This document shows, piece after piece, positions 1-64,000 of a DNA stretch of 64,000 bases. The DNA comes from Pseudomonadota bacterium (GTDB lineage: Bacteria > Pseudomonadota > Gammaproteobacteria > JBCCGL01): NCBI GenBank assembly GCA_039029275.1, contig JBCCGL010000010.1:61-64060 (forward strand). Reading direction: 5' to 3'. Positions within the stretch are counted from its first letter, which is position 1; every line of letters starts with the position of its first letter. The notes beneath the pieces were generated by a model. The model saw only the letters and a list, made by a program, of their open reading frames with translations. It made no database searches and was not told where the DNA came from. Position numbers and translations under genes: made by a program.

Positions 1-465
1 GGCGAGCTCAGCTATCCGGATCAGGAACTCCGAGACGCCAGCACCGTGTCGCTCGGGGGCGGCCTGACGCAAAATGCAACCGGACGGTTCTCGGCTGTGT
101 ACTTCACCAGCGCGTTTATTGGTGCCGATGAAGCCGACGGCAGTTCAGTCGACGCCCGTCGCGCTGCAGAGCGCAACTTCGCCGGTTTGCAAGCGGGCGT
201 CCAGTTATCGATTACCTCTGGCATCCGCGTGGTAAATCGAATCTCGCTGGTAACCAGCCGTTACGACGAGGCGACCGCTTTAACCAGCGGCGACCGCAAG
301 CGCGACGACGATCTGGTTTTACTTAGCTCAAAGTTGGTGTGGTTGATCAACGAATCGTTTAGCGTGATTGGCACGCTTCGCTACAGCAACAATCAATCGA
401 ATATCGACGCGCTCGAATACGACGGTTTTTCCGGCGATGTGCGGGTACGATATGATCTCAACTAA
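1..465 (+). CDS. 3' portion of a gene continuing from upstream of the window; putative outer-membrane beta-barrel protein (C-terminal fragment)
   Basis: Frame 1 is open from nt 1 with no stop, so the CDS is 5'-partial. The sequence shows alternating hydrophobic/polar beta-strand pattern and ends '...DVRVRYDLN', which is OMP-like. Confidence 0.45.
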   Translation, partial: GELSYPDQELRDASTVSLGGGLTQNATGRFSAVYFTSAFIGADEADGSSVDARRAAERNFAGLQAGVQLSITSGIRVVNRISLVTSRYDEATALTSGDRKRDDDLVLLSSKLVWLINESFSVIGTLRYSNNQSNIDALEYDGFSGDVRVRYDLN

Positions 466-485
466 ATCAGGACTATGACTCCTGC

Positions 486-1862
486 ATGGGGGCTTTAATG
501 ATGCAACGGAAACGTATTAAGAGTCACATATTCGCAATCGGTGTCCTTATTGCCAGCCTTACGGGGTTTGCGGCGGTGGCTGACGAGAGGGTTGAAACCG
601 CTCGCAGCGACGGTGTCTGGCAAGTGCAGTCAGGCGACACACTTTATGGTATCGCGCGCAAACTGTACCCGAATGACGCCGGCACGCAGGCCAAGTTACG
701 ATCGGGCCTGTTGGTACTCAACCGTGAAGCTTTCGCGAATGGTGTGCCCGAAGGGCTCATTGTAGACAGCACGCTGAAGATGCCGGGGTTTGTAATTGAA
801 AAACTAGTTGACGCCAACCCCCTGCCTGAGCCCGCCGTTGAGGTCGCAATGGAGGAACCAGAGCCAGAACCGGTAGCGAACATTTCCGAGCCCGAACCAG
901 AAGCAGATTTTGTCGGCAAGGTGATTTTTGCGCGAGGGCAAATGACCGCGCAGCAAACCGACGGCAAGGTGCGTTCTCTGAGTCGTAACAGCGCGATTTA
1001 CGAAGGTGACAAGATCACCACGCCTGACCGAGGCTTTGGGCAATTACAGCTAACCGATGGAGCCTTGTTGGCGATCCGACCCGATAGCCAGTTGGAGATT
1101 GAGGAATTTACCTACAATGGCGCGCAGGATGGAACCGAAAGCAGTATTTTGCGCTTGATCAGAGGCGGGTTTCGCACAATCACCGGCGCCGTTGGTAAAA
1201 CCAACAAACGCAAATATCGTGTCACCACAACTGTCGCGACCCTCGGTATCCGCGGCACGCATTACGGTCTGCGACTATGCGATCCTCAATGTGAGTCACC
1301 CGACGGTGAGTCGCAAACCGGCTTGTTCGGAAGTGTCGTTGATGGTGCGATTTCGGTTACCAACGACAGCGGTGAATCGGTGTTCGAGAACGACGAGTAT
1401 TTTCGCGTGGTCAGCTTGCTGGATACGCCGGAGGGGCTGTTAGAACCACCTGGGGTTGTTTTTGACGGCGCGGAAACCGCCTCGAGCACACCCCTTAGTG
1501 ACGATCAAAAAGCCGCTTTGGAAAAGTCGAACAGCATTCTAACGATCAATCACGCTGAGTCATCGGACTTGACTGACTCCAGTGTAGACGCGGTCTACGC
1601 TGGGATACGCATCGAACAAAATCTACCGGGTGGTTCGATGGAAGACGAAATGGAGCCAACTCCAGACCCAATGGATCCTCCGACAGATCCGGTTGATCCG
1701 GTAGAAGAGCCGCCGGTTGATCCGGTGGATCCTCCTGAGGACATTCCCACTGACCCCGTTGATGACATACCCACAGATATAGACAACGATATACCGACCG
1801 ATATAGAAAATGACATTCCAACCGATATCGAAAACGATATACCGACCGACCCGCAGGAATGA
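486..1862 (+). CDS. secreted LysM + FecR-domain protein with acidic Pro/Asp-rich C-terminal repeats
   Basis: N-terminal signal peptide. LysM-like segment 'WQVQSGDTLYGIARKLYPNDAG'. FecR-like segment 'VIFARGQMTAQQTDGKVRSLSRNSAIYEGDKITTPDRGFGQLQLTDGALLAIRPDSQLEI'. C-terminus carries 'DIPTDIEN' x4 and 'PVDP' repeats. Confidence 0.7.
   Translation: MGALMMQRKRIKSHIFAIGVLIASLTGFAAVADERVETARSDGVWQVQSGDTLYGIARKLYPNDAGTQAKLRSGLLVLNREAFANGVPEGLIVDSTLKMPGFVIEKLVDANPLPEPAVEVAMEEPEPEPVANISEPEPEADFVGKVIFARGQMTAQQTDGKVRSLSRNSAIYEGDKITTPDRGFGQLQLTDGALLAIRPDSQLEIEEFTYNGAQDGTESSILRLIRGGFRTITGAVGKTNKRKYRVTTTVATLGIRGTHYGLRLCDPQCESPDGESQTGLFGSVVDGAISVTNDSGESVFENDEYFRVVSLLDTPEGLLEPPGVVFDGAETASSTPLSDDQKAALEKSNSILTINHAESSDLTDSSVDAVYAGIRIEQNLPGGSMEDEMEPTPDPMDPPTDPVDPVEEPPVDPVDPPEDIPTDPVDDIPTDIDNDIPTDIENDIPTDIENDIPTDPQE
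1767..1858 (+). repeat. 24-nt tandem coding repeat (~4 units) encoding DIPTDI(D/E)N
   Basis: Reiterated units of the form 'gat ata ccg acc gat ata gaa aac' with synonymous variation, inside the 3' end of the FecR/LysM gene. Confidence 0.6.
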
Positions 1863-1930
1863 TTAGTCTTACTCGGGGACGCGTATTGTAAGTACTCGCG
1901 TCGTGTGTGAATGATCGCTTCGTGAACCTG

Positions 1931-1948
1931 CGCGCCTGCAAGGGCGCG
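1931..1948. terminator. GC hairpin (cgcgcc-tgcaag-ggcgcg) between convergent genes; possible bidirectional terminator
   Basis: 6-bp perfect GC stem with 6-nt loop. Lies between the stop at 1862 (+) and the stop at 1977 (-). A weak T-tract follows. Confidence 0.3.
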
Positions 1949-1976
1949 TATGCGGTCTTGAATTATCTCGCAAGTA

Positions 1977-2444
1977 CTACGACGGTCGCATTGCTGCGAG
2001 AATCTTGTCTTCAAGCTCGCCGCGAATAGCCAGAACCTCGCCAACTCGCGACAAATCTCTCGCTAACTGGCTAAAGTCGTCGTCGTCCAGACTGTCGTAT
2101 TTATCGTTGAAATCAATCAAATGGTCGGTGGTCTCGGCGATCGCGGGATAGACTTCATCGGCAACGCGTTTGACCGCGACGCGGCGCTCCTTGCCTTCGA
2201 TTATGCGCTGATAAACCTCAAAGTGTCCCAGCGCCGTGTAATCGACAAGAATCTGGCAAAACGATTGCAACTCACCCGGTTTAACCTGATGCTCTTCTTC
2301 ACCACGCTGGTCAAAAGAACTCAGGCCTGCCAGTGAACAAAAGCTCACCAGTACTTCTTGACGCTCCTCCAGAAGTTCGTCGATGGTATGGTTGATTCGT
2401 TGACGTCGCTCGTTTTCCTGTGAAAATTCCAATATTTGTCCCAT
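1977..2444 (-). CDS. rsd: Rsd/AlgQ family anti-sigma-70 factor (regulator of sigma D)
   Basis: 155 aa, acidic, length and N-terminal pattern typical of Rsd/AlgQ. Confidence 0.7.
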   Translation of the reverse strand: MGQILEFSQENERRQRINHTIDELLEERQEVLVSFCSLAGLSSFDQRGEEEHQVKPGELQSFCQILVDYTALGHFEVYQRIIEGKERRVAVKRVADEVYPAIAETTDHLIDFNDKYDSLDDDDFSQLARDLSRVGEVLAIRGELEDKILAAMRPS

Positions 2445-2559
2445 ATTGCCCCCTGTTGATAGTTAAGCTCTTAACGGGTAGTAGGCGTTGTTTTTGCCGC
2501 CATGGTGTCACTTTATTGTACTTTAATCTATGTCGGGCAAGTTCTATGCCAATAGCGGT

Positions 2560-3018
2560 TTAGAATTCTGGATCAAACAGTTTAATGATCAGCTCGGGCA
2601 GTAAATCCGGATGTATGTGCTCCTCACTGATGCAACGACCGCGCATCGACACCCCCGCGCTATGGACGGAATTTTGATCACCTGAGATCAAGGGATGCCA
2701 GTCACCGAGTGGTTGCTCTGTGTTCAATCGGCGATATGCACAAGTATTTGGTAACCAGTCAAACTTCTTACCCATGTCGTGGGTGACGTGAATACAGTCA
2801 GGCACTTTCTTGTCGCGGTTATCGTAGTCGGTGCAACGGCAGGTTCGCGTGTCCAGAAGATGACACGCCGCGCGTGTGAAAAAAAGCTCACCGCTGTCCT
2901 CATCCACCAGTTTGACCATGCAACAGCGCGCGCAGCCATCGCACAATGACTCCCACTCGTCTGCGTCCATTTCGGCGAGATTTTTGCGCTTCCAAAACGG
3001 TATCTCATCTGTGCTCAT
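2560..3018 (-). CDS. YcgN/UPF0260 family Cys-rich protein
   Basis: 152 aa with 'CDGCARCCMVKL' and 'CRCTDYDNRDKKVPDCIHV' Cys clusters characteristic of UPF0260 YcgN. Confidence 0.7.
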   Translation of the reverse strand: MSTDEIPFWKRKNLAEMDADEWESLCDGCARCCMVKLVDEDSGELFFTRAACHLLDTRTCRCTDYDNRDKKVPDCIHVTHDMGKKFDWLPNTCAYRRLNTEQPLGDWHPLISGDQNSVHSAGVSMRGRCISEEHIHPDLLPELIIKLFDPEF

Positions 3019-3027
3019 GGCGCGCCT

Positions 3028-3198
3028 TCAGATTTCAATCATTTCGAAGTCGTCTTTACTGGCGGCGCAGTCCGGGCACACCCACGAATCGGGGACATTT
3101 TCCCACAAGGTTCCAGGCGGAAGGCCTTCGTCGGGTGCACCCGTCTCCTCATCGTAAATCCAGCCGCATACCACGCACATGTATTTTTTGTACCCCAT
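3028..3198 (-). CDS. rubredoxin (56 aa). Not in the ORF track because it is under 60 aa
   Basis: Reverse-strand translation gives MGYKKYMCVVCGWIYDEETGAPDEGLPPGTLWENVPDSWVCPDCAASKDDFEMIEI. It has both canonical CxxCG...CPxCG iron-binding knuckles. Confidence 0.85.
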   Translation of the reverse strand: MGYKKYMCVVCGWIYDEETGAPDEGLPPGTLWENVPDSWVCPDCAASKDDFEMIEI

Positions 3199-3341
3199 TA
3201 CCCCCGATCCGTCCTGCGCAAGAATACGACTAGTCTAACGTCGCTTATTACGTGTGTGCATGCGTTTCTTTGCACTAATAATGTTCCGAATCTCACAGTA
3301 ACGTTAAACTACACCGCATTAAAAATCTGGAGATAAACAAT

Positions 3342-4625
3342 ATGAGTCGCTCGAGTGACCTCTGGCAACACGCACAGCAACATATCCCCGGCGGTGTCAA
3401 TTCTCCGGTACGTGCATTTGGCAGTGTGGGCGGCAGTCCTGTGTTTATCGAGCGCGCCGAGGGCGCTTACCTGTATGACGTCGACGGCAGGCGTTACATC
3501 GACTACGTCGGCTCCTGGGGACCCATGGTGTTGGGGCACGCACACCCTGAAGTGATCGAAGCGGTGCAGAAAACCGCGGTCAAGGGACTGAGTTTTGGAG
3601 CACCGACCGAGTTGGAAAACGCGCTGGCTGATCGCGTATGCGATTTGATGCCATCAATCGAGCAGGTGCGTATGGTCAATTCGGGTACTGAGGCGACGAT
3701 GTCTGCGATTCGCCTGGCGCGCGGGTTCACCGGTCGCGACCGCATTGTCAAATTTGAGGGCTGTTACCACGGTCATTCCGATGCCTTGCTGGTCAAGGCG
3801 GGCTCCGGTGCGCTGACATTAGGGGTGCCGAGTTCCCCGGGCGTCCCGGCGGCACTTGCCGAGCAAACCGTGACACTTGATTTCAATAACGCCGAAAACG
3901 TTAAAGACTATTTCGCGAGCAACGGTGATCAAATCGCTTGCGTGATTGTCGAACCCATCGCCGGAAATATGAACTGCGTGCCCCCAGCCGCGGAGTTTTT
4001 AAAAACTCTGCGAGCCGTGTGTGACCAATCGGGCGCTGTGCTGATTTTTGACGAAGTGATGACCGGTTTTCGTGTAGCGCTCGGTGGTGCCCAGGCGCAC
4101 TTCGGTGTCACGCCCGATCTCACCACGCTCGGCAAGGTAATCGGGGGCGGTATGCCGGTCGGTGCGTTTGGCGGCAGGCGCGACATCATGCAAGAACTCG
4201 CACCTGCCGGGCCTGTGTATCAGGCGGGCACATTATCTGGAAACCCGATCGCGATGATCGCGGGTTTGACAACGCTGAATCTGATCGCCAAACCGGGATT
4301 TTTTGAATCGCTAACTGACAAAACTACCCGTTTGCTGGATGGTCTTAAACAAGCGGCAAGCAATCACTCAATCGGGCTCACAACCAACCATGTCGGCGGT
4401 ATGTTCGGCGTATTCTTTAACGAAAAACCGGTGGCAAGTTTTGCCGAAGTCATGGCGAGCAATCTCGATCACTTCGGCCACTATTTTCGTTCGATGCTGA
4501 ATTCGGGTGTGTATCTGGCACCCTCTGCGTTTGAAGCCGGGTTTGTGTCTGCTGCGCACAGTCAAGACGATATCGATCAAACAGTTGCCGCCGCCAGTGA
4601 TGCGTTTGCCGCACTCGCAAAGTGA
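3342..4625 (+). CDS. hemL: glutamate-1-semialdehyde 2,1-aminomutase
   Basis: 427 aa, '[10 protein letters not shown]', PLP class-III aminotransferase fold, typical HemL N-terminus and length. Confidence 0.95.
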
Positions 4626-4685
4626 TAGGTGTCTGGTCACCTGATCCGACAAGCGGGTTTGCGCCGAAGACGAGATTAAGTAATT

Positions 4686-5585
4686 ATGTTTGGCATGATC
4701 AAACACAGCACTATTTTATTCGCCGTATTTGTTTTACTGCACGCGAGCGCAGCCAGGGCAGAGTCAATCCCGATGTGTGAAAATGTCGAAGGCGTAAAAA
4801 CAAAGATTGCGCGCGCGATATTTACAACCAAAATCGAAAACCGTGAACCTGCGAATTCACTTGAGCAACTTCCCGATGGCGACGGACGGATTTATCTCTT
4901 CACCGAGGTTCGCAACGGGAAAGACACCCGCATTTCGCACGTGTGGTACCGCGGTGAAACCCGCATTGCGTTTGCTGATCTGAATATAGGATCGAGCCGC
5001 TGGCGAACCTGGTCGCGCGCAGCCGGATCGCTTACCGAAGGTGACACCATTCACGTTGATCTTGTCCACAACGAACAGTGTCTGCTCGCGCGCTACGTGT
5101 TGCCGGCAAGCGCAGAAGAAGCGGTCGAAAAAACTGAGCTTCAAGAGATCGATTCTCCGACCAGTGAAGCCACGGCAAGCACTGAAACAGTGAGCGAAGC
5201 TAATGAAACTGATTCACAACCCGAAGACGAAAAACCCAAAAAACTGAGCGCGCAAGACTATGCGGAGAGTGTGAGACGAGCCGCTTTATCTTATCGCAAC
5301 GCGCAGCATGCCAAGCTGGCGGGGGATTATGAGTTGGCAGAAGAACACCTCCAGGAAGCGCTTAACGCGATCCCGGAATCCAGCCCCTCGCGCGACGACA
5401 TTAGCGATGAATTGAACTTTCGCGTCCCGCTTCTTAGATTGGATTCGTACATTCTGGCACTGGATGCAAACGCCGCAAATAACGTTTATGAAAGCATTCT
5501 CAGCTATACCGAGCAACACAAGGACAAAACCAAACTGCAAGCACAGCTGCGCGAGTACAAGCTAAAAATGGATGCGATGGAATAG
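4686..5585 (+). CDS. secreted hypothetical protein (DUF2914-like N-domain, acidic linker, helical C-domain)
   Basis: Signal peptide 'ILFAVFVLLHASAARA'. Region 'RISHVWYRGETRIAFADLNIGSSRWRTWSR' resembles DUF2914. Acidic low-complexity middle. Confidence 0.45.
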   Translation: MFGMIKHSTILFAVFVLLHASAARAESIPMCENVEGVKTKIARAIFTTKIENREPANSLEQLPDGDGRIYLFTEVRNGKDTRISHVWYRGETRIAFADLNIGSSRWRTWSRAAGSLTEGDTIHVDLVHNEQCLLARYVLPASAEEAVEKTELQEIDSPTSEATASTETVSEANETDSQPEDEKPKKLSAQDYAESVRRAALSYRNAQHAKLAGDYELAEEHLQEALNAIPESSPSRDDISDELNFRVPLLRLDSYILALDANAANNVYESILSYTEQHKDKTKLQAQLREYKLKMDAME

Positions 5586-5609
5586 CGCCAAAGCGGCTTG
5601 AACTATTTG

Positions 5610-6341
5610 TTACTGTTGCGCGATTCGAATCGTTACACAAAGACCAACAGGTTTGGCCGCCGTCAGCGAAATCAATCCACCGTGGTTTTTAACAATCCGA
5701 CTCACTAGCCCCAACCCCGCACCGACCCCTGCTCGGTCTCGCTCGCCGTGTCGGAACATTTGCAACACATGGTCGTATTGAGTTGGGTCGATCCCGACTC
5801 CATTGTCGATAACCTGAAACACGGTCGAACCTTTATCTACTTCGGCCGCCAAAGTTATCTCCAACGGTCGATCATCTGATGCGAAACGAAGCGAATTCTC
5901 CACCAAATAAACGAGCATCTCGACCAGCTGATCTTTGTCCCCTGTTAACGTTGCTGATAACCGCGGTAATTCGAGTGTCACATCTGCCTCATCCAGAAGC
6001 GGCTTAACTTTGGAATAGAGATGGCTAAATATCTCGTCGCAACTCACATCTGGTCTCGTGCTAAACCCGTTGACCAGAACACCATAACGCGCAATTGCAT
6101 CGATTAAGCCGTCAATCCGCTTAAGAGATAAGTCAATGTAGTACTCCGACTCATCCTGTTGCTCGTTCCGTGCGTCGCCGAGAGACTCATACAAACGCTC
6201 CGAGAAATAGCGCAAGTGACGAACCGGTGCAGACAGATCGTGCGCCAGAATTTTAAGAAGCTGAGACAACTCCGGGTCAGATGCTGCTTGCGGATAGTCA
6301 GGTTTTGGTGGAGTGATGTTTTCCGGCTGCGCCATGGGCAT
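5610..6341 (-). CDS. soluble sensor histidine kinase (HisKA + HATPase_c), no adjacent response regulator
   Basis: H-box 'LAHDLSAPVRHL'. G-boxes 'DNGVGID' and 'GAGLGL'. No TM segments. Confidence 0.75.
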   Translation of the reverse strand: MPMAQPENITPPKPDYPQAASDPELSQLLKILAHDLSAPVRHLRYFSERLYESLGDARNEQQDESEYYIDLSLKRIDGLIDAIARYGVLVNGFSTRPDVSCDEIFSHLYSKVKPLLDEADVTLELPRLSATLTGDKDQLVEMLVYLVENSLRFASDDRPLEITLAAEVDKGSTVFQVIDNGVGIDPTQYDHVLQMFRHGERDRAGVGAGLGLVSRIVKNHGGLISLTAAKPVGLCVTIRIAQQ

Positions 6342-6491
6342 TGGTAGACACGAAAATCGTTAAAATGGGAGGCGATTGATCGCGCATTCGCCGTGACGAT
6401 CGTTATCTATATAGATTGGAAAACCGATATTTGCGACATGGAAAATGTCACTCGGTTGAAACAGTAAAACCTGTTTCTGAATTCCGCCTGC

Positions 6492-7502
6492 TCAGGCCGG
6501 GAAGAAATCGAGCGGAATGCGAACGGTTGTGTCGCGTACATCCTGAGCACCGAAGTCGATCAGCTTGATGCGCGCAACGAGTTTTCCCTCCAATGCGGGA
6601 TCTTCAAGATCAGACGCGACGACTTTTACTTCAACCACGGCACCGCTCTTGGCAATGGTGATGGCAAAAACGACCTTGCCTTCCAGTGCAGGGTTTTTAC
6701 GCAAAGCGCGATTATAGATGCGGTAAAACGCGCCCTTGTTACGCTCTATTGTGCGCTGGATTTCTTCTTCGTTGCGCAAGCCACCTGTGGTTTTTTTGGT
6801 CTGCTCTTTTTTGGCTGCTTGCTGTACGGCTTTGGTCGCGGTTTCGCTACTCACCTGGCTGGTTTCGCGCGCAGCAACCTGGACATCAGTTGTTTGCTTC
6901 TGAACGTTCTGCGTGCCAACGCCGCCGCTGCCGCTTGTGGTGGTCGATGTGACTGATCGCGTCGCGGTACCGCTTCCGGATTTTGCTGTGACAATGCTAG
7001 TCTGTCCACCGCTCGAAAGCGTATCCTGCTTCAAGGTCGTGAGGCTGCTGGTATCACGTAAATCACTGAGTGAATCGGATAACGCGAGCACGCCGATTTT
7101 CTTCACCTTTTCACGCGCGGCTTCTACCGCAGCCGTTTCAGTAACCGGCTCGGTTTCCGGTTGGGGTTCTACCGGCTCAGGTTCCTCTACTTTTTCTTCG
7201 ACCTTAGGCTCCTCCGGCTCCTCTTCCGGCACCGGCTCCTCTTCTACTTTTTCCTGCTCGACCGGCTCCGGCGGCGGTGGTGGTGGCGGTGCCTGTTTTT
7301 CTTCGATAATGCGTGCGAGACGCGGGGGCAATTCAACTACCTGTGTACGTTCGGGTTCCGGTAACTCGATAAACGGGATGATCAAACCGAACAACAAAAA
7401 TATGCCTAACAGAACAAGCAAAATACGCCAAAAGCGGCGCAGCTCCCCCAATAAGGGATCCCACGGTAACTGCGGTTGGTGAAAAGCGATGGTCGTCGCC
7501 AT
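6492..7502 (-). CDS. tonB: energy transducer TonB
   Basis: N-terminal TM anchor. Pro/Glu/Lys-rich spacer (PPPPPPPEPVEQEKVEEEPVPEE). C-terminal TonB domain '...ALEGKVVFAITIAKSGAVVEVKV'. Confidence 0.85.
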   Translation of the reverse strand: MATTIAFHQPQLPWDPLLGELRRFWRILLVLLGIFLLFGLIIPFIELPEPERTQVVELPPRLARIIEEKQAPPPPPPPEPVEQEKVEEEPVPEEEPEEPKVEEKVEEPEPVEPQPETEPVTETAAVEAAREKVKKIGVLALSDSLSDLRDTSSLTTLKQDTLSSGGQTSIVTAKSGSGTATRSVTSTTTSGSGGVGTQNVQKQTTDVQVAARETSQVSSETATKAVQQAAKKEQTKKTTGGLRNEEEIQRTIERNKGAFYRIYNRALRKNPALEGKVVFAITIAKSGAVVEVKVVASDLEDPALEGKLVARIKLIDFGAQDVRDTTVRIPLDFFPA

Positions 7503-8002
7503 TAAGACTCCACCGCCTTTTGCACGACGGATAGCGAAATCCGACTAAAGTCCGCCGCGGTACACGTGGTCATGATTTTTTTCAGCAGGCGAAATGGAAT
7601 TTCCTTATCGCCGGAAATGGTGATCTCGCGCCCGAGTTCCTCTTCGGCCGGGTTTCTGTATCGACGCAGCCCGGCAAGCACATCAAGCTCGGCCTTTAGT
7701 TCAGCCAGCACGCCGCCCTCAGTGGCCTGCGCCGTTTCGGTCGTCATCACTTTGCGATTTTGTACCAGAATTTCGTTCGCGGTTACCATGATCGTCACGG
7801 TTTCACGCGGTTTTTGCTGTGCAACGGACTCGGGCAGTTGAATCGCTTTGTTGTTTGAAACCTGCACCTCGGATGAATTCACCAAAAGAAAAAACACCAG
7901 AATGGTGAAGATGTCCATCAGCGATATCATGTTGAAACCGGGGTGCTTGCTGGCACGCTCATGGTTTCGTTGCATACGTTTTGTGCGACGCGTCTGTTTC
8001 AT
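7502..8002 (-). CDS. exbD: biopolymer transport protein ExbD/TolR (copy 2)
   Basis: 166 aa, single N-terminal TM 'ISLMDIFTILVFFLLV', ExbD periplasmic domain. Confidence 0.85.
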   Translation of the reverse strand: MKQTRRTKRMQRNHERASKHPGFNMISLMDIFTILVFFLLVNSSEVQVSNNKAIQLPESVAQQKPRETVTIMVTANEILVQNRKVMTTETAQATEGGVLAELKAELDVLAGLRRYRNPAEEELGREITISGDKEIPFRLLKKIMTTCTAADFSRISLSVVQKAVES

Positions 8003-8493
8003 TTTGCATCACCCGGCGGGGGCGCATCGCCGATCGAAATTGCTGGGAACAATTCACGAGAGACGCCATCACTGTGCGCAACGCGCATCGCGTCCATGAC
8101 GGTGACAAGAACGTCGTACTGGACGTCTTCCTCGAGCAAAACTCGCGCATCGAGCGTTTCGGGTGAGCGCGATTTAATTTTCACCAGTAACTCGTTTAGT
8201 GGTGCAACGGGATAAGTATCCCCCTCACGATCAAACGCCTTCACGAGCTTGTTCGCGGCAAACACCTGCAAACTCTGCTCACGCACGACGACCGCGAGGT
8301 CCAGTGATTGTTTGTCTTCTTCGACCTGCGCAGGCTCATCCCCGGAAGGCAAATTGAGTTCGAGAATTGTGATGCGCGAAAACACAGCCGTAATCAACAA
8401 AAACGGCACGAGCACCACCATCAAATTCATAAAGGCGGTGATATTGAGCTCGGCAGGCTCGCGACGGGATCGCAAGCGGCGGCGGATGCTCAT
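7999..8493 (-). CDS. exbD: biopolymer transport protein ExbD/TolR (copy 1)
   Basis: 164 aa, 'ITAFMNLMVVLVPFLLITAVF', 4-nt overlaps with flanking genes (operon). Confidence 0.85.
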   Translation of the reverse strand: MSIRRRLRSRREPAELNITAFMNLMVVLVPFLLITAVFSRITILELNLPSGDEPAQVEEDKQSLDLAVVVREQSLQVFAANKLVKAFDREGDTYPVAPLNELLVKIKSRSPETLDARVLLEEDVQYDVLVTVMDAMRVAHSDGVSRELFPAISIGDAPPPGDAK

Positions 8494-9167
8494 CTATTGG
8501 CGCCCTCGGTGGCGGCCTGCGAGGCGCTTTGGGCGCGCATACGACGGGTGACTGCATTCACGAATTTGACCGAAGCCATTTCCATGCTGTCAACGAGTTC
8601 CGTCGTCTTGGCCTGAATAACAGAGTGGATCAGCAGCAAGGGAATACCCACCATCAGTCCGAATGCGGTGGTGTTCATTGCAATTGAAATACTGGCCGAC
8701 AGCAAATTGGCTTTCTCTGACGGATCGGCTGCCGACACTGCGGTGAACGCCTCGATAAGACCCATAATCGTGCCGAGAAGGCCAAGCAGTGTGGCGATGT
8801 TTGCAAGCGTTGCGATGTAGTGCGTGCGCTTCTCGAGGCGAGGGATAATTTCCATAAGTCCTTCTTCCATCGCCATCTCGATATCACCAGCACGTCGCAA
8901 TGTGCGTGCGTTGTCGAGCCCGTAGCTGATCATTTTGGAAATCGCCGCTTTGGATTTACCGACAAAATTCGCAGCCTGCTGAAAACTTCCGTTCTCGAGC
9001 ATGGGGCCAACCTGTTTCCACGCACGGCTGTTACTCATCTTGGTGCCCGAGAGGTACAAATAGCGTTCAAGAGCAATGGCCAAACCAAATACCAGCACCA
9101 GTGCGATGAAGTACATAAACATTCCACCGGACTGGAAAAATCCGATAAATGACGTTAGAAAATCCAT
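8490..9167 (-). CDS. exbB: MotA/TolQ/ExbB proton-channel protein
   Basis: 225 aa, three TM segments, conserved C-terminal TolQ/ExbB core 'ISIAMNTTAFGLMVGIPLL'. Confidence 0.9.
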   Translation of the reverse strand: MDFLTSFIGFFQSGGMFMYFIALVLVFGLAIALERYLYLSGTKMSNSRAWKQVGPMLENGSFQQAANFVGKSKAAISKMISYGLDNARTLRRAGDIEMAMEEGLMEIIPRLEKRTHYIATLANIATLLGLLGTIMGLIEAFTAVSAADPSEKANLLSASISIAMNTTAFGLMVGIPLLLIHSVIQAKTTELVDSMEMASVKFVNAVTRRMRAQSASQAATEGANR

Positions 9168-9223
9168 GAATGGCTCCCGATTAATAATTCGGTAAACAAA
9201 TGATAGAAGATGACAACCCAGAC

Positions 9224-9502
9224 TTAGTTGCTATTCGCATCCGACAAAGGGTTCAGCTGACGATAGTAGCTCAACTCCCGACGAAACACATCGCGATCAA
9301 CCGGTGTTAGCGCATGCGACAAGACGCTGTCTTGAGGCCGACCGATCGACGAGCCCGGCAAGGCTTTCTTCCACGGCACGATGGTGATCGTTTTCGGTAG
9401 TTCGCGGTTGCCGATAATAGAGATACTGTCGAGCTCAAGCTCATCCTGTGCCGCGACCGAGGACGCCAGCAGCAGTCCCAGGGCAATTAGTCGATACTTC
9501 AT
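9224..9502 (-). CDS. small secreted hypothetical protein (92 aa) in TonB cluster
   Basis: Signal peptide 'LIALGLLLASSVAA'. 4-nt overlap with upstream TPR lipoprotein gene. Confidence 0.45.
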   Translation of the reverse strand: MKYRLIALGLLLASSVAAQDELELDSISIIGNRELPKTITIVPWKKALPGSSIGRPQDSVLSHALTPVDRDVFRRELSYYRQLNPLSDANSN

Positions 9503-10119
9503 GAATTGTTGCTCCGGTTTTTCATGCGTCGCTGCAAATCAATGATCCAGCCTTTAATTTCCTTACTGATTTCACCCTGCAATGCCTCGTAGGCATTGTA
9601 ATGCTTGAGCGCACAATCCAGATCCTGCAAATAAACGTCACATAGTATGCCAAGATTCAAGTGAGCGAGTGAATACGTTTCATCTCCTGAAATCGCACGT
9701 TGATACGATTCACGCGCCTCACCGAAGAAACCGCTACGTCGTTGAATTAGCCCAAGATAATTGTGCGCAACAGCGTTGCCCGGGTGATTTTGCAGCACGA
9801 CTTCGAATGCACCTTGAGCCTCTTCTTGTTGCTCGTTGCTAAAGTAGGCAATGCCAAGGTTCAAACCCAGAGCTGCATATTGTGGGTATTCGAGAACCGG
9901 CTCGCGCAATAGTTCGATCGCGGTCTGTGGTGCGGAATTTTGCAATGCAGATACAGCCGCACGATGCACCTCGATAACGTCATCTGGGATCTCTGACGCA
10001 ACAACTTCCGCCGAATCCAATTGATCAAGCCCTTCCTGTTTGGGCGTGCTACACGCGATCAACGCGGCAAGTAAAAGGATCGTGCTTGCGAGTCGGCAGG
10101 TATGCTTCATTGCTTTCAT
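9499..10119 (-). CDS. TPR-repeat lipoprotein
   Basis: Lipobox 'LLAALIACS'. Repeated TPR consensus (W-LG-Y...A...F..A). Confidence 0.7.
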   Translation of the reverse strand: MKAMKHTCRLASTILLLAALIACSTPKQEGLDQLDSAEVVASEIPDDVIEVHRAAVSALQNSAPQTAIELLREPVLEYPQYAALGLNLGIAYFSNEQQEEAQGAFEVVLQNHPGNAVAHNYLGLIQRRSGFFGEARESYQRAISGDETYSLAHLNLGILCDVYLQDLDCALKHYNAYEALQGEISKEIKGWIIDLQRRMKNRSNNS

Positions 10120-13010
10120 GGCGTCAACTCCGCCACATAGGGATCGGCGACTTCAGTTTTGTTGTAACGCGCGGGAAGAATCTTGGCCAGGGCCTGCAGG
10201 CTGCGCTTTACCCACTCATCGAACACACCTTGCGGCAAGCGCGCTATGTTTATCTCGAACACTTCGATGGCTTGTTCCTCAAATGGAAAGGCTTCGTCTT
10301 CGAGCAATATCTCGTATTGCTCGAGTTCAAGTTCCGACAAACCTGCCGGGCGCTCAGAGTCGAGCAAGGCCTCGCTCAGGCTGCGATAAATTTCACCCGT
10401 GTGGTAGGTCGCTGCGGTGCTGACTTCCTGCACACCGTAGGCTGCAGCGTCTGAATACATATCGAGAGCGGTAGTCATATGCACTTTTTTACGCGCCAGA
10501 CTTTCCTTTAAGGGGATGCTCAACGTTGCGTTTTGATACGCTGCCATTACGGGTTCAGCCAAAATCAGTACAGCGTTAGCGGCAAGGTACCGGGTGCGCG
10601 GCGTTCGCGCGTTGCCTCCACGCTCTTCGACCTGAACTAGCTGATTGAGCCACTCATTCGCGACCTTTTTGTCGCCCAACTCGTTAGACAGATCCGCCAT
10701 TTTTTGGCGCAGTTCGGTCGCTTCGTCGAGTGGATCCGGATACTGAGAAATGTAACGCGCGTATGCTTGTGCCGCTTGTGCAAGCGCACCAGATTCTTCG
10801 TAAAGTTCTGCTGCCTGCAATCCTGCCTCGCGACGAAACTGCGGATTGTCACTCTGGGTTCCAAGGCGGTTGAACTCTCCTGCGGCCGCGAGTTTCTGAT
10901 CACTATTTAAATACGCGACGGCAAGATTGCGCGTAACTTCAGGCTGCAGCTCGCTTTCTGGAAAACGCGTACGGAACTGTTTAAGGATTGCGATTGCTGG
11001 CACCCACTGTTCGGAATCGAGCAATACGGCAGCGGCGTCATATTCGGCGGTCGCTCGTATCGGAGAATCGGGAACAGCTTCACCTACGCGCATAAAGTGA
11101 CCAACCGCTGTGTCTGTTTGACCGATCGCTCTTGCCTCCTCGCCTTGTCGGTAAATCGAAACGGCCAACAGTTCGGTCACACCTGCGCGGCGTTCATCGT
11201 TGTCCGCGAGAAAACGAAGAACCTGCGAATAAGCGGATTCAGCTCGAGCAAAATTTGAAAGTTCGAACTCCGAGTGCGCGATCACTGACCAGGCGGAAAA
11301 ACGCAGCGTCGATTCCGCCGGCGGATTGAGTTCAACCACTTGCGTCGCCACTTCGATGGTTTGTTCGAGTTCGACCAGGGCATATAACTCGTTCGCCGCC
11401 CGCGTCATTACCGCTACCGCATTGGGATGATCGGGAAACTGATCAAAAAAGAACTGCGCACTTTGCACGCTGGCCAGCTTCCATCGTACTGACTCAGTTT
11501 GCAAATACCCCAACTCATTTTCTACCTTCGCCGCAACAATGGTCTTACGCTCAGGCAGCGGCGGCAGAAGCTCCTGATGCTTATCATAAGAGATCATCGC
11601 CGCGTAACCACTTTCGGCCGCTTTGTCATGCAGCTTATATTTGTACGCCGCCTGTTCGTATTCAATTGTAGCTTCGCGATAGCGTCTGCTTTCGAACAAC
11701 GCTTCAGCCATTAAAAAATGCATTCCGGGCGTCTGCTCATTTGCTGGAAAGTGCGTCAGGTAACGACCGTAGTAGCTCACCGCTTGTGCTAACAGTTCCT
11801 GCTGTTTTGCGGGATTTTTTTCTTCCTGCCCGAGTGCGTGTGAGTATTGCGCTAATTCGACGATGTAGTTTTCAAGGTGAGTGCGAACCTCACCAATCAG
11901 TTCAACGTCTTGAATATTCCACTGCGCGTTACGCTCTTCATACAACAAAATGTAATTGCGTTTTTCTTCGAGCACTTTTTCCGGGAAGTCGGCGCGCGCG
12001 TAGGCGTTGATCGCTCGATGCTGAAAAATCGGCGCCTGCCGACTCTGCGGGTGTTGGCGAACAAATTCCAACTCGGCTGTGGCTGAGTCCGCGTAGCGTT
12101 CTTTTTCCAAATAGTGCGCGGCGAGGCTGCCGTAGATCAAATCCTCGTAGAGGCGCGCGTTCCCGCCTTTGAAGTACTCGGGGATGCTGGATGGACCATC
12201 GAGGTACGACATACTCAAACTGACCGCGCGCAGGGCGTCGCCGAGTAATTCACGATCGGTGCGATTTTTTGCCTGCATCTCGAAATAGCCTTCGTCAAGG
12301 CCCGGCAACGTCAGATCGAACAGCGCAATAAATTCCTCGACACCTTCGTCGAAGCGGCTCTGTTTAAACAGCGTCCAACCGCGTTTATAGAGCGCGCGTT
12401 CGTAGTAGCTGGACGACTCACCAAAATCGATCACCTGTTGATAGGCAAGCGCAGCACCGGACAAATCCTCCGCACTGAACATGAGCTCGGCTCTGCGAAA
12501 ATGGACTTCATCGAGCCCTTCAAGATTGGGATAGTTTTCCGCCAGAGAATTCAAGGTTGCGAGTATGTCGTCGCTGCTGCCCTGCTGCTCATATGTTTTT
12601 GCAAGCTGGTAGTAAACGCCCGGTGCGGTGTCGCTCTCCGGATACTCGGCCAGAAGTCGCTCGTAAAAACCTGCCGCCTCGGAGTAGTGTTTGTCGACTG
12701 CTTGACGGTATTCGATCTTCGCGACCTCATTGGTTTCATCGGGCAGCGGAACCGACTCACCGAGTTCGAGCGTCAAGTCAGCGATACGGCGAATGATTTC
12801 AGGCCGCGCCGTGTCATTGGGTTCCAACTCCAACAACAGCTGGTAGTTTTTAAGTGCCTTGTTGCGCGCATCCGGAATTGGCTGGCTGTCGGGCACAACC
12901 GGTTCCACGGTCGGCACCGCAGATAAGGTTTCAGCCTGCATGACAACGGGTTCGGGCGTCGTGCATGCACTGGTCATTAAACCCAAAACCACGATCAGGC
13001 CGTACCTCAC
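10116..13010 (-). CDS. large tetratricopeptide-repeat protein (964 aa)
   Basis: Signal/lipoprotein-like N-terminus 'LIVVLGLMTSAC'. Many TPR-like helical repeats throughout. Confidence 0.7.
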   Translation of the reverse strand: MRYGLIVVLGLMTSACTTPEPVVMQAETLSAVPTVEPVVPDSQPIPDARNKALKNYQLLLELEPNDTARPEIIRRIADLTLELGESVPLPDETNEVAKIEYRQAVDKHYSEAAGFYERLLAEYPESDTAPGVYYQLAKTYEQQGSSDDILATLNSLAENYPNLEGLDEVHFRRAELMFSAEDLSGAALAYQQVIDFGESSSYYERALYKRGWTLFKQSRFDEGVEEFIALFDLTLPGLDEGYFEMQAKNRTDRELLGDALRAVSLSMSYLDGPSSIPEYFKGGNARLYEDLIYGSLAAHYLEKERYADSATAELEFVRQHPQSRQAPIFQHRAINAYARADFPEKVLEEKRNYILLYEERNAQWNIQDVELIGEVRTHLENYIVELAQYSHALGQEEKNPAKQQELLAQAVSYYGRYLTHFPANEQTPGMHFLMAEALFESRRYREATIEYEQAAYKYKLHDKAAESGYAAMISYDKHQELLPPLPERKTIVAAKVENELGYLQTESVRWKLASVQSAQFFFDQFPDHPNAVAVMTRAANELYALVELEQTIEVATQVVELNPPAESTLRFSAWSVIAHSEFELSNFARAESAYSQVLRFLADNDERRAGVTELLAVSIYRQGEEARAIGQTDTAVGHFMRVGEAVPDSPIRATAEYDAAAVLLDSEQWVPAIAILKQFRTRFPESELQPEVTRNLAVAYLNSDQKLAAAGEFNRLGTQSDNPQFRREAGLQAAELYEESGALAQAAQAYARYISQYPDPLDEATELRQKMADLSNELGDKKVANEWLNQLVQVEERGGNARTPRTRYLAANAVLILAEPVMAAYQNATLSIPLKESLARKKVHMTTALDMYSDAAAYGVQEVSTAATYHTGEIYRSLSEALLDSERPAGLSELELEQYEILLEDEAFPFEEQAIEVFEINIARLPQGVFDEWVKRSLQALAKILPARYNKTEVADPYVAELTP

Positions 13011-15094
13011 TGCAGCGGCACCTCGGTTTCATCTGGAAGATCATCTGCTGTCTCAGGAATCTCCACAGCCGCCCGATCGTAAACCTGTGCGAGCGAATAG
13101 CGCGCTTGAAGTTGATAGCTCGTTAGTCTCTCGCTTAAGTTATTCAGACGCTCGACCGCCAGAGATTCAAGTCGTCTCCTCAGTTGCGCTGCAACTCGCT
13201 CGACATCGACGAAAGCACTTTCAACGCGACTACGTCCATCACGAATTCGGACGTCGAGCACGTCGTAATTATCCGGCGCCGACTGTTGCGCCGATTTCAG
13301 CGATGCCAGACGGGTTGCCGCGATTCCAATCTGGATTTCGAGTTCGGCAAGCTGCTTTTCGATCTCACGTTTACGAGCGAAGTAATCGGCTTGAACCTCC
13401 CACAACAAAACACCGCGCAGCAAACGCGCTTTCTCCCACGCTGGCATAAGATCCTGCGCCTGCGGATTGCTGCTCAGTGCCGCGCGCTGAACCGATTGAG
13501 CAATACGTAACTCACGCGCGTGCGGCGACAGCTCACCGCCACTTTTGTAGCTCGCCGGTTCTCGAGGTTCGTCAAAAAACCTGTCGAACCCATACAGCGT
13601 TGCCAAAGGGCTAACGGTTGTGGAATTTGCGACCTCGCTGAGGTGTTTGCTGACACTTTCGATCGACGCCCATTGACGTTTGTGCGCAGGCCTGGCGAAG
13701 AAAATTAAATCACCCGCCTGCTCCGCTTGCCCGACCTGTGTCTGCCAGTTGTTGTATCGAGTGCGCGTTTGATCAAGATCGAGTTGCTCGACGTAATCTT
13801 GCGTTAGGGGTAGTTGGCGAGCATAGCGTTGCTCGCGCGTCGATAGCATGTCCTCAAATGCGTCAATTGATGTTTGCCAGTGTTGCAGGTTGCGTCGGAG
13901 CTGGTGAATTTCCCGCAAATTCTGAAACGTCTGCTGAAACGCGTTGCTCGCCATCAAATCGCGAAAATAGCGCAGTCCTGCGAGATCGGATTGTTTCAGA
14001 TCGGCCCCAACCCTGATTCGTACCGGAAGTGCAAGCAGGTTGTCGAGCAGTTCGCCGTCGCGCACGGAATCGATTGTTCCAGCAAGATTAACCTGTTCAC
14101 GCTCGTACGCGTCCAACGCAAACTGATATCCGTCGGCTGCCTGCGAATACGCGCCGAGTTCGCCGTAGGCATAGGGAATCGCCAGTAATGCCTCCTGCAC
14201 GGAGGGATCGCTACTGTCGCGCTGGGCCAGTGCTCTCCACGGCGCCAGCGCCTGCTGATAGCTCTCTGCTTCGCCGTCTGCCCAGCCGCTGCCAAGCAGT
14301 GCCTGATTCGAGTACGGCCCTTCCAGACGCACAAAACTTAAATACGCTTTGGCCGCGCTGAAATCTTGCTCGTCGAGCAATCGATACCCGATCGCGAGGT
14401 TGGCCTTGTCACGCAACGTGTAGACTTCATCATCGACCGGCGGCGCTTGCGCCACTTTTTCCAGCGTCAGCAATCCTTCCTGCAGATCGCCATTTTGCAT
14501 CTGCGCAATACCGTAGTTGTACTGCGCGTAGGCGCGCCACGCGCCCGGCATCTCTTGCCAGTCGGCCAAAGACTCGATTGCGTCCGCAGGGCGAAACTGA
14601 CGCAGGGCGATGGTTGCGCGAATCAGCGATTGTTCGGCATGGATTGGCGAGCCAACCTCTGCCATCACTTTTTGCATGGCTTGATCGGCGTCAGATAAAT
14701 ACCCGCGCTGGTACAAGAGCTTACCGAGAAAAAACCACGCGCGATCACGTACGCTGGCCGAGACCTCTTCAGTCAGCAACTGTCGGAAAATCTCTTCCGC
14801 CTCGATGTGTAAGCCGTACTCGAGCTTAAGCCCGCCCATTAACAGGCGCGCGTTTTCGACGTGATGTTCGATGCGGTCGCGCTCCTGCGAAACGAGCAGG
14901 TTGACCAGCGCGTTGAACGGTGCGCTCTGATAGTGGTAAAACAAGACTTCGCCATAATGGATATCGCGAATTGCCCCAATATCCTGCGCGCGCAAACTTG
15001 TTGGCGCTTCTTCAGCTGATGCGTTTACACACAGCGCCGCGAATGCAATCGCGCACAGCAGCGAGCGAAACAGGCCTGAACGGCGAACTACCAT
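13007..15094 (-). CDS. tetratricopeptide-repeat protein (695 aa), secreted
   Basis: Signal peptide 'LLCAIAFAALCVNASA'. TPR-like repeats (e.g. 'AWFFLGKLLYQRGYLSDA'). Overlaps downstream gene start by 4 nt. Confidence 0.7.
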   Translation of the reverse strand: MVVRRSGLFRSLLCAIAFAALCVNASAEEAPTSLRAQDIGAIRDIHYGEVLFYHYQSAPFNALVNLLVSQERDRIEHHVENARLLMGGLKLEYGLHIEAEEIFRQLLTEEVSASVRDRAWFFLGKLLYQRGYLSDADQAMQKVMAEVGSPIHAEQSLIRATIALRQFRPADAIESLADWQEMPGAWRAYAQYNYGIAQMQNGDLQEGLLTLEKVAQAPPVDDEVYTLRDKANLAIGYRLLDEQDFSAAKAYLSFVRLEGPYSNQALLGSGWADGEAESYQQALAPWRALAQRDSSDPSVQEALLAIPYAYGELGAYSQAADGYQFALDAYEREQVNLAGTIDSVRDGELLDNLLALPVRIRVGADLKQSDLAGLRYFRDLMASNAFQQTFQNLREIHQLRRNLQHWQTSIDAFEDMLSTREQRYARQLPLTQDYVEQLDLDQTRTRYNNWQTQVGQAEQAGDLIFFARPAHKRQWASIESVSKHLSEVANSTTVSPLATLYGFDRFFDEPREPASYKSGGELSPHARELRIAQSVQRAALSSNPQAQDLMPAWEKARLLRGVLLWEVQADYFARKREIEKQLAELEIQIGIAATRLASLKSAQQSAPDNYDVLDVRIRDGRSRVESAFVDVERVAAQLRRRLESLAVERLNNLSERLTSYQLQARYSLAQVYDRAAVEIPETADDLPDETEVPLQ

Positions 15095-15684
15095 TCTTTG
15101 ATAACGAATTCGGGCTGCTCTTTGCTCTGTCGATCTGAAATGATCAACTCGACGTATTTGGGCCCTAATTCTTTCTCGACAACCATGGTAGAACCACGAC
15201 GGTACTCACGGCCGTTGGGCCCAATGCCGGTGAATATAGCGATGAGTTCGTGCTCGCCGGTTGTGAGATTTCCAGTGAATAGCCGTTGCACACCGCCGCG
15301 CAGAAGCGCTTCGGTCTCACGCGGCGTGTAGAGGTAATTAGCGGTGTTTGTGCCGTCGATGGTCAGTTGCACCGAATCGAGGGCGAAGAACGTGCCCACG
15401 TCCATCGACACGAAAACCGAGATCTGTGTACTGGCCGGAAACAGCAAATCTTCTTCGAGAATGTAGAGGTCTCGATTGATATCAAGCAGTGTCTGTTTGA
15501 GCGTTTGGATCTCGGTGTCGAGGTCGCTGACGCTGTCCTCGTCATTGGCGCTGGCAACACCAATCACAAGTAGTAGTGTCAGCAGGAGGTTCGTAAATGA
15601 TTTCACTGTTTTTCCGATGTTGAGCCACGAGCAAGAAAGTGTATGCATACAGATTAACTTTACATCATGCTCGCATACTGGCAA
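15088..15684 (-). CDS. secreted hypothetical protein, first gene of the TonB/TPR cluster (possibly DUF3450-like); true start likely internal
   Basis: Internal signal peptide 'KSFTNLLLTLLLVIGVASA', then a coiled-coil segment. 7-nt overlap with the next gene. Confidence 0.4.
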   Translation of the reverse strand: MPVCEHDVKLICMHTLSCSWLNIGKTVKSFTNLLLTLLLVIGVASANDEDSVSDLDTEIQTLKQTLLDINRDLYILEEDLLFPASTQISVFVSMDVGTFFALDSVQLTIDGTNTANYLYTPRETEALLRGGVQRLFTGNLTTGEHELIAIFTGIGPNGREYRRGSTMVVEKELGPKYVELIISDRQSKEQPEFVIKEW

Positions 15685-15854
15685 CCGTGAGGCAGCAGTC
15701 GCTCGTTCAACGATAAATCATACCTGTAAGGGGTAAGTATTTGTTAGTTAAAGCGAACTCAGTATGTTCAAGGGGATGGATGGGGGTGGATTTCCGACCG
15801 TTGGTTTTTCGCTGCAACACAATTTAACGGAGGGTCAAATTCAGCCTGACCGCG

Positions 15855-16883
15855 TCATTTTGATTCACTAAATCCGCTGGAGTAATGTATTTCACCGTTG
15901 TTATCCACGATTACGGCTTCAAACCCTGCTGTGTTGTCGATCAGTTCGAGACCATCCGTAAGCCCTAACACGAAAACGCCTGTCGCCAGTCCGTCTGTGA
16001 GCGTTGCATCGGGCCCGATCACAGTTGCGCTGCGCATCCTGCGCGCCGAGTCACCAGTATTCGGATCCAGAATATGGTGGTAGCGAACGCCATCCTCGAC
16101 AAAAAAGCGCTGATAGTCACCCGAGGTTGAAACAGCCTCATTTGCTACTGGCAGAATCGCGGCTACAGCGTCATTCTGGCGCGGGTCCTGCACGCCAATG
16201 GTCCATGGGCGACCGTTGTGGTCACCAATAAAACGCGAATCCCCTCCAGCGCTGATTTGCGCAAACCGCACCCCGGCTGCACGCCAAAGCGCGGCGACAC
16301 GCTCCACCGCGAAACCCTTGCCAAGCCCGCCAAATCCGACGCGCACCCCGTCTGCACTGTATGCGACGGTCTTGTTTGCCGAATCCAGAACCACGCGGCG
16401 AAAGTCAATCAGGTCTCCCAATTCGACCAGCTCAACATTGTCAGGACGTTGCGATGCGCGAAAATCATATCGGTAGCCCGCACTCAGAAATGTGACATCG
16501 AATGCGCCCTGCGTCTGCTTGAACAACTGCGCGGCCTGTTCGAACAACAGGAACATTTCCTCGTCAACTTTTACGGGACCGCGCGCCGCGTTTTGATTGA
16601 CGTAGGCAAGCGGATTGTCCTCGCGATAGGCACTATAGGTCTTCTCGATTCGCTTGAACTCGCGCATCGCATCAGCGAATAATCGCGTTGAATCAAACTC
16701 AGGCTCATCCCACAGCTTGAGGACGATATCGGTGGTCATTGCCGTATCGCGATGTTCGCGCCAGTCGGCGGATGCTGTCTGGATGATCATGATAATCGCA
16801 AAAAAACACACACCGACAAGGTGAAGCACGCGCGGTGTCGCATTCCGTACGTCCAGCTGTGTTAATGGCGTGATCGGATTCAT
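15855..16883 (-). CDS. apbE: FAD:protein FMN transferase (ApbE family)
   Basis: 342 aa, N-terminal TM/signal, ApbE motifs 'GGIGKGFAVERV' and 'ATVIGPDATLTDGLATGVFVLG'. Confidence 0.85.
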   Translation of the reverse strand: MNPITPLTQLDVRNATPRVLHLVGVCFFAIIMIIQTASADWREHRDTAMTTDIVLKLWDEPEFDSTRLFADAMREFKRIEKTYSAYREDNPLAYVNQNAARGPVKVDEEMFLLFEQAAQLFKQTQGAFDVTFLSAGYRYDFRASQRPDNVELVELGDLIDFRRVVLDSANKTVAYSADGVRVGFGGLGKGFAVERVAALWRAAGVRFAQISAGGDSRFIGDHNGRPWTIGVQDPRQNDAVAAILPVANEAVSTSGDYQRFFVEDGVRYHHILDPNTGDSARRMRSATVIGPDATLTDGLATGVFVLGLTDGLELIDNTAGFEAVIVDNNGEIHYSSGFSESK

Positions 16884-16975
16884 TCTCCGCTCACCAAAGA
16901 TTTGTTCACTCAGTCACCGTCCGTTTTAGAACCAACTGCTATTCTCTAATGAATTTAAAGGCTTGAGTAGACGTA

Positions 16976-18007
16976 ATGCCCGGGAATTCAATTTTGGTGA
17001 CAGGCGGTGCCGGTTATATCGGTAGCCATACCTGTGTTGAACTATTGCAGTCTGGATTTGAACTGGTTGTATTCGATGACCTGAGCAACAGCAAAGTCGA
17101 GTCACTGCAACGCGTGCAACGCATCACCGGAAAAGCACCGGGATTTGTCGAAGGTGACGTGCGTGATCGCGCTGCGCTACGCGATGTTTTTGCCCGGTAC
17201 GATATCGGTGCAGTCATCCATTTTGCCGGCCTAAAAGCTGTCGGTGAGTCATCGCAAATACCGTTACGCTACTACGACGTCAACGTGGGCGGCAGCATTG
17301 CTCTCGCCGACGTCATGCAAGAATTCGGTTGCTTTCGATTCGTGTTCAGCTCATCGGCAACCGTTTACGGTGCCGATGCACCGATCCCGTATGTGGAGAC
17401 CTACCCGACCGGCGCGATAAACGTTTACGGTCGCACCAAGCTGATGGTCGAAGAGATCTTACGCGACGCCTGCAATCAGCCGGACAGCCAATGGAAGGTA
17501 ACGCTGCTCCGGTACTTTAATCCAATCGGCGCGCACAGCAGCGGCTTGATCGGTGAAGATCCACAGGGCATTCCTAATAACTTGCTGCCGTACGTTGCCC
17601 AGGTCGCAGTCGGCAAATTGCCTCAATTACAGGTGTACGGTGACGATTACCCCACCGTCGACGGCACCGGCGTGCGTGACTACATCCATGTCGTCGACCT
17701 GGCGCGCGGTCATGTGCGCGCCTTGCAAACGATGGATGACATCAGCACGGGCTGTCGCGTTTACAATCTGGGCGGCGGCAAAGGCTCAAGCGTGTTCGAA
17801 GTGATCAAGGCGTTCGAGAAAGCCAGCGGTAAAAACATTCCCTACAAGGTGGCGCCGCGCCGCGAGGGTGATCTGGCCGAATACTATGCAAATGCCGAGT
17901 TGGCTTTGAAAGAACTTAACTGGAAAACAGAGTACGACCTCGACACCATGGTTGCCGATACCTGGCGCTGGCAGTCAAACAATCCGGACGGATTTGACAG
18001 CAAGTAG
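16976..18007 (+). CDS. galE: UDP-glucose 4-epimerase
   Basis: 'ILVTGGAGYIGSHT' Rossmann fold, YxxxK, 343 aa, typical GalE throughout. Confidence 0.9.
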   Translation: MPGNSILVTGGAGYIGSHTCVELLQSGFELVVFDDLSNSKVESLQRVQRITGKAPGFVEGDVRDRAALRDVFARYDIGAVIHFAGLKAVGESSQIPLRYYDVNVGGSIALADVMQEFGCFRFVFSSSATVYGADAPIPYVETYPTGAINVYGRTKLMVEEILRDACNQPDSQWKVTLLRYFNPIGAHSSGLIGEDPQGIPNNLLPYVAQVAVGKLPQLQVYGDDYPTVDGTGVRDYIHVVDLARGHVRALQTMDDISTGCRVYNLGGGKGSSVFEVIKAFEKASGKNIPYKVAPRREGDLAEYYANAELALKELNWKTEYDLDTMVADTWRWQSNNPDGFDSK

Positions 18008-18026
18008 ATAGTGCGTCGGAGAAACT

Positions 18027-19349
18027 TTAATAGAGAACGTGATCGATGCGCGGGTGATTGGCCGTTGCCAACCGCGCAGCGAGAATCTTGGAAAACGTCT
18101 TGTAGTAGTAAAGCTGCGTGTTCGATGAAATCTTGTCGAAAAACTCGTGGCTGATACGGTACAGGCTGACTGGCGACACGGCCTCGATTGTCGCGATACT
18201 CTTCTCCTGATTGATAAATCCCATCTCGCCAAAGCAGTCTCCGCAGCCAATGACTTCCATCAATCGGCCGCTGCGGCGCGCAACCATCTCGCCCGAAGTA
18301 ACCAGATAAAGGTGGTCGTCGACTTCGCCTTCTTCGAGCACCACATCGCCAGGATTGTGTCGCACCAGAGTACTCGATTCGGCCAACTGGTCGATCTCAG
18401 CTTCGGTCATTTCCTTGAACACTGCGATATCCCGCAGTGCGGATCGTCGTTCGCTAAGACTCGTCGAGCGTGACACCGGTCGCATCCGATCGGCCATCCG
18501 TGAGATTTCGTCGGCGAATTCTCCGCCGGTCTGGTAGCGCTTGTCGGGGTCTTTCTGCAGTGCCTTGTCGAGAATATCGGACAAGTGCCCGGGAAGGTCG
18601 CTGCGGACATCGCTTAAGCGAGGCGCGGGTTGTCCAACCACACAGCGGAATAAATCACGCACCTTTTTTGCTTCGAACAGCTGCTTTCCGGTCAGCATTT
18701 CAAACATGACTGTGGCGAGCGAATACAAATCGCTTTGCGGCCCTAACGACACCCCGAGAATCTGCTCTGGCGACATGTAGTTCGGGGTGCCCAGCGACGG
18801 ACCACCTTTGCTGATCGCTTTTTGCGTTGTCGAGATTGCGATACCAAAATCGAGCAATTTTGATACGCCTTCGTCTGTCAGCATAATGTTAGAGGGCTTG
18901 ATATCGCGATGAATGATGCCCTGCTTATGCGAGTAGTCGAGCGCTTGCGCGCACTCAAAAATAATTTCCAATACCTTATGCGGCGGCAGTTGTTTCTGTC
19001 GTTTGCCGTACTTGCTCAGTGGCGTGCCGCGCGCGTATTCCATTATCAGGTAATTGAGATTTTCCTCGATGCCTGCGTCGTACAAGGCAACGATATGCGG
19101 GTGTTTGAGTTTGCCCGCAGCGGCGGCTTCGGTCAGAAACGCACGCTGCGCGGCGGGGAATTTTTTCGAATCGGTCTCACCACTGTCATTGAGCGATATC
19201 TTGATTGCGACCTCACGGTAAATCACCGGATCGTAGCCTTTGTAGACCACGCCGCACGTGCCGCTACCGAGACACTGCCCGACTTCGTACTTGCCGATTC
19301 GATCAGGTACGTTAATACCTAGTGACAATGCGTGGGTTGGTTTAGCCAT
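18027..19349 (-). CDS. Hanks-type Ser/Thr protein kinase fused to a C-terminal cyclic-nucleotide-binding (CAP-effector) domain
   Basis: Kinase subdomains 'LGSGTCGVVYKG', 'VAIK', 'HRDIKPSNIML', 'DFGIA', 'PNYMSPEQ'. C-terminal cNMP-binding domain 'GEVDDHLYLVTSGEM...FGEMGFINQEKSIATIEA'. Start set at the internal ATG (MAKPTHAL) to avoid overlap with mpl; the ORF could extend to 19436. Confidence 0.8.
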   Translation of the reverse strand: MAKPTHALSLGINVPDRIGKYEVGQCLGSGTCGVVYKGYDPVIYREVAIKISLNDSGETDSKKFPAAQRAFLTEAAAAGKLKHPHIVALYDAGIEENLNYLIMEYARGTPLSKYGKRQKQLPPHKVLEIIFECAQALDYSHKQGIIHRDIKPSNIMLTDEGVSKLLDFGIAISTTQKAISKGGPSLGTPNYMSPEQILGVSLGPQSDLYSLATVMFEMLTGKQLFEAKKVRDLFRCVVGQPAPRLSDVRSDLPGHLSDILDKALQKDPDKRYQTGGEFADEISRMADRMRPVSRSTSLSERRSALRDIAVFKEMTEAEIDQLAESSTLVRHNPGDVVLEEGEVDDHLYLVTSGEMVARRSGRLMEVIGCGDCFGEMGFINQEKSIATIEAVSPVSLYRISHEFFDKISSNTQLYYYKTFSKILAARLATANHPRIDHVLY

Positions 19350-19408
19350 TCGTATCTTGCGTTTTTCTACGTTGCCAATTCGTGGTTGTTCAATACAAGA
19401 TCGTTTCG

Positions 19409-20812
19409 CTAGCGCTTTGCGACTTCGATTGCACAACCCTGTTTATTTCTTTCGACCAGCGACTTTATTACTTTATCGTGTATGTTACCAAAACTGCCGT
19501 TTGACATGATCAATACATGATCGCCATTCTGCACGCTTGCCAGCACCGCTTTCGTGACAGAGTCGACGCTGGCCATCAAGCCTACGTGACCGTGTTGCAC
19601 ATGTCGTTCGATACCTTCCAGAGTTTCGGTGTCGGCGCAATGTACCAGAGTTTCGTCAGCCAAATCAAAGGTTTGCGAAAGTTCTCTGGAGTGAGTTCCC
19701 ATTCGCATTGTGTTTGATCGCACATCTACGACGGCGAGAATCCGCTCATTCACGCCAATCGTGCGACGCAATGCAACAATTGTGGCTTTAATTGCGGTGG
19801 GATGATGGGCGAAATCGTCGTAGATCGTGATGCCATCGATCTTCGCGCGCACTTCGAGCCGACGCTTAACACCGGCGAACGATGTCAGCGCTGCCGCAGC
19901 ATGCTCGGGTGTGACGCCGACGTGGCGGGCCGCTGCTATTGCAGCCAGCGCGTTCATGGCGTTGTGCGCGCCTACCATCGACCACAGCAGATCGACAGGC
20001 GCGTCGCTGTGCGGCGGGACTATCCTGGCGGATACGGGGTCAGACCTATCAAGCTGCCATGCGTTCGCCGCAGACCCTGCGTTTGAACCAAAACGTTCTA
20101 TGTCTGACCAGCAGCCCATTGCCAGAACCGACTCTAAATTCGCATCATCGCCATTGACAAGCAGACGGCCGCTGGCGGGTACCGTGCGAATCAGGTGATG
20201 AAACTGGCGTTTAATATCGCTGAGTGAGTCAAAAATATCGGCATGATCGAACTCGAGATTGTTCAGTATCAAGGTGCGCGGGTGGTAGTGGACAAACTTC
20301 GAGCGCTTGTCGAAAAACGCGGTGTCGTATTCATCTGCCTCAACAACGAAAAACGGCGCCTTTCCCAAGCGCGCCGAAATGCCAAAGTTATGCGCAATCC
20401 CGCCGATCAAGAACCCCGGTTGCAACCCGGCGTGTTCGAGGATCCACGCGAGGATACTACTGGTTGTCGTCTTCCCGTGCGTGCCAGCGACTGCAAGTAC
20501 CCAGCGATCCCGAAGAGCATTTTCCAGCAGCCACTGCGGTCCGGACGTGTAGGCGATTCCCATTTCCAGAATTGATTCGACTTCGACGTTACCGCGCGAC
20601 AGCGCATTGCCAATCACGACACAGTCGACATCCTCGGGAATGTTTTCTGCTCTGTACCCCTCGTTCAGTTCGATCCCCGCTTCCTGCAATTGGGTACTCA
20701 TGGGAGGGTAGATACCCGCGTCAGAGCCGCTCACATCGTGACCGAGTTCACGCGCAAGCAGCGCAATGCCACCCATAAACGTGCCGCAAATTCCAACGAT
20801 ATGCAGTTTCAC
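19409..20812 (-). CDS. mpl: UDP-N-acetylmuramate:L-alanyl-gamma-D-glutamyl-meso-DAP ligase (murein peptide ligase)
   Basis: 'MKLHIVGICGTFMGGIALLARELGHDVSGSD' Mur-ligase N-terminus, 467 aa. Confidence 0.9.
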   Translation of the reverse strand: MKLHIVGICGTFMGGIALLARELGHDVSGSDAGIYPPMSTQLQEAGIELNEGYRAENIPEDVDCVVIGNALSRGNVEVESILEMGIAYTSGPQWLLENALRDRWVLAVAGTHGKTTTSSILAWILEHAGLQPGFLIGGIAHNFGISARLGKAPFFVVEADEYDTAFFDKRSKFVHYHPRTLILNNLEFDHADIFDSLSDIKRQFHHLIRTVPASGRLLVNGDDANLESVLAMGCWSDIERFGSNAGSAANAWQLDRSDPVSARIVPPHSDAPVDLLWSMVGAHNAMNALAAIAAARHVGVTPEHAAAALTSFAGVKRRLEVRAKIDGITIYDDFAHHPTAIKATIVALRRTIGVNERILAVVDVRSNTMRMGTHSRELSQTFDLADETLVHCADTETLEGIERHVQHGHVGLMASVDSVTKAVLASVQNGDHVLIMSNGSFGNIHDKVIKSLVERNKQGCAIEVAKR

Positions 20813-21397
20813 TTACAGCGCATCCACTGGGCTGACTTGCGGGGCAGGGAAGATCATCGCAGCAATCGTGATGACACTGACCACGTAGACCATGGACATC
20901 ATTATTCCAACCGACAGGCGCGTATCAAAACCGTGGCGCAAGATATGGCCCATCACGATGATGCTCCATACGTGCAAGCTGAGCATCGCCACCTGACCCG
21001 ACACGCCAAGCTCGGCGATCGATTCCAGACTTTCAAGACCTTGATAGATGGGCCATGACACCAGAGAAATAACCAATCCGGCACCGCACAGTGCGGTGTA
21101 CAACTGCAGAAAGCGCTCGCGATGGCCGCTCATGGAAAGCCCAATCAACAATGCCAACGCGAGTATTACTTGTTCAAGAATGGATCGCTGCAGCGCCTCG
21201 ACAGCACCGAGTAAAGACGAGAATATCGAAACGTTGGCGACAATTACGGCGATCAGAGTCAGCACCGCGGTGACGGGCGTGCCGGTTACGTCTTGAGGCT
21301 TGGCCCGCAATAAAAACAACCGGAAAAAATAAGTGAGCAGAAAAAAACACAGGCGCATGGGGCATTCCGTCCACCGACAAAGCGGCATGGCTGGCAT
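20813..21397 (-). CDS. hypothetical polytopic inner-membrane protein (start probably at internal Met near 21358)
   Basis: About 5 predicted TM helices. Stop abuts mpl start by 1 nt. Confidence 0.5.
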   Translation of the reverse strand: MPAMPLCRWTECPMRLCFFLLTYFFRLFLLRAKPQDVTGTPVTAVLTLIAVIVANVSIFSSLLGAVEALQRSILEQVILALALLIGLSMSGHRERFLQLYTALCGAGLVISLVSWPIYQGLESLESIAELGVSGQVAMLSLHVWSIIVMGHILRHGFDTRLSVGIMMSMVYVVSVITIAAMIFPAPQVSPVDAL

Positions 21398-21472
21398 AAT
21401 ACTGGTTTTAGAGCGCGACGGTTAAATTGCAACTGTCGCTTTGTCGAAAAATTCGAACGATGTGACCGATTC

Positions 21473-22507
21473 ATGCAACTGACGATTACCCAACCTGACG
21501 ACTGGCATCTGCATTTGCGCGATGGCAGCGCACTCGCAACAACTGTGGCGCATAGCGCTGCGCAGTTCTCGCGCGTTCTGGTTATGCCGAATCTAAAGCC
21601 GCCGGTGACGACGGTTGCGATGGCAATGAACTATCGTCAGCGAATCATGGACGCATGCCCCGATGGTTACACGTTCGATCCCAAGATGACGCTGTATTTA
21701 ACCGAGCAAACAAGGCCCGACGAAGTTGCGCGGGCCGGCGCAAACGAACACATCGTCGCGTTCAAATACTACCCCGCGGGTGCAACCACAAACTCGGACG
21801 CCGGAGTTCGTGCACTCGAGAAGGTATATCCGCTGCTCGAAGCCATGCAAGAGCATGACGTGGTGCTGTGTCTTCACGGCGAGGTGGTCGATCCCGACGT
21901 TGATATCTTTGACCGCGAGAGAGTTTTTATCGAACGTTCCCTGGCATCGGTTGTTGAGGCGTTTCCAAATTTGAGGATCGTGCTCGAACACATCACCACA
22001 CGCGATGCCGCACAGTTTGTGGCCACAGCCCGCGATCGCGTTGCGGCGACCATCACGCCGCAACACCTGCTCTACAACCGCAACGCAATGTTGGTCGGAG
22101 GGATTCGACCACACTACTACTGCCTGCCAATCCTGAAAAGCGAGCAACATCGACAAGGTCTGATTGATGCGGCGCTGAGTGGATCACCGCGGTTTTTTCT
22201 CGGCACGGATAGCGCACCACATACTCAGGCGAACAAAGAAAATGCCTGCGGCTGCGCCGGAGTCTATTCAGCGCACGCAGCGATCGAGCTCTACGCCGAG
22301 TTTTTTGACCAACACAACGCGCTCGACAAACTCGACGCATTTTCAAGCGAATATGGCGCGGCGTTTTATGGGGTGTCGCGCAATACGCGCACGATCACAC
22401 TGAAAAAGGAGAGTTGGCGGGTTCCTGACGCCTATCCCTTCGGCGGTGAACCCCTGGTTCCGTTTCAGGCGGGTACCGATCTAAACTGGCGCATGGAAAA
22501 GCTGTGA
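21473..22507 (+). CDS. pyrC: dihydroorotase (homodimeric type)
   Basis: '[10 protein letters not shown]' metal-binding motif, 344 aa. Confidence 0.9.
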
Positions 22508-23133
22508 CGACGACCTACACACCCGGGAAACCGGGACCGATTGCGGCGCGTTTTCGTGGCTATCTGCCCGTCGTTGTTGATGTCGAAACCGGCGGTTTCA
22601 ACGCCACAACGGACGCGCTGCTGGAAATTGCCGCGATCATTATCGAAACCAATGAAACGGGTGAGTTGGTTCCCGGTGAACCGCGATCAACCCACGTTAT
22701 GCCGTTTGAAAATGCCAATCTCGATCCCAAGTCGCTCGAAGTTAATGGCATCGACCCGTATCACCCGCTGCGCGCCGCCCGCAATGAGAGCGACGCGCTG
22801 GGCTACATTTTCAAACCGATTCGCAAAGCGGTGCAGGATAACGACTGCACGCGCGCGATCCTGGTTGGGCACAACGCTTTTTTCGATCTGAGTTTTATCA
22901 ACGCAGCGGTAGAGCGCACCGGCATCAAGCGCAATCCGTTTCATCCCTTCAGCAACTTCGACACCGTTTCGCTGGCAGGACTGGCGTACGGTCAAACAGT
23001 GCTCGCGCGCGCCGCAACTGCGGCAGGGTTGGAATGGGAAAACGACGAAGCGCACTCGGCCGTTTACGATACTGTGCAAACAGCAAAGCTGTTTTGCACG
23101 ATTGTTAACCGATGGGAATCACTGCACACCTGA
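22504..23133 (+). CDS. rnt: ribonuclease T
   Basis: DEDDh exonuclease motifs '[10 protein letters not shown]' and 'HSAVYDT'. 209 aa. 4-nt overlap with pyrC. Confidence 0.9.
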
Positions 23134-23296
23134 CGTGGCTTTCAGCAATCAAATCCGGAACCGCGGGGAATTTCGCCGTAAAAATCAGGCGATATAATAG
23201 TGAAGGGCAACGTCCTTTATCGCCCAGTCAAAAAGCCAGTTTAAAAACGTTTGCGAGGCGGTGGATGCAACGCAGATAGTTTTTCCGCGGGCTGGG

Positions 23297-23620
23297 TTAA
23301 GCGGCTTTGTCTGCTGCGGCCTGCACCATCTCTTTGAGCTCGCCGGACTCAGCCAGTTCGAGCGTGATATCGCAACCACCGACTAATTCGCCCTCGATGT
23401 ACAACTGCGGAAAAGTCGGCCAGTCGGCGTAGCGTGGCAGGTTTTCGAAAATGTCTGGATCTGCGATGACATTGCAATACGCAAACTCGCGCTCGCAGGT
23501 TTTTAACGCCTCAGCGGTGCGGCTGCTGAAACCGCACATCGGCATCTGCGGCGTGCCCTTCATAAAAAGAACGACCGGGTTGGCCTCGACAAATTCTTTG
23601 ATACGCTCAAGCGAATCCAT
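23297..23620 (-). CDS. grxD: Grx4-family monothiol glutaredoxin
   Basis: 'CGFS' active site, 107 aa. Confidence 0.9.
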   Translation of the reverse strand: MDSLERIKEFVEANPVVLFMKGTPQMPMCGFSSRTAEALKTCEREFAYCNVIADPDIFENLPRYADWPTFPQLYIEGELVGGCDITLELAESGELKEMVQAAADKAA

Positions 23621-23813
23621 AATTTTTCTCTCTTCAAATACTGAAATTATACGCGAATGATAGCGGTTGGTTCATTATGGAAAACGTTAGCAAGGCAGCA
23701 AGTACCAGGCAAGAATTGACAAATAAAGAGGGGGTTCATAGTGAATAAATGACCGATTCTGAGCCAATTCTTAACGCAGTAATTGCAACGCAGCCAGTTT
23801 TCCCAAAACAACA

Positions 23814-25598
23814 CTACGGAGTGTCAATATGGGTTTGTAACCAAAGTTCAAGTAGTGCCGCATGCCACAGCTTGCTGCCTTCCAGCCGGGTTAAATGCGA
23901 CTCGGGGGCATCCAGCAAGCGGTCAATAAACGACTGCTGATACAGGCCGCGATTTCGTGATGCCGACGAATTGAGGATATCGCGCATAAAGCCGAGAAAT
24001 TCTCCGCGCACATATTTCAGTGCCGGAACCGGAAAGTAACCCTTTTTGCGATCAATGACTGCATCCGGCACGCGCCCGCGCGCAACGCGCTTGAGTGGAT
24101 ACTTGCCACCATCGCGCAGCTTCAGTTCCGGCGGTATTTGCGCGGCCAGTTCGACCAGTTCGTGGTCCAAAAACGGTACGCGTGCTTCCAAACCCCAGGC
24201 CATGGTCATGTTGTCCACACGTTTGACTGGATCGTCGACGATCAGTGTCGTCACATCGAGCGCCAGCACGCGGTCGAGGTATTCGTCGGCGTCAATCGAA
24301 TCAAGCATCGCGCTGATTTGCGTGCGGGTCTCATCGTTAGGTGTGTGATGTGCCGGGTCGATAAAGTCCAGCCACTCCGTATGCTCGCGGTCAAAATATC
24401 GATTGGCAAAACGTGAAACCCCGGATTCATCAGTTGCAGTGTGTATCTTTGGGTACCAGAAATATCCCGCGAATACTTCATCCGCGCCCTGACCACTCTG
24501 TACGACCTTTACTTTTTTCGAGACTTGCTCGGCGAGCAAATAAAACGCGACCGCATCTTGCCCGAACATTGGCTCGGCCATCGCAGCAACCGCCTCGGGC
24601 ACACGTGGGATCAGGTCGGCGTTGGGCACAAAAAATTTGTGGTGATCGGTGCCGTATTTGTCCACCACGGGATCGGAGTATTCGAACTCGCTGCCCTTTT
24701 CCTCGGGTTGATCGTCGAAGCCAACGGTAAACGTTTTCAGGTTGGTGGCGCCGGCCTCGCTCAGTAGCGCGACCAGTAGACTTGAATCGAGACCACCTGA
24801 TAGCAGAACGCCAACCGGTACATCCGCAATCTCAAGCCGACGCTTGACCGCTGTTCGCAGGGCATCGTGAACGCGTTCTATCCATTCCTCATCGTCGCGA
24901 TGCTCGCTCGGGCGGGTCGCGCGCAAAGTCCAGTAGCGGCGCTCATCCCACTTGCCTTTGCGGTCGATTAGCGCGTGGTGCGCTGGTCGCATTTTGCGCA
25001 CGCTTTTCAGTAACGTGCGCGGCGCCGGGACCACCGCGTGCAACATAAACTGGTTGTGCAGCGCGACGGGATCGATATCGGTATCCACGCCACCGCCCGC
25101 CGTTAACGCCTGCGGGGTCGAGGCGAAGCGCACGCGTTTCGCATCCTGCGTGAAATACAGGGGTTTGATGCCCATTCGGTCGCGCGCGAGAAAAATGCTT
25201 TGTGCGCGCGCGTCCCAGATCGCAAACGCAAACATGCCGCTGAGGCGCGCCACGCAATCAGTACCCCACTCGGCGAATGCCTTGAGAATAACTTCGGTAT
25301 CACCGCTGGACTTAAAAGAATGCCCGCGCGCAATGAGTTCCTCGCGCAGCGCGGGATAGTTGTAGATGCTGCCGTTAAAGACGATGGCGAGACGATTGTC
25401 GTCATCAATCATCGGCTGATGCGCTCGACTGGACAGGTCGATGATCGACAGTCGCCGGTGTCCAAATCCAACCGGACCGTCGATGTGTTGGCCGCTGTCA
25501 TCAGGACCGCGCCGCTCAAGCGCTGCCGTCATGCGTGCAAGCGCGTCAGCATCGGGCGCCGCCCCGTCGAATCGAAACTCGCCGCAGATACCACACAT
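23814..25598 (-). CDS. asnB: asparagine synthase (glutamine-hydrolysing)
   Basis: N-terminal 'MCGICGEF' Ntn nucleophile. 'SGGLDSS' PP-loop. About 594 aa from MCGI. The ORF-track N-terminal extension to 25712 was rejected. Confidence 0.85.
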   Translation of the reverse strand: MCGICGEFRFDGAAPDADALARMTAALERRGPDDSGQHIDGPVGFGHRRLSIIDLSSRAHQPMIDDDNRLAIVFNGSIYNYPALREELIARGHSFKSSGDTEVILKAFAEWGTDCVARLSGMFAFAIWDARAQSIFLARDRMGIKPLYFTQDAKRVRFASTPQALTAGGGVDTDIDPVALHNQFMLHAVVPAPRTLLKSVRKMRPAHHALIDRKGKWDERRYWTLRATRPSEHRDDEEWIERVHDALRTAVKRRLEIADVPVGVLLSGGLDSSLLVALLSEAGATNLKTFTVGFDDQPEEKGSEFEYSDPVVDKYGTDHHKFFVPNADLIPRVPEAVAAMAEPMFGQDAVAFYLLAEQVSKKVKVVQSGQGADEVFAGYFWYPKIHTATDESGVSRFANRYFDREHTEWLDFIDPAHHTPNDETRTQISAMLDSIDADEYLDRVLALDVTTLIVDDPVKRVDNMTMAWGLEARVPFLDHELVELAAQIPPELKLRDGGKYPLKRVARGRVPDAVIDRKKGYFPVPALKYVRGEFLGFMRDILNSSASRNRGLYQQSFIDRLLDAPESHLTRLEGSKLWHAALLELWLQTHIDTP

Positions 25599-25624
25599 TA
25601 GTTTGTCATCCTGTTCATACGCGG

Positions 25625-26434
25625 CTAGTCGAGATAAAGAGGCGTAAACGCACGCTCGCCGTTGATGCGGTATCGATCGATAAGCGATTGCGCGGGCTCG
25701 GATTTGAGCCAATCGACCAGCGCACCGGCTGCGGCAGTATTCACATGCGGGTGCCGCGTTGGACTGACGGCGATTACCGAATACGGGTTATACAGAGGCG
25801 GACTCGAAGAATACAGCGGTGCCAGCCCGCTGCCCTCGCGCAGCTTGAGCCAGGTCCCGCGATCGGTCACCGTGTAAGCCCGCAATTCGCCGGCAATCTG
25901 TAACACCTTGCCCATGCCCTGCCCCGCTTCGCGGTACCAGACACCCTGCGGTGAAAGATCGGCTTCGCGCCAGATCGACAACTCACGCATATGCGTGCCG
26001 GAGTCATCGCCGCGCGAAATAAACAGGCTTTGCGCGCTGTGCAGTCGACGAAACGCATCAACTGCGGACGCCGCACCGTCAAGCTTCGCCGGATCATGCT
26101 CGGGCCCGACGATTAAAAAGTAGTTGAACATAAACGGTTCGCGCGACACGCCAAAGCCCGAATCGACAAATGCTTCCTCGGCGGTTTTGGCGTGCACCAT
26201 CACAACATCAACGTCGCCGTTTTCACCCAGCCTGAGCGCCTTGCCAGTGCCGACAGAAATAATTTGCACATCGACATCGTGCGCAGCCTCAAATTCCGGA
26301 AGGATCGCACCCAGCAAGCCGGAATTCTCTGTGCTGGTGGTTGTAGCGAGCCGCAGCACCGATTGCGCAGAGGTGCTTAAGGGAGATGCGAGCAAAAACA
26401 GCGAGGATATCGTGGCGGCGATTAACTTCAGCAT
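25625..26434 (-). CDS. periplasmic tungstate/oxyanion-binding protein (TupA/WtpA-like PBP), orphan
   Basis: Signal peptide. 'LRLATTTSTENSGLLGAILPEFE...VQIISVGTGKALRLGENGDVDVVMVHAKTAEEAFVDSGFG' closely follows the TupA family pattern. No permease or ATPase adjacent. Confidence 0.65.
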   Translation of the reverse strand: MLKLIAATISSLFLLASPLSTSAQSVLRLATTTSTENSGLLGAILPEFEAAHDVDVQIISVGTGKALRLGENGDVDVVMVHAKTAEEAFVDSGFGVSREPFMFNYFLIVGPEHDPAKLDGAASAVDAFRRLHSAQSLFISRGDDSGTHMRELSIWREADLSPQGVWYREAGQGMGKVLQIAGELRAYTVTDRGTWLKLREGSGLAPLYSSSPPLYNPYSVIAVSPTRHPHVNTAAAGALVDWLKSEPAQSLIDRYRINGERAFTPLYLD

Positions 26435-26645
26435 GCAGCGTACTAACAGGTTTTCGGTGCAGATCGAACGAAGGGGCGCATTATTACAGCACTGAAGCGA
26501 CAGCGCAGCAGAAATTTAAGAACGCACACCGAACAAAGTGCGTCGTTCGCGCGTCAATCCGAATCTCGCATTTTCTGCCCGGATGATTATAATCAAGGTC
26601 TTAGCGGCGGCCTTTGGCTGCCGCTTTTGATTTTGGAGATCGAGA

Positions 26646-27818
26646 ATGTCGGCATTGATCAACGCGTACAACCGCCTCGCAATCACGCTTGAGCGCGGTG
26701 AAGGTGCGCGCGTCTGGGATACCGACGGCACTGAATACCTCGATGCGCTTGGCGGTATCGCGGTCACAGCACTGGGTCATTCGCACCCGGCTGTCACCGC
26801 CGCGATAACCGAACAGGCCGCAAAACTGATCCACACGTCGAACGTTTATCAGGTCAAAGCACAAGCCGATCTCGGCGAAAAGCTCTGCAGTGTCGCTGGC
26901 ATGGATAAAGTCTTCTTCAGCAATTCAGGCGCCGAGGCGAACGAAGCGATGATCAAGATCGCGCGCCTGCACGCGCGCAAACGCGAGATCGATTCACCTG
27001 CCATCGTAGTGATGGAAGGCAGCTTTCACGGTCGTACTATGGCCACGCTGTCAGCGACTGGCAGCCGCAAGGTCCAGGCCGGATTCGAACCCCTTGTGCA
27101 AGGCTTCGTGCGCGTGCCGTTCAACGATGTCGATTCACTTAAAGCCGTGGCGGAAAACAACCCGCATGTGGTCGCGGTGATGTTCGAACCCATTCAAGGC
27201 GAAGGCGGTATCGTGCTGCCTGACGACGACTACATCGACGCGGTTCGCGCTGTTTGCGATGAACACAACTGGTTGATGATGCTCGATGAAATCCAATCAG
27301 GAATGGGGCGCACCGGTAAATGGTTCGCCTACCAGCACAGCGCAAGCACGCCCGACGTGATGAGCGTCGCCAAGGCTCTGGGCAATGGCGTACCCATCGG
27401 TGCGTGCCTGGCGAGTGGCGACGCCGCTGAGTTAATCCAGCCGGGGAATCACGGTTCTACGTTTGGCGGCAACCCACTGTCGTGCCGTGTCGGAGGGGCT
27501 GTTATCGACGCGATTGAAAACGATAAGCTGCTGGCCAGAGCCCAGACATTAGGCGCGCGTTTGCTAGACGGATTCAAAGCCGAACTGGCTGATGTATCCG
27601 CAGTGACCGACATTCGCGGCAGGGGAATGATGCTCGGCATACAGTTTGACCGTGACTGTCCCGAATTGGTCGGTAAAGCGATGCAAGCCGGTATTTTGAT
27701 CAACGTCACGCGTGGCGACACGATTCGACTGTTGCCGCCGTACGTGATGAGCGACGCACAAGCTGACACACTTGTAGGACAACTCAGTGCCGTCGTCAAA
27801 GACGCGCTAGCAACCTAG
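26646..27818 (+). CDS. argD: acetylornithine/succinylornithine aminotransferase
   Basis: Class-III PLP aminotransferase, 390 aa, 'LDEIQSGMGRTGK' with PLP-binding Lys motif. Adjacent to argF. Confidence 0.85.
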   Translation: MSALINAYNRLAITLERGEGARVWDTDGTEYLDALGGIAVTALGHSHPAVTAAITEQAAKLIHTSNVYQVKAQADLGEKLCSVAGMDKVFFSNSGAEANEAMIKIARLHARKREIDSPAIVVMEGSFHGRTMATLSATGSRKVQAGFEPLVQGFVRVPFNDVDSLKAVAENNPHVVAVMFEPIQGEGGIVLPDDDYIDAVRAVCDEHNWLMMLDEIQSGMGRTGKWFAYQHSASTPDVMSVAKALGNGVPIGACLASGDAAELIQPGNHGSTFGGNPLSCRVGGAVIDAIENDKLLARAQTLGARLLDGFKAELADVSAVTDIRGRGMMLGIQFDRDCPELVGKAMQAGILINVTRGDTIRLLPPYVMSDAQADTLVGQLSAVVKDALAT

Positions 27819-27830
27819 TCTGCGTAAACG

Positions 27831-28730
27831 ATGGTTCGTCATTACCTCAGCGAGTTCGATCTGAGCGCCACTGAATTCCGTGGAATTCTGTCACGCGCTA
27901 GCGAACTTAAAGTGCTGCAGAAATCCGGGACCCTGCACGAGTCGCTACCGAACAAAGTGCTTGGGATGATTTTTCAAAAATCGTCTACACGCACCCGCGT
28001 CTCATTCGAAACCGGTATGGTGCAACTCGGCGGCCACGCATTATTTCTGTCGCCCAGCGACACACAACTCGGGCGCGGTGAGCCGATCGGTGACACAGCC
28101 AAAGTGTTATCGCAGATGGTCGACGCGGTGATGATTCGCACCGCCGGCCACGACATCGTCGAGGAATTCGCACAGTCCGCATCCGTACCCGTGATCAATG
28201 GATTGTCCGACTTGCTTCACCCCTGCCAGTTATTGGCCGATATGCAAACCTGCGTTGAGCTGCGTGGTGATATTGCTGGCAAAACAGTCGCCTGGGTGGG
28301 GGATGGCCACAATATGTGCAACTCCTATATTCAGACCGCGAAGTTGCTCGGGTTCAATCTGCGAATCGCCTGCCCTTCGGGTTTTGAGCCGGATGCGGCG
28401 ATTCTGCAAAACTGCAGCGAAAACGCCACATTGATCCGCGACCCTCGAGAGGCATGCGAGGCGGCAGATGTTGTCGTCACCGACGCATGGGTGAGCATGG
28501 GCCAGGAAGAGGAATCACAAAAGCGATGTGAGGCATTTGCACCTTTCAGGGTAGACAGCGAACTGATGGCGCTGGCGAGTAATGATGCGCTGTTTTTACA
28601 TTGTCTACCCGCGTATCGCGGCAAAGAAGTCACCGATGAGGTGATCGACGGCGAACAGAGCGCAGTGTGGGAAGAAGCGGGCAACCGGCTGCACGCACAA
28701 AAAGCGCTGATGGAATTTTTGTTGTTGTAG
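27831..28730 (+). CDS. argF: ornithine carbamoyltransferase
   Basis: 'STRTRVSFE' carbamoyl-phosphate motif. 'HCLPA'. 299 aa. Confidence 0.9.
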
Positions 28731-28831
28731 CGCGTATCTACAGTGTGGCCACTCACGATGTGCTCTATTGTTTGATTTTTCACGCTTACGCACTACCATT
28801 TTGAACAAAATCGCACGCTAATCATCGACTT

Positions 28832-29599
28832 ATGACCATCAGTAAAACCAAGGCGTTTACGGCTCATCTCGCTATAAGCGTGTTGATTTTTGCTGTACTC
28901 AGCTGGTTTTTGCTGTTTCGCTGGTTCCCGGGTGAGTTGTTTTTTATCGACGGTGGCTGGCAAGGCATGCGCATTATCGCCGCCGTTGACCTGGTCCTTG
29001 GCCCGATGCTGACGCTTATTTTCTATAAGCCGGGTAAACCCAAAGTTGTTTTCGATCTCGCCATCATTGCCGTGGTGCAAACCTGCGCCCTGACCTATGG
29101 AGTGTGGTCGGCGCATCAGCAAAGCACCGTTGCACTCGCGTTTGTCGAAGGCCGCTTTGTTACCGTGGCGCATTCAGCGCTCGTGGCCGGTGATACCGAG
29201 ATGCGTGCAGACGGCAAACCAACACAATCGCTCGACGCATTCGACCAGCACCGTCCGGTTCAGGTGTTCGTCGAACCGCCGCCCCCAGATGAATACGGTC
29301 AATATCTTGCTGACGTGCTCAACGGCAAGTCCGAACTGCATGAGCGCAGCCATCGCTTTCGCGCACTCGGTGAACATTTGGGCGACATAAACGCGTACAA
29401 GCAGACCCTGCCATTGCTCGAACAACAAAACCCGGTGCTGCACGATGTGTTCGTTGAGCACCTTTGGGAATCTGGATTCAACGCAGACGAGATCGACATT
29501 TACAAACTTAAAGCGCGCTATGGCGTCGGGCTGGTCATCGTGCCTCACGCAAGTCAGTCGATTGAGGACATTTTCGTGATTGAGGAGTCCGTGCAATAA
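28832..29599 (+). CDS. hypothetical membrane protein
   Basis: Three N-terminal TM helices, then a soluble domain. No family recognised. Confidence 0.45.
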   Translation: MTISKTKAFTAHLAISVLIFAVLSWFLLFRWFPGELFFIDGGWQGMRIIAAVDLVLGPMLTLIFYKPGKPKVVFDLAIIAVVQTCALTYGVWSAHQQSTVALAFVEGRFVTVAHSALVAGDTEMRADGKPTQSLDAFDQHRPVQVFVEPPPPDEYGQYLADVLNGKSELHERSHRFRALGEHLGDINAYKQTLPLLEQQNPVLHDVFVEHLWESGFNADEIDIYKLKARYGVGLVIVPHASQSIEDIFVIEESVQ

Positions 29600-29608
29600 T
29601 CGCGAATA

Positions 29609-30319
29609 ATGGAATACACCGTATTCGTCGTTATCGCTTTCTTCAGCTCGTTAGTATCTGCAATTTTCGGCATTGGCACTGCCTTACTGCTTCTGGGCGT
29701 TGGCGCATTTGTATTGCCGGTTAAAGAAACGATTGCGCTTTCGACTGTGCTTTTCCTCGCAGCCGGACTGACCAAAACCTCACTTTTTCGCACCTCGATA
29801 GACTGGAAGCTGGCTGCTGTAGTCACGCTGGCAAGTCTGCCGACCGCCTACATCGGTGCTGCGATGGTGGACACCATGCCGGTCGATTGGCTTAGGCGGT
29901 TGCTGGGATTAAGCATCGTCGCGTACCTGCTGATTACCACTGTTTTCAGCCATGTAACAATCAAGTTGAATCAGTTCGGGTTGATTGCGGGTTCCGGCGT
30001 TTACGGTTTTGTCTCTGGCTTGCTTGGCAGCGGCAACGTGATCAAAGCGCTTTTGTTTCGGGAACTCGCAATGGGAAAGGAATCCTTTGTCGGGATTATG
30101 GCCGCCACATCGATTCTGACAAACGTTGCTAAACTCAACGCATATGCGAACGATGGACTGTTACATGAGCGCCATCTTGTCGTTGGCGGCGCGCTGGTTG
30201 CGTGCGCGGTAGTGAGCGCCTATATAGGTCGCAATATTATGCAAAAGATACCGCTCAACCGTTTTCGACACGGCGTTTCGCTAGTGCTTTTTTGCGCAGC
30301 ACTCAACCTGCTGTGGTGA
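29609..30319 (+). CDS. TauE/SafE family sulfite/anion exporter-like membrane protein
   Basis: 236 aa, duplicated 4-TM repeat with Gly-rich motifs 'GIGTALLLLGVGAF'. Confidence 0.75.
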   Translation: MEYTVFVVIAFFSSLVSAIFGIGTALLLLGVGAFVLPVKETIALSTVLFLAAGLTKTSLFRTSIDWKLAAVVTLASLPTAYIGAAMVDTMPVDWLRRLLGLSIVAYLLITTVFSHVTIKLNQFGLIAGSGVYGFVSGLLGSGNVIKALLFRELAMGKESFVGIMAATSILTNVAKLNAYANDGLLHERHLVVGGALVACAVVSAYIGRNIMQKIPLNRFRHGVSLVLFCAALNLLW

Positions 30320-30508
30320 GATTGCAGACGTTCCCGAGATAAGTTGGTTTCAGACATTTGTGAATTCCACGGAACTAATTTGCGAGCATCGAATCATAAA
30401 GCGCAAATCCTTAGGCATTGCAACGCAAAGCAGGGTTTGTAAAACTCGGTTATCCGCCGCCGAATTAAACGGCGGAAAAACATTAAACCTCATTGGGAGT
30501 CCTTAGAT

Positions 30509-30766
30509 ATGAGCAAACGTAACACCGCCGCAGCCGCGGCACTTGCAAGTCTGGTTGCTGTTGGCATGAGCACTGTCGCGACCAACGCAGCAGCAGCCGA
30601 GATGGAAAAATGCTACGGCGTTGTTAAAGCAGGCAATAATGACTGCCAGACTGCAACAAGCGCATGCGCAGGCACCTCAACCGCCGACGGCCAGAAAGAC
30701 GCGTGGTTGCTGGTACCCAAAGGGATGTGTGCACGCCTGGTTGGCGGTAACACCGAAGCAGGTTAA
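30509..30766 (+). CDS. bufA: DUF2282 bufferin-type RiPP precursor peptide (Sec signal + 4-Cys core)
   Basis: 85 aa, signal peptide, core 'EKCYGVVKAGNNDCQTATSACAG...KGMCARLVGG' with 4 Cys. Stop overlaps bufB start (TAATGATG). Confidence 0.8.
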   Translation: MSKRNTAAAAALASLVAVGMSTVATNAAAAEMEKCYGVVKAGNNDCQTATSACAGTSTADGQKDAWLLVPKGMCARLVGGNTEAG

Positions 30767-31641
30767 TGATGCAAAGCGGCTCATCAGCCACGTTTGTTTC
30801 GACGCCAATCCCGGCTGTTGCCGGGATTGGACTTCGCGGGCCGCACTATCAAGCGATTGTCGATCAAAAACCAGACGTAGGGTGGCTCGAGGCGCACACG
30901 GAAAATTACTTTGGTGACGGCGGCGCACCTTTGTTTTATCTCGAAAAATGTCGAGAGAATTATCCCTTGAGCTTTCACGGCGTCGGCCTGTCTCTGGGAA
31001 GCGTTGACCCGATAAATCTCGACCATCTAGCTAAGACCAAATCGTTGATCCAGCGTTTCCAACCCGGCTTGATTTCGGAGCACCTGAGCTGGGGCTCGAT
31101 TGATGGCGAGCATTTCAACGACCTTTTACCCATGCCTTACACTGAGGAGGCACTCGCACATTTTTGCGAGCGCGTCGATCAAACGCAGGAATTTTTGGGT
31201 TGCCAAATGCTGGTCGAAAACCCATCCAGCTATCTCAGCTTTTCGCACTCGACGATCCCGGAATGGGAATTTTTCGTTGAGATAGCCAAGCGTACCGGAT
31301 GCAGACTGGTAGTTGACGTAAACAATATTTTCGTCAGCGCGCAAAACCATAACTTTGATGCGGATGCCTACATCGATTTCATACCGCCGGATTTGGTCGG
31401 CGAAATCCATCTCGCTGGGCACGCCATCAACACCCACGACACAGTTAAGATTTTAATCGACGACCATGGCTCGGTCGTAAGCGATTCAGTCTGGACACTA
31501 TTTGTACGCGCAATTGGTCGCTTCGGTGCGAAACCGTCGCTGGTCGAGTGGGACAGCAATATACCGCCACTTGAAGAATTACTCGCAGAAGCACAAACCG
31601 CGCAAGGGATTCTGGATGAGTGTCGTGCCCTCGTTGCCTGA
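30766..31641 (+). CDS. bufB: DUF692/MNIO (multinuclear non-haem iron oxidase) peptide-modifying enzyme
   Basis: 291 aa. 'AVAGIGLRGPHY...WLEAHTENYF...SFHGVGLSLGS' matches the UPF0276/DUF692 TIM-barrel family. Confidence 0.85.
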   Translation: MMQSGSSATFVSTPIPAVAGIGLRGPHYQAIVDQKPDVGWLEAHTENYFGDGGAPLFYLEKCRENYPLSFHGVGLSLGSVDPINLDHLAKTKSLIQRFQPGLISEHLSWGSIDGEHFNDLLPMPYTEEALAHFCERVDQTQEFLGCQMLVENPSSYLSFSHSTIPEWEFFVEIAKRTGCRLVVDVNNIFVSAQNHNFDADAYIDFIPPDLVGEIHLAGHAINTHDTVKILIDDHGSVVSDSVWTLFVRAIGRFGAKPSLVEWDSNIPPLEELLAEAQTAQGILDECRALVA

Positions 31642-32407
31642 ACTGCAGCGTGCATTCTCTAATGACTTGCATGGTGAATCGGCATCGCAAACGGAACGGA
31701 TGATCAAGCCGGGAAAGTTTTCCTCCGAGCGACTCATTCAGGTTTACCGCAATAACTTTCAAATCAGTTTGACGACAGCGCTGCGTGATATTTACCCGAC
31801 CATTGACACGCTGGTTGGTGAAGGTTTTTTTAATTATTTGGCCAACGCGTATATTTCTGCACACCCCTCAAGGCACGGAAACCTGCATGAATTCGGGTCA
31901 TCACTGACCGAATTTTTGGGTCGTTTCGAGGCGGCTTCCAGCCTCCCCTACTTATCCGACGTCGCATCTGTCGACTGGGCAAGTCACCGCGCTTTCCATG
32001 CCGCGGACACGCAAGCAGTGTCACAGAAAAAGCTAGCCCAGATAGCGCCAACAGATTATCCCGCACTTAAATTCAAGTTAAGCGAATCCACGACCCTGAT
32101 TTCATCCGAATTCCCCACATTTTCAATCTGGCAGTTTGCGCAACGCGATAATCCAAATACCGAACCACCCGCAGTAGATGGCGGCGGGGAGTGCGTGCTT
32201 GTGCATCGTCCGCGTCTTGAATCCGAGGTCTTTCAAATCACGGGTACTGAATACCGCCTACTATTTGAATTGAAAAATGAACAAACGCTCGGTGCCGCAG
32301 TCGAACGGGCGGTCACCGAAGAAAGCAATAACATGGCTTTTGATTTGAACAACTCTCTGCAACGTTTTTTCGCGGCAGGCGTTGTTTCAGATGTCTGGCT
32401 AGATTGA
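31616..32407 (+). CDS. bufC: DUF2063 family MNIO partner protein
   Basis: Begins 'MSVVPSLPELQRAFSNDL...'. N-terminal DUF2063-like region. Overlaps the bufB 3' end by 26 nt. Start chosen at the internal ATG. Confidence 0.7.
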   Translation: MSVVPSLPELQRAFSNDLHGESASQTERMIKPGKFSSERLIQVYRNNFQISLTTALRDIYPTIDTLVGEGFFNYLANAYISAHPSRHGNLHEFGSSLTEFLGRFEAASSLPYLSDVASVDWASHRAFHAADTQAVSQKKLAQIAPTDYPALKFKLSESTTLISSEFPTFSIWQFAQRDNPNTEPPAVDGGGECVLVHRPRLESEVFQITGTEYRLLFELKNEQTLGAAVERAVTEESNNMAFDLNNSLQRFFAAGVVSDVWLD

Positions 32408-32495
32408 TTCGGGACCTGGCCAGGGAACGCGAGAAATAATCTGGCAACGTATCACTCCAACACCAAATGAAGACAACGAGAATGAGGAAAAAACA

Positions 32496-32948
32496 ATGGC
32501 GATAGTCACGCTCCTGAGAAATGTACTGAAGCCTTCCATCGGATGGTTGGCGCTGGCAACTCCGCTGATCGATCTGGTTCTGCGTCTGTATGTAGCGAAC
32601 ATATTCTGGAAATCGGGACAAACCAAAATTGCGAATATGGATCAGACAGTACAACTGTTTGAATACGTATATCAGGTACCGGTTTTGCCACCTGCGTTTG
32701 CGGCTTATCTTGCGACGTACGCGGAATTGATTTTCCCTATACTGCTGGTTTTAGGCCTCGCTACACGTTTCGCTGCGCTGTCGCTGACAATCCTGAATAT
32801 CGTTGCGGTTATTTCATTTCCAGACTTGAACGATGCCGGACTGCAACAACACATCGTCTGGGGAATCATGCTGCTTGTCACCTTGTTGCACGGTCCAGGC
32901 AAGCTCGCAGTGGACCACTGGATTCACAAGAAATACTGGGACGAGTAG
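32496..32948 (+). CDS. DoxX family membrane protein
   Basis: 150 aa, 4 TM helices, 'LRLYVANIFWKSG' DoxX signature. Confidence 0.8.
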   Translation: MAIVTLLRNVLKPSIGWLALATPLIDLVLRLYVANIFWKSGQTKIANMDQTVQLFEYVYQVPVLPPAFAAYLATYAELIFPILLVLGLATRFAALSLTILNIVAVISFPDLNDAGLQQHIVWGIMLLVTLLHGPGKLAVDHWIHKKYWDE

Positions 32949-32961
32949 ATTATTGGTTGAG

Positions 32962-32986
32962 CGGCGGGGGCGATTTGCGCCCGCCG
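32962..32986. terminator. imperfect GC hairpin between convergent DoxX and GDPD genes
   Basis: 'gcggcgggggcg-attt-gcgcccgccg' (about 9-bp stem with one bulge), followed by 'ttgttcaaa'. Confidence 0.35.
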
Positions 32987-32990
32987 TTGT

Positions 32991-33743
32991 TCAAACACCC
33001 TGAAGGCGTTCAGGAAAATCGCTAATCACGCATGCGACGCCCCACTCGAGCAATTCCTCAGCGCGATCTCGTTTATTCACCGTATACACCAGGACTGGAT
33101 AACCTTGCGCGTGTATTGCATCGACCTGGTGCTTTTGTAGCGGTTCGTCTTCAGCGTGAAGTGATACGGCACCAAATTCCTGCAATTTTCGTTGCCAGTT
33201 GTCAGGAACGTCTTCTACTAACCAGCCGCGCGAAAACTCGCCTGCCACTTCAGCGATTCTCTGCATTACTGATTCGTTAAAGCTCGACAACAACAGCGGC
33301 ATATTTCGCGGCCAGTGTTTTCGCAAAATATCAATGGTGTGGTCGACCGTTTCTTTTTCATTTCCGGTCTGCGATTTAATTTCCACGTTCACTCCCATGC
33401 CAAACTCGTCAAGCAGAGGAATAAGCTCACGAAACAAGGGAATTTTTTCTCCCAGGAACTGACCGGAAAAATGTGAGCCGGCGTCGAGCGTTTCAAGCAC
33501 CGAATAGTGGGTTGTTCGCAGCGCACCGCTCCCATTGGTGCACCGATCAAGCGTGTAGTCATGAAACACCACAATCTCGCCACTGCCGGCCAGGTTCACA
33601 TCAAGTTCGACAAATCTGACACCTAATTCCGCCGCACGCATGAATGACGCGATGGTATTTTCCGGTGCGGTACCTTTCGCACCGCGATGACCAGCCACAC
33701 GCGGCAGAGCCGAAAAATCAAAAGCCGGGAATTCGTTTAGCAA
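32991..33743 (-). CDS. glycerophosphodiester phosphodiesterase family protein
   Basis: 'HRGAKGTAPENT...VELDVNL...VVFHD' GDPD catalytic motifs. 250 aa. Confidence 0.85.
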   Translation of the reverse strand: MLNEFPAFDFSALPRVAGHRGAKGTAPENTIASFMRAAELGVRFVELDVNLAGSGEIVVFHDYTLDRCTNGSGALRTTHYSVLETLDAGSHFSGQFLGEKIPLFRELIPLLDEFGMGVNVEIKSQTGNEKETVDHTIDILRKHWPRNMPLLLSSFNESVMQRIAEVAGEFSRGWLVEDVPDNWQRKLQEFGAVSLHAEDEPLQKHQVDAIHAQGYPVLVYTVNKRDRAEELLEWGVACVISDFPERLQGV

Positions 33744-33758
33744 AACAGGAGATAAAAA

Positions 33759-34988
33759 CTAATACCAGAACGATATGAACGCGCGTAATACAGTGGCGTT
33801 GAAATCGTAAAGTGGTTCGCTGCCGGTTTCCGCCGGGCTGCTCGCATTCGTTGTTCCACGAATGTCTCGAAAATCGTCATACTGAAAATCAATAAAGTCG
33901 ATGTGCACGTCGACAGCACCGCGGTCGGCAAACCCCCAGCCGCTCTCGAGCAGGTCATAACTAAATCCGAATCCAATTGTATTTGAACTAAATGTGCTCA
34001 ACTCCTTGTCTCGCGCGAGAAAATTTTGCGCGTCCTGAAAAGGGAACAAATCGCTGTAGAAATCTGCTTTGGTTTGCTGATAGTGACGAAAACGAAAGTC
34101 CAAAACCCAGCCGCCATCCAATGGCACGAGGTAGCCAACGTCCACAGACTGTCCGGTTATATCCCAATCATCGTTAAAAAATCGATAGCCCAATTTTATC
34201 GATGCCCGGTGTTCCAGATAATAGAGTGATTGAACTCCCAACGCGTTACTGGTTCGCGTGTTTGGATAAGCTTCTTCCTGAAAGCTGTAACCGCGGGGAA
34301 CACTTGGATCGACAAACCGTACCTGTCGATAGGGATTATTCAAAAAGCCTTCGTCGGTTATAGATTCCAAATTGGCGTTAACGATCCAGTTCTTGGTCAA
34401 AATTTGCGAAAATCCTAAGCGAAAATTCTGCCGCTCAACTTCGCCAACCTTGGTGTCCAGTCTCGACACCTCATCATCGCCCTGCGCGTACCCAAGCGTG
34501 AGCGTGCTGAGTGCACCAAAAAACTCCTGCGTTATGCTGAAGTGTAAAGTGTTGGCGCTGAAGTCACTTTCTTCGCTATTGGTAAAACCACCACTTAACG
34601 TTGTGCGGTCATCGAGATAGTCAAATGAAACTGATTGCTCGGTGCGTTCTTCAGTATATGAACTCGCGGTTGTCACAACGTCTATCGACGCGCTGGTCAC
34701 CGAGTCAACGTAGTAATTGCCGCTGACTGAAACGTTGGATCCGAGTTGTTTACGCACCAGCACCGACGGGCCAGCGATAGTGACGCCGCCGCCATCATAG
34801 CTGTGATAGAGAACGTCGGCACGATCTTCGGGCAGAATCGCTGCAAATGCAGCAGATGTGGTCAGCGCAAACGCAAAGATCACGCTGAGTTGAATCACGC
34901 GTCTGAGAAAAGCGGCCACGCTCCGTAAAACCGGTTGCGCGCCCACACGTGCAAGGCGGTCATCAGCAAAGCGAGAGAGGTTACGCAA
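33759..34988 (-). CDS. DUF3570-like outer-membrane beta-barrel protein
   Basis: Signal peptide, 409 aa, amphipathic beta-strands, C-terminal 'RAFISFWY' aromatic terminus. Immediately downstream of a DUF4266 gene. Confidence 0.6.
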   Translation of the reverse strand: MRNLSRFADDRLARVGAQPVLRSVAAFLRRVIQLSVIFAFALTTSAAFAAILPEDRADVLYHSYDGGGVTIAGPSVLVRKQLGSNVSVSGNYYVDSVTSASIDVVTTASSYTEERTEQSVSFDYLDDRTTLSGGFTNSEESDFSANTLHFSITQEFFGALSTLTLGYAQGDDEVSRLDTKVGEVERQNFRLGFSQILTKNWIVNANLESITDEGFLNNPYRQVRFVDPSVPRGYSFQEEAYPNTRTSNALGVQSLYYLEHRASIKLGYRFFNDDWDITGQSVDVGYLVPLDGGWVLDFRFRHYQQTKADFYSDLFPFQDAQNFLARDKELSTFSSNTIGFGFSYDLLESGWGFADRGAVDVHIDFIDFQYDDFRDIRGTTNASSPAETGSEPLYDFNATVLRAFISFWY

Positions 34989-35048
34989 GATAGATGACCG
35001 TGATTAGTCGATTTTTAACACTGCAATAGCGCGTGAGCAAGTTTGTCG

Positions 35049-35267
35049 CTAATTGCACCCGCACCCACCGCCGGTTCCACCCTCAGCGCCACGTGCACCT
35101 TCGCGCGATTGATAAACGTGGTGCATATAGGAATCAGAAGCCGCAGCCCGAGAAAACTGCATGATCGGGTCAGAGAGGTTTGCGCGCTCATAAGGCGCAA
35201 CCCACGGCTCGAGCGAGCTGCACGCTCCGAGCGACAAAAACGATATTGCAAAAAGTAAGCGATGCAT
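35049..35267 (-). CDS. DUF4266 family small lipoprotein
   Basis: 72 aa, lipobox 'LSLGACSS', C-terminal 'GGTGGGCGCN' hallmark of DUF4266. Confidence 0.7.
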   Translation of the reverse strand: MHRLLFAISFLSLGACSSLEPWVAPYERANLSDPIMQFSRAAASDSYMHHVYQSREGARGAEGGTGGGCGCN

Positions 35268-35269
35268 AA

Positions 35270-35782
35270 CTATTCGCGCAGAAGTTTGCGCACTTGTTCC
35301 TCATATTTCACTTCGTAGCCTGGTTTGTATCCTTTATGCAGGTAACGCATATTGCCGTCACGATCGACCAGAATTGTCGTCGGCATTGCCTGTACCTGGT
35401 ACAGCTGACTCACCAGGTTTTGATCGTCGAATAAGATTGGAAACGTCACCGGTGTCGATTTCAGCATATTTTTCGCAGGCTTTGTATCCTGTTCAACGTT
35501 TACACCAAGAACCGTAAACCCCAGCGGTTTAAACTGTTGATACATTGCGTCCAATAGCGGCATTTCCTGTCGGCATGGACCGCACCACGATGCCCAGAAA
35601 TTGATCATGACAACCTGTCCACGCTGCTCCCCCAGGCGCAGGTTGATACCGTCATTACTCCGCAAACTAAAATCGGGAGACGGGCTATTCAGCTCAATAG
35701 CGTAAGCCGTTGACGTTAAACAAAGCACCAAAGCAATCAGGCCAAGGCACTTGCGGAAGTAATATGTGTAAACTTTGTGCAT
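35270..35782 (-). CDS. TlpA-like periplasmic thiol:disulfide oxidoreductase
   Basis: 'FWASWCGPCRQEMP' thioredoxin CxxC. Signal peptide from the internal Met (MHKVYTYYFRKCLGLIALVL). Start trimmed from 35878. Confidence 0.8.
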   Translation of the reverse strand: MHKVYTYYFRKCLGLIALVLCLTSTAYAIELNSPSPDFSLRSNDGINLRLGEQRGQVVMINFWASWCGPCRQEMPLLDAMYQQFKPLGFTVLGVNVEQDTKPAKNMLKSTPVTFPILFDDQNLVSQLYQVQAMPTTILVDRDGNMRYLHKGYKPGYEVKYEEQVRKLLRE

Positions 35783-35795
35783 GGTGTCTTCTCTT

Positions 35796-36449
35796 TTAAA
35801 AAAACAGCGACGCGCCGATCGAAAGTTCCAAATTGTGGGCCGTTTTACTCTCGCCCAGTAAATCGAGGTCAAATACATGATCTCGAAAATCGATGTGGAA
35901 GGCGAAAGAATCGTTAATCAAAAACCGATATCCGCTGCCGAAATTAAATGTAAACAGACTGTCACCGGCAAACTCGGTGCTTCCCGCCCCAGCGATTACG
36001 TAGACTGCTGTATTGAACGCATAGTCATCACCGATAAACGTTTCACCCAACAGGTTGTAACCGACAGAAATATTATAGAACGTGTAATCGCGTTGATCAT
36101 CGGTGAGGAGTTGAATGTCCCCGTTTAACCGCTCAAAGGTTGTTTCGTTCGCCGTGGACGTGCCGACCGTGCCTTCGACAAACAGATTTTCGGATAAATG
36201 ATATGCAATCTTTCCACCTGCTACGCTGCTAACGCCGAAATCTTCGATACTGATGAAGCCAGCGAATGCAGTCACCTCAAGATTTTCTGTATCGATTGCC
36301 GCCTCGTCGATTGTGCGTCTTTCAACACTCTGCTCGACCACCTGCCCGAGACTGTCCTCAGTATCAACTGAGCCATCGAGATCATGGTTATCAGCAAGCG
36401 CCGGGGCGGATAAGCCAAATACCAGAATGAACGCCAAATAAATACGCAT
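35796..36449 (-). CDS. small outer-membrane beta-barrel protein
   Basis: Signal peptide 'MRIYLAFILVFGLSAPALA', OmpA-like beta-barrel pattern, C-terminal 'IGASLFF'. Start overlaps the upstream stop (ATGA). Confidence 0.6.
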   Translation of the reverse strand: MRIYLAFILVFGLSAPALADNHDLDGSVDTEDSLGQVVEQSVERRTIDEAAIDTENLEVTAFAGFISIEDFGVSSVAGGKIAYHLSENLFVEGTVGTSTANETTFERLNGDIQLLTDDQRDYTFYNISVGYNLLGETFIGDDYAFNTAVYVIAGAGSTEFAGDSLFTFNFGSGYRFLINDSFAFHIDFRDHVFDLDLLGESKTAHNLELSIGASLFF

Positions 36450-37201
36450 TAGAAAAATACCGACACGCCGAGTTTCCACTGTTTAACCTTGTCGTTGTCG
36501 TCTCGACTCGTGATGATCGTCATTTGATCGTACTCAAAGCGCAACACAAATCGTTTACCAAGAAATCGTCTAACCCCGATACCCGCGCGCAAAAACTGGT
36601 CACTGCGATCTTCCGATGCGACGAGTGTTGCATCGGGCTCGGTTTGAATCACACCAGAACCCAGCGAGAAGAAAGGCGAGTAAGTCCATTCGGGAAACGG
36701 TTGATTGACGCCGTTAAAACTAAAAAAAATGCTGTTTGAAACGTCACCTAAAGCATGCGAAAGCGAAGCTTCCGCTGAGAGATTGGGGGTAAAGTGATAC
36801 GCGGCGTAGGTGGAGATTACAGCCGCACCGCCAAAATCGCCTCCCATCACACCGCCTTCCCAACGACGCTGATTGAAATCATCCTGTGTGAGTTCTGCTA
36901 GCTGCACGTCGCTGCCGTCGAGGTTGAGCGTGCGTGCAATTTGCTCCCTGGATACCCACCCTTCAACACCTCGCGCGGTTCGAATTTTGAACCAGTCATG
37001 TCGTCGCAAAAGAAGTTCGATCTCTTCACCTCGATCAACCACATGGAAAATCGGGAATGCACTGCCCGCACCGGTGTGCATCTCGACGAACGGATCGGCG
37101 ACCTGCACGCGCTGAAAGGATTCTTCTTCGGCGCCCACTGCTTGCGACAAAACCAGTAGCGCGCACAGCATGCCGCGCTGCAAACAACGCCAGATTCTCA
37201 C
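36449..37201 (-). CDS. SH3b-domain + beta-barrel envelope protein
   Basis: Signal peptide. SH3-like 'VEGWVSREQIARTL'. C-terminal barrel ending 'WKLGVSVFF'. Confidence 0.55.
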   Translation of the reverse strand: MRIWRCLQRGMLCALLVLSQAVGAEEESFQRVQVADPFVEMHTGAGSAFPIFHVVDRGEEIELLLRRHDWFKIRTARGVEGWVSREQIARTLNLDGSDVQLAELTQDDFNQRRWEGGVMGGDFGGAAVISTYAAYHFTPNLSAEASLSHALGDVSNSIFFSFNGVNQPFPEWTYSPFFSLGSGVIQTEPDATLVASEDRSDQFLRAGIGVRRFLGKRFVLRFEYDQMTIITSRDDNDKVKQWKLGVSVFF

Positions 37202-37385
37202 TGCTGTTGAGCCTGTTCATGGTTCATGGCTTATGAATAATGGCGACAGACAATTTCACTCTCTCGGGCCAGACAAATTTGAGCGCACTCAATACCTTAC
37301 ATTCTAGCGTGGTTTTGAGAAATCATTACCACTCATCACGTCGCTTCGTCTGCTGAATTGCGCGTTCTTCCGCTTTTACGCTCGA

Positions 37386-40007
37386 TTAATTGGTCGGCGC
37401 ATCAAACGGATTGTTGTAGTACTGCGCCCCTATATCGAGCCACTCGGCGATCAGGCGCAGTTCTTCTGGGTCCAATCGGCCGTCGTGCGTACCGCCGGGA
37501 TCGAACACAGAAAAGAAGTTACTTTGCGCGGCACCGGCCCCGGACATGGAAGGTCCAGGGGTCGCCGTCACGGGCTGAAGGATTGGGTTGCCGTCATCGT
37601 CCAAACCAACTTCGATAATCAAATCGATGAGTTCGGTGGTGTCGCCGTCACCATCGCTGTCGTCGACATCGATCACCTGCTGGATATCGGCAAAAAACAG
37701 TTCGCGGTACGCTTTAAAACGATCTTCGTTGTCGTTCGGGCCATCATCGGTCAGATCTAACTGCGCGTCCGGCACGCGAGGGGCGTTCGCGTTGGCGACA
37801 TCGACAATCGTGTGGCATGCGGTGCAGGTGTCGTCCGGATCCGGGCGAGTCAAATCCCACATCGGGTGAATATGCGTTTCGTAATGAATCACGACGCGAC
37901 AACGGTTGCTCCACTCGGGCTCGCAGTTAAGCGCAGGCGACGGTGTGGTTAATCCGGCGTAGCGTAAAAAGAGATCGGCATCTGGCGTGCGCACGAGAGG
38001 ATCGGTCCAAACGTCTGTGTATTCGATGTCTGCGGATGGCGTTGTCGCTGCGCAATCGACAGTGCAATCTGCGAACCCACTGTGACGCGCGCGGGTTTGC
38101 GCCATCGTTTCGCCTGCATCGGTCCACAGGCGTGCGACGGTGTTCGGAAACGGCTGACCGGTCAGCTGCGATCCCTGATTGATCGATACAAACTCGGCAC
38201 CCATTCGACCATGGCTTGCTTCGCTATCCGCAGTATGGCAACCATTGCAGGTGCGTGTTTCACCCGGTCGAAGTTGAATCCAATTCTGGTGTCGACCACC
38301 AATTCTTCTTCCGTTGGCATCCAGAACGCTCACCGTAAAAGAGACGTCTGCTGGCACTTTTACGCGAACAGATCCATCCGGCTCGATCGGCGCGTAGCCG
38401 ACTATCTCTCGCATAAGCTGATTAATCTGCGGGCCGAATGCACTGTTGTTGAAATCCTGCACGTCGTCATCCGGAATTGACACCGCTTTGGTTAAGCGTA
38501 AAAACCGCGCGGGACGCTCGGCTGCCAGCGTCTGCGCGGGGTCGGCTAAAACACCGATTCCGTTTGTAGATGTATCGACACCGTCAAAATCGTAGACACT
38601 GCGGATATCCAGAATCGCGACCCCTTCATCGGCTAGTGTGGCATCAAGATCAATACCGGGCAGTTTGTCAATTAAAGCCGTGGGCCGCGTGCGTGGGTGC
38701 GCGGCTACCACGTCGGTGTAAACAATGTTTTCCTCGGGCAACACAACCGGCAACTGCGTGTCCGATCCCACATCGCGAATCCAAACGCCATACAACGGAT
38801 TGGCTTCGACTACATCCTCGATTGCAAGATTGTCAGTTGTGCAAGCGACAATGACTTCGTCAACCAGCAAGCGGCACGGCGACCAACTCGTCATCATTCG
38901 GTCAGTGCCATCCCACAGCGGGTAAACACTGCTGAAGCGACCACCAGTGGACGGCTCATCATCAGTGCGCACGTTAACGCCCGCCGCATTTGTGTGAGCG
39001 CTTTGCACAACAGTGCCGATTCCTATTTGCTCAAATTCGTCAGTGTAGATTGCAGCGTCGATCAAGATTGGCGAGGCATCGTAACGATCATTCGTGAACG
39101 GTCGAATCAAACTTAAAACCTGCCCGCTCGGCGCTTCGCGCGCATCGGTAAATTGAACAGTCTCACCGTCGGTGCCGATCTCGTGGCTGTGGCGCCCATA
39201 AAACAGGGACAACTCGGTGCCATCCGGGCGAATTGTATAAAGGTGCATTGCGTTACGGGCACCCGCGGCGTCCCAACGCGTAAACAAAATGTACCCGGAA
39301 GATAAAACGGAGGGATCCAAGTCGTGACTTTGATTAAATGTGATTTGCCGAATTTCGGAACCGTCTTCGTTCATCACGTGCAAGGCGAAGGCCTCTTCAC
39401 GACGCTCTTCGTCCAGCGTTGTGAACTGGGGTTTGTTTTCATCCAGCAAAATTGCTCGGGCACGCTCCTGCCGCGTTGACGCAAAAACTATTCGACCATC
39501 AGGCAAATAATGAGGCGCGACATCCTGCCCTTCTTCCGCCACGATGTCGCTGGTAATTATCCTGCGCAGCGTTGCGCTGGAAATTTCGTATTCCCAAATA
39601 TTCCAAGTGGGTTGTTCATCTTCGTCGGCATTTTCAATTTCCGGCGCGCGCATTGCGAAAACAATTTTTTCGCCATCGTACGAAGCTTCAATGTCCTTTA
39701 CATCGTAAAGTTCGCCCGCTTCAAATACGCCAATGGTAATTGCACGCTCGTCTGCACTCGGTGATGCACGATCCCGAACGTACAATACGGCGCCGGGAAA
39801 AAAGTCGGCTGGGCTTCGGATGTCAGACGTTTCGCGTTCACCGTCGTCATCAAGCGGCAACGGACGTTTAACGTAAGCGAGTGGAAAATCCTGCAAGACC
39901 GGGTCGGGTTCCTGGCCACTACCGCCAATACTGCCACCACCGCACGCTTGTAAAAACATGACGGCAACAAGTGACAAAATTGTTATAAAACGCCGCAAAA
40001 AAATCAT
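37386..40007 (-). CDS. lipoprotein with TolB-like beta-propeller and C-terminal di-haem (2x CxxCH) domain
   Basis: Lipobox 'FLQACGGGS'. PD40-like propeller repeats (YLPDGRIVFAS, LYTIRPDGTE). Haem motifs 'TCNGCHT' and 'TCTACHT' near the C-terminus. 873 aa. Confidence 0.7.
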   Translation of the reverse strand: MIFLRRFITILSLVAVMFLQACGGGSIGGSGQEPDPVLQDFPLAYVKRPLPLDDDGERETSDIRSPADFFPGAVLYVRDRASPSADERAITIGVFEAGELYDVKDIEASYDGEKIVFAMRAPEIENADEDEQPTWNIWEYEISSATLRRIITSDIVAEEGQDVAPHYLPDGRIVFASTRQERARAILLDENKPQFTTLDEERREEAFALHVMNEDGSEIRQITFNQSHDLDPSVLSSGYILFTRWDAAGARNAMHLYTIRPDGTELSLFYGRHSHEIGTDGETVQFTDAREAPSGQVLSLIRPFTNDRYDASPILIDAAIYTDEFEQIGIGTVVQSAHTNAAGVNVRTDDEPSTGGRFSSVYPLWDGTDRMMTSWSPCRLLVDEVIVACTTDNLAIEDVVEANPLYGVWIRDVGSDTQLPVVLPEENIVYTDVVAAHPRTRPTALIDKLPGIDLDATLADEGVAILDIRSVYDFDGVDTSTNGIGVLADPAQTLAAERPARFLRLTKAVSIPDDDVQDFNNSAFGPQINQLMREIVGYAPIEPDGSVRVKVPADVSFTVSVLDANGRRIGGRHQNWIQLRPGETRTCNGCHTADSEASHGRMGAEFVSINQGSQLTGQPFPNTVARLWTDAGETMAQTRARHSGFADCTVDCAATTPSADIEYTDVWTDPLVRTPDADLFLRYAGLTTPSPALNCEPEWSNRCRVVIHYETHIHPMWDLTRPDPDDTCTACHTIVDVANANAPRVPDAQLDLTDDGPNDNEDRFKAYRELFFADIQQVIDVDDSDGDGDTTELIDLIIEVGLDDDGNPILQPVTATPGPSMSGAGAAQSNFFSVFDPGGTHDGRLDPEELRLIAEWLDIGAQYYNNPFDAPTN

Positions 40008-40458
40008 TTCCAGAAACAGTTAACGTATAACTAAAACGCTAGTGAGTTCTCACAGCAATTGAAAACGCATAACGACGGACGGCCAATATCATCATGATGG
40101 GCGGAAACGCTGTTGAAACAATACAATAGCGTGAATAAATTTTAAAAATTTAGACACCTCTTTATGAGAAATCAGAAAATCTTATCGACGAAAAACCGCT
40201 CAACTTTCAAAAACTAAAAATCAAAAGTCGTTCAAATTTAGTGCCAGTAAAAGTGCTCAACCACTAGTCGAGTTGTTACACCCTCTCATCCTGCAAACCA
40301 CTGCATCAGAAGCAGAATTTAACGATGCTAATTCAAAGACGCGACGAGTCGCTAACACGTTAGGCTTTTGAACAGTTGATTCGCGCGAACTTGCCTAGGC
40401 ACGTAATTCGCTACACTAACACCATAGAGTCACCCATGGCACACGAGATCACTCAAAA

Positions 40459-41712
40459 ATGTTGTTGAGAACTGAACTGAGTAAGTTCGCGATAGTGATC
40501 GCAACAGCATTCACTCTTATCATTACAAGCGTCACCGCTTCCGCCGGCTCGCGCGAAAAGGCTAAGCGCATTCATGATCGCCTGGCTGGCGTTCCTGCCA
40601 GTCAAGCAGTCCTTGATGACATGGTTAGCGACATCGACGGCATTGGCGATGGCAGCGGGACATTTGACGGAACACCCGCTGGAGCAGCCTACACGGCGAT
40701 GCAAAACAGCGCTTTTTACAACGTCACGCTGAAAAATTTTGCGATGCCCTGGACCAACCGTGAGTTCACAGTATTCGCCCCACTCAACGATTACGTCGCG
40801 ACCTTCATAGGCATGGTGCGCGATGACGTACCGATGAACCAGGCGCTCTCGGCGGACATTCTTTACATCGGCAGTGGCGGAAGTATCCCGGCCTATTCCA
40901 ACAGCGACAACGCGCATTACGAGGCGTTGGACGATCAAGGCGTTAACCTGCGTGACAACCTTATCCAGACAACGCAGTCTGCCGTTACCGGATTAGATTC
41001 ATCTGCCACCGCGGGTTTGATGACCACGCGCGCGGCGGCTAAATCGTTTTTTATCGCGGGTACAAACCGCGCGATGTTCCGCTTTACGATGCTTAATCAT
41101 CTGTGTCACGACATGGAACAGGTTGCCGACATTACCCGAGCGCCGGATCGCATCCGTCAGGATGTTTCGCGCAGTCCCGGGGGTGACAGCCGTATATTCC
41201 TGAACAACTGTATCGGTTGCCACAGCGGCATGGACGCGATGGCTCAGGCTTTTGCTTACTATGATTTCGCCTTCGACGCGGACAACGACCCAGAGGCCGA
41301 AAATGGCATCATGACCTACAACGGACCGGGCGTCGTTGACGAGGTTACCGGCACCCGCGTGCACTCCAAGTACTTTAACAATAACAGCAACTTTGACCCC
41401 GGCTTTGTCACACTTGACGATCGCTGGAGCAACTACTGGCGTGCGGGCCAGAACAAATTGCTCGGGTGGAGCGATCCATCTGAGGCAATGCGCCACGGCA
41501 ACGGCGCCAAATCGCTGGGTGAAGAACTCGCCAACAGCGAGGCATACGCGCGCTGTCAGGTTGAAAAAGTGTTTAGAGCGGTGTGTCTGCGTGATCCTGT
41601 TGACGCCGGCGACCGAGGTCAGATCGATACCATGATCGGTGACTTCATCACCAGCAATTACAACCTCAAGCAGCCGTTTGCCCAAAGTGCGCTGTTTTGC
41701 AGCGGGTCGTGA
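40459..41712 (+). CDS. secreted mono-haem (CxxCH) protein, 417 aa
   Basis: Signal peptide 'IATAFTLIITSVTASA'. Single 'NNCIGCHSGMD' haem-binding motif. No recognised enzymatic family. Confidence 0.65.
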   Translation: MLLRTELSKFAIVIATAFTLIITSVTASAGSREKAKRIHDRLAGVPASQAVLDDMVSDIDGIGDGSGTFDGTPAGAAYTAMQNSAFYNVTLKNFAMPWTNREFTVFAPLNDYVATFIGMVRDDVPMNQALSADILYIGSGGSIPAYSNSDNAHYEALDDQGVNLRDNLIQTTQSAVTGLDSSATAGLMTTRAAAKSFFIAGTNRAMFRFTMLNHLCHDMEQVADITRAPDRIRQDVSRSPGGDSRIFLNNCIGCHSGMDAMAQAFAYYDFAFDADNDPEAENGIMTYNGPGVVDEVTGTRVHSKYFNNNSNFDPGFVTLDDRWSNYWRAGQNKLLGWSDPSEAMRHGNGAKSLGEELANSEAYARCQVEKVFRAVCLRDPVDAGDRGQIDTMIGDFITSNYNLKQPFAQSALFCSGS

Positions 41713-41807
41713 TCATGCGTAGCCGGTCAAGCCAAACTATGAATGCACCCGCACCTGCGCTGCGTCAGTTGCACCGTCTCGAGCGCAACGATGCATTGCG
41801 GTCACGA

Positions 41808-44267
41808 ATGTCGTCTTTCCTTCTTTGGGCGATGATGATCGGCTTACTGCTGCTCAGTGGGTGTGGCGGTGGTGGCGGTGCTGATACCACATCCAATCCG
41901 CCTGGCGGCGGCGAGGGTGGTGGCGACTACAATGGACCCGCGCCACAAACAGCAGACGTTCAAGCCTTTCGCCTTGCACTGTGGGAAAACGTGCGAGACG
42001 AGAACCGTTGCGGTGCCTGCCACAGTGCGGTTGGCGGGCAAGACCCCATGTTTGCGCGCAGCGATGACGTCAACCTCGCTTACGCCGCTGCGATTATGCC
42101 GGTTGTTAATCGAGGTGATCCGGATGAGTCCTTGCTGGTAACCCAGGTCGCAGACGGCCACTTCTGCTGGTTGACGAGCAACGAGGCCTGCGCCGACACG
42201 ATGGAAAACTACATCGAAAACTGGATTGGTGGCAGCGGCGGTGCAGTAAATGAAATTGAATTATCAATACCCATACAAAAAGACGTTGGCGAGAGCAAAA
42301 ACTTTCCTGACGACTCGAGCGGTTTCAGCCCGATCCACACTTTGCTGACGACCTACTGCGCAGACTGCCATGTCGACAGCGTGGATCTCCCGCAACAGCC
42401 GTACTTTGCGGTAAGCGATATCGATGCGGCCTACGACGTGGTCAAAAGCAAGATCAACCTCGACACACCCGAAGATTCGCGTCTGGTCGTTCGCCTAGGA
42501 AGCGAATTCCACAACTGCTGGGATGATTGCACGGCAAACGCCGATGAAATGGAAACGGCGATTCAAACCTTTTCCGACAGTATTGTCCCGACTGAAGTTG
42601 ATCCGGATCTCGTGATAAGTAAAGCGCTGTTGTTGGGCGATGGAATCGTCGCCAGCAGCGGCGGACGCTTCGAAACCAACGTGATCGCGCTGTACGAGTT
42701 TAAAACCGGAACCGGATCCACGGCCTTCGACACCAGCGGCGTTGAGCCCGCAATTAATATGACGTTCAGTGGCGACGTCGAGTGGGTCGGCGGTTATGGT
42801 ATCCGCGTGACCGAAGGCGGCAAGGCACAAGGTTTGACCGACACCAGCCAGAAACTGCGCGATCGAATCACCCTCACTGGTGAATACAGTATTGAGGCAT
42901 GGGTCGTGCCCGGTAACGTGGTGCAGGAAGATGCCAACATCATCAGCTATTCCGGCTCCGATACCAGTCGTAACTTTACGCTGGGTCAAACGATGTACAA
43001 CTACGACTTCTTCCATCGCAGTAGCACCACGGGTGCCAACGGCGACCCCGCACACTCCACTAACGATGACGACGAGGACTTACAGGCAACCCTGCAACAC
43101 GTGGTTGTCACGTACGATCCGGCTAACGGCCGCAGGATTTACGTCAACGGCGTGTTCACAGATGACATCGACGAAACCGAGGGCGGTAATCTGTCCGACT
43201 GGGCCAGTAACTTTGCACTGGTTTTCGGGAACGAAACATCGGGCAATCGCGAGTGGGAAGGCACCTTGCGTTTGGTCGCGATTCACGAGCGCGCCCTGAC
43301 TGAAGAGCAGATTCTCACCAACTTCGAAGTCGGCGTCGGTCAGAAGTTTTACCTGCTGTTCAACGTCAGCGATCACGTCGGTCTGCCCGATGCCTATGTG
43401 GTGTTTGCGGTCAGTCAGTTCGATTCCTACAGCTACCTGTTTGAGGAGCCGTTCTTTATCAGTCTCGACGAAACGGCGGTGCCTAACAGTGTTCCGATGA
43501 TGGGTATGCGCATCGGCATCAACGGGCGCGAGGCCACGATCGGTCAGGCCTATCGAACGCTCGACACAACGCTGGAAGCCGCCGACTACTCAGCCGCAAG
43601 TGGATTAAGTCTGTCGCCGACGGGAACGATCATCGGCCTGGAAAAAGGCCCAGAAAGTGACGAATTCTTCCTCACTTTTGAACTGCTCGGCAGCAGCTCT
43701 AATGTCGTGGTAGAAGCAGATCCGATTGCACCACCCACTCCACCGGACGGTGCGCCTGTCTCTGACATTGGCGTGCGCACTTTCGACGAAATCAACTACT
43801 CGATGGCCGAACTGACCGGCGTCAGCATCACCAATTCCAACGTGTTAGAGACCTATGAAACTGTTAAGCAGCAGCTGCCAACGACGGAAAACGCACAAAC
43901 ATTTTTATCATCGCATCAGGTGGCAATTTCGCAGCTGGCGATCGAGTACTGCAGCGAGTTAGTGGACAACACGACCTTGCGCGACGGCTTTTTTAACGAC
44001 GGCACCGCATTTAACTTCGCCGCGCCTCCCGGCACCGCGGCTCCGCTGGGGACCAATTGGGAATTTCAAGTTGTGCTTCCGCTGGTCGATGCAGTAACGC
44101 AATCCACCGATTTACAGCCAATGGCTGTTGGTCCGACTCGAACCGACATGCGCGATGAACTTCTCGCCCTGATTACGCGTCTTGGCGGTAGCGGAACCGC
44201 GACCAATAGTATCGCTAAAGGCACCTGTGCCGCGGCTCTGGGCAGTGCCGCCCTGTTAGTCCAATAA
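41808..44267 (+). CDS. lipoprotein with two CxxCH haem motifs and a LamG (concanavalin-A-like) domain
   Basis: Lipobox 'LLLSGCGGGG'. 'RCGACHS' and 'YCADCHV'. LamG-like core 'YSIEAWVVP...HVVVTYDPANGRRIYVNGV...LVFGNE'. Start placed at the Met preceding the lipobox; the ORF could start at 41697. Confidence 0.65.
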   Translation: MSSFLLWAMMIGLLLLSGCGGGGGADTTSNPPGGGEGGGDYNGPAPQTADVQAFRLALWENVRDENRCGACHSAVGGQDPMFARSDDVNLAYAAAIMPVVNRGDPDESLLVTQVADGHFCWLTSNEACADTMENYIENWIGGSGGAVNEIELSIPIQKDVGESKNFPDDSSGFSPIHTLLTTYCADCHVDSVDLPQQPYFAVSDIDAAYDVVKSKINLDTPEDSRLVVRLGSEFHNCWDDCTANADEMETAIQTFSDSIVPTEVDPDLVISKALLLGDGIVASSGGRFETNVIALYEFKTGTGSTAFDTSGVEPAINMTFSGDVEWVGGYGIRVTEGGKAQGLTDTSQKLRDRITLTGEYSIEAWVVPGNVVQEDANIISYSGSDTSRNFTLGQTMYNYDFFHRSSTTGANGDPAHSTNDDDEDLQATLQHVVVTYDPANGRRIYVNGVFTDDIDETEGGNLSDWASNFALVFGNETSGNREWEGTLRLVAIHERALTEEQILTNFEVGVGQKFYLLFNVSDHVGLPDAYVVFAVSQFDSYSYLFEEPFFISLDETAVPNSVPMMGMRIGINGREATIGQAYRTLDTTLEAADYSAASGLSLSPTGTIIGLEKGPESDEFFLTFELLGSSSNVVVEADPIAPPTPPDGAPVSDIGVRTFDEINYSMAELTGVSITNSNVLETYETVKQQLPTTENAQTFLSSHQVAISQLAIEYCSELVDNTTLRDGFFNDGTAFNFAAPPGTAAPLGTNWEFQVVLPLVDAVTQSTDLQPMAVGPTRTDMRDELLALITRLGGSGTATNSIAKGTCAAALGSAALLVQ

Positions 44268-44315
44268 GCTTATGTTTTTACTGAAAATGGTTATTAGCTC
44301 TGTGGGATTTATCCG

Positions 44316-45959
44316 ATGAAGTACAAATCCAAAAAACCCGATTACTCCGATCCTGACGAACCGTTGCCACAACCGGATCACGAACGCCCGGTCACGCGAC
44401 GCGACTTTCTTGCTCAAGGTTTCATTGGCGGTGTCGGGACGGTGCTCGGCACCACTGCGCTCAGCATGTTTGCGAACCCTCGGGCGGCCTACTCGGCGCT
44501 ATCGCCTGATCTGGAATTGTTAAAAACAAGCTGCGGCATCGCGACCCAGGGGGCGGGTAAAATACCGTTTATCTGCATTGACCTTGCTGGCGGCGCAAGC
44601 ATGGGCGGTTCGAACGTACTCGTCGGCAGACAGGGAGGACAGATGGATTTCCTCACTACCGCCGGGTACAGCCGACTCGGGCTTCCGGGCGATATGATCC
44701 CCGGCGTTGCGGAGCCCGGTGGGGCAGGCAGCAGCGCCACTGGCACCAGCAATGGCGATCACACCGACACAACTCTGGGGCTTGGCTTTCACGCAGACAG
44801 CGCGTTTTTACGCGGTATGCTCGAGAAGATATCGATCTCACATCGGGCGTTAATTAATGGTGCAGTTATTCCTGCACGTTCGGAGAACGACACTGGCAAC
44901 AACCCACACAATCCGATGTATGGCATCAATAAATTGGGAGCCGACGGCTCGTTGCTGACATTAATTGGGTCAGAGAATTCTGTTTCTGGTGGAAATTCGA
45001 TGGCTCCGGACGCGCTGATTGATCCATCCGCGCAACCCACCAAGGTTGACCAGCCGAGCGACGTTACTGGTCTTGTCGATACCGGCAAACTGATTGGCGT
45101 GCTCGACCAATCGGACGCAGTTTCCGTGCTCGAATCGATTCAACGTGTCAGCTCGATGAAGCTTGACGCGGTTGCCGCAGAGTTCAGCGATACTGACATT
45201 CAGGATCAGATGAACTGCGGATACGTCAAAAGCGCTGACTTGGCCGATCGGTTTGGTGATCCATCCACGCTTAATCCAGAGGGTGATCCTCTGATAAACG
45301 GTACAGACGCGGTGTTTAATACGCCGATCTTTACCGCCGACGATTTCAATGACCGCGAGTTTCGCAAAACCGCATCGGTGATGAAGTTGGTGATCAACGG
45401 ATTTGCAGGCGCCGGCACGATTTCGATGGGAGGTTACGATTATCACGGGGGTGCCAGAGCACGCGGCGAGGTGCGCGATTTACGCGCCGGTCGCTGCATG
45501 GGCGCCTGTCTCGAATACGCCGCGCGTGTTAATGTGCCGTTGATGCTGTATGTCTCCAGCGACGGCTCACTTTCAAGTGACGGTACGATTGATAATACTG
45601 AAGACGGTCGCGGAAAGGGTGAATGGGTCAGCGACAATTCATCCACTGCAGCATCGTTCTTTCTGGTCTATAACCCCGCCGGGCGGCCCACATTGTTAGG
45701 CGGGACGCTTGACCAACAGGCGATGCATCAGCAGCTAGGGTATTTCAGGCCGGACGGATCGGTGGAAACGACATCGAGCCCGGCAGCAAATAACGTTAAT
45801 CTTCTGGTTAATACAGTTTTGCTCAACTACGCCGCACTGCACGGTGATCAAGCGGCGTTCACCAGTTTGTTTCCGGGCAACAGTCACGGGCTCGGCAGCA
45901 CAGCCGCCGCGCTCGATTCGATGACGGCCTTCAATCCGATAGTTACCGGAACAATTTAG
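44316..45959 (+). CDS. Tat-exported protein (DUF1501/DUF1552-like?), 547 aa
   Basis: Twin-arginine signal 'TRRDFLAQGFIGGVGTVLG'. 'KIPFICIDLAGGASMGG' resembles the metal-site region of alkaline-phosphatase-fold DUF1501 proteins. Confidence 0.6.
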   Translation: MKYKSKKPDYSDPDEPLPQPDHERPVTRRDFLAQGFIGGVGTVLGTTALSMFANPRAAYSALSPDLELLKTSCGIATQGAGKIPFICIDLAGGASMGGSNVLVGRQGGQMDFLTTAGYSRLGLPGDMIPGVAEPGGAGSSATGTSNGDHTDTTLGLGFHADSAFLRGMLEKISISHRALINGAVIPARSENDTGNNPHNPMYGINKLGADGSLLTLIGSENSVSGGNSMAPDALIDPSAQPTKVDQPSDVTGLVDTGKLIGVLDQSDAVSVLESIQRVSSMKLDAVAAEFSDTDIQDQMNCGYVKSADLADRFGDPSTLNPEGDPLINGTDAVFNTPIFTADDFNDREFRKTASVMKLVINGFAGAGTISMGGYDYHGGARARGEVRDLRAGRCMGACLEYAARVNVPLMLYVSSDGSLSSDGTIDNTEDGRGKGEWVSDNSSTAASFFLVYNPAGRPTLLGGTLDQQAMHQQLGYFRPDGSVETTSSPAANNVNLLVNTVLLNYAALHGDQAAFTSLFPGNSHGLGSTAAALDSMTAFNPIVTGTI

Positions 45960-46108
45960 TCCTCTGTTTCCTACGGGTGCATTGGGGAGCGAATTCGCTC
46001 CCTTTTTCTTTTGCACCCGGTGAATCTTTCGAATTGAAAGAAAACCATTGCTGTTCGTGCTAGTCTCGCGGCAACTTTTTTCTACGCCCCGTTCAATCTG
46101 CCATCACC

Positions 46109-46885
46109 ATGTGCCGCCACGCCGCTTACATCGGCCCTGCGATCTCGCTCGCGCAATGCTTTCTCGAACCCGAGCACGGACTTCTGCAACAGGCGGAACA
46201 TCCGCGTGAAATGCGCGTCGGGCGCGTTAACGCAGACGGCTTCGGTATTGGCTGGTTTATCGACAGAGACAAACCAGCAGCGTACAAAAATATTCAACCC
46301 ATTTGGTCAGACACTAATCTAAGCGCACTAGGGGTTTCCTTATTCAGCACACAGTGGATCGGGCTCGTGCGCGGCGCATCACCAGGACTGGGCGTGAGCA
46401 TCGACAACACTCATCCGTTTTATGACAATAGATGGCATTTCACGCTGAATGGGATTATTACTGATTTCGCAAACACGCTGCGTCCCGCGATCAACAATCG
46501 ATTGAGCGATGACATTTCAGCGACCATTATGGGGCACACAGATGCCGAGTTTATTTTTGCCTTGATGCGTCAGTTCTCTCTCGAAGAGCCTGATTCATCA
46601 ACCACACAACTCTTGCAAAAAGTTGTGGATTTTCTGGAGGAGGTTGCAGGCGATATCGAAATCGCGCTTAGTGTTTTGGTTTGCGAGAAAGATTCAATGT
46701 ATGCGATCCGCCACTCGGTTAACTTGCCTTTTCCAACGCTTTACTACAGCGAAGAGTATGTTGGCGGTGTTGCCGTGGCATCCGAACCCATGACTGATCG
46801 CCGGTACTGGAAGCTGATGCCAGAGCAAAGTCTATTAATTGCCGAGGCAAATAAACGTGTCAGGTTTGAGCGTGTCGGCAAATAG
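46109..46885 (+). CDS. class-II (Ntn) glutamine amidotransferase, EgtC-like
   Basis: 'MCRHAAYIG' N-terminal Cys nucleophile. 258 aa. GATase_4/6 family features 'RVNADGFGIGWF'. Confidence 0.75.
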   Translation: MCRHAAYIGPAISLAQCFLEPEHGLLQQAEHPREMRVGRVNADGFGIGWFIDRDKPAAYKNIQPIWSDTNLSALGVSLFSTQWIGLVRGASPGLGVSIDNTHPFYDNRWHFTLNGIITDFANTLRPAINNRLSDDISATIMGHTDAEFIFALMRQFSLEEPDSSTTQLLQKVVDFLEEVAGDIEIALSVLVCEKDSMYAIRHSVNLPFPTLYYSEEYVGGVAVASEPMTDRRYWKLMPEQSLLIAEANKRVRFERVGK

Positions 46886-46895
46886 CACATTCGAC

Positions 46896-47735
46896 ATGTT
46901 TGACAACCAGGACTTCGTCGCCGCGATACGCGCCCAGGTGGCGGCCGCTCTACATGAAGATATGGGCAGCGGAGATATCACCGCGGCTCTGTTAAACAAT
47001 CATGACGTGAACGCGCGAGTTGTTTGTCGCGATCGCGCGGTTGTATGCGGAACGGCCTGGTTTGATGAAGTGTTCAGGCAAATAGACGACACGATTGCCG
47101 TCTCATGGAAAAAGTCCGACGGCGACGAAGTCGACGCCGGAACAACTCTGTGTAGCTTAAGCGGTCCGGGGCCCGCAATATTAAGCGGTGAACGCACCGC
47201 GTTGAATTTTCTTCAAACACTGTCCGGAACGGCAAGCACGACGCGACTTTTTGCAGACGCACTCAAAGGCTCAAGCACACAATTACTCGATACGCGAAAA
47301 ACCATACCCGGCTTAAGGCTGGCGCAAAAATATGCAGTCAAGTGCGGTGGCGGAACGAATCACCGTGTTGGTCTGTTCGATGCATTTTTAATCAAAGAAA
47401 ATCACATTGCTGCAGCGGGCGGAATAGCAGAGGCATGCGCGCGCGCACGTAAAATGTATCAGGAAAAATTACTGGAGGTCGAAGTTGAAACCTTTGACGA
47501 ATTGCAGCAGGCGATTGACGCAAATGTCGACCGGATTATGTTGGATAATTTTTCATTGGAAGAAACCACACAAGCTGTTCGTATAGCAAACGGGCGGATA
47601 CCGCTGGAATCGTCCGGCGATATAAACATCAACTCGATTGCCAGGATCGCCGCAACGGGCGTTGACTATATCTCCATAGGCGCAATCACCAAACACGTCC
47701 AGGCGATTAATCTGTCGTTGCAGGTGCTCGACTAA
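46896..47735 (+). CDS. nadC: nicotinate-nucleotide pyrophosphorylase (carboxylating)
   Basis: QPRTase fold. About 280 aa from 'MFDNQDF'. C-terminal TIM-barrel motifs 'LDNF...GVDYISIGAIT'. Confidence 0.85.
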   Translation: MFDNQDFVAAIRAQVAAALHEDMGSGDITAALLNNHDVNARVVCRDRAVVCGTAWFDEVFRQIDDTIAVSWKKSDGDEVDAGTTLCSLSGPGPAILSGERTALNFLQTLSGTASTTRLFADALKGSSTQLLDTRKTIPGLRLAQKYAVKCGGGTNHRVGLFDAFLIKENHIAAAGGIAEACARARKMYQEKLLEVEVETFDELQQAIDANVDRIMLDNFSLEETTQAVRIANGRIPLESSGDININSIARIAATGVDYISIGAITKHVQAINLSLQVLD

Positions 47736-49051
47736 GCGGTGTAAATATCCAATTCGAGTCGCTTGATAAACAGCTCGACGTAGCGCTCAGACTCTGCTGG
47801 ATCAAATCCAAACTCCCGCTCAAGCACATCGGCCAGTTCACGATAAGTCATGTCCTGATTGACATGTGACAGGATATGAAAAAACGTCGCGTTTTCAATT
47901 TTGTAGCGTTCAAATTCTGGCGTGTAGCGTATTTTCTGCGGCGATGACGAGCGCGGAAATGCTTTCTCAGTCAACGCCGACGCAATCTGATTTGGTTGTT
48001 TTGCATCAATAAACAAAACGCTTTCCATCCGTTGTTGCGAATCCAGTGGACTCTGCAAATAGGGAATACTGGTTTGCTGCAAACTACAATCTGAAAATCG
48101 CAGCGTAAACTCCGCCTCGACCTCCTCACGGCACAGCTGGTGATGCTCTAGTGATTTGTGCACGTTTGCCGGTCCGAAGAACAACAATTTTCCCTCATCG
48201 CCGATCATTCGGCTTGCGCAATCCAGTGCGTCGCCAAAGGGAAAATCGACAACGTCCAGAAACCAGGGTGCAATCACAACGTCGAATGCCTTTTCTCGAA
48301 AAGGCATATTCGGAAACTCACACAGTATTTGTGCGTGGTTACAACTCGACAATTTTTCCGCTTTTATCTCCCAGGTTTGCGATGCGTGGTTCAAGTCGCG
48401 GGGGTATACGCTGTAATCAGTGAGCTTGAACGACTTACCTCTAAATATTTTATCTGCGCCTAGTGCGAGCAGCGGGTTGTGCTCTGCGGATATTACGCTC
48501 GTCGATGTAAAGTGATTGGCGAGGTGGTAACTCAGACCTCCCGCCCCCGATCCAAGTATCAAAATAGATTCAGTTTTTGCGTCAATATGTTCAACGCAAT
48601 ATTCAACGTAACGTGTGAGCTCCTCGTGTCCCCAACACCAATCGCGAAAGAACAATTGAAAGTAGCTGTAAATCTGCTGAGTTGAAGGCAAAGCAAGTGC
48701 GTCCTGGGGTTTCTTAAACTCGTTTAAAGTCGATTTCATCCAGGTCAAATTCTTACTGCGCGCTTGATGCTGCTGGCTCAGGCGTTTATTGGCGAGCGAA
48801 CCGCCCGAGTCATTCATTCGGATTTGTAAGTGCTTGAGGTAAAGCGCCTCGCGCTCAAAATAGCTGTGAACCTTTCGAGCCCACTCCAAGCGTGCATTTT
48901 CAGGATCGGCGAACAGCCATGGGATCCCATCGAGCATTGGATAACTGACGCTGCCTGCCGCGAACCCGTCTCCGCTCTTGCGAAGCAGATCGCCGGAGCC
49001 GGGGCATACGAGATTGGCAGCTAGAAAATCATCGATCGTCATACAATTCAA
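47732..49051 (-). CDS. SAM-dependent methyltransferase with N-terminal Trm112-like zinc-ribbon domain
   Basis: 'LVCPGSGDLL' Trm112p-like. Class-I MTase Gly-rich motif 'ILILGSGAGG'. 439 aa. Confidence 0.65.
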   Translation of the reverse strand: MNCMTIDDFLAANLVCPGSGDLLRKSGDGFAAGSVSYPMLDGIPWLFADPENARLEWARKVHSYFEREALYLKHLQIRMNDSGGSLANKRLSQQHQARSKNLTWMKSTLNEFKKPQDALALPSTQQIYSYFQLFFRDWCWGHEELTRYVEYCVEHIDAKTESILILGSGAGGLSYHLANHFTSTSVISAEHNPLLALGADKIFRGKSFKLTDYSVYPRDLNHASQTWEIKAEKLSSCNHAQILCEFPNMPFREKAFDVVIAPWFLDVVDFPFGDALDCASRMIGDEGKLLFFGPANVHKSLEHHQLCREEVEAEFTLRFSDCSLQQTSIPYLQSPLDSQQRMESVLFIDAKQPNQIASALTEKAFPRSSSPQKIRYTPEFERYKIENATFFHILSHVNQDMTYRELADVLEREFGFDPAESERYVELFIKRLELDIYTA

Positions 49052-49201
49052 AATTAGTCGATTACGCGCTCTATTCTAGCGGTTAATAACTACATCGCGT
49101 GGATTACTGATCGTTCGTGTACAACCGCACAGCGGTTGTATCGTTAAGGCAGGTTTAATTTTTGTATGGCGAAACACACAGCAGTAGTGAATAAATGCCC
49201 T

Positions 49202-50551
49202 TTACAAATACCAATCAAGTTCTTGCGCACTCATCGCACTCATAAACTCATCAAATTCACCCTGCTTGACCCGCGTGTAGGCATCGATGTAATCGTCGGA
49301 TAAATATTGAGGGAGAACCTGCGCCGATCGCATGATTTCAATTGCTTGCCATATTATCAGTGGTAGCGATTCATCTACCTCTGCGCCCGCGTTGCCACTG
49401 GCCATGTCAGTCGGCTCAAGTCGATTGGATATCCCGTGGTGAATGCCCGCCAGTACCGCAGCGACTACAAGATATGGGTTTGCCTCTGCACCGGCAACGC
49501 GGTGTTCGATGCGTCGATTCTTGTTGTCGTAGTCAACAACCCGAAACGCCATCGAGCGATTGTCGATACCCCAATCCCGCGTAACCGGTACGAATTGATC
49601 CGGCTCAAAACGCCGAAAGGCATTCAGGTTTGGCGCAAAAACCAGCATGGCTTCGTGCAGCGTTTGCTGCATGCCGGCGACTGCGTAGCGAATCATGTCA
49701 TCCGACGTCGGGTTGGCGGGATCAAATACAGGCCTGCCCTGGTCATCCCGCAAGCTCACGTGAATGTGCTGCCCACTGCCGGATTCACCTGCAAACGGTT
49801 TGGATAGAAAGGTTGCATCAAAACCCGCCGCGCGGCATGCGCCTTTAATCGCGCGCCGTTGCATCGCCGCCCAGTCGCAGGCACGCAATATGTCATTGGT
49901 GTGCTTCAGGTTCAGCTCAAACTGACCAACACCGTATTCACTTGAAGCAACCGTTGCTGGAATATTTTGCGCATCGCAGGCCGCGTGAATGCGCGCAAAG
50001 ACGTCACTGAATTCTTCCAGTACATCGAACCCGTACACCTGCCCTGCACTACTGCGGCGCCCGCTAAATGGCGACACTGGGAGTTGCGGCAATCCGCTGT
50101 CATCGCGCTCGCGATCAAGCAGATAGAATTCCAATTCGATCGCGACGACGGGTGTCAGTTCAAGCGCCGTGAACTTATCTAATACCGTTTGCAAAATTAC
50201 ACGCGGCTCAAACCAAACGGGATCGCCGGTTTCAGGACGCTGCAGCTGCATTAAACACTGCGCTCGCGGTTCGTCAATCCAGGGTACCGGAACCAGCGTG
50301 CCTGGTACCGGCTTCATGATCGCGTCTGGATCACCGTCGGAAAAACCAAGACCAAGAGGATCGCTGGAATTTCCGCGTGCGTCGAGTAAATAGGCTGATG
50401 CACAAATCCGTGAGCCGTCTTCGTATAGTTTGGGCAAATCAGTCACAGGAAAACGCTTGCCCATTGCGTTGCCGCACAAATCAATAATGAACGTATCGAC
50501 TTGTTTGGTATCAGGAAAGCGTTTGAGAAATTCAGTTACTTCGTCGCGCAT
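49202..50551 (-). CDS. glutamine-synthetase-family gamma-glutamyl-amine ligase (PuuA/GmaS-like)
   Basis: N-terminus 'LKRFPDTKQVDTFIIDLCGNAMGKRFPV' parallels PuuA 'LERYPNTQYVDVLLTDLNGCFRGKRIPV'. GS catalytic domain. 449 aa. Confidence 0.8.
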   Translation of the reverse strand: MRDEVTEFLKRFPDTKQVDTFIIDLCGNAMGKRFPVTDLPKLYEDGSRICASAYLLDARGNSSDPLGLGFSDGDPDAIMKPVPGTLVPVPWIDEPRAQCLMQLQRPETGDPVWFEPRVILQTVLDKFTALELTPVVAIELEFYLLDRERDDSGLPQLPVSPFSGRRSSAGQVYGFDVLEEFSDVFARIHAACDAQNIPATVASSEYGVGQFELNLKHTNDILRACDWAAMQRRAIKGACRAAGFDATFLSKPFAGESGSGQHIHVSLRDDQGRPVFDPANPTSDDMIRYAVAGMQQTLHEAMLVFAPNLNAFRRFEPDQFVPVTRDWGIDNRSMAFRVVDYDNKNRRIEHRVAGAEANPYLVVAAVLAGIHHGISNRLEPTDMASGNAGAEVDESLPLIIWQAIEIMRSAQVLPQYLSDDYIDAYTRVKQGEFDEFMSAMSAQELDWYL

Positions 50552-50658
50552 ACAAAACTCACCTTGCCTATCGACGTGCTGACACTTTGAAAGTGTTTTA
50601 CCATCACGCTATTGTTGGGTCTTTTGAATTTTTCCGGTCGAATTTATCGCAGCAGGCT

Positions 50659-51750
50659 ATGAAAGTACACAAACAACCTATGCGTACCATTTGGCTGGAT
50701 GAAACTGGATGGCAGATCAATATCGTTGATCAAACGCGCCTTCCGCACGAATACTACGTTACGGCTCTCAGCACAGTTGATGACGCTGCAGCTGCCATCG
50801 AAACGATGCAGGTACGCGGTGCTCCGCTTATCGGCGCCACCGCCGCATACGGTATGGCGCTGGCGATGCGCGAAGATACCAGCGATGAAGCCCTGAATAA
50901 TTCAATAGAACTATTGAGCGCGACTCGCCCGACGGCAGTCAATCTGCGATGGGCGCTCGATCAAATGCACGATGAGTTGCAATGTGTGGCACAAGAAAAA
51001 CGCGCTTCGCGTGCGTACGAAAAAGCTGCTCAACTCTGCGCGCGCGACATTGAATGCAACCACTCGATCGCACAGCACGGCCTGCAGTTAATTCGCGCAA
51101 TTGCAGAATCAAAAAGCACCGATGACCCGGTCAATATCCTCACACATTGCAATGCGGGTTGGTTGGCAACCGTGGGTTGGGGAACAGCATTGGCACCAAT
51201 CTATGCAGCGCGTGAAGACGGAATCGATTGTCACGTCTGGGTAGATGAAACGCGCCCGCGCAATCAGGGTGCGCAACTCACGACCTGGGAACTTGCCAAC
51301 GCCGATGTACCCCACACGGTCATTGCTGATAACGCAGGTGGCCATTTGATGCAAACTGGTCAGGTCGATTGCTGCATAGTTGGCACCGACAGAACCGCTG
51401 CCAATGGCGATGTATGCAACAAGATTGGAACATACCTGAAAGCACTGGCTGCGCACGCTAATGACATACCGTTTTATGTTGCATTGCCCGGCAGTACGAT
51501 TGACTGGCAGGCGCGCGATGCGACCGATATCCCCATTGAGCATCGCAGTGAGACCGAAGTCACGCATTTGTGGGGCAAGGACAACCGCGACCGCTTGATC
51601 AACATACAATTAACACCGGACAATACACGCGCATGCAATCCTGCATTTGATGTGACACCTGCGACAATGGTTACGGCTTTAATCACCGAACGCGGTGTTT
51701 GTAATGCCTCTGCAGACGGATTGCGATCACTCTTTTCGGAGACACAATGA
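50659..51750 (+). CDS. mtnA: S-methyl-5-thioribose-1-phosphate isomerase
   Basis: eIF-2B/MtnA family 'RGAPLIGATAAYG', 'GTDRTAANGD'. Start at internal ATG (MKVHKQ). Confidence 0.85.
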   Translation: MKVHKQPMRTIWLDETGWQINIVDQTRLPHEYYVTALSTVDDAAAAIETMQVRGAPLIGATAAYGMALAMREDTSDEALNNSIELLSATRPTAVNLRWALDQMHDELQCVAQEKRASRAYEKAAQLCARDIECNHSIAQHGLQLIRAIAESKSTDDPVNILTHCNAGWLATVGWGTALAPIYAAREDGIDCHVWVDETRPRNQGAQLTTWELANADVPHTVIADNAGGHLMQTGQVDCCIVGTDRTAANGDVCNKIGTYLKALAAHANDIPFYVALPGSTIDWQARDATDIPIEHRSETEVTHLWGKDNRDRLINIQLTPDNTRACNPAFDVTPATMVTALITERGVCNASADGLRSLFSETQ

Positions 51751-52391
51751 ACAACAAAACCGACAAGCGCACCCTGCTGATAAAAAAAGCGCAGTCGATG
51801 AACGGCGCGGGATTGGGGCAAGGCTCGGCGGGCAATCTCAGCGTTCGCGATGGCGACGGCTTTCTGGTCACTCCGGCAGCGATACCATATGACCAATACC
51901 AGATCGACGATATTGTGTATATGACTATGGACGGTGAGTACTCGAGTGATCGCCCACCGTCAAGTGAATGGCGCTTTCATCGAGATATTTATCGAGAGCG
52001 CGAAGACATCAACGCCGTCGTGCACGCGCACTCGCCTGCATGCACCGCGCTTGCCTGCCTGGACCGATCTATTCCTGCGTTCCACTACATGGTGGCTGTC
52101 GCAGGTGGCGACAACATTCGATGCGCACCATACGCGACATTCGGCACGCAGGAGTTGTCAGACCATGTGATCCACGCGCTGCAAGACCGCTACGCTTGCC
52201 TGCTATCCAACCACGGTATGGTGTGCGTTGCGGAAAACCTCACCCGCGCGTTTAGCCTCGCGGTTGAAGTAGAGGAATTGGCCGAGATTTATTGCCAGAC
52301 CCTGCAAGTCGGTCAACCAAAAATTTTGTCACGCGCGCAAATTGCCGAAGTACTGGAGAAATTCGTGGTGCACAAAAAGCTTCGCGATTGA
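51747..52391 (+). CDS. mtnB: methylthioribulose-1-phosphate dehydratase / class-II aldolase-adducin family
   Basis: 214 aa, 'NAVVHAHSP' class-II aldolase His motif. 4-nt overlap with mtnA. Confidence 0.75.
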   Translation: MNNKTDKRTLLIKKAQSMNGAGLGQGSAGNLSVRDGDGFLVTPAAIPYDQYQIDDIVYMTMDGEYSSDRPPSSEWRFHRDIYREREDINAVVHAHSPACTALACLDRSIPAFHYMVAVAGGDNIRCAPYATFGTQELSDHVIHALQDRYACLLSNHGMVCVAENLTRAFSLAVEVEELAEIYCQTLQVGQPKILSRAQIAEVLEKFVVHKKLRD

Positions 52392-52439
52392 TTAACCCAC
52401 GCGATTGCGCTGTAGATCAGCCAATCTCTGAGATAAAAA

Positions 52440-53192
52440 CTACAAAATCTGACTCAGAAATTCCTGCGTTCGCGGATCTTTGGCTTCGGTGAAAAATGTA
52501 TCGGGGTGGCCGTGCTCCACAATCACACCGCGATCGGTAAAGTAAATATGATCCGCAACCTCACGGGCGAAGCCCATCTCGTGGGTCACTAGAATACAGG
52601 TCATACCGGACTGGGCGAGGTCTTTAATCGCGACCAGAACCTCCTTTACCGTTTCGGGATCGAGCGCTGCAGTCACTTCATCGAAAAGCATCACATCAGG
52701 ATTCATCGCCAGCGATCTTGCGATTGCAACGCGTTGCTGTTGCCCACCCGAAAGCTCGCCGGGGTAATTGTTTTCCTTGCCCTCGAGGTTTACACGTTTT
52801 ATCAGTGCACGTGCGCGGTCTTCGACATCAGACGGAGTTTGCTTGAGCACTTTGATCGGCGCCATCATGACATTTTGCAATGCCGTTTTGTGCGGAAATA
52901 AATTGTATTGCTGAAACACCATTCCGACTTTCTTACGCAGTTCAAGCTTATTGAGCTTAGGATCGTGAACTTCCTGACCCTGAACCTTTATCGATCCGGA
53001 ATTGATGTCGTTAAGCGCGTTAACGCATCGAATTAGCGTGGACTTGCCTGACCCGGACGGGCCTATGATGCAAATCACTTCGCCCTTCATCACATCCAGC
53101 GAGATGCCTTTGAGAACTTCCAGTGATCCGAATGATTTGTGGACGTCTTGTATCGAGACGATCGGCTGGTCTTCTGTCCAACTCATGGCCAT
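52440..53192 (-). CDS. polar amino acid ABC transporter ATP-binding protein
   Basis: Walker A 'GPSGSGKST', signature 'LSGGQQQRVAIAR', Walker B 'MLFDEVTAALD'. Confidence 0.9.
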   Translation of the reverse strand: MAMSWTEDQPIVSIQDVHKSFGSLEVLKGISLDVMKGEVICIIGPSGSGKSTLIRCVNALNDINSGSIKVQGQEVHDPKLNKLELRKKVGMVFQQYNLFPHKTALQNVMMAPIKVLKQTPSDVEDRARALIKRVNLEGKENNYPGELSGGQQQRVAIARSLAMNPDVMLFDEVTAALDPETVKEVLVAIKDLAQSGMTCILVTHEMGFAREVADHIYFTDRGVIVEHGHPDTFFTEAKDPRTQEFLSQIL

Positions 53193-53199
53193 ATCCTGT

Positions 53200-54096
53200 T
53201 TACAGTTTTACCGCGTAACGGCGCTCGAGAGCGATGGTTATGCGTGCGATGGGGTAGCAGTATGCGAAAAATACGAGCAGCGCGAACGAGTAAAACGGGA
53301 CAAGCAGCTCGGGCTTGTTGTTTTCGGCTTCAATCGCCTGACGACTGAGCGTAATCATTTCTTCGACACCGAGCAGCGTACACATCGGTGTCGCCATCGT
53401 CAGAATCGCGTACCAGTTCATCCACGGCGGAATCATGCGCTTAAAACACTGCGGAAGAATCACTTGCCACAGCGTTTGTCGACGAGTGTATGCAAGTGAC
53501 TCGGCCGCCTCCCACTGACCCGAAGCCACCGACTGCACGCCGCCACGCACAACTTCTGAGACATTCGCCATGATCGGCAGTGACAGGCCAAATACTGCTT
53601 TCATCCAATCCGGGATCGAAATGATATAGCCACCGATGACGATTTCGAACGGAAACGCCAACAGTACGATAAACAATACAACCAACCACGGCGAGTTGCG
53701 AAAAAGCTGCGTCATAATCTTCGCCGGTGTGCGAACGATTGCGAGGGGTGAAATCTGCGCCAGCCCGAGCATCACACCCGCGACCGTGCCGATCAACATT
53801 GTCAGCACCGAGATAATCACGTTAAACAAAAAGCCGCTGGTCAATAAAAAGGGCATCCATTTAAATAATGCCTGTACCGCCTGACCGTAGGTGTAACCTG
53901 TCGATGCCAACGCCGACATCGGCCACAGAAAAATAATCGCAAGTAACAGCAAAATCGCACCGGGGTGGATTGATGCAATCCAGCGCGCGAAGCCAACCGG
54001 ATCACTTCCGATAAAACCTCGACTGAAGTACGGTTTTAAAACCGGCAAATCGGTTTTTTGGACTGTATTGATACCGGGGATGTTTGACTTTGCCAC
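53200..54096 (-). CDS. amino acid ABC transporter permease
   Basis: Polytopic. EAA-like loop. HisM/HisQ-type permease. Confidence 0.85.
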   Translation of the reverse strand: MAKSNIPGINTVQKTDLPVLKPYFSRGFIGSDPVGFARWIASIHPGAILLLLAIIFLWPMSALASTGYTYGQAVQALFKWMPFLLTSGFLFNVIISVLTMLIGTVAGVMLGLAQISPLAIVRTPAKIMTQLFRNSPWLVVLFIVLLAFPFEIVIGGYIISIPDWMKAVFGLSLPIMANVSEVVRGGVQSVASGQWEAAESLAYTRRQTLWQVILPQCFKRMIPPWMNWYAILTMATPMCTLLGVEEMITLSRQAIEAENNKPELLVPFYSFALLVFFAYCYPIARITIALERRYAVKL

Positions 54097-54099
54097 GCC

Positions 54100-54858
54100 T
54101 TACTCCCCGTACCCGGGAATGCGCATCGCGCGTTCCCACTTGTGCATTCCAAAAACCAGCGTGCACACCAAAACCAGAAACAGCACAAACAGCAATAGCA
54201 TCGTTGGGTACTGTGCGCTTGGGTAATCGTTCCAGATTCCCACGCATTGATAGAGCAGCTCGGGCACAGCAATCGCAATCGCCTGCGTTGTTGTTTTAAC
54301 CAAATTGACCAGATTGCTATTCAGCGCAGGCAAAGACACGCGAAACGCCAGCGGTAACACCACCTCAACATAGGTTTGAAAACGCGAAAAACCGAGTGCG
54401 CTTGCCGCTTCCTGTGTCGACTCAGGCACCGCTTCGATACCTGCGCGAAATATCTCAACGTTAAATGCGCCTGCAAAAAACGATAGCGAAATAATGGCCC
54501 AACCGACATTTGAAATAATCGGTGTCTCGGTCCAGCCGTCTGGTCCGACAATAGTGGGCGTGAATTGACCAAGTGCAAAGTAGAAAAACAAAAGCTGCAC
54601 AAACGGTGGGGTGTTTCGAAAAAACTGGATGTAGCCCTGCACAATCATGCGCAGCCACTTGATTGGAGACGCTTGCAACCAGGCTCCAACGACCCCAACA
54701 ATCACCGACAACATGACACAGGCAATCGACAGAACGATGGTGGTCTGCAAACCGTCCACAACCCGGTTCCACTGAAACTCATCGTAAAAAAATATAAAGT
54801 TCCAACGTGGATATTCCTCCGCCATCTGACGAAAGAATTCTGTAAACGCTTCTAACAC
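54100..54858 (-). CDS. amino acid ABC transporter permease
   Basis: Polytopic HisQ/HisM-type permease. Tightly linked to neighbours. Confidence 0.85.
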   Translation of the reverse strand: MLEAFTEFFRQMAEEYPRWNFIFFYDEFQWNRVVDGLQTTIVLSIACVMLSVIVGVVGAWLQASPIKWLRMIVQGYIQFFRNTPPFVQLLFFYFALGQFTPTIVGPDGWTETPIISNVGWAIISLSFFAGAFNVEIFRAGIEAVPESTQEAASALGFSRFQTYVEVVLPLAFRVSLPALNSNLVNLVKTTTQAIAIAVPELLYQCVGIWNDYPSAQYPTMLLLFVLFLVLVCTLVFGMHKWERAMRIPGYGE

Positions 54859-54945
54859 AACGAGATAATTCGATTGTTGATTTAATTAACCGCAGCGCCG
54901 GAGAGTGGGAGATTCTCCCCGACGCCGCGGTTAACGGAGGAACGC

Positions 54946-55779
54946 TTACTCAGCCAACCAGTCAGCGTAGCGTTTATTCAAGTCGGAGAGATAGGCGGTT
55001 GGTTTGATACCCCACTTCTTCTCCCACTCAATCAGCTGACCGGACTCATGCCAGTTGTAGGTCATGCCCGACATAAACTGTCCGAAGATGCAGTCTTTTT
55101 CCGCAACCGGAACCGCGAGTCCCCAGGGGTTGTCGTCTTCAGAGTTGAGCGGCATTTCGAAGTCATTGTAATCGCCCGATGACAGGTCCGAGCCGATAGA
55201 AGAATCATCGTAAACCCAAGCAACGCATTTTTTATCGCGCAGTGCTTGCTTGGCTTCAGCGTTACCCGTGAAAGCGACGATCTCAACACCATAGCGCTCG
55301 GTCACGATTTTGTTGTAAAACGCGCCCTGCTTTCCGCAAACCGGTTTACCGCGAAGGTCTTCCCAGTTTGTGAAGCCAAGTGCTTTGGGTGCCATGATGT
55401 TGGTGCCCGAAGTGTAATACGGTGGTTTGGGAATCCCGACAATTTTGCGACGGTCGGCACGATCCGACATCGTCGCAATAAACATATCGGTCTTGCCCTG
55501 CTCAAGAAACTGCATGCGGTTCGACGATTGCACCGCGACCAGTTCGAGCTCTACTCCCATCGTATCGGCGACCGCTTTCGCCATGTCGATTTCCATGCCA
55601 ACGATACTGCCGTCGCTGTCGCGAAAACCCCATGGTTTGTAGTCAGCTTTCACGCCAACCACGATCTTGCCGCGGGACATAACTTTGTTCCACACATCAT
55701 TGGTGCATTGAGCGGCGAAACTGGTGCTCGTCGCCAGCATCGCTGCCGATGCAACTGCTGCTGTCAGAAATGTTTTCAC
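54946..55779 (-). CDS. periplasmic amino-acid-binding protein (PBP3 family)
   Basis: Signal peptide. SBP_bac_3 pattern 'GKIVVGVKADYKPWGF...GMEIDMAKAVA'. Confidence 0.85.
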   Translation of the reverse strand: MKTFLTAAVASAAMLATSTSFAAQCTNDVWNKVMSRGKIVVGVKADYKPWGFRDSDGSIVGMEIDMAKAVADTMGVELELVAVQSSNRMQFLEQGKTDMFIATMSDRADRRKIVGIPKPPYYTSGTNIMAPKALGFTNWEDLRGKPVCGKQGAFYNKIVTERYGVEIVAFTGNAEAKQALRDKKCVAWVYDDSSIGSDLSSGDYNDFEMPLNSEDDNPWGLAVPVAEKDCIFGQFMSGMTYNWHESGQLIEWEKKWGIKPTAYLSDLNKRYADWLAE

Positions 55780-55891
55780 TGTTTTACTCCTCCAAATTAA
55801 AGAAACCGCGAACGAATAAATGTCCGGATAGCTTGAGAACCCTATGCAGTGCCACCGCAGTTTGTATCAGGTGTAAGGCTGCATCTGAAAT

Positions 55892-55933
55892 ATAACATTT
55901 GTTATTTTTTGAATAAAATGTAACATACGTTAT
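55892..55933. promoter_or_regulatory. two related 14-bp palindromes (ATAACAttTGTTAT and GTAACAtaCGTTAT) in the divergent ABC/rpiR promoter region; candidate RpiR operator
   Basis: Perfect 6-bp inverted repeat at 55892-55905. A related imperfect copy at 55920-55933. AT-rich divergent intergenic region. Confidence 0.3.
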
Positions 55934-55967
55934 CTTTCAAAGCTAATCTAACGCTAGTCACGACCGA

Positions 55968-56819
55968 ATGCAACACGTTATCGATCAACTACTTGAAGCG
56001 TTGCCGAATCTGACGCCAAAGCTTAAGCAGGCCGCAAAGGTCATACTGGATCGACCCAACGCAGTCGCGACTACGTCAATGCGGGAGTTGGCCAGACAGG
56101 CAGGCGTGACCGCGCCAACCATGATTCGTCTTGCTAACCATCTAGGTTTTGATGATTACCGCCAGCTCAAAGAAGTGTTTCTGCAGGCTGTGACTAACTA
56201 CAACTTTGAGCAACGCGCGAATCAACTGCAACGCGCCTCAAAGACAGCCGGTGAGGCCGCTATTATTCAAGAGCTGGCTGACGCTGGTCATCGAAACATC
56301 AATCATTTTTATCAAAACCTCGATTTGGAGGCGATCTGTCGCGCCGCTGATCTCATCGTTAACGCCGAGACCGTCTACGTTGTTGCCGCCAGCGCGCCGC
56401 ACTGGATGGGTGCCTACATGCAGTATGTGGGGAAAATGGCAATTCCCTATCTGCGCGTTCCACGCACCAGCGGCGATAGCCTTATTGAGGGGCTTATACC
56501 GATCAGCAGTAATGATGTTGTGCTGGCAATGACATACAACCCCTACGCTACCCAAACCATGGAAGCGGTCGAATTCGCACTTGAACGCGGAGCGTCTTTT
56601 ATTTATTTGACTGACAGCATCGCGGCTCCGCTCGCCGACAAGGCGACCGTATTGATCCAGCAGTCAACCGATAGCCCGCAGTTTTTCCCATCGATGGTGC
56701 CCGTGGTCGCGGCGATTGAAACCCTGCTCGCCGTTGTTGTGGCGCGCAGCGGACCCCAGGCAATTAGCGCAATTGCCGAGTACGCAGAAATTCGCAAACA
56801 ACGCTATTTTTCGCTATGA
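55968..56819 (+). CDS. MurR/RpiR family transcriptional regulator (HTH_6 + SIS)
   Basis: N-terminal HTH 'TSMRELARQAGVTAPTMIRLANHLGF'. C-terminal SIS domain. Confidence 0.85.
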   Translation: MQHVIDQLLEALPNLTPKLKQAAKVILDRPNAVATTSMRELARQAGVTAPTMIRLANHLGFDDYRQLKEVFLQAVTNYNFEQRANQLQRASKTAGEAAIIQELADAGHRNINHFYQNLDLEAICRAADLIVNAETVYVVAASAPHWMGAYMQYVGKMAIPYLRVPRTSGDSLIEGLIPISSNDVVLAMTYNPYATQTMEAVEFALERGASFIYLTDSIAAPLADKATVLIQQSTDSPQFFPSMVPVVAAIETLLAVVVARSGPQAISAIAEYAEIRKQRYFSL

Positions 56820-58204
56820 CTGAACGTACAGAAATCGATAGCCTCGGCGCTGTCGGTGTACCCGCCAACGCGCTATACGGAAGCAACACCGTACGCGCCC
56901 TTGAAAACTTCCCGATCACCGATCGTACGCTCGGAAACGAGACCGCACTGGTGACGTCAATCGCGCAGATAAAAAAGGCGTGCGCGATGACAAACGCGGA
57001 CCTTGGTGCCGTCAACCAAGCTGCGGCCCAGGCGATTGCTCACGCCTGCGATGAGATGATTGAGGGCGCATTGAACGACAGTCTGATCGTGCCGGTGCTG
57101 GAAGGTTCGGGTGGTACCTCGACCAATATGAATGTGAATGAAGTACTCGCCAATCGAGCCTTGCAGATCCTGGGCGAACCACTGGGCAACTACAGCGAAG
57201 TGCACCCCAACGATCACGTCAACTGCGGGCAATCGACCAATGATGTAGTGCCAAGTGCAATCAAGCTGGCGTGCCATGCGCTGACACAAAGCGCCGTGGC
57301 AAGCGCCCGAAAACTCGCCAAAGCCCTTGAAAAAAAATCTGCTGAATTTGCAGCGGTGTATCGGCTGGGCAGAACCTGTTTGCAGGACGCGCAACCGATG
57401 ACACTGGGCCAGGCGTTTGAGGGCTACGCGGCTGTTGTCGCCCGTGCGGCAGATCGAATCGAAGCACAGGGCCAGCATTTGTTAACGCTGCCACTGGGCG
57501 GTACCGCAGTTGGAACCGGGCTCGGCTCGGTTGATGGATTCCGCGACGCGGCAATCACCCGGCTAAGCGCCATAACCGATCTCACAATCACGCCTTGCGC
57601 CAGTCGCTTTGACGGAATGCAAAACCTCGACGAGTTGCAGCGCTTGTCTGCAGAGCTGGAAACCGCGACAGGAGCCGTCGCAAAAATAGCCAAAGATTTG
57701 ATATTGCTGTCATCCGGACCCAACGGAGGATTGGGTGAAATCACCCTGCCGTCGGTGCAAGCCGGATCATCGATCATGCCGGGTAAAGTCAACCCGGTGC
57801 TGCCTATGTCGGCGGTGCAACTCGCACAAATCGTTCATGGCAATCACGCCTGCATCGTGATGGCGTGTCAGGACGGTATGTTGGAAATCAATCACTACGA
57901 GAGTGCAATCGCATCGCGCCTGTTCGATTCATTGCAGCGAACAGCGGAGATTGTTGACGTTTTTTCCACACGTTGCGTTGAAGGCATTGAAGCGAACACT
58001 GAGCGATCACTGAACCACTTGCTGGACTCGTTCGCACTGGCCACCACTCTGGTGCCCAGGTTAGGTTACAGCGCGGTCAGTCAGTTGGTGAAAGACAGTG
58101 TCAAAGCCAAGCGCCCATTTCTCGAGCTGGCCGAAGCACAAAACCTGATTGCGCGGGACGAGATCATGGCGATCATCAAATCCAGCGTTGAGCCGGACGA
58201 CTGA
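56816..58204 (+). CDS. fumarase/aspartase-family C-N or C-O lyase (aspartate ammonia-lyase-like)
   Basis: Signature 'GSSIMPGKVNPV'. 462 aa. Class-II fumarase/aspartase fold. Confidence 0.8.
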   Translation: MTERTEIDSLGAVGVPANALYGSNTVRALENFPITDRTLGNETALVTSIAQIKKACAMTNADLGAVNQAAAQAIAHACDEMIEGALNDSLIVPVLEGSGGTSTNMNVNEVLANRALQILGEPLGNYSEVHPNDHVNCGQSTNDVVPSAIKLACHALTQSAVASARKLAKALEKKSAEFAAVYRLGRTCLQDAQPMTLGQAFEGYAAVVARAADRIEAQGQHLLTLPLGGTAVGTGLGSVDGFRDAAITRLSAITDLTITPCASRFDGMQNLDELQRLSAELETATGAVAKIAKDLILLSSGPNGGLGEITLPSVQAGSSIMPGKVNPVLPMSAVQLAQIVHGNHACIVMACQDGMLEINHYESAIASRLFDSLQRTAEIVDVFSTRCVEGIEANTERSLNHLLDSFALATTLVPRLGYSAVSQLVKDSVKAKRPFLELAEAQNLIARDEIMAIIKSSVEPDD

Positions 58205-58211
58205 GCACGGC

Positions 58212-59594
58212 ATGGCAAGCGAGCAATGCGTCGTCGAACGACTCGCCGAATTTGTCCAATCGCACAACAGTAGAAAAACTCCTGACCCAGTCATCGCCGA
58301 GGCAAAGCGCTGCATACTCGATACCGCGGGCGTCACTGTTGCCGGGCAGATGAGCGATGTGGCCAGTGCGACGCATGATTACGCGATTGCACATCACGGT
58401 AGCGGAAAGTCGCGCGTTATTGGCAAGCGAACCACATGCAGCCCAGTCGCCGCGGCTCTGGTCAATGGGACGGCGGCGCATGCGTACGATTTCGACGACA
58501 CCAGCTACACCGGCATCATGCACGGGTCCGCGGTGGTACTGCCTGCGGCCCTGGCGCTGGCCGAACATCACGGCGTGCGTGGCGAAGTGCTCCTGGACGC
58601 TTTCATCGCGGGTGTTGAGATTGAATACGCGCTGGCCGAATTGTTTACCCATCACGTCTACTTCAAAGGTTGGTGGACGACCGGCGTATACGGCACGATT
58701 GGCGCCGCAGCGGCGTGTGCGAAAGTATGTGACCTCAATACGGAACAAACGGAGAACGCTGTCGCGATGGCGTCGGTCATGACGACCGGAATGAAGGCGT
58801 CATTCGGTACAGACAGCAAACCGCTGGGCGTCGGCATGGCTGCCAGCCGCGGGATCGAGTGTGCGCTACTCGCAGCTCGCGGATTGACCGGCCCCAATCG
58901 AGCGATGGAGGACGATCGCGGATTGTTCAAATTGCTAAACGATGATCAACAACATACTGATTGCAAGCTCCATCTCGGGGAACGCTGGCGATTGATTGAT
59001 CCCGGCATCTTATTCAAGGCATATCCGGTTTGCTCAGCCGCACAAGCAGGAGCAGAGCTCACAGCGACGTTAATACGACGACACAACATCAACGCGGAGA
59101 CGATCGCGCAAGTAATTTGCGATGTGCCAAAACTCGTCGCGATCAGTCTTGTTTACGAGCACCCGGCAAGCGTGCGCGAAGCCCAATTTTCGATGCAGTT
59201 TGCCGTGGCCTGCGCTGCAATCCACGGCACGATTGGTCTACCCCACCTCCAGCAATCGACGCTCGATGACCCGCATGTGCGGCAACTGATGCAGCGCATA
59301 CAGATGCAGGTGCCGGATTCGTTGCTGAACGATCCAACCGTGCCATCGCGATGCCCCGAAGGCGCCGGAGTCACAATTAAAACTACGGATGGGAATCAGT
59401 ACAGTGATTTTCTCGAACGCCCAACCGGTATGCCGGGAAACCCGGTATCGACGGAGGCACTTACCGACAAATTTGCCAATTGTCTCGCACACGCTGGCGT
59501 CGAAAACCACGCGGCGTCGGAATTGAGTGAACGCTTACTCGGCTTGGATACGCAGCCAAACTGCGCGGACCTGTTTGACCTTTTGAAATCATGA
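58212..59594 (+). CDS. MmgE/PrpD family protein (2-methylcitrate dehydratase / epimerase family)
   Basis: About 460 aa from 'MASEQCVVERL'. MmgE/PrpD N- and C-domain pattern. Confidence 0.8.
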   Translation: MASEQCVVERLAEFVQSHNSRKTPDPVIAEAKRCILDTAGVTVAGQMSDVASATHDYAIAHHGSGKSRVIGKRTTCSPVAAALVNGTAAHAYDFDDTSYTGIMHGSAVVLPAALALAEHHGVRGEVLLDAFIAGVEIEYALAELFTHHVYFKGWWTTGVYGTIGAAAACAKVCDLNTEQTENAVAMASVMTTGMKASFGTDSKPLGVGMAASRGIECALLAARGLTGPNRAMEDDRGLFKLLNDDQQHTDCKLHLGERWRLIDPGILFKAYPVCSAAQAGAELTATLIRRHNINAETIAQVICDVPKLVAISLVYEHPASVREAQFSMQFAVACAAIHGTIGLPHLQQSTLDDPHVRQLMQRIQMQVPDSLLNDPTVPSRCPEGAGVTIKTTDGNQYSDFLERPTGMPGNPVSTEALTDKFANCLAHAGVENHAASELSERLLGLDTQPNCADLFDLLKS

Positions 59595-61981
59595 ACAAAT
59601 TGACAACAAACTCGCTTCCAATCCATGCATCCGTCGTCGTGATTGGCGGCGGTGTTATGGGCTGTTCAACGCTCTACCATTTGGCGAAAGCCGGCGTGCG
59701 CGACGCAATCTTGATCGAACGAAACAAGCTTACGTCCGGGACGACGTGGCATTCCGCCGCCCAGGTTCGCGCGCTGCGATCGACGCGCAACCTGACCGAT
59801 CTGATCCGCTACTCCGTATCGCTCTACAGTTCGCTGGAAGAGGAAACCGGTCAGTCCACCGGCTGGATCAACAAAGGCTCGCTGTCGATAGCCACCAACC
59901 AGGCGCGACTCACGCACATCCGCAGACAGGAATCCCTCGCGCATTTGTTTGGCGTCGATGCAAATTCCATTTCGGTCGAGGAAGCAAAAGAACGTTGGCC
60001 ATTGATGAATGCTGAAGACGTTATCGGCGCCGTATGGTCACCCGATGACGGACGTGTGAGTCCATCGGATTTGTGCGCGGCATTGGTCAAGGGTGCACGC
60101 TCGCGCGGTGCGAAGATTTTTGAAGACACGGGCGTGATTGGCATTCGCACGCAAGGCGGAAAAGTCTGCGGTCTGGAAACCACGGCGGGAGAAATTCAAT
60201 GCGACGCAATCGCGCTGTGCACCGGGTTGTGGAGCCGGGAGAATGCGGCGATGGCCGGCGCCGATGTGCCGCTTTACCCGTGTGAGCATTTCTACCTGCT
60301 AACCAAAGCAGTGCCGGGCGCCGAGGGAAATTTGCCTACCTTATCCGACCACGACAGTCATCTATACATTCGCGATGACTCCGGCGGCTTGCTGGTCGGC
60401 TGCTTCGAACCAATTGGCAAAGCGATATCGCCGCAAGCGATCGGAACCGATTCCGCGTTCACCTTACTGCCTGAAGATTGGGAACACTTCGAGCCTATGA
60501 TGGAAAACGCATTGCATCGGCTTCCTGCGCTTGCCAATGCAGAAGTTCGCATGCTCTTGAACGGCCCGGAGTGCTTTACCCCGGACAGTTCGTTTTTACT
60601 CGGTGAAACCGCAGAAACGCGCGGACTGTTTCTCGGCTGCGGCATGAACTCGGTCGGCGTCGCCACCGGCGGCGGTGCCGGAATGGCGCTCGCGCACTGC
60701 ATCGTTCACGGGCACACGCCAAGCGACTTGAGCGAAGCAGATCCAAAGCGATTTCCGAACTGTTGGAACTCCGCAAAGGCGCTTACCGAACGTGCGCCAC
60801 AAGTGTTGGGTGAACACTACGCCATTCACTTTCCCGGTTATCAATGGTCGACCGTGCGCAATCTTCGTCACACACCTTTGCACAATAAATGGATACAACA
60901 CCGCGCTCACTTCGGACAGTTCTTCGGCTGGGAAAGACCGCTGTTTTTTAACAAACAAGCGGAGCCTAAACTGACGTTTAACCAGCCGGATTGGTTTGAT
61001 CAGGTTGGTGCAGAAGTTACGTGCGCGCATGAGTCCGCCGCTGTTTTTGATCTTTCGACGTTCGGCAAAATTCGTGTAACAGGAAAAGACGCGGAAACAT
61101 TTTTAAATCGCGTTTGCGCGAACGACATGACGCGAACACCGGGAAGAGCGATCTACACCGGCATGCTCAACGCGCGTGGGGGCTTTGAAAGCGATCTCAC
61201 CGCTCTTCGGCTTGCAGATGATGATTACCGGCTTTACGTCGGCACCGGTGCAATCAAACGCGACATGGCATGGCTCAAACGAAATTTACAGCCTGACGAA
61301 AGTGTCGCCCTCATTGATGAAACAGAGGACTATGCAGTCCTTGGATTGATGGGTCCCGACTCACCAGATTTAGTCGAAAAATTGGACGCCGGGGAATTAT
61401 TGAATATCGGTTTTTTTCAACACGCTGAGGTGGACATAGCGGGCATCGCGGTTCGCGCGGCGCGTCTTTCGTATGTTGGCGAAGAAGGCTGGGAGTTAAC
61501 CTGCAAATCAAATGAGGCAGAGTCTCTGTTTGACCATCTTTTGCAATTCGGTGCGCAACCAGCGGGCATCTTTGCACAGACATCCATGCGTATTGAAAAA
61601 CGATTTCTGGCTTACGGTCACGATCTCGATACCGATATCAATCCAATTCAGGCGGGATTGGATTTTGCCGTCGATTGGAACTCTGACTTTATCGGACGTG
61701 ACGCTCTTGAGCGTGCACGCCAAAATGGCGCAACGAATGAAGTATTCAATATTATTCTCGACGACGCTGACACCAACCCTCTCGGCAATGAGCCTGTTTA
61801 CCTGACGGATCGAATCATTGGTAAAACCAGCGCTGCGGCTTACGGGTATCGCATTCAACAACCTGTCGCAATCGCTCAGATCAAGCCTGAGTTTGTTTGT
61901 GACGCACTAAAAAGCGATGCAGTCGAGATCGACATTGCGGGCGAGCGCTTTCACGGTAAGATAGTGAAAAAAGCCTTTTGA
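59591..61981 (+). CDS. dimethylglycine/sarcosine dehydrogenase-like flavoprotein (FAD DAO domain + GcvT aminomethyltransferase domain)
   Basis: 'VVVIGGGVMGCSTLYHLA' FAD fold. C-terminal GcvT-like folate-binding domain. 796 aa. Confidence 0.85.
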   Translation: MNKLTTNSLPIHASVVVIGGGVMGCSTLYHLAKAGVRDAILIERNKLTSGTTWHSAAQVRALRSTRNLTDLIRYSVSLYSSLEEETGQSTGWINKGSLSIATNQARLTHIRRQESLAHLFGVDANSISVEEAKERWPLMNAEDVIGAVWSPDDGRVSPSDLCAALVKGARSRGAKIFEDTGVIGIRTQGGKVCGLETTAGEIQCDAIALCTGLWSRENAAMAGADVPLYPCEHFYLLTKAVPGAEGNLPTLSDHDSHLYIRDDSGGLLVGCFEPIGKAISPQAIGTDSAFTLLPEDWEHFEPMMENALHRLPALANAEVRMLLNGPECFTPDSSFLLGETAETRGLFLGCGMNSVGVATGGGAGMALAHCIVHGHTPSDLSEADPKRFPNCWNSAKALTERAPQVLGEHYAIHFPGYQWSTVRNLRHTPLHNKWIQHRAHFGQFFGWERPLFFNKQAEPKLTFNQPDWFDQVGAEVTCAHESAAVFDLSTFGKIRVTGKDAETFLNRVCANDMTRTPGRAIYTGMLNARGGFESDLTALRLADDDYRLYVGTGAIKRDMAWLKRNLQPDESVALIDETEDYAVLGLMGPDSPDLVEKLDAGELLNIGFFQHAEVDIAGIAVRAARLSYVGEEGWELTCKSNEAESLFDHLLQFGAQPAGIFAQTSMRIEKRFLAYGHDLDTDINPIQAGLDFAVDWNSDFIGRDALERARQNGATNEVFNIILDDADTNPLGNEPVYLTDRIIGKTSAAAYGYRIQQPVAIAQIKPEFVCDALKSDAVEIDIAGERFHGKIVKKAF

Positions 61982-62009
61982 TCTGCACCGTTTAGGATTT
62001 TGTTTTTGA

Positions 62010-62786
62010 ATGAACGTCACTATTTGCCAAATTGATCCTCGCGAAGGTTTTTTAGAACCCTGCATTGAAAAACTCACTGATCACGTTCATCACGAAAAAA
62101 CTGATTTTCTATTACTGCCTGAGATGTGCTTTTCGGGTTGGCTTGCAGCCGATCAAAATCCAGACCCAACTCGTTGGTTGCAGGCAGTGGACGATCATGC
62201 GCGCCACATCGCAAACCTTAATGATTTGGCGGCGGAGGCAGTTATCGGTACGCGCCCAATTGTGAATGACTCCGGGAGCAGGCGAAACCAGGCCTATGTC
62301 TGGTCCAAAGAATCTGGAAAAGCGCGTGGTTTTCACGAGAAGTATTATCTCCCCGACGAAGAGGGGTACTGGGAACACACCTGGTATGAACGCGGCTTGA
62401 AAGAGTTCGACACAACGTTGATCAACGATGTGCGTGTCGGTGTTCAAATCTGCACCGAAATGTGGTTTTTTGAATGGGCGCGACACTACGCTAAAGCGAG
62501 GATCGATTTACTCTGTGTACCACGCGCAACACCCCACGGCTCTACAGAAAAGTGGCTTGCAGGCGGACAAGCAGCGGCTGTGTGCGCAGGCGCCTATTGT
62601 CTCTCGTCAAATTTGTGGTGCCCATCAGGAGATAAAGCAAACTGCGGGGGACTTTCGTGGGTGATTGATCCTGAGGGAAATGTATTGGCAACAACAGATA
62701 CGGATAATCCATTCAGGACTGTAGAAATCGATTTGGAATTTGCGCGATTGAGTAAATCAACCTACCCCCGTTATGTACCGGAGTAA
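62010..62786 (+). CDS. carbon-nitrogen hydrolase (nitrilase superfamily)
   Basis: Glu-Lys-Cys triad context 'LLLPEM', 'CTEMWF'. 258 aa. Confidence 0.8.
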   Translation: MNVTICQIDPREGFLEPCIEKLTDHVHHEKTDFLLLPEMCFSGWLAADQNPDPTRWLQAVDDHARHIANLNDLAAEAVIGTRPIVNDSGSRRNQAYVWSKESGKARGFHEKYYLPDEEGYWEHTWYERGLKEFDTTLINDVRVGVQICTEMWFFEWARHYAKARIDLLCVPRATPHGSTEKWLAGGQAAAVCAGAYCLSSNLWCPSGDKANCGGLSWVIDPEGNVLATTDTDNPFRTVEIDLEFARLSKSTYPRYVPE

Positions 62787-62833
62787 ATGGGATTAGCGCA
62801 TCCGTTGCAGACACACAACGTATCCATGCTTGA

Positions 62834-63283
62834 TTAGTTGTTTTGTTGCAAAAGTATTTGATAGACGCTGTCTGAAATTTCGAACGACACCGGTCGCGTT
62901 TTCATATCACGCGAGTTCATTATTTCCAGCGTTCGGTCATTCTTGAATTGCAGGATCATTTTTAAACGCCCGCTTTCCAGACCATGCTTATAAATAACAA
63001 TATCAAGTTGAGCGGGGTTTTGTGTGGCGTCCAAAATCCACAGAACGCGGCCACCAACCAAATTGCTCGCGCTTAAGCGCGGCAAACCTTCAAACAGCAC
63101 CTCTGCCGATTCATCTTCGTTGAAGATCATGGTGACGGCATCACCATCGGAATCTTGGCCTCCCCATTTACCAACAATGTTTAATATTGCTGTACTTGAT
63201 TGGGCATTCCCCGGCGCGACAGTCGCTGGACAAACGCACATTGCTATTAGGGCTGTTAAAATGTAGCGTCTTAACATTTTCAT
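62834..63283 (-). CDS. hypothetical secreted/lipoprotein
   Basis: Signal peptide 'LTALIAMCVCPATVA'. No recognised domain. Confidence 0.4.
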   Translation of the reverse strand: MKMLRRYILTALIAMCVCPATVAPGNAQSSTAILNIVGKWGGQDSDGDAVTMIFNEDESAEVLFEGLPRLSASNLVGGRVLWILDATQNPAQLDIVIYKHGLESGRLKMILQFKNDRTLEIMNSRDMKTRPVSFEISDSVYQILLQQNN

Positions 63284-63379
63284 CCGAATCCGGATTCGTG
63301 AAACCTCATAGATGACCCGAACATAGAGTTTAAGTTGAAAAGATGCAAATCCGGATGGATGGTTGAATTTTAGGAAACC

Positions 63380-64000
63380 TCAGGATTCTCTGTGCATCGG
63401 CTCCGTCATCCATCTTACAACATCGTCTGTATTTAGTATGGGATTGCTTATTAAGTACCCCTGAATCTCGTCACACGACCATTGAGATAAAATGTCGTAC
63501 TGTAATCGATCCTCGACACCCTCAGCAGTCACTTTCATATCCAGTTCTCTGGCAAGTTTCACAATGGAGTGTGCGATTTCGTGAGCGCGATCATCGTGAG
63601 AAAGGCTTTGCACAAACGACTTATCAATTTTCAATTTGTTGACAGGCAAACGGTAGAGATACTGGAGTGAAGTACTGCCACAACCAAAGTCATCAATCGC
63701 GATCGAGACACCAAGGGATTGCAGATCTTTAAGAATTAGTTTGGTCTCTTCAAATCCGGTGAGCAAGGACTCTTCAACTAACTCCAATTCAAGACGGTTA
63801 GACGCCAAACCAGTCTCACTCAGGATAGTACCAACCGAATCAACAAAATTAGCATCCGCAAGTTGCGATGGCGAAATATTAACGGCTACGTGTGCACTAC
63901 TGTCGGGCCAAGAAACGGCTGTTTGGCAGGCACTTTTCAAGGCCCATTTTCCAAACTCGATCATTCGACCATTCTTCTCAATTCCAAATAAGAACCTATC
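63380..64000 (-). CDS. EAL-domain protein (c-di-GMP phosphodiesterase-like), 5'-partial at window edge
   Basis: 'LKIDKSFVQSL', 'EGVE', 'QGYL' EAL motifs. The reading frame stays open past 64000. Confidence 0.7.
   Translation of the reverse strand, partial: DRFLFGIEKNGRMIEFGKWALKSACQTAVSWPDSSAHVAVNISPSQLADANFVDSVGTILSETGLASNRLELELVEESLLTGFEETKLILKDLQSLGVSIAIDDFGCGSTSLQYLYRLPVNKLKIDKSFVQSLSHDDRAHEIAHSIVKLARELDMKVTAEGVEDRLQYDILSQWSCDEIQGYLISNPILNTDDVVRWMTEPMHRES

Follow-up and report, generated by a model that had tools for sequence, protein, structure and literature searches.

Clusters that encode a DUF3570 protein, a DUF4266 protein, a thioredoxin-like protein and the FAD:protein FMN transferase ApbE, with or without DsbD, are widespread and associated with flavinylation (Meheust et al. 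2021, eLife, PMC8238504). In Chlorobium luteolum, the cognate ApbE flavinylates the DUF3570 protein at two [S/T]GA[S/T]-like sites, and covalent FMN on DUF3570 has been demonstrated only for this protein (PMC8238504). A G-to-A change in another ApbE substrate halved flavinylation (PMC12052999). Gammaproteobacteria also encode an Agl/Glt core complex, whose function has not been established in the literature (Luciano et al. 2011, PMC3169522).

We have analysed a 64-kb stretch of DNA (the window) that holds a locus related to these clusters, and on balance we lean towards the view that five of its genes are the central part of the form that the ApbE-dependent DUF3570 flavoprotein system takes in Gammaproteobacteria, a thiol-flavin-haem relay at the outer membrane. 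An initial annotation had called this gene cluster functionally uncharacterised, which is partly outdated, since DUF3570 is a proven ApbE substrate and the DUF3570/DUF4266/thioredoxin-like/ApbE cluster type has been known since 2021 (PMC8238504). What is new in the window is a nine-gene setting, a 16-strand model of the DUF3570 barrel and a pair of tandem sites in one of its loops.

Like the published clusters, the window locus encodes a DUF3570 protein with two putative flavinylation sites beside a DUF4266 protein with a C-terminal CXC; the genes for DUF4266 and for an extracytosolic thioredoxin-fold protein lie directly upstream of the DUF3570 gene, and the genome also has a gene for an extracytosolic ApbE. 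In contrast to those clusters, the window apbE gene lies 17 kb away rather than in the cluster, DsbD is absent, the thioredoxin is of the Redoxin/TlpA type and not PF13899, and the glycine at position -2 of the sites is replaced by Ser or Thr. The window locus also adds six invariant genes (an HZS-alpha-like gene, two small outer-membrane barrels, a monohaem, a dihaem LamG and a TAT-signal gene) and is recurrently linked to an Agl/Glt-like block, and these differences go unmentioned in the text of PMC8238504. The canonical clusters that we compared read TlpA-DUF4266-DUF3570(DTVSGAS)-ApbE-DsbD in Vibrio aquimaris (L088) and Trx-ApbE-DUF4266-DUF3570 in Fulvitalea (L087).

Results

The ORF list confirms five co-directional minus-strand genes at 33759-37201, as the initial annotation had it, and the five family assignments made there hold as well, with every HMM bit score above its curated Pfam or NCBIfam cut-off; the domains that it had singled out for a Pfam check, DUF3570, DUF4266 and AhpC-TSA/Redoxin, score 138.3, 81.7 and 94.8/96.9 bits. 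The idea of a conserved module also stands: every one of the 85 related loci that have sufficient flanking sequence keeps this gene order, the TlpA-like gene (65 of 80) being the exception, and the arrangement is far beyond chance. The locus counts given for single genes below refer to related loci with enough flank. In all 85, the five genes belong to an invariant nine-gene locus, completed by the HZS-alpha-like dihaem lipoprotein gene and by divergent monohaem, dihaem LamG and TAT-exported genes. The functional unit is larger than five genes, comprising nine invariant genes with a recurrent link to ApbE and the Agl/Glt-like block. The gene calls, family memberships, motif conservation and nine-gene synteny are established, and the barrel fold is predicted.

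The DUF3570 gene (33759..34919, minus strand) matches PF12094 at 138.3 bits (cut-off 25). Its ORF reaches 34988, and the identical protein named by NCBI as DUF3570 domain-containing has 386 aa, which places the start at 34919. The AF2 model (pLDDT 89.7, pTM 0.83) predicts a 16-strand outer-membrane beta-barrel, with its long and highly conserved loops gathered on a single side, and its Foldseek matches are the barrels of OmpG, FadL, OprD and PelB. The C-terminal residues are W[FY], and cysteine is absent from 79 of 86 orthologues. The loop that joins strands 3 and 4 carries, in translation, the tandem motif DSVTSAS-I-DVVTTAS (34662..34706, minus strand), with putative acceptors at Ser78 and Ser86. 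Both sites take the form D-x-x-T-x-A-S, and position -2, canonically Gly, is Ser in site 1 and Thr in site 2. No other genuine gene of the 64-kb window has such a motif, and DUF3570 is the sole candidate ApbE substrate there.

The absence of the canonical glycine from nearly all of the 85 DUF3570 orthologues raises the possibility that this Ser-variant subfamily has lost flavinylation and serves instead as a channel in the outer membrane, with DUF4266 as its plug or gate, that passes a substrate or metal to or from periplasmic haem enzymes, with the TlpA-like protein as a maturation reductant for apocytochromes c or a Cu/Fe site. The likeness of the barrel to the substrate channels OmpG, FadL and OprD fits such a role, as does the presence of the VIT1 iron transporter in 25 published DUF3570 clusters (PMC8238504). 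Conservation of the sites points the other way. Within the subfamily and beyond it, neither the acceptor serines nor the alanine nor either aspartate varies, which would be unexpected for a relic: S-A-S and D80 are unchanged even against Bacteroidota homologues, and every distant homologue aligned, that of Vibrio included, keeps A77 and S78. Of 87 representatives at 50% identity, 53 have SA[ST] at site 1, 22 have GAS, nine have NAS and two have AAS; the best hit reads DSISGASIDVVTTAS. G, S, N and A thus swap at position -2 among close representatives, and the window motif therefore differs from the canonical sequence by a single residue. Moreover, a Bacteroidota cluster with an adjacent ApbE likewise has SSAS at site 1. 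In our reading the DUF3570 subfamily of the window is probably flavinylated, and we regard a channel that has lost its flavins as unlikely.

The position of ApbE speaks to both readings. The window encodes a single ApbE (15855..16883, minus strand; PF02424, 236 bits), at the head of the Agl/Glt-like block, and this enzyme presumably flavinylates DUF3570 in trans. Looking for ApbE co-occurrence, as the initial annotation had suggested, was a sound idea: ApbE is adjacent in eight of 70 related loci and absent from the 10-kb flank in the other 62, a mostly non-adjacent arrangement that would suit a non-flavin channel. Against that channel, an ApbE orthologue is joined to the operon, directly after DUF3570, in six loci with the same Ser variant (L004, L026, L039, L052, L064 and L067). 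No Pfam match to DsbD (PF02683) was found among the window ORFs of at least 150 aa and those of the cluster region, and phmmer with the Vibrio DsbD found no match in the window or the 85 loci.

Next to DUF3570 lies the gene for a 72-aa DUF4266 lipoprotein (35049..35267, minus strand; PF14086, 81.7 bits against 27), with a lipobox LGAC at 35220-35231 and, as had been noticed at the outset, a GGGCGCN C-terminus (35052-35072). This tail proves to be a family trait, 84 of 86 orthologues ending in G[GS]GCGCN; most have three cysteines, the protein is conserved over its whole length, and the gene is found in 84/84 loci. CXC peptides are reported to catalyse thiol-disulfide exchange (bioRxiv 10.64898/2026.01.27.701630). 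The adjoining gene (35270..35782, minus strand) encodes a TlpA/ResA/DsbE-like periplasmic thiol-disulfide reductase with WCGPC at 35573-35587; the ORF, 35270-35878, scores 96.9 bits for Redoxin and 94.8 for AhpC-TSA, and the start is most likely ATG 35782, which gives 170 aa, as in the orthologues. WC[GAVT]PC is present in 69/69 orthologues, and 15 of 80 loci lack the gene. The envelope location and thiol-redox flavour that had been proposed for the cluster are upheld.

ResA, CcmG and TlpA act as maturation reductants for apocytochromes c or a Cu/Fe site, and like ResA, CcmG(DsbE) and TlpA the window protein has a thioredoxin fold, a WCxPC and a signal or anchor sequence. Its nearest solved structures, 3GL3 (DsbE-like) and ResA, are cytochrome-maturation reductants, and the five CxxCH haem sites encoded by the nine-gene locus require reduced cysteines, both points in favour of a maturation role beside a non-flavin channel. 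Unlike those reductants, its gene lies beside DUF4266 rather than among ccm, res or sco genes. It falls far below the NCBIfam equivalog and subfamily cut-offs (ResA 113 against 170, TlpA 78.8 against 230, DsbE 60.4 against 123 bits) and is assigned to the Redoxin/thioredoxin superfamily only.

Two small outer-membrane barrels complete the five genes. OMP2 (35796..36449, minus strand, ORF to 36479; TIGR04565, 151 bits against 60) has 217 aa with an acidic N-terminal extension and is found in 77/77 loci. The SH3b and small-barrel protein (36449..37201, minus strand; 250 aa; 67/67 loci) matches SH3_3 at 34.5 bits (cut-off 27) and OMP_b-brl at 32.8 (28.7). Its barrel is below the TIGR04565 cut-off (35.9 bits against 60), and hhalign of the two barrel families (probability 91.8%, E 7.5e-7) makes it a distant paralogue of OMP2 at the profile level. 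The tight spacing first described for the cluster stands in part: OMP2 probably starts at ATG 36449, where its start and the stop of the SH3 gene overlap in TAATG, but the supposed overlap between the TlpA-like gene and OMP2 most likely gives way, with ATG 35782, to a gap in which the former begins 13 nt after the OMP2 stop.

The link to an adjacent haem-protein cluster, already suspected, is present in every locus scored. The HZS-alpha-like dihaem lipoprotein (37386..40007, minus strand; 873 aa; lipobox LQAC; CNGCH at residue 587 and CTACH at residue 728) is encoded in 59/59 loci by a gene that heads the conserved operon and directly abuts the SH3 gene in relatives; 48 of 56 orthologues have two CxxCH. 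Like hydrazine synthase alpha (5C2V chain A), with which it aligns collinearly, it has a beta-propeller, a CxxCH-bearing middle domain (HZS_alpha, 60 bits) and a C-terminal haem region. Only this architecture is shared: the window protein is a lipoprotein, scores far under the hydrazine synthase alpha equivalog (52.6 bits against 800) and has no beta/gamma hydrazine synthase partner in the conserved locus. HZS-alpha-like proteins beyond anammox bacteria have no known function (PMC12758564). The three divergent genes, all on the plus strand, encode a 417-aa monohaem protein (40459..41712; CIGCH at residue 251; 53/53 loci, one CxxCH in 55/55 orthologues), an 856-aa dihaem LamG-domain lipoprotein (41697..44267; Laminin_G_3, 74.6 bits; 52/52 loci, two CxxCH in 47/48 orthologues) and a highly conserved, unannotated protein of 547 aa (44316..45959; 50/50 loci) with a twin-arginine signal. 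The last has no Pfam, NCBIfam or PDB match; its homologues are 65-82% identical, and the twin-Arg motif is present in 14/14 full-length orthologues.

The Agl/Glt-like block (6492..15684, minus strand) comprises p198, GltC-like (695 aa), GltD-like (964 aa), GltE-like (206 aa), p92, ExbB/AglR-like, two ExbD/AglQS-like and GltG-like (p336, 336 aa) genes, p336 having an AgmX/PglI C-terminal domain (NF033768, 68.5 bits against 40). Assigned by domain matches (ExbB, ExbD, TPR), order and sizes, the genes at 6492-15094 match Table S3 of PMC3169522. As in the gammaproteobacterial core complex described there, they provide a GltG-like protein of 336 aa, two ExbD, one ExbB, a small extra gene and TPR proteins of 206, 964 and 695 aa; unlike that complex, the window block has ApbE and p198 at its head, which PMC3169522 does not describe. 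In 15 of 70 related loci, a block of this kind is found no more than 10 kb downstream of DUF3570, fully contiguous in L004; in the window it lies 17 kb from the cluster on the same strand.

This arrangement would suit a reading in which the three barrels and the lipoprotein are the outer-membrane end of an ExbB/ExbD/TonB-like Agl/Glt core complex, driven by the proton-motive force to move or secrete mechanically, with the redox parts as accessories. The agreement with the published core complex, the p336 domain and the pair of paralogous small barrels, which parallels GltB/GltA, all speak for it, yet the adjacency holds in only about a fifth of loci, gltA/B-type genes are reported only in Myxococcales and Bdellovibrionales in the published study, and the CGC tail, the CxxC, the flavin motifs and the five haems would be left unexplained. 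We consider such a motor platform unlikely; the block is associated with the locus by recurrent adjacency, and a shared machine is only a candidate.

On the other flank, a neighbouring bufferin operon (DUF2282, MbnB-like, DUF2063, DoxX) is real, as first annotated, and lies 800 bp from the cluster end. The initial annotation had joined it with the cluster and the haem genes into one envelope redox/metal island of about 15 kb, which might answer copper or metal stress. Although both envelope systems are Cys-rich, their co-location is not conserved, none of the 85 related loci having a bufferin-operon gene within 10 kb of its DUF3570 gene (0/85); operon and cluster are convergent, with an unrelated GDPD gene between them, and the cluster region has no compositional break, tRNA or mobility gene. 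The island is therefore unsupported, and we think it very improbable.

Discussion

We return to the relay. If it operates, ApbE would attach FMN to Ser78 and Ser86 in the periplasm, prior to barrel insertion, so that one conserved loop of the DUF3570 outer-membrane barrel would bear two flavins. DUF4266 would be a periplasm-facing outer-membrane lipoprotein whose glycine-rich Cys-Gly-Cys tail may serve as a small thiol-disulfide shuttle, kept reduced by the periplasmic TlpA/ResA-like reductase, itself recharged by a DsbD/CcdA encoded elsewhere. Two-electron thiol chemistry would feed the DUF3570 flavins, and these could deliver electrons one at a time to the c-type haems in the HZS-alpha-like lipoprotein and the divergent haem/LamG proteins, or electrons may flow in the reverse direction. 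One of the two small, paralogous barrel proteins has a peptidoglycan-type SH3b domain, and the pair might anchor or scaffold the assembly. Flavinylation of the subfamily, the interaction of DUF4266 with the barrel and the electron path are inferred from these parts.

The HMM matches, the invariant A77 and S78, the ApbE genes beside Ser-variant DUF3570 and the status of DUF3570 as the only candidate substrate favour the relay, as do the confident model of a 16-strand barrel, the invariant CGC tail, the CxxC, the catalysis by CXC peptides and the conserved haem motifs. It is weakened by the replaced glycine, the distant ApbE, the absence of DsbD, the loci that lack the TlpA-like gene and the use of a thioredoxin other than the PF13899 type. 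It is weakened further by geometry: the usual topology rule puts the flavin loop of DUF3570 on the extracellular side, and the CGC tail of DUF4266 is periplasmic.

MtrCAB-type porin-cytochrome conduits consist of a large outer-membrane barrel with an inserted decahaem and of redox lipoproteins. Like MtrCAB, the window locus encodes a large outer-membrane barrel together with haem proteins and lipoproteins, and electron movement at or across the outer membrane is plausible. It shares no sequence or specific fold relationship with MtrCAB, and its cofactors would be covalent FMN on a barrel loop and a Cys-Gly-Cys pair rather than an inserted decahaem.

Lastly, one may combine these elements into a bolder proposal, which we regard as speculative and probably wrong: that DUF3570 is a "flavo-porin", an outer-membrane barrel with two FMNs held covalently in conserved loops, fed by the CGC tail and passing electrons to the haem lipoproteins, and that the module is the partner of the ancestral Agl/Glt core complex in Gammaproteobacteria. 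If this were true, a long-sought partner would have been found for a complex that, since 2011, has had no assigned role outside gliding bacteria, and the "flavo-porin" would be a thiol- and flavin-based counterpart of the porin-cytochrome conduits.

Results

A DUF3570 cluster of a flavinylation-associated type

The cluster comprises five co-directional genes on the minus strand, all present with exactly the limits that the initial annotation had given, and each family it had named is confirmed by Pfam and NCBIfam at scores above the curated thresholds. They encode an SH3_3 and OMP_b-brl protein (SH3-OMP; 36449-37201, Pfam), a protein with the TIGR04565 outer-membrane barrel domain (OMP2; 35796-36479, 151 bits), a TlpA-like Redoxin/AhpC-TSA reductase with WCGPC (35270-35878, Pfam/NCBIfam), a DUF4266 lipoprotein with lipobox LGAC and C-terminus GGGCGCN (35049-35267, 81.7 bits) and DUF3570 itself (33759-34988, 138 bits). 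OMP2 probably starts at 36449, within a TAATG stop/start overlap, and the DNA places the reductase start most likely at the ATG at 35782, 13 nt past the preceding stop, giving 170 aa, the length of its orthologues; NCBI annotates the identical DUF3570 protein with 386 aa, a length that puts its start at 34919. A promoter and terminator scan gave signal no higher than shuffled expectation. We note that 184 nt (37202-37385) separate SH3-OMP from the gene for a hydrazine-synthase-alpha-like (HZS-alpha-like) protein, as against about 4 nt in the related loci L001, L002 and L004, and that this gap may have arisen by local rearrangement or may hold an internal promoter.

Covalent flavinylation by ApbE is a proposed third major extracytoplasmic electron route, beside cytochromes and thioredoxins, and DUF3570 is to our knowledge its least understood branch. 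Chlorobium luteolum DUF3570 receives covalent flavin from its cognate ApbE at two [S/T]GA[S/T]-like sites, and hundreds of clusters combine ApbE, DUF3570, a thioredoxin-like protein and DUF4266, with or without DsbD; their proposed role is hybrid thioredoxin/flavin electron transfer, with no purpose assigned (Meheust et al. 2021, PMC8238504). The cluster belongs to this known, experimentally anchored type. The description of the module as functionally uncharacterised is thus partly outdated, both flavinylation and the cluster having been reported in PMC8238504. Compared with the clusters of Meheust et al., the window version is without an adjacent ApbE, is without DsbD and has haem partners added. 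In part of the supplement to that study we found no mention of HZS_alpha or DUF4266. What is new here is the nine-gene locus, the Ser-variant motif, the haem partners and the link to an Agl/Glt-like block, in a setting without adjacent ApbE or DsbD.

A conserved nine-gene locus

For synteny, one genome per species was scanned and six-frame ORFs were searched with the window proteins. Genomes with relatives represent at least 586 species, and the top 80 of these genomes belong almost without exception to the Gammaproteobacteria (Woeseiaceae, Chromatiales, Pseudomonadales/Cellvibrionales, Kangiellaceae, Steroidobacter, and lucinid and tubeworm symbionts); carriers in culture include Alteromonas sp. 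(CP113972.1), Paraglaciecola sp., Aliikangiella maris and Steroidobacter gossypii. The order of the locus is invariant: p547 (a 547-aa twin-arginine protein), a dihaem LamG lipoprotein and a monohaem protein are encoded divergently from HZS-alpha-like, SH3-OMP, OMP2, TlpA (where present), DUF4266 and DUF3570, with p547 and DUF3570 outermost. Counting only loci with sufficient flank, DUF4266 is present in 84/84, OMP2 in 77/77, SH3-OMP in 67/67, HZS-alpha-like in 59/59, the monohaem protein in 53/53, LamG in 52/52 and p547 in 50/50, while TlpA, present in 65/80, is the sole variable member. The same gene order appears in independent gene calls with precomputed Pfam matches. The genes past DUF3570 vary by locus, so this conservation reflects more than shared ancestry of the whole region, and the proposal that the genes are co-conserved across genomes is upheld. 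The loci without an in-cluster TlpA (15/80) are a Pseudomonadales/Woeseiaceae subset.

The divergent intergenic region has no enriched Fur, PhoB, NsrR, OxyR, FNR or sigma-54 consensus. A subclade (L001, L002, L006, L008, L009, L014, L015, L017 and L065) has a shared element 140-260 nt ahead of the HZS-alpha-like gene: GTTCTGTGATCNCGTTAACGG and, some 20 nt further on, ATGCCCAT. The window lacks this element, which may act as a regulator site or as a leader.

The HZS-alpha-like gene encodes a lipoprotein (LQAC) with two CxxCH motifs. The protein aligns collinearly with hydrazine synthase alpha (5C2V_A) over propeller, middle haem domain and C-terminus, at a score far under equivalog level, and homologues of this sort have no known function (PMC12758564). 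Of the three divergently encoded products, the 547-aa protein (44316-45959, plus strand) has no match in Pfam, NCBIfam or the PDB; its homologues, sometimes mis-named GspF, retain 65-82% identity across orders and number more than 8000 clusters. Its AlphaFold2 model is poor (pLDDT 58.9) and gave no significant Foldseek match; all the weak matches are of the alkaline-phosphatase-superfamily type, making such a fold only a lead. SH3-OMP and OMP2 have distantly paralogous barrels (hhalign probability 91.8%). DUF4266 is conserved over its whole length, its tail reads G[GS]GCGCN in 84 of 86 orthologues, and its cysteines usually number only three, namely the one that carries the lipid anchor and the two of the CGC motif. 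Lipoprotein sorting in E. coli follows a rule that reads residue +2 past the lipobox Cys; in DUF4266 this residue is Ser, which by that rule suggests that the protein sits in the outer membrane.

Linkage to ApbE and an Agl/Glt-like block

A Pfam scan covering nearly every sizeable ORF in the 64 kb window found a sole ApbE, at 15855-16883 (236 bits), on the same strand as the cluster and 17 kb from it, and no DsbD; phmmer with full-length Vibrio DsbD found none in the window or the 85 related loci. Co-occurrence with ApbE, which the initial annotation had proposed to examine, proved to be the right thing to look at. ApbE heads a minus-strand run (6492-16883) that continues with p198, TPR proteins of 695 aa (p695) and 964 aa, a TPR lipoprotein of 206 aa, a 92-aa secreted protein (9224-9502, minus strand), ExbB, two ExbD proteins and a 336-aa protein whose AgmX/PglI (GltJ/GltG) C-terminal TonB-like domain scores above the cut-off. 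This block has the same order and sizes as the gammaproteobacterial core complex GltG-AglS-AglQ-AglR-extra gene-GltE-GltD-GltC (Luciano et al. 2011, PMC3169522, Table S3), described as an ancestral unit with no function assigned; ApbE and p198, at the head of the window block, are not described there.

Downstream sequence of 2.5 kb or more is available for 70 related loci. Of these, 15 have the block no more than 10 kb downstream of DUF3570, with ApbE between the two in 7; one further locus has ApbE alone. L004 carries everything from HZS-alpha-like through the GltG-like gene as a single co-directional array, and the window arrangement looks like such an array with about 17 kb of housekeeping genes separating its two halves. 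Within this separating stretch we also observed a fusion of a Ser/Thr protein kinase with a cyclic-nucleotide-binding domain (18027-19436, minus strand). A second TlpA paralogue lies between ApbE and p198 in L001, L015, L040, L064 and L067. The loci that lack the in-cluster TlpA may obtain the reductase in trans. Recurrent linkage in several arrangements argues for a functional tie between the DUF3570 locus and the block, which, with linkage in about a fifth of loci, we put forward as a hypothesis. The same linkage would fit a rival explanation, that the locus serves as an outer-membrane platform for an Agl/Glt-like motor.

A bufferin-type operon (30509-32948, plus strand; DUF2282 precursor, MbnB/TglH/ChrH-family enzyme, DUF2063 and DoxX) is convergent with the DUF3570 operon, and between them a glycerophosphodiester phosphodiesterase gene (GDPD; 32991-33743, minus strand) starts 15 nt past the DUF3570 stop and may be co-transcribed with it. 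The initial annotation, whose observation of the cluster is confirmed and whose interpretation is partly supported, had joined bufferin operon, cluster and haem genes into a redox/metal island. The adjacent operon is real and the haem genes do belong to the nine-gene locus, but synteny contradicts a metal island: a search of the 85 related loci with the four bufferin operon proteins and GDPD found no bufferin gene in any of them, and GDPD in none at that position. The bufferin operon is genuine but a chance neighbour of the cluster. An island acquired by horizontal transfer was also considered and rejected: GC content shows no break, and neither a tRNA nor an Rfam match occurs.

The predicted DUF3570 barrel and its candidate flavin sites

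An AlphaFold2 model of DUF3570 from a 100-sequence alignment is confident (pLDDT 89.7, pTM 0.83) and shows 16 antiparallel strands after a signal helix; the C-terminus is W-F/Y, and 79 of 86 orthologues are cysteine-free. Foldseek against the PDB returned outer-membrane barrels only (OmpG, FadL, OprD/Occ, PelB and TonB-dependent receptors; TM-scores 0.4-0.48), and the fold is that of a generic barrel, to which no solved structure is specifically related. A rival explanation would have it be a non-flavin channel, with TlpA acting as a cytochrome or metal maturation factor. In the strand list, turns of 2-8 residues alternate with loops, and the long loops (residues 77-87, which hold the motif described below, 190-221, 283-309 and 352-369) all lie on one side, which the usual barrel topology rule puts at the cell exterior. 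The most conserved sequence of the family (DEGFLNNPYR, ADFYSDLF, QNFLARDKELS) sits in these loops; normal surface loops are not conserved in this way. We infer that the long loops may fold inward to the lumen as a putative cofactor pocket.

DSVTSAS-I-DVVTTAS (34662-34706, within the peptide DSVTSASIDVVTTAS) forms two tandem D-x-x-T-x-A-S sites spaced eight residues apart, with Ser78 and Ser86 as candidate FMN acceptors. Asp, Ala and the acceptor Ser are invariant or nearly so among 100 close homologues; nearly all of the 85 orthologous loci have, in place of the canonical Gly at position -2, Ser at site 1 and Thr or Ser at site 2. The distant comparison set consisted of Vibrio and Bacteroidota homologues from canonical clusters: Vibrio aquimaris (TlpA-DUF4266-DUF3570-ApbE-DsbD) has DTVSGAS, Fulvitalea (Trx-ApbE-DUF4266-DUF3570) SSAS and Hymenobacter DYYSSAS. 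Ala77 and Ser78 are invariant in every alignment with these distant members, as are Ser76 and Asp80 against those from Bacteroidota. A HMMER scan of 1.84 billion representatives gave 3378 family members (E <= 0.001), the site region of the best match being DSISGASIDVVTTAS and that of another DTISGASVDAVSGAS; in the 87 of the top 150 matches with a readable two-site region, site 1 is SA[ST] in 53, GAS in 22, NAS in 9 and AAS in 2. These variants among close relatives make the window motif a one-residue neighbour of canonical sites. In another substrate a G-to-A change halved flavinylation, which was still present, and a seven-residue peptide is enough for ApbE (reviewed in PMC12052999). Judged from sequence, flavinylation of the Ser-variant subfamily is likely.

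In six-frame segments of at least 100 aa, the relaxed motif occurs in the window twice in DUF3570, in one antisense non-gene ORF and nowhere else. A second ApbE substrate was sought next to ApbE, and no flavinylation-like motif occurs in p198, p695 or the remaining proteins of the block. We also note that DUF4266 of Fulvitalea (L087:4892-5107) reads ...YREGASGASGGKSGGGCGCN, with a flavinylation-like SGAS immediately preceding the CGC tail; the corresponding stretch in the gammaproteobacterial proteins is REGARGAEGG. The SGAS may be a third flavin site or may have arisen by chance.

Discussion

The best-supported model joins thiol, flavin and haem chemistry in four steps. While DUF3570 is still unfolded in the periplasm, ApbE would flavinylate its Ser78 and Ser86, and the barrel would then insert into the outer membrane. 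TlpA, recharged by a distant DsbD/CcdA, would then reduce the CGC tail of the DUF4266 lipoprotein, and this dithiol would trade two electrons with FMN, which would hand them on one at a time to the haems of the lipoproteins encoded alongside; flow could run in either direction. Flavins are well established as converters between two-electron and one-electron chemistry. CXC peptides are reported to catalyse thiol-disulfide exchange (bioRxiv 10.64898/2026.01.27.701630).

In many marine and sediment Gammaproteobacteria the DUF3570 module is tied to a fixed partner set, and it is repeatedly fused to ApbE and a proton-driven Agl/Glt-like block. The nine-gene locus and its ApbE/block linkage provide a concrete, testable parts list with tractable hosts. 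Should the outer-membrane barrel prove to hold flavins, it would represent a trans-envelope redox device of a new kind.

Follow-up and report, generated by a model that had tools for sequence, protein, structure and literature searches.

A nine-gene gammaproteobacterial unit encoding predicted haem, flavin and thiol proteins, and its genomic coupling to ApbE and an Agl-Glt-type core

Two divergent operons and their exported haem proteins

Within the window (the whole 64-kb stretch of DNA that was analysed), nine genes are arranged in two divergent operons at positions 33759-45959. The preliminary description had recognised four of them, encoding the exported proteins referred to here as A, B, C and D, and all four open reading frames were confirmed with their coordinates, but the conserved unit spans nine genes. 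Indeed, the thiol-redox/DUF4266 cluster reported as a neighbour does adjoin these four genes but, together with a DUF3570 gene and two barrel genes, belongs to one conserved unit with A-D. Three of its products are lipoproteins (A, C and DUF4266), and three others bear outer-membrane-barrel signatures.

Protein A (37386-40007, minus strand) is an 873-aa outer-membrane lipoprotein (lipobox LQAC, Cys22) carrying two c-type haem motifs, CNGCH (residues 587-591, nt 38235-38249) and CTACH (residues 728-732, nt 37812-37826). Its earlier reading as a di-haem lipoprotein was confirmed. For the TolB/PD40-like propeller, PD40 scored 19.2 bits, under the Pfam cut-off of 20.9 bits; the HZS_alpha middle domain matched (Pfam, E 2.9e-16). 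The suspected likeness to hydrazine synthase alpha was borne out by this match and by alignment to PDB 5c2v_A, in which three collinear segments align with whole-length collinearity; the layout by homology is a beta-propeller, a middle domain and a C-terminal domain. By these sequence comparisons, A is truly homologous to hydrazine synthase alpha. Among 66 orthologues, conservation is 97% or higher at C22, C587/C590/H591, H599, C728/C731/H732 and H841, and H841 aligns with His772, the distal haem-alphaII ligand of hydrazine synthase alpha (numbering of PMC12758564), which A keeps, whereas the corresponding His is missing in planctomycete and Desulfobacterota homologues (PMC12758564). A nitrogen-oxide, hydroxylamine or hydrazine-type activity of A, within a periplasmic nitrogen-cycle or detoxification module, would agree with the middle domain, the collinearity and the retention of both haem sites including this His, but we consider it very improbable. 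Unlike hydrazine synthase, A continues from CNGCH into TADS, without a Tyr four residues past the haem-1 His, and because of this sequence the Tyr591/His587-Zn arrangement is missing. In addition, A reached 52.6 bits against the NCBIfam hydrazine synthase equivalog, with a cut-off of 800, no beta-gamma partner or further CxxCH protein was found in the window or the conserved neighbourhood, and such HZS-alpha homologues have been judged incapable of hydrazine synthesis (PMC12758564).

A and B diverge from an AT-rich spacer of 451 bp (40008-40458), where the promoters of both operons are presumed to lie; two weak sigma-70-like matches were found on its plus strand, and a search for a common motif in 70 orthologous A/B spacers found none. 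Protein B (40459-41712, plus strand), described earlier as a 417-aa exported mono-haem protein, indeed has a hydrophobic, signal-like N-terminus and a CIGCH motif (residues 251-255, nt 41209-41223). It is mostly helical and remotely of the PSCyt3 (DUF1588) and PSD2 (DUF1585) type: nothing in Pfam and NCBIfam matched B at threshold, and weak matches to PSD2/DUF1585 and PSCyt3/DUF1588 were obtained in 33 and 14 of the 36 family members, respectively.

Protein C (41697-44267, plus strand) is, from Pfam, lipobox and CxxCH evidence, an outer-membrane lipoprotein with two cytochrome c motifs, a LamG domain and a C-terminal domain, C' (about nt 43743-44267). Note that these coordinates are those of a stop-to-stop ORF taken from a TTG; translation probably begins at one of the ATG codons at 41715, 41742 and 41808, giving a product of 819-850 aa, in agreement with the lipoprotein of about 820 aa, with two CxxCH motifs and LamG, first proposed. 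The lipobox Cys (LSGC, Cys56) and both haem motifs, CGACH (residues 105-109, nt 42009-42023) and CADCH (residues 221-225, nt 42357-42371; all residues in ORF numbering), are invariant in the family, and the motifs are class-I-like cytochrome c, with Cytochrome_CBB3 matched in 30 of 33 members. The LamG domain (nt 42852-43313; Laminin_G_3, E 1.2e-20) is missing or replaced in distant relatives, in which C' is a lipoprotein gene of its own (201-241 aa) adjoining D.

Altogether, A, B and C carry five invariant CxxCH sites, where every haem Cys/Cys/His is shared by 97% or more of 66-72 orthologues, and among the ORFs of at least 150 aa (stop to stop) in the window CxxCH occurs only in these three and in one antisense ORF that is probably no gene. 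These data support A, B and C as exported proteins with predicted c-type haem attachment, outside standard respiratory families.

Protein D and the glycan alternative

Protein D (44316-45959, plus strand; 547 aa) represents a family without a Pfam or NCBIfam model. Its proposed Tat signal was substantiated by the motif TRRDFL, whose two Arg are conserved without exception across the 70 family members compared, even at 27% identity. The alkaline-phosphatase-like assignment found support at fold level only; the predicted structure is of low confidence (pLDDT 59.8), Foldseek with this model gave no significant match, and hhalign against E. coli PhoA returned 0.7% probability. D is predicted, at the level of the fold only, to have an alkaline-phosphatase-superfamily core, and a protein of this fold is not an obvious candidate for a redox enzyme. 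An intrinsic-terminator-like hairpin (45984-46003, plus strand), with an 8-bp stem including 6 G-C pairs and then the T-run TTTTCTTTT, marks the end of the B-C-D operon.

The likeness to planctomycete PSCyt/PSD proteins and their DUF1501/DUF1552 partners, raised in the preliminary description, persisted weakly in B and was absent from C and D. B-C-D could still be a gammaproteobacterial counterpart of this planctomycete/verrucomicrobial system, acting hydrolytically or oxidatively on sulfated or phosphorylated glycans in the periplasm, with LamG as a carbohydrate-binding module and A and the DUF3570 genes as accessories. The PSD2 and PSCyt3 resemblance of B and the LamG of C would fit, as PSCyt genes have also been reported with LamG-type modules, beside two unknown gene families (PMC5615132). 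However, this appears rather improbable, since none of 83 D orthologues has the sulfatase signature C/S-x-P-x-R, neither D of the window nor 10 distant relatives gave a Pfam match, including DUF1501/DUF1552, at E values up to 1, and no PSCyt or PSD domain was found in C. Moreover, LamG is lost or swapped in distant relatives, the surroundings of D-anchored loci show no conserved gene for a glycoside hydrolase, SusCD or a TonB-dependent receptor, and the genes are carried by chemoautotrophic symbionts (Thiodiazotropha, Sedimenticola) and polysaccharide degraders alike.

Thiol and flavin genes, and a metallophore neighbour

The five other genes all lie on the minus strand. An SH3-domain and small outer-membrane beta-barrel protein (36449-37201; Pfam SH3_3 and OMP_b-brl) has an aromatic C-terminal residue across 66 orthologues, and a second small outer-membrane beta-barrel (35796-36479) is of the TIGR04565 'OMP_myx_plus' type (NCBIfam 151 bits, cut-off 60); both are conserved in position and they are paralogues (hhalign 95%). 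The remaining genes encode a TlpA-like periplasmic thioredoxin with WCGPC (35270-35878; Pfam Redoxin and AhpC-TSA, 1e-27), a DUF4266 lipoprotein (35049-35267; Pfam 7.2e-23) with the invariant C-terminal end GGGCGCN (CxC), and a DUF3570 protein (33759-34988; Pfam 4e-40), presumed to be an outer-membrane barrel and ApbE flavinylation substrate. The thioredoxin gene is found beside DUF4266 in most loci and directly 3' of D in others, switching between the DUF3570 operon and the slot after D. The DUF3570 protein displays, by motif alignment, an aromatic C-terminus and two tandem D-x-x-[ST]-x-A-S sites, here [ST]-S-A-S and x-[ST]-A-S as compared with the published ApbE motif [S/T]GA[S/T]. ApbE has been shown to flavinylate the DUF3570 protein of Chlorobium luteolum, and the DUF3570/DUF4266/thioredoxin/ApbE set, whose clusters are widespread without A-D genes, has been proposed to receive electrons from DsbD (PMC8238504).

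Close by, at 30509-32948, there is a complete operon of the bufferin type (DUF2282 precursor, MbnB-family enzyme, DUF2063 and DoxX), and copper is chelated by bufferins (PMC11626156). From this metallophore neighbour, the preliminary description had suggested metal handling, so that unit and operon would together deal with copper or another metal, a reading we find hardly credible. Indeed, an unrelated GDPD gene stands between the two, and the operon was not found in 82 D-anchored loci, with only distant MbnB homologues ~9 kb downstream in 3 of them. The operon is an unrelated neighbour, and the metal-handling inference fails because it is not conserved beside the unit.

Conservation of the unit and its coupling to a motor core

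The cluster, first thought unexpected in a gammaproteobacterium, is typical of Gammaproteobacteria: the genomes of at least about 580 gammaproteobacterial species carry D, and the best 80 of about 583 or more species genomes were all gammaproteobacterial or labelled just Proteobacteria/Pseudomonadota. In the 82 D-anchored loci (67 evaluable for genes following D), the nine-gene order is retained wherever the flank suffices, across gammaproteobacterial orders (Alteromonadaceae, Chromatiaceae, Thiodiazotropha, Sedimenticola, Woeseiaceae, Steroidobacteraceae, Cellvibrionales, Pseudoalteromonas and Hahella). The initial view that A-D belong to no standard respiratory cytochrome family withstood both checks it had proposed, since HMM searches matched no characterised family and synteny is kept in relatives.

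A motor cluster of the Agl-Glt 'core complex' type (6492-15684, minus strand), identified from Pfam, NCBIfam and gene order and sizes, is headed by an ApbE flavin transferase gene (15855-16883, minus strand; Pfam 4.9e-70). It comprises, all on the minus strand, the leading gene p198 (15088-15684), TPR proteins of GltC (13007-15094), GltD (10116-13010) and GltE (9499-10119) size, an exported 92-aa protein (9224-9502), an ExbB/AglR-like protein (8490-9167), two ExbD/AglQS-like proteins (7999-8493 and 7502-8002) and a GltG-like TonB protein (6492-7502). An AgmX/PglI C-terminal domain was detected (NCBIfam, 68.5 bits, cut-off 40), order and sizes agree with the published core complex (Table S3, PMC3169522), and the cluster is collinear with that following D in locus L015. 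The motor cluster lies 3' of D on the same strand in about a quarter of the evaluable loci (16/67) and ApbE in 14/67; roughly 20 of the 82 D-anchored loci contain ApbE. The point of attachment varies by lineage: ApbE and motor genes follow D in some, and in Hahella, L108 and L121 they lie beyond DUF3570. In Hahella chejuensis, a 640-aa TPR gene comes after DUF3570 and p198, and the published table lists a 640-aa TPR protein as HCH_02601 (PMC3169522). In metagenome loci anchored on p198, the nine-gene unit was adjacent in 29/29, a figure biased upward because the sample comprised only the 80 top-scoring matches out of at least 548 and the profile was partly made from D-adjacent copies.

The coupling of the unit to ApbE and an Agl-Glt-type core is a new result, of genomic nature. 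Two or three independent systems could nevertheless lie side by side without a common pathway, namely a redox relay of the DUF3570/thioredoxin/HzsA-like type, an enzyme unit made up of B-C-D and the Glt-like motor. B-C-D is the older part and autonomous: in distant bacteria, relatives at 27-37% identity form a four-part operon of B-like protein, C', D and a cytochrome, and because in other phyla this core does without A, DUF3570 and the motor, the halves need not share one pathway. The DUF3570 clusters that occur without A-D genes agree with such independence, as do ApbE and the motor cluster, which are 17 kb from the unit in the window, the motor being non-adjacent in L173 and L174 on both sides. 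However, we judge this reading unlikely, as A and B diverge from one shared spacer wherever the flank is long enough, over several orders, the thioredoxin gene moves between both operons, and ApbE and the motor join either end of the unit; this shuffling of gene order with linkage kept fits the prediction of functional coupling.

For functional coupling itself, we would claim an even chance that, as the sequences suggest, the nine-gene module, ApbE and the Agl-Glt-type core form one outer-membrane thiol-to-flavin-to-haem platform with an alkaline-phosphatase-fold enzyme and a proton-driven motor; haem attachment, flavinylation and all protein contacts in it we infer from sequence. Thiols would carry reducing equivalents into the periplasm, a DsbD-type transporter passing them to the TlpA-like thioredoxin and this in turn to the DUF4266 CxC lipoprotein, and covalent FMNs on the DUF3570 barrel may switch two-electron to one-electron carriers. 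Electrons could then travel along the c-haems of outer-membrane-tethered A, B and C to D, the probable catalytic end, a Tat-exported metalloenzyme putatively docked to C', with LamG (in C) and the beta-propeller (in A) as the probable holders of the substrate. ExbB/ExbD/GltG-like motor and TPR scaffolds may link proton-motive force to the platform via the two small barrels.

Our findings make an exported haem/flavin/thiol set, present in hundreds of gammaproteobacterial species, a regular neighbour of the Agl-Glt gliding-motor core. To our knowledge, no role has been assigned to this core in organisms other than myxobacteria since 2011, and the nine-gene unit is a candidate partner for it. The proposed motor drive would, by analogy, be comparable to that of the Myxococcus GltA/B/H-GltK-CglB platform.

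Exported haem proteins and the conserved nine-gene unit

The four ORFs whose haem and export features had been noted in the preliminary description were all found at their positions in the window (37386-45959), and are referred to here as A, B, C and D. A (37386-40007, − strand; 873 aa) carries a lipoprotein signal (…FLQAC, Cys22) and the haem motifs CNGCH (587-591) and CTACH (728-732), and B (40459-41712, + strand; 417 aa) combines a hydrophobic signal at its N-terminus with CIGCH (251-255). The ORF of C starts from a TTG at 41697, thus overlapping the end of B, with in-frame ATGs at 41715, 41742 and 41808; its lipobox Cys is ORF residue 56, and it contains CGACH (105-109), CADCH (221-225) and a LamG domain (Pfam, 1.2e-20). 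D (44316-45959, + strand; 547 aa) displays T-R-R-D-F-L at residues 27-32, with a strong terminator-like hairpin downstream (45984-46003). Among the window ORFs of at least 150 aa, CxxCH was found in A, B, C and one antisense ORF and nowhere else, and each of the five motifs of A, B and C is conserved in at least 97% of 66-72 orthologues. Since the ORFs are present, the motifs are all but confined to them and conservation reaches this level, the four-ORF observation is real and not due to chance. Note that the antisense ORF (55183-55800, + strand) lies opposite a solute-binding-protein gene (54946-55779) and is probably not a gene. A k-mer search of 70 orthologous A-B spacers gave lineage-specific words and no shared regulatory motif, promoter-like sites in the A-B spacer region were rarer than in shuffled sequence, and an Rfam scan of the window returned no match.

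Gene order was compared in two complete genomes (Alteromonas and Neptunicella) and in 80 species genomes obtained with a D profile search. One arrangement, DUF3570-DUF4266-thioredoxin-small barrel-SH3/small barrel-A divergent from B-C-D, was found in all sampled genomes with a long enough flank and is the same in the window (33759-45959), so that the synteny proposed as a check in the preliminary description is indeed kept in relatives. The accompanying remark that such proteins are not expected in a gammaproteobacterium has to be abandoned, as the profile search found at least about 583 relatives of D in species genomes, and carriers of the unit include Alteromonadaceae, Chromatiaceae, Thiodiazotropha, Sedimenticola, Woeseiaceae, Steroidobacteraceae, Porticoccus, Microbulbifer, Pseudoalteromonas, Pleionea, Permianibacter and Hahella; this spread of carriers indicates a cluster typical of Gammaproteobacteria and not a foreign one. 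Within the unit, Pfam matches were obtained for DUF3570 (4e-40), for DUF4266 (7.2e-23; a lipoprotein ending GGGCGCN, with an invariant GCGCN terminus) and for the thioredoxin (1.2e-27; WCGPC). The first small barrel matches TIGR04565 ('OMP_myx_plus') with 151 bits, the second (SH3) barrel is its paralogue (hhalign 95%), and an aromatic C-terminal residue is present on all three barrel-type proteins.

DUF3570 is flavinylated by ApbE at two sites and clusters with DUF4266, a thioredoxin-like protein and ApbE, the electrons being thought to come from DsbD (Meheust et al. 2021, PMC8238504). All four components of that system, including the C-terminal CxC of DUF4266, are present here, and the DUF3570 orthologues show two tandem conserved sites, D-x-x-[ST]-S-A-S and x-[ST]-A-S, which are near but not identical to the published [S/T]GA[S/T], Ser/Thr replacing Gly. 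In contrast to the system of PMC8238504, the present one is invariably syntenic with two small barrels, an HzsA-like dihaem lipoprotein (A) and the B-C-D operon, and ApbE is not always in the cluster: in the window it is encoded at 15855-16883, 17 kb off the unit, and it was found within about 20 of 82 D-anchored loci. No DsbD domain was detected in the subset of window ORFs scanned, and the accessible part of the PMC8238504 supplement holds no PF18582, PF12094 or PF14086 entries. The unit provides the DUF3570 flavinylation system, an orphan, with a candidate terminal module. In a Candidatus Azotimanducaceae locus (L173, 1-3604), the DUF3570 operon abuts an Na+-NQR operon, which may be coincidence; NqrC of the latter operon is another ApbE substrate.

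A complete bufferin-type RiPP operon (30509-32948, + strand) comprises an 85-aa precursor with DUF2282, a signal peptide and four Cys (30509-30766), an MbnB/MNIO enzyme (30766-31641), a DUF2063 gene extending to 32407 and DoxX (32496-32948), and matches the copper-chelating bufferins of PMC11626156. Neither this operon nor the GDPD gene is a conserved neighbour of the unit. The metal-handling link to the copper-binding operon suggested in the preliminary description was consequently rejected, and the explanation that the unit forms a copper system with the bufferin operon, failing on synteny as it does, is most improbable. Further along, a class-II glutamine amidotransferase-like gene (46109-46885, + strand) overlaps the start of nadC (quinolinate phosphoribosyltransferase, 46839-47735, + strand), neither being conserved beside D. 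At 1.8 kb from D, a 439-aa cytoplasmic protein (47732-49051, − strand) combines an N-terminal Cys-rich ribbon with a methyltransferase-like body; it has homologues at loci L010, L062, L068, L082, L173 and others, the L173 copy matching Pfam CARME, and in 10/67 loci the gene that immediately follows D encodes one of these homologues.

Affinities of the four proteins

A matched the Pfam HZS_alpha middle domain (PF18582) at residues 531-591, ending at CNGCH, with 60.2 bits (cut-off 26.6; 2.9e-16), and aligned with hydrazine synthase alpha (PDB 5c2v_A; phmmer E 4.4e-8) in three collinear pieces corresponding to the propeller, the middle domain and the C-terminal end. With the haem ligand numbering taken from PMC12758564, the first CxxCH of A corresponds to haem alphaI, the second (the invariant CTACH) to haem alphaII, and H841, which is at least 97% conserved, aligns to chain residue 745, i.e., the distal ligand His772, in a segment that is weak alone. 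Domain order, both haem CxxCH motifs and the distal His are thus shared between the two proteins. With both haem sites and a His on the distal ligand His772 retained, A is more complete as an HzsA homologue than those described from planctomycetes and Desulfobacterota in PMC12758564. However, identity to HzsA is restricted to about 150 residues, the full-length NCBIfam equivalog NF052339 gave 52.6 bits against a cut-off of 800, and A differs from hydrazine synthase alpha by its lipoprotein anchor and from hydrazine synthase by its hosts, which are aerobic or facultative Gammaproteobacteria. In addition, whereas Tyr591 is the proximal ligand of haem alphaI in hydrazine synthase alpha and His587 is turned to a zinc ion (PMC12758564), A has a Ser four positions past the motif His (CNGCHTADS; a sequence-only test) and hence lacks this arrangement. 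The beta/gamma partner of HzsA (propeller plus dihaem peroxidase-like) was not found in the conserved neighbourhood, and the window has no CxxCH ORF beyond A, B, C and the antisense one. A was thus rejected as a hydrazine synthase, having no partner subunit and no Tyr/Zn site, and a nitrogen-cycle enzyme, which would fit A alone among the four proteins, is very improbable for the unit since partner subunits and active-site features are missing. Our literature search on HzsA-like proteins gave no functional data. A family that keeps both haem sites in aerobic bacteria bears on the debate over the origin of hydrazine synthase.

B gave no Pfam or NCBIfam match at threshold, the window copy reaching 12.1 bits with PSD2 (PF07624; cut-off 25.8). 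At the family level, PSD2/DUF1585 was weakly matched at the C-terminus in 33/36 members (best 1.1e-6) and PSCyt3/DUF1588 (PF07627) around the haem motif in 14/36 (best 0.011), and some B homologues carry a precomputed PF07624 match. All members of the C family contain LamG, and a class-I cytochrome c signal was obtained in 30/33; PSCyt and PSD domains were absent from this family, and PSD3, PSD4 and PSD5 from the scans of both the B and C families at E up to 1. PDB sequence and profile searches with B and C found nothing, and the model of B (pLDDT 70.8) resembles no solved structure. The PSCyt/PSD likeness put forward in the preliminary description is weakly indicated for B, through the PSD2 and PSCyt3 matches of its family, and is not supported for C nor, at the sequence level, for D, which gave no DUF1501/DUF1552 match. 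What is shared with the planctomycete and verrucomicrobial PSCyt3-PSD systems is a haem-motif protein for which the weak family matches suggest a PSCyt3-then-PSD2 order (B), a large partner with a LamG-type module (C) and a neighbouring Tat-exported protein of alkaline-phosphatase-like fold, which is predicted for D; what differs is that their partners are DUF1552 proteins (or DUF1501 with PSCyt2/PSD1), of which D matches neither, and that the domains are here spread over three genes. No functional data were found in the literature on DUF1585-1595 or on LamG with Alteromonas. B (at least about 8000 close homologues) and D represent two large families without a Pfam model.

At 50% identity, the D family falls into 1526 clusters. 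Neither D nor its relatives at about 30% identity matched a Pfam or NCBIfam family or a PDB sequence; together with 10 distant relatives, D gave no Pfam match at E up to 1, DUF1552 and DUF1501 included, and the H..SHH motif of the DUF1552 type (HXXSHH) is absent from it. A tblastn search of D against 72,556 plasmids gave no match even at E 10, and profile matches of D in the PDB were limited to the Tat signals of NosZ and PaoA. Its AlphaFold model is poor overall (pLDDT 59.8, pTM 0.66), and the predicted alpha/beta core matches solely the alkaline-phosphatase superfamily, Foldseek giving the same superfamily without significance; a core fold of this superfamily, which comprises alkaline phosphatases, sulfatases, nucleotide pyrophosphatases and phosphoethanolamine transferases, is accordingly predicted for D. 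Among 70 members, the Tat RR, G92, G93, D192, D375, H377, D416, G417, D440, Q473, G475 and N504 are invariant, and H22, C73, S162, N196 and C301 nearly so. On the model, D89 is placed at the end of strand 1 and D161-S162 at a helix N-terminus, and with D375/H377, D416 and D440 also placed, conserved residues would sit at the metal-ligand and nucleophile positions of the superfamily. An hhalign comparison of the D family with E. coli PhoA put D416 on Asp369, which is structurally sensible but insignificant (probability 0.7%). The 'alkaline-phosphatase-like' label of the preliminary description hence holds for the predicted fold, together with the Tat motif ([ST]-R-R-x-F-L followed by a hydrophobic stretch, RR invariant in 70/70), and does not extend to membership in any family at the sequence level. 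D also departs from the superfamily in its obligate cytochrome partners and in its Tat export with a conserved extended n-region. This n-region (residues 1-32, nt 44316-44411) is unusually long and itself conserved (P16, H22, P25), with the consensus H-x-x-P-x-[ST]-R-R-[DE]-F; H22 is retained by at least 90% of the family, members as distant as 27% identity included. The n-region might serve as a recognition mark for a dedicated export chaperone. The E. coli alkaline phosphatase can use phosphite as a substrate for oxidation, and a speculative role for D would be to draw electrons from this or another reduced phosphorus compound and pass them to the cytochromes. Orthologues of D bear the title 'general secretion pathway protein GspF' in several NCBI records (Alteromonas, Aliiglaciecola, endosymbiont of Escarpia); as no similarity to any GspF family appeared in our scans, this label looks like a propagated mis-annotation.

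Taken together, B, LamG and the sulfatase-like fold matches of D would fit a planctomycete-style glycan or sulfate-ester system. Against it, the type I sulfatase signature C/S-x-P-x-R was found in 0/83 D orthologues, for which D was rejected as a type I sulfatase, no carbohydrate genes are conserved with the unit and its carriers are not restricted to polysaccharide degraders, so that we regard such a system as distinctly unlikely.

In other bacteria, relatives of D at 27-37% identity (L083-L090 among the loci) are found in a constant four-gene operon encoding a B-like mono-haem protein (391-521 aa), a C'-like lipoprotein, D and a cytochrome, where C' denotes the C-terminal domain of C. Indeed, the 201-241 aa lipoprotein upstream of D is a homologue of the last ~170 residues of C (HMM positions 650-821), and the cytochrome downstream (290-1375 aa) is homologous to the N-terminal haem region of C; A and DUF3570 are absent from these operons. 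By these homologies, the gammaproteobacterial C unites in one chain the two proteins encoded on either side of D elsewhere, and this fusion speaks for a physical cooperation of C', D and the cytochrome. B-C-D is thus an older autonomous unit, and the A/DUF3570 half is a lineage-specific addition. In the distant-relative cytochromes, LamG seems to be replaced by other beta-sandwich domains (weak GH115_C and PPC hits).

Linkage to the Agl-Glt-type motor cluster

A motor cluster (6492-15684, − strand) lies 17 kb from the unit in the window; the stretch between the two includes a gene (18027-19436, − strand) whose product joins a Ser/Thr protein kinase to a cyclic-nucleotide-binding domain. The array, all on the − strand, is headed by ApbE and continues with p198 (198 aa, exported), three TPR proteins (695, 964 and 206 aa), a small exported protein of 92 aa (9224-9502), an ExbB-like protein (225 aa), two ExbD-like proteins (164 and 166 aa) and a TonB-like protein (336 aa). 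Pfam recognised MotA_ExbB, ExbD twice and TPR, and the TonB-like protein matched the AgmX/PglI (GltJ/GltG) C-terminal domain NF033768 with 68.5 bits (cut-off 40) and the GltG equivalog with 23.5 bits against 650, as expected of a distant relative. These genes resemble the core complex made of gltC, gltD, gltE, gltG, aglR, aglQ, aglS and one extra gene (Luciano et al. 2011, PMC3169522; Wartel et al. 2013, PMC3858216). Between 6492 and 15094, the genes run in the order of the complexes of PMC3169522 Table S3 and encode proteins of nearly the same sizes; examples of these complexes are CJA_3313-3319 (173, 181 and 231 aa, a skipped locus tag, then 244, 964 and 660 aa) and, for comparison, HCH_02601-02603. 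The core complex is conserved in Gammaproteobacteria without an assigned function, possibly as a basal transport machine, and neither study mentions cytochrome, flavin or thioredoxin neighbours (PMC3169522, PMC3858216). p198 (15088-15684, − strand) is absent from the seven genes of the published complex and belongs to no Pfam or NCBIfam family, yet it is highly conserved, notably in the stretches LLFP…TQ…V.LS.D.G.FF.LDSV and YLYT.RE..AL.RGG, with at least 548 relatives in metagenome contigs.

The motor array directly follows D on the same strand in 16/67 evaluable D-anchored loci, and ApbE follows D in 14/67. On p198-anchored metagenome contigs with at least 2.5 kb upstream, the module adjoins p198 in 29/29 loci, a count obtained with the best 80 of at least 548 relatives and a p198 profile built partly from D-adjacent copies. 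The order was A <> B-C-D-thioredoxin-p198-TPR…TonB in 27 of these loci and A-barrel-barrel-thioredoxin-DUF4266-DUF3570-ApbE-p198-TPR… in the other two. In two genomes, inspection of both flanks of the unit revealed no adjoining motor cluster. In Hahella chejuensis KCTC 2396, whose genome was part of the 2011 study, p198 and a 640-aa TPR gene come after DUF3570; HCH_02601 is a 640-aa TPR protein in the PMC3169522 table, and their match relies on species, length and position. Since several species have two or more core complexes (PMC3169522), only the p198-type complex may serve this module.

Such linkage could also arise from independent systems that are merely co-located, and the occurrence of B-C'-D alone elsewhere would agree with that. 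The thioredoxin, ApbE and motor cluster, however, shuffle around both ends of the unit with the linkage kept, which makes simple co-location unlikely. What the core complex does outside myxobacteria has been posed explicitly as a question since 2011 (PMC3169522, PMC3858216), and a fixed genomic partner provides a testable candidate cargo with recognisable cofactors (haem, FMN, thiols and a predicted metal site), found in the genetically tractable Cellvibrio japonicus, Saccharophagus, Hahella and Alteromonas.

A putative redox platform compared with known systems

Altogether, cofactor motifs, export signals, lipoprotein and barrel signatures, synteny, domain fusion and fission and the three-way ApbE/motor linkage were observed, and they suggest an outer-membrane platform with D in which electrons would run from thiol to flavin to haem, served by the motor. 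We consider this overall picture about evenly poised between right and wrong, and hold any single step of it with much less confidence. In E. coli, a Gly or Ser after the lipidated Cys sorts a lipoprotein to the outer membrane, and the lipoproteins of the unit, which have one of these residues there, would be located accordingly. Thiol reducing power might pass through the TlpA-like thioredoxin to DUF4266, and the FMNs of DUF3570 would act as a converter between two-electron thiol chemistry and the one-electron haems. Electrons would travel to or from the working site of D over the haem groups of A, B and C, D itself being possibly docked on C', with the LamG domain of C and the propeller of A as putative binding modules. 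By analogy with Myxococcus (PMC11761067), the ExbB/ExbD/GltG-like motor may act on this platform via the TPR scaffolds and the two small barrels.

A bolder reading, which we find rather unlikely, is that the ancestral gammaproteobacterial Agl-Glt core is a proton-driven trans-envelope machine ending in this outer-membrane redox platform. That end would comprise a pair of GltA/B-like barrels, DUF3570 as a flavinylated barrel, and A and C as haem lipoproteins. The motor would here position, unmask or gate surface haem lipoproteins, as the Myxococcus machine does with the adhesin CglB. If true, this would represent a new energised outer-membrane or extracellular oxidoreductase system, fed from thiol to flavin to haem, and would supply the missing 'cargo' of a machine ancestral to gliding motility and spore-coat assembly.

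The interpretation given in the preliminary description, an uncharacterised periplasmic or outer-membrane redox or metal-handling system, is partly supported. In Myxococcus, three barrels and two lipoproteins make up the outer-membrane complex that docks on GltC (PMC11761067), and the three barrels and three lipoproteins of the unit may parallel GltA/B/H with GltK and CglB, whereas p198 and the haem/flavin/thiol module have no described Myxococcus counterpart. The MtrCAB porin-cytochrome conduits likewise combine lipoprotein cytochromes with an outer-membrane barrel, a likeness that is a functional analogy only: the unit has five haems in total over three proteins, no decahaem protein and a flavin-carrying barrel candidate, and sequence comparison with MtrCAB-type proteins gave nothing beyond chance-level matches. 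Each kind of component was already known, though uncharacterised (HZS_alpha proteins, the DUF3570 system, PSCyt/PSD-like proteins and the Agl-Glt core). Against the searchable literature, the novelty lies in the nine-gene unit, the split-and-fused architecture around D, the two large families without a model and the link between the unit and the Agl-Glt core of Gammaproteobacteria.

Follow-up and report, generated by a model that had tools for sequence, protein, structure and literature searches.

A recurrent bacterial gene cluster with a Cys-type lyase, an MmgE/PrpD-family protein and a predicted folate-linked N-demethylase, possibly for catabolism of N-methylated aspartate-type amino acids

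Results

The region between positions 52440 and 62786 of the window (the whole stretch of 64,000 nucleotides that was analysed) contains an operon encoding an RpiR-family regulator, a C-N lyase, an MmgE/PrpD-like protein (PrpD-like protein) and a DMGDH-like flavoenzyme, which runs divergent from a polar-amino-acid ABC importer (Table 1). The initial annotation had placed nine genes here, and all of them (9/9) were found in place with strong Pfam or NCBIfam domain matches.

Table 1. Genes and candidate operator of the cluster
Feature	Position	Strand	Evidence
ABC transporter ATP-binding subunit (polar amino acid, PAAT type)	52440..53192	-	ABC_tran 3e-36 (Pfam)
ABC permease 2	53200..54096	-	BPD_transp_1 (Pfam)
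ABC permease 1	54100..54858	-	BPD_transp_1 1e-21 (Pfam)
Periplasmic substrate-binding protein	54946..55779	-	SBP_bac_3 1e-23 (Pfam)
Candidate operator, 28-nt direct repeat	55888..55943		Repeat search
RpiR/MurR-family regulator	55968..56819	+	HTH_6 + SIS (Pfam)
Aspartase/fumarase-superfamily C-N lyase, Cys-type clade	56816..58204	+	Lyase_1 6.5e-73
MmgE/PrpD-family protein, Trp-type; putative epimerase of substituted succinate/aspartate	58212..59594	+	N domain 1e-62, C domain 1e-28
DMGDH-like FAD- and tetrahydrofolate-dependent N-demethylase (predicted)	59591..61981	+	DAO, FAO_M, GCV_T, GCV_T_C
Nitrilase-superfamily C-N hydrolase, doubtful member	62010..62786	+	CN_hydrolase 4e-21

The genes of the forward operon are closely packed. 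The stop codon of the regulator and the start codon of the lyase overlap by 4 nt, the lyase and the PrpD-like gene are separated by 7 nt, and the PrpD-like stop and the DMGDH-like start again overlap by 4 nt. The open reading frame of the PrpD-like protein spans 58149-59594(+), and its likely true start is the ATG at 58212. The eight core genes, that is, all except the C-N hydrolase gene, form a real, tightly packed operon system that recurs in many marine and soil bacteria. The label "island" was not supported by composition: the GC content of the cluster genes (0.50-0.57) lies inside the range of the window (0.46-0.59), and the window contains no tRNA gene. A search of the cluster and its surroundings for riboswitches and tRNAs was negative, the number of sites in a promoter and terminator scan was not above that in shuffled sequence, a search of plasmid DNA with the whole region as query gave zero matches, and no prp genes were found within the window.

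The regulator matched both domains of the RpiR/MurR family over the cutoffs (HTH_6, 35.6 bits; SIS, 35.9 bits). An RpiR gene is present in 38 of the 90 loci that carry PrpD-like genes, and orthologues with 54-74% identity lie at the equivalent position in five of these loci (L001, L002, L006, L009, and L010). Each copy of the 28-nt repeat carries a TAACA-N3-GTTA palindrome (55892-55905 and 55920-55933), and a promoter-like hexamer pair (55892-55919) overlaps the palindrome region. At L001, L002, and L009, the orthologous intergenic region keeps the palindrome within diverged flanks. From this conserved palindrome and the gene arrangement, we infer that the RpiR protein controls the cluster.

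The importer genes are also conserved with the cluster. The closest NCBIfam models of the ATPase are GlnQ and EhuA, both scoring under the cutoff; the protein is 80-88% identical to ATPases of Alphaproteobacteria whose genes adjoin PrpD-like genes. Orthologues of the binding protein (54-79% identity) adjoin PrpD-like genes in 31/90 loci; permease 2 is kept alongside the cluster in 31 loci, and permease 1 is likewise conserved with it. In the PDB, the binding protein had neither a close solved structure nor an informative liganded relative (the best match was 6H30, 2e-21).

The lyase belongs to the aspartase/fumarase superfamily (Lyase_1, 246 bits) and retains the catalytic SS-loop GSSIMPGKVNP and the STND motif. 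It scored below the cutoffs of the aspartase models TIGR00839 (aspA; 413.9 versus 681.2) and NF008909 (499.6 versus 510). Its identity to Escherichia coli AspA is 35.1% and to FumC 35.5%, compared with about 50% among true aspartases. In neighbor-joining analysis with EcAspA, AspB, 3OCE, and EcFumC as the references, the lyase and its relatives formed a monophyletic clade split from all four references in 195-200 of 200 bootstrap replicates, a result in favour of the initial proposal, which a grouping with bona fide aspartases would have contradicted. We call this clade "Cys-type"; its signature is GRT-C-LQDA-Q-P, GQ-A-F, and NPVxP-M. Where AspB carries His188, the residue in contact with the amine (PMC11744663), all members of the clade have Cys, and EcAspA and Brucella 3OCE have Gln. 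The lyase belongs to a third branch of the aspartase/fumarase group and is not a canonical aspartase. Genome pipelines currently label this branch "aspartate ammonia-lyase".

The PrpD-like protein contains both domains of the MmgE/PrpD superfamily (MmgE_PrpD_N, 211.7 bits; MmgE_PrpD_C, 100.4 bits; Pfam cutoff, 32.1). It scored far below the cutoffs of the methylcitrate dehydratase models (TIGR02330, 34.9 versus 458 bits; NF006943, 47.4 versus 575 bits). Its PDB matches were B. subtilis "IRG1" (2e-51), iminodisuccinate (IDS) epimerase (2HP0, 4e-46), and CAD (1e-38), whereas methylcitrate dehydratase (5MUX) scored just 1e-4; in the catalytic columns, E. coli PrpD has RDGFLKAK and this protein HDHYWKGK. 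The protein thus falls in the IDS-epimerase/IRG1 branch, in support of the initial proposal. Neither a lyase grouping with aspartases nor a PrpD-like protein in a propionate context, the combination that would speak against that proposal, was found. A part for the PrpD-like protein in propionate/methylcitrate or itaconate metabolism was discarded on the evidence of NCBIfam, PDB, and the published family.

In IDS epimerase, His99 and Tyr145 are the proposed bases; CAD is without that Tyr and has His159 (PMC7347537). His104 and Tyr150 of the PrpD-like protein align with the two proposed bases, and the carboxylate ligands H85, D88, K198, and K266 of IDS epimerase correspond to H90, D93, K203, and K269. 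These six residues (H90, D93, H104, Y150, K203, and K269) are invariant across the 91 members of the PrpD-like subfamily. The protein does not fit the one-base pattern of CAD/IRG1: Tyr150 stands where human CAD has no Tyr, and Trp155 where CAD has His. The same Trp replaces His150 of IDS epimerase, here and in 91/91 subfamily members ("Trp-type"), and the position of His201 is Gly. All known MmgE/PrpD enzymes act on a substrate with a C4 1,4-dicarboxylate skeleton by protonation or deprotonation at C2; the family includes dehydratases and decarboxylases as well as epimerases, which are marked by the extra Tyr (PMC12290011). The PrpD-like protein is thus a putative C2 epimerase of a substituted succinate or aspartate with a His104/Tyr150 two-base mechanism, and the change of His150 to Trp could mean a different chemistry.

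The DMGDH-like protein has all the domains of the dimethylglycine/sarcosine dehydrogenase family (DAO, FAO_M, GCV_T, and GCV_T_C) over the cutoffs, and rat DMGDH (4PAB) matches its residues 13-793 at 4e-123. Its domain architecture, with the folate-binding GCV_T module, is identical to that of DMGDH/oxidase, heterotetrameric sarcosine oxidase, and N-methylglutamate dehydrogenase (SoxBDAG/MgdABCD), and the presence of folD and purU at a related locus is a further likeness to this family. What sets the protein apart is its orthologue group, which is separate and accompanies PrpD-like genes, the Cys-type lyase, and the PAAT importer, and not genes for glycine betaine, creatine, or methylamine. 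Its orthologues (48-73% identity) adjoin PrpD-like genes in 13 loci, and glycine-betaine genes were absent from the clusters. A link to methylamine through a neighbouring glutamine-synthetase-like gene was also considered; the protein scored 167 bits against a type III/GmaS cutoff of 469, and because the gene also sits past MtnA and aldolase genes, the link was dropped. By sequence, the lyase, the PrpD-like protein and the DMGDH-like enzyme are all from uncharacterised branches of known families.

The C-N hydrolase, initially counted as part of the system, is probably an unrelated neighbour. It begins 28 nt past the DMGDH-like stop on the same strand, a scan found no terminator in the gap, and a Glu38-Lys111-Cys148 triad is readable in its sequence. 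However, no orthologue occurs in the related loci (0/90), where the CN_hydrolases near the clusters are at most 28% identical to it and not orthologous; its orthologues (64-72% identity) stand alone in unrelated contexts (Roseovarius and Agarilytica); and its GC content is lower (GC, 0.49; GC3, 0.475 versus 0.57-0.63 in the operon).

The association proposed initially was borne out: many other genomes combine the lyase, the PrpD-like protein, and the ABC importer with a folate-linked N-demethylase. SoxA-like or DMGDH-like genes with GCV_T domains (SoxBDAG or DMGDH-like) are present in 46/90 PrpD-like loci and the Cys-type lyase in 11/90. The gene order is held at 54-87% identity in L001, L002, and L009, and minimal operons (L094 and L095) consist of lyase, ABC, and PrpD-like genes. 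Parasedimentitalea marina W43 has RpiR, SoxBDAG, PrpD-like, and ABC genes on pW43C. Thalassospira marina CSC3H3 has folD, ABC, LysR, lyase, SoxBDAG, and purU genes on pCSC3H3, and its SoxB is 85% identical to that of P. marina. Aminobacter sp. MSH1 has ABC, LysR, and lyase genes on pUSP4, the lyase being its only one of the three enzymes. In other lineages, the SoxG and PrpD genes overlap. The clusters are spread over marine, sponge-like, and groundwater MAGs. The literature search turned up nothing relevant on MmgE together with sarcosine oxidase or on N-methylaspartate and DMGDH, and no paper linking the families.

Discussion

We propose, with a probability of roughly 0.45, that the cluster serves the uptake and catabolism of an aspartate-type amino acid that is N-methylated and built on a C4 1,4-dicarboxylate skeleton. 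The simplest candidate is N-methyl-D/L-aspartate, and the lyase, the PrpD-like protein, and the DMGDH-like enzyme would break the compound down to fumarate. The substrate is deduced from family chemistry and gene context, and the order of the steps and the regulation are likewise inferred. The binding protein and ABC importer would take up the compound. The Trp-type protein would epimerise C2 with His104 and Tyr150 as the bases, like IDS epimerase, so that both stereoisomers would be usable; N-methyl-L-aspartate and N-methyl-D-aspartate are both reported from marine bivalves (Shibata 2001, as cited in PMC12430128). In 15 loci, a D-hydantoinase-like and a carbamoylase-like enzyme are encoded upstream of SoxBDAG-PrpD, which fits an N-carbamoyl-N-methyl-aspartate-type intermediate of D configuration. 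The DMGDH-like flavoenzyme would then transfer the N-methyl group to tetrahydrofolate. Finally, the Cys-type lyase would cut the C-N bond, either in the aspartate so formed or perhaps directly in the N-methyl compound, to give fumarate and ammonia or methylamine; methylamine is already accepted by AspB in its wild-type form (PMC7586795, Table 1).

The RpiR protein would bind the palindromes between the divergent operons and control both. Sugar phosphates are the usual effectors of RpiR regulators, which speaks against the proposal. Three observations on the enzymes also do so: demethylation to plain L-aspartate leaves no obvious need for a dedicated divergent lyase, a demethylase and a methylamine-releasing lyase would be partly redundant, and the Trp at the position of His150 could alter the chemistry of the PrpD-like protein. 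The negative literature search for a link between the families counts in the same direction.

Among the alternatives, an ordinary D/L-aspartate operon beside an unrelated demethylase would require a divergent aspartase, an aspartate racemase of the PrpD-like type, and a DMGDH-like enzyme for dimethylglycine/sarcosine catabolism. The lyase shares the fold and the GSSIMPGKVNP, T-S-T-N, and S-T-N-D motifs with E. coli AspA and Bacillus AspB (1J3U); its best NCBIfam model is the aspartase subfamily NF008909, whose cutoff it barely misses; the position of AspB His188 varies in true aspartases; and Aminobacter carries just the importer and the lyase. However, the lyase clade is equally far from AspA and FumC (the identity to aspartases is 35-39%, the same as to FumC), and it differs from aspartases by changes of His188/Gln to Cys, DAVP to DAQP, GQEF to GQAF, and NPVxPE to NPVxPM. 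Moreover, the overlaps of the PrpD-like gene with the DMGDH-like gene here and with SoxG elsewhere argue that the demethylase is no accidental neighbour; an orthologous Sox complex is tied to the lyase or to the PrpD-like gene, depending on the genome; and a dimethylglycine route would sit poorly with clusters that lack glycine-betaine genes. We therefore regard this explanation as unlikely.

Among the closest known systems is the IDS pathway of Agrobacterium tumefaciens BY6 (2HP0/2HP3), in which an MmgE/PrpD-fold enzyme with the His/Tyr pair and the shared carboxylate-binding residues is combined with a fumarate-forming C-N lyase, and the substrate is an N-substituted aspartate, as proposed here. 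By analogy, the compound degraded may be an aminopolycarboxylate or an N-(carboxyalkyl)aspartate of the opine kind, for example a metallophore or a chelator resembling IDS or EDDS; the epimerase and the lyase would then act just as they do in Agrobacterium, and the flavoenzyme would oxidise a secondary-amine C-N bond. Of the characterised proteins, IDS epimerase is one of the nearest to the PrpD-like protein, the minimal operons L094 and L095 require no demethylase, and opine binders exist among PAAT binding proteins, here as weak matches. On the other hand, the similarity to IDS epimerase is 161 bits, with His150 and His201 replaced, the Trp being present in the entire subfamily; the cluster here also encodes an N-demethylase of the folate-linked kind, together with an importer of the ABC type and an RpiR regulator; and the rare or synthetic nature of IDS and EDDS contrasts with the wide distribution of the cluster in MAGs. 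The frequent GCV_T demethylases, with folD and purU in Thalassospira, are a signature of N-methyl removal and not of carboxyalkyl cleavage. Because these constant partners are tetrahydrofolate-linked N-demethylases, we favour an N-methyl amino acid and consider a chelator, opine, or metallophore rather improbable. The initial annotation is thus partly supported: its N-substituted aspartate is refined to an N-methyl form, which is preferred to its candidates of the EDDS/IDS, opine, and metallophore types.

It is still less probable that the PrpD-like protein is a dehydratase or decarboxylase that forms an enamine or imine from another substituted succinate, such as a derivative of aspartate that is unsaturated or carries a 3-hydroxy group. 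Both activities exist within the family, RidA genes flank related PrpD-like genes on Azospirillum and Brucella anthropi plasmids, and His150 is changed to Trp. However, the Tyr of the two-base epimerases is invariant here and missing from CAD, the minimal lyase-PrpD operons parallel the epimerase/lyase logic of the IDS pathway, and the D-hydantoinase-type partners described above create a need for D-to-L conversion. The (S)-(R)-methylsuccinate isomerase of a pseudomonad itaconate cluster is likewise an MmgE/PrpD epimerase of a C2-substituted succinate with two bases, His and Tyr (PMC12290011); its context is CoA-transferase, hydratase, and lyase genes for C5-dicarboxylates, in contrast to the amino-acid transport, N-demethylation, and C-N lyase here.

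Chance juxtaposition, which the seemingly accidental C-N hydrolase might suggest, is effectively refuted for the eight core genes by the overlapping start and stop codons, the order conserved in L001, L002, and L009, and the linkage that recurs across classes.

The catabolism of homarine through N-methylglutamate to glutamate follows an analogous logic (PMC13236597). It also leads to an N-methyl amino acid and involves a Sox-like enzyme, and was considered for this reason. Homarine itself was rejected as the substrate: the hom operon is without MmgE/PrpD, RpiR, and lyase genes, and its product is N-methylglutamate.

[quoted passage not shown] It would also describe a route by which marine, host-associated, and soil bacteria draw carbon, nitrogen, and one-carbon units from an acidic amino acid that is N-methylated. 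Both the epimerase and the Cys-type lyases could serve as biocatalysts for N-substituted aspartic acids. Sub-modules of the cluster are present in three cultured strains, and the hypothesis is thus directly testable.

More tentatively, and with the odds against it, the clusters may represent a widespread undescribed pathway by which bacteria degrade N-methylated aspartates, among them the neuroactive N-methyl-D-aspartate of marine animals. In this wider form, the Trp-type epimerase of N-substituted aspartates and the Cys-type lyase would be new subfamilies, joined in modular fashion to folate-linked demethylases and to a dedicated ABC importer that is shared by horizontal transfer, and some lineages would be fed from an N-methylated heterocycle by a molybdenum-hydroxylase/hydantoinase/carbamoylase route.

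Findings at other loci speak against the main proposal. The DMGDH-like enzyme and SoxBDAG occur together in Hyphomicrobiales clusters (9 loci), which would fit a doubly methylated or N,N-dimethyl substrate better than mono-N-methylaspartate. Arginase-family genes are found in 22 loci, some with RidA and ArgE-like genes; these genes hint at guanidino or acylated substrates for other members of the subfamily.

Gene content and organization of the cluster

Domain searches (Pfam and NCBIfam) found all nine genes that the initial annotation had listed for the cluster. The minus strand carries an ABC ATPase, two permeases, and an SBP_bac_3 periplasmic binding protein. The plus strand carries an RpiR regulator (HTH_6 and SIS), a Lyase_1 protein, an MmgE/PrpD (PrpD-like) protein, a dimethylglycine dehydrogenase (DMGDH)-like flavoenzyme with DAO, FAO_M, GCV_T, and GCV_T_C domains, and a CN_hydrolase. 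The RpiR and lyase genes overlap by 4 nt, the lyase stop codon lies 7 nt before the most likely start of the PrpD-like gene, the PrpD-like and flavoenzyme genes overlap by 4 nt, and the CN_hydrolase gene follows after 28 nt. The term 'island' finds no support in the base composition of the cluster, which shows nothing foreign. No tRNA or Rfam match was found near the cluster.

Positions of the cluster and of other features in the window
Feature	Positions	Strand	Remarks
Cluster	52440-62786		
28-nt direct repeat	55888-55943		TAACA-N3-GTTA palindrome within each copy
PrpD-like gene, most likely start (ATG)	58212	+	
MtnA and class II aldolase genes	50587-52391	+	4-nt overlap; MtnA (S-methyl-5-thioribose-1-phosphate isomerase), 476 bits; aldolase: fuculose-phosphate aldolase 239 bits vs MtnB dehydratase 62 bits
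Glutamine-synthetase-like gene (Gln-synt_C)	49202-50551	-	Far under every curated cutoff: type III 167 vs 470; gamma-glutamylputrescine synthetase 161 vs 650
439-aa ORF	47732-49051	-	No Pfam or NCBIfam match; faint PADLOC 'mad2' match only (2e-6, 25 bits)
EgtC-like class-II amidotransferase	46109-47735	+	205 bits, slightly under cutoff 218; ORF end overlaps start of listed NadC (quinolinate phosphoribosyltransferase) ORF
Large ORFs of no clear family (873, 856, 417, and 547 aa)	37386-45959		873 aa, only weakly similar to hydrazine synthase alpha over a short stretch (52 bits); 856 aa, Laminin_G_3 protein; 417 and 547 aa, no match
149-aa ORF	62834-63283	-	No Pfam or NCBIfam match

The spacer that separates the binding-protein gene from the RpiR gene is 188 nt long. 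The palindrome in its direct repeat is kept in the orthologous regions of three loci from uncultured Gammaproteobacteria (L001, L002, and L009), where the remaining spacer is not, and it can reasonably be regarded as a candidate operator. Of the earlier description 'RpiR-controlled', the regulator and a candidate operator are thus present, and control by RpiR is what we infer from them.

The initial annotation included the CN_hydrolase, but this gene does not qualify as a conserved pathway member. No orthologue was found in the related loci, whose CN_hydrolases are at most 28% identical to it. Its orthologues (64-72% identity, 258 residues) are abundant, and those of Roseovarius albus and Agarilytica rhodophyticola are solitary in unrelated surroundings. 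Its GC3 is also clearly under that of the operon. Read-through transcription into the gene is possible because no terminator was found between the flavoenzyme and CN_hydrolase genes.

The PrpD-like protein and the lyase

The PrpD-like protein is not a 2-methylcitrate dehydratase (34.9 bits with the prpD equivalog, whose cutoff is 458). Among solved structures, it matched Bacillus subtilis 'IRG1' (2e-51), iminodisuccinate (IDS) epimerase (4e-46), and cis-aconitate decarboxylase (CAD, about 1e-38); the match to the dehydratase 5MUX was weak (1e-4). The bases proposed for IDS epimerase are His99 and Tyr145, and an equivalent of Tyr145 is absent from mammalian CAD (PMC7347537). In the HMMER alignment, H90, D93, H104, Y150, K203, and K269 of the window protein correspond to H85, D88, H99, Y145, K198, and K266 of the epimerase, whereas Trp155 replaces His150. 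As this H-D-H-Y-W-K-K pattern is kept in 91/91 collected relatives, and E. coli PrpD differs in most of these columns, the protein belongs to a distinct 'Trp-type' subfamily, which is large and has a two-base site like that of the epimerase.

In the lyase, the catalytic SS-loop GSSIMPGKVNP is present together with T-S-T-N and S-T-N-D motifs of the aspartase kind. The protein fell slightly short of the curated aspartase subfamily model (499.6, cutoff 510) and far under the cutoffs of the aspA and fumC equivalogs. We compared its clade with E. coli AspA, Bacillus AspB, the Brucella 3OCE protein, and E. coli FumC. Every member has four changes from these references: GRT-C-LQDA-Q-P for GRT[H/Q]LQDA[V/T]P, GQ-A/L-F for GQEF or GQEI, and NPVxP-M for NPVxPE (NPTQCE in FumC). 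The Cys of this 'Cys-type' clade occupies the His/Gln position of AspB His188, which touches the product amine (PMC11744663). The lyase does not group with bona fide aspartases, a grouping that the initial annotation had named as speaking against its proposal: neighbour-joining split the clade from the four references in 195-200 of 200 bootstraps, and the identity of the window lyase is 35.1% to AspA and 35.5% to FumC (true aspartases share about 50%). The analogy to the epimerase and lyase pair of IDS degradation, drawn in the initial annotation, holds and is strengthened.

Related loci in other genomes

In L001, L002, and L009, the order of the ABC importer and the divergent RpiR-lyase-PrpD genes is kept (54-87% identity per gene), and a DMGDH-like gene lies on the opposite flank of the importer, accompanied by a second RpiR and an aminotransferase (L001), a second RpiR and a CN_hydrolase different from that of the window (L002), or an aminotransferase only (L009). 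In the window, by comparison, the two modules are fused in a single operon divergent from the importer. Two further genes, for a 414-aa flavoprotein resembling D-amino-acid dehydrogenase and for a short-chain dehydrogenase, repeatedly adjoin the cluster in its closest relatives (downstream of the PrpD-like gene in L001, L002, L004, and L009; also in L039 and L043); both are missing from the window. In L002, a 398-aa ORF without a Pfam match and short-chain-dehydrogenase fragments, possibly an insertion, lie between these two genes and the PrpD-like gene.

Scanning the PrpD-like alignment against one genome per species gave 80 loci, and with loci fetched by other routes, 90 were counted. A SoxA-like or DMGDH-like gene with the folate-binding GCV_T domain stood beside the PrpD-like gene in 46 of the 90 (37/61 among loci of at least 15 kb), and both types in 9. 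An RpiR regulator occurred in 38, an orthologous binding protein in 31, an arginase-family gene in 22, a D-hydantoinase-like and carbamoylase-like pair in 15, and a Cys-type lyase in 11. Between Gamma- and Alphaproteobacteria, the importer is more conserved (ATPase, 80-88%; binding protein, 54-79%) than the PrpD-like enzyme (only 41-47%), which suggests that a substrate-specific transporter has spread laterally.

Different genomes hold different subsets of the same parts, with LysR instead of RpiR in some lineages. Under LysR, Rhodospirillales MAGs (L094 and L095) have the Cys-type lyase, binding protein, permeases, ATPase, and PrpD-like gene without a demethylase; Thalassospira marina pCSC3H3 has folD, ABC genes, the Cys-type lyase, SoxBDAG, and purU without a PrpD-like gene; and Aminobacter sp. 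MSH1 pUSP4 has only the ABC and Cys-type lyase genes, without demethylase or PrpD-like gene. Parasedimentitalea marina pW43C, with RpiR, has SoxBDAG, the PrpD-like gene, binding protein, permeases, and ATPase without a lyase. SoxB of Thalassospira shares 85% identity with that of P. marina, and SoxA 63%, so one and the same Sox complex occurs with the lyase in one genome and with the PrpD-like protein in the other.

Rariloculaceae and other MAGs (L003, L084, L085, and L086; about 1-11400 of each) share an operon of a three-subunit molybdenum hydroxylase, a D-hydantoinase-like enzyme, a carbamoylase-like CN_hydrolase, SoxBDAG, and the PrpD-like gene. COXG accompanies the hydroxylase except in L086, which has a second hydroxylase set downstream. 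This operon resembles a hydrolytic pathway that would turn an N-methylated heterocycle into an N-methyl amino acid.

In SAR116 and other marine Alphaproteobacteria (L032, L035, L037, L053, L058, and L063), the PrpD-like gene is more divergent (36% identity, H-D-H-Y-W-K-K site retained) and lies directly 3' of an arginase-family gene, with a second such gene and another polar-amino-acid-type (PAAT) ABC system close by, suggesting a guanidino-substituted substrate. An Fe-alcohol dehydrogenase gene comes after the PrpD-like gene in L032, L035, and L037. In Azospirillum brasilense (plasmid, L089) and Brucella anthropi (pOANT01, L090), the PrpD-like gene (40-42% identity) is under a LysR regulator, near RidA, an agmatinase-like protein, an ArgE-like deacylase, and an ABC importer (PAAT in L090, a different type in L089); IS elements flank the B. 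anthropi cluster. Hyphomicrobiales (L023, L039, L043, L045, L048, and L051) have an RpiR-DMGDH-PrpD-SoxBDAG cluster with an importer. In the loci reaching far enough (L039, L045, L048, and L051), the stretch just past the importer contains an agmatinase-like gene, a 'threonine synthase' of the PRK08197 type (568 bits), or both, as either pathway members or lineage synteny.

The probable substrate

The initial annotation had proposed an N-substituted aspartate or an aminopolycarboxylate, naming an opine, an EDDS/IDS-like chelator, and a metallophore as candidates. The data support its interpretation in part and favour an N-methylated aspartate over the three compounds named. Since folD and purU are present in Thalassospira, the oxidase probably passes a one-carbon unit to the folate pool, and would therefore remove an N-methyl group. 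Lyases of the aspartase/fumarase type need a substrate with a succinate backbone, and so do MmgE/PrpD enzymes; every characterised MmgE/PrpD enzyme acts on a C4 1,4-dicarboxylate by C2 (de)protonation (PMC12290011). N-methylaspartate would be the simplest compound that fits all three enzymes. Its chemistry seems within reach of the aspartase/fumarase fold, because wild-type AspB is reported to add methylamine to fumarate (PMC7586795). A need for an epimerase fits the D-hydantoinase/carbamoylase-type partners in some related loci and the presence of both N-methyl-L-aspartate and N-methyl-D-aspartate in marine bivalves (Shibata et al. 2001, as cited in PMC12430128). We infer from these genes which substrate is used, in what order the steps run, and what each enzyme does.

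Where a cluster has DMGDH-like as well as SoxBDAG genes, its substrate may be dimethylated. Judging from the arginase-family, RidA, and ArgE-like genes found nearby in other branches, the Trp-type subfamily taken together may act on various N-substituted aspartates. Some organisms may start from an amide or carbamoyl precursor, because non-orthologous CN_hydrolases recur near related clusters (L002 and 15 Sox-type loci). The cluster is built from uncharacterised subfamilies, and our literature search found no paper linking the PrpD-like, lyase, and demethylase families.

Other genes in the window

No further ergothioneine genes were seen near the EgtC-like ORF. The MtnA-aldolase pair resembles a 'DHAP shunt' that would salvage 5'-methylthioadenosine or 5-deoxyribose, more than it does the classical route of methionine salvage.
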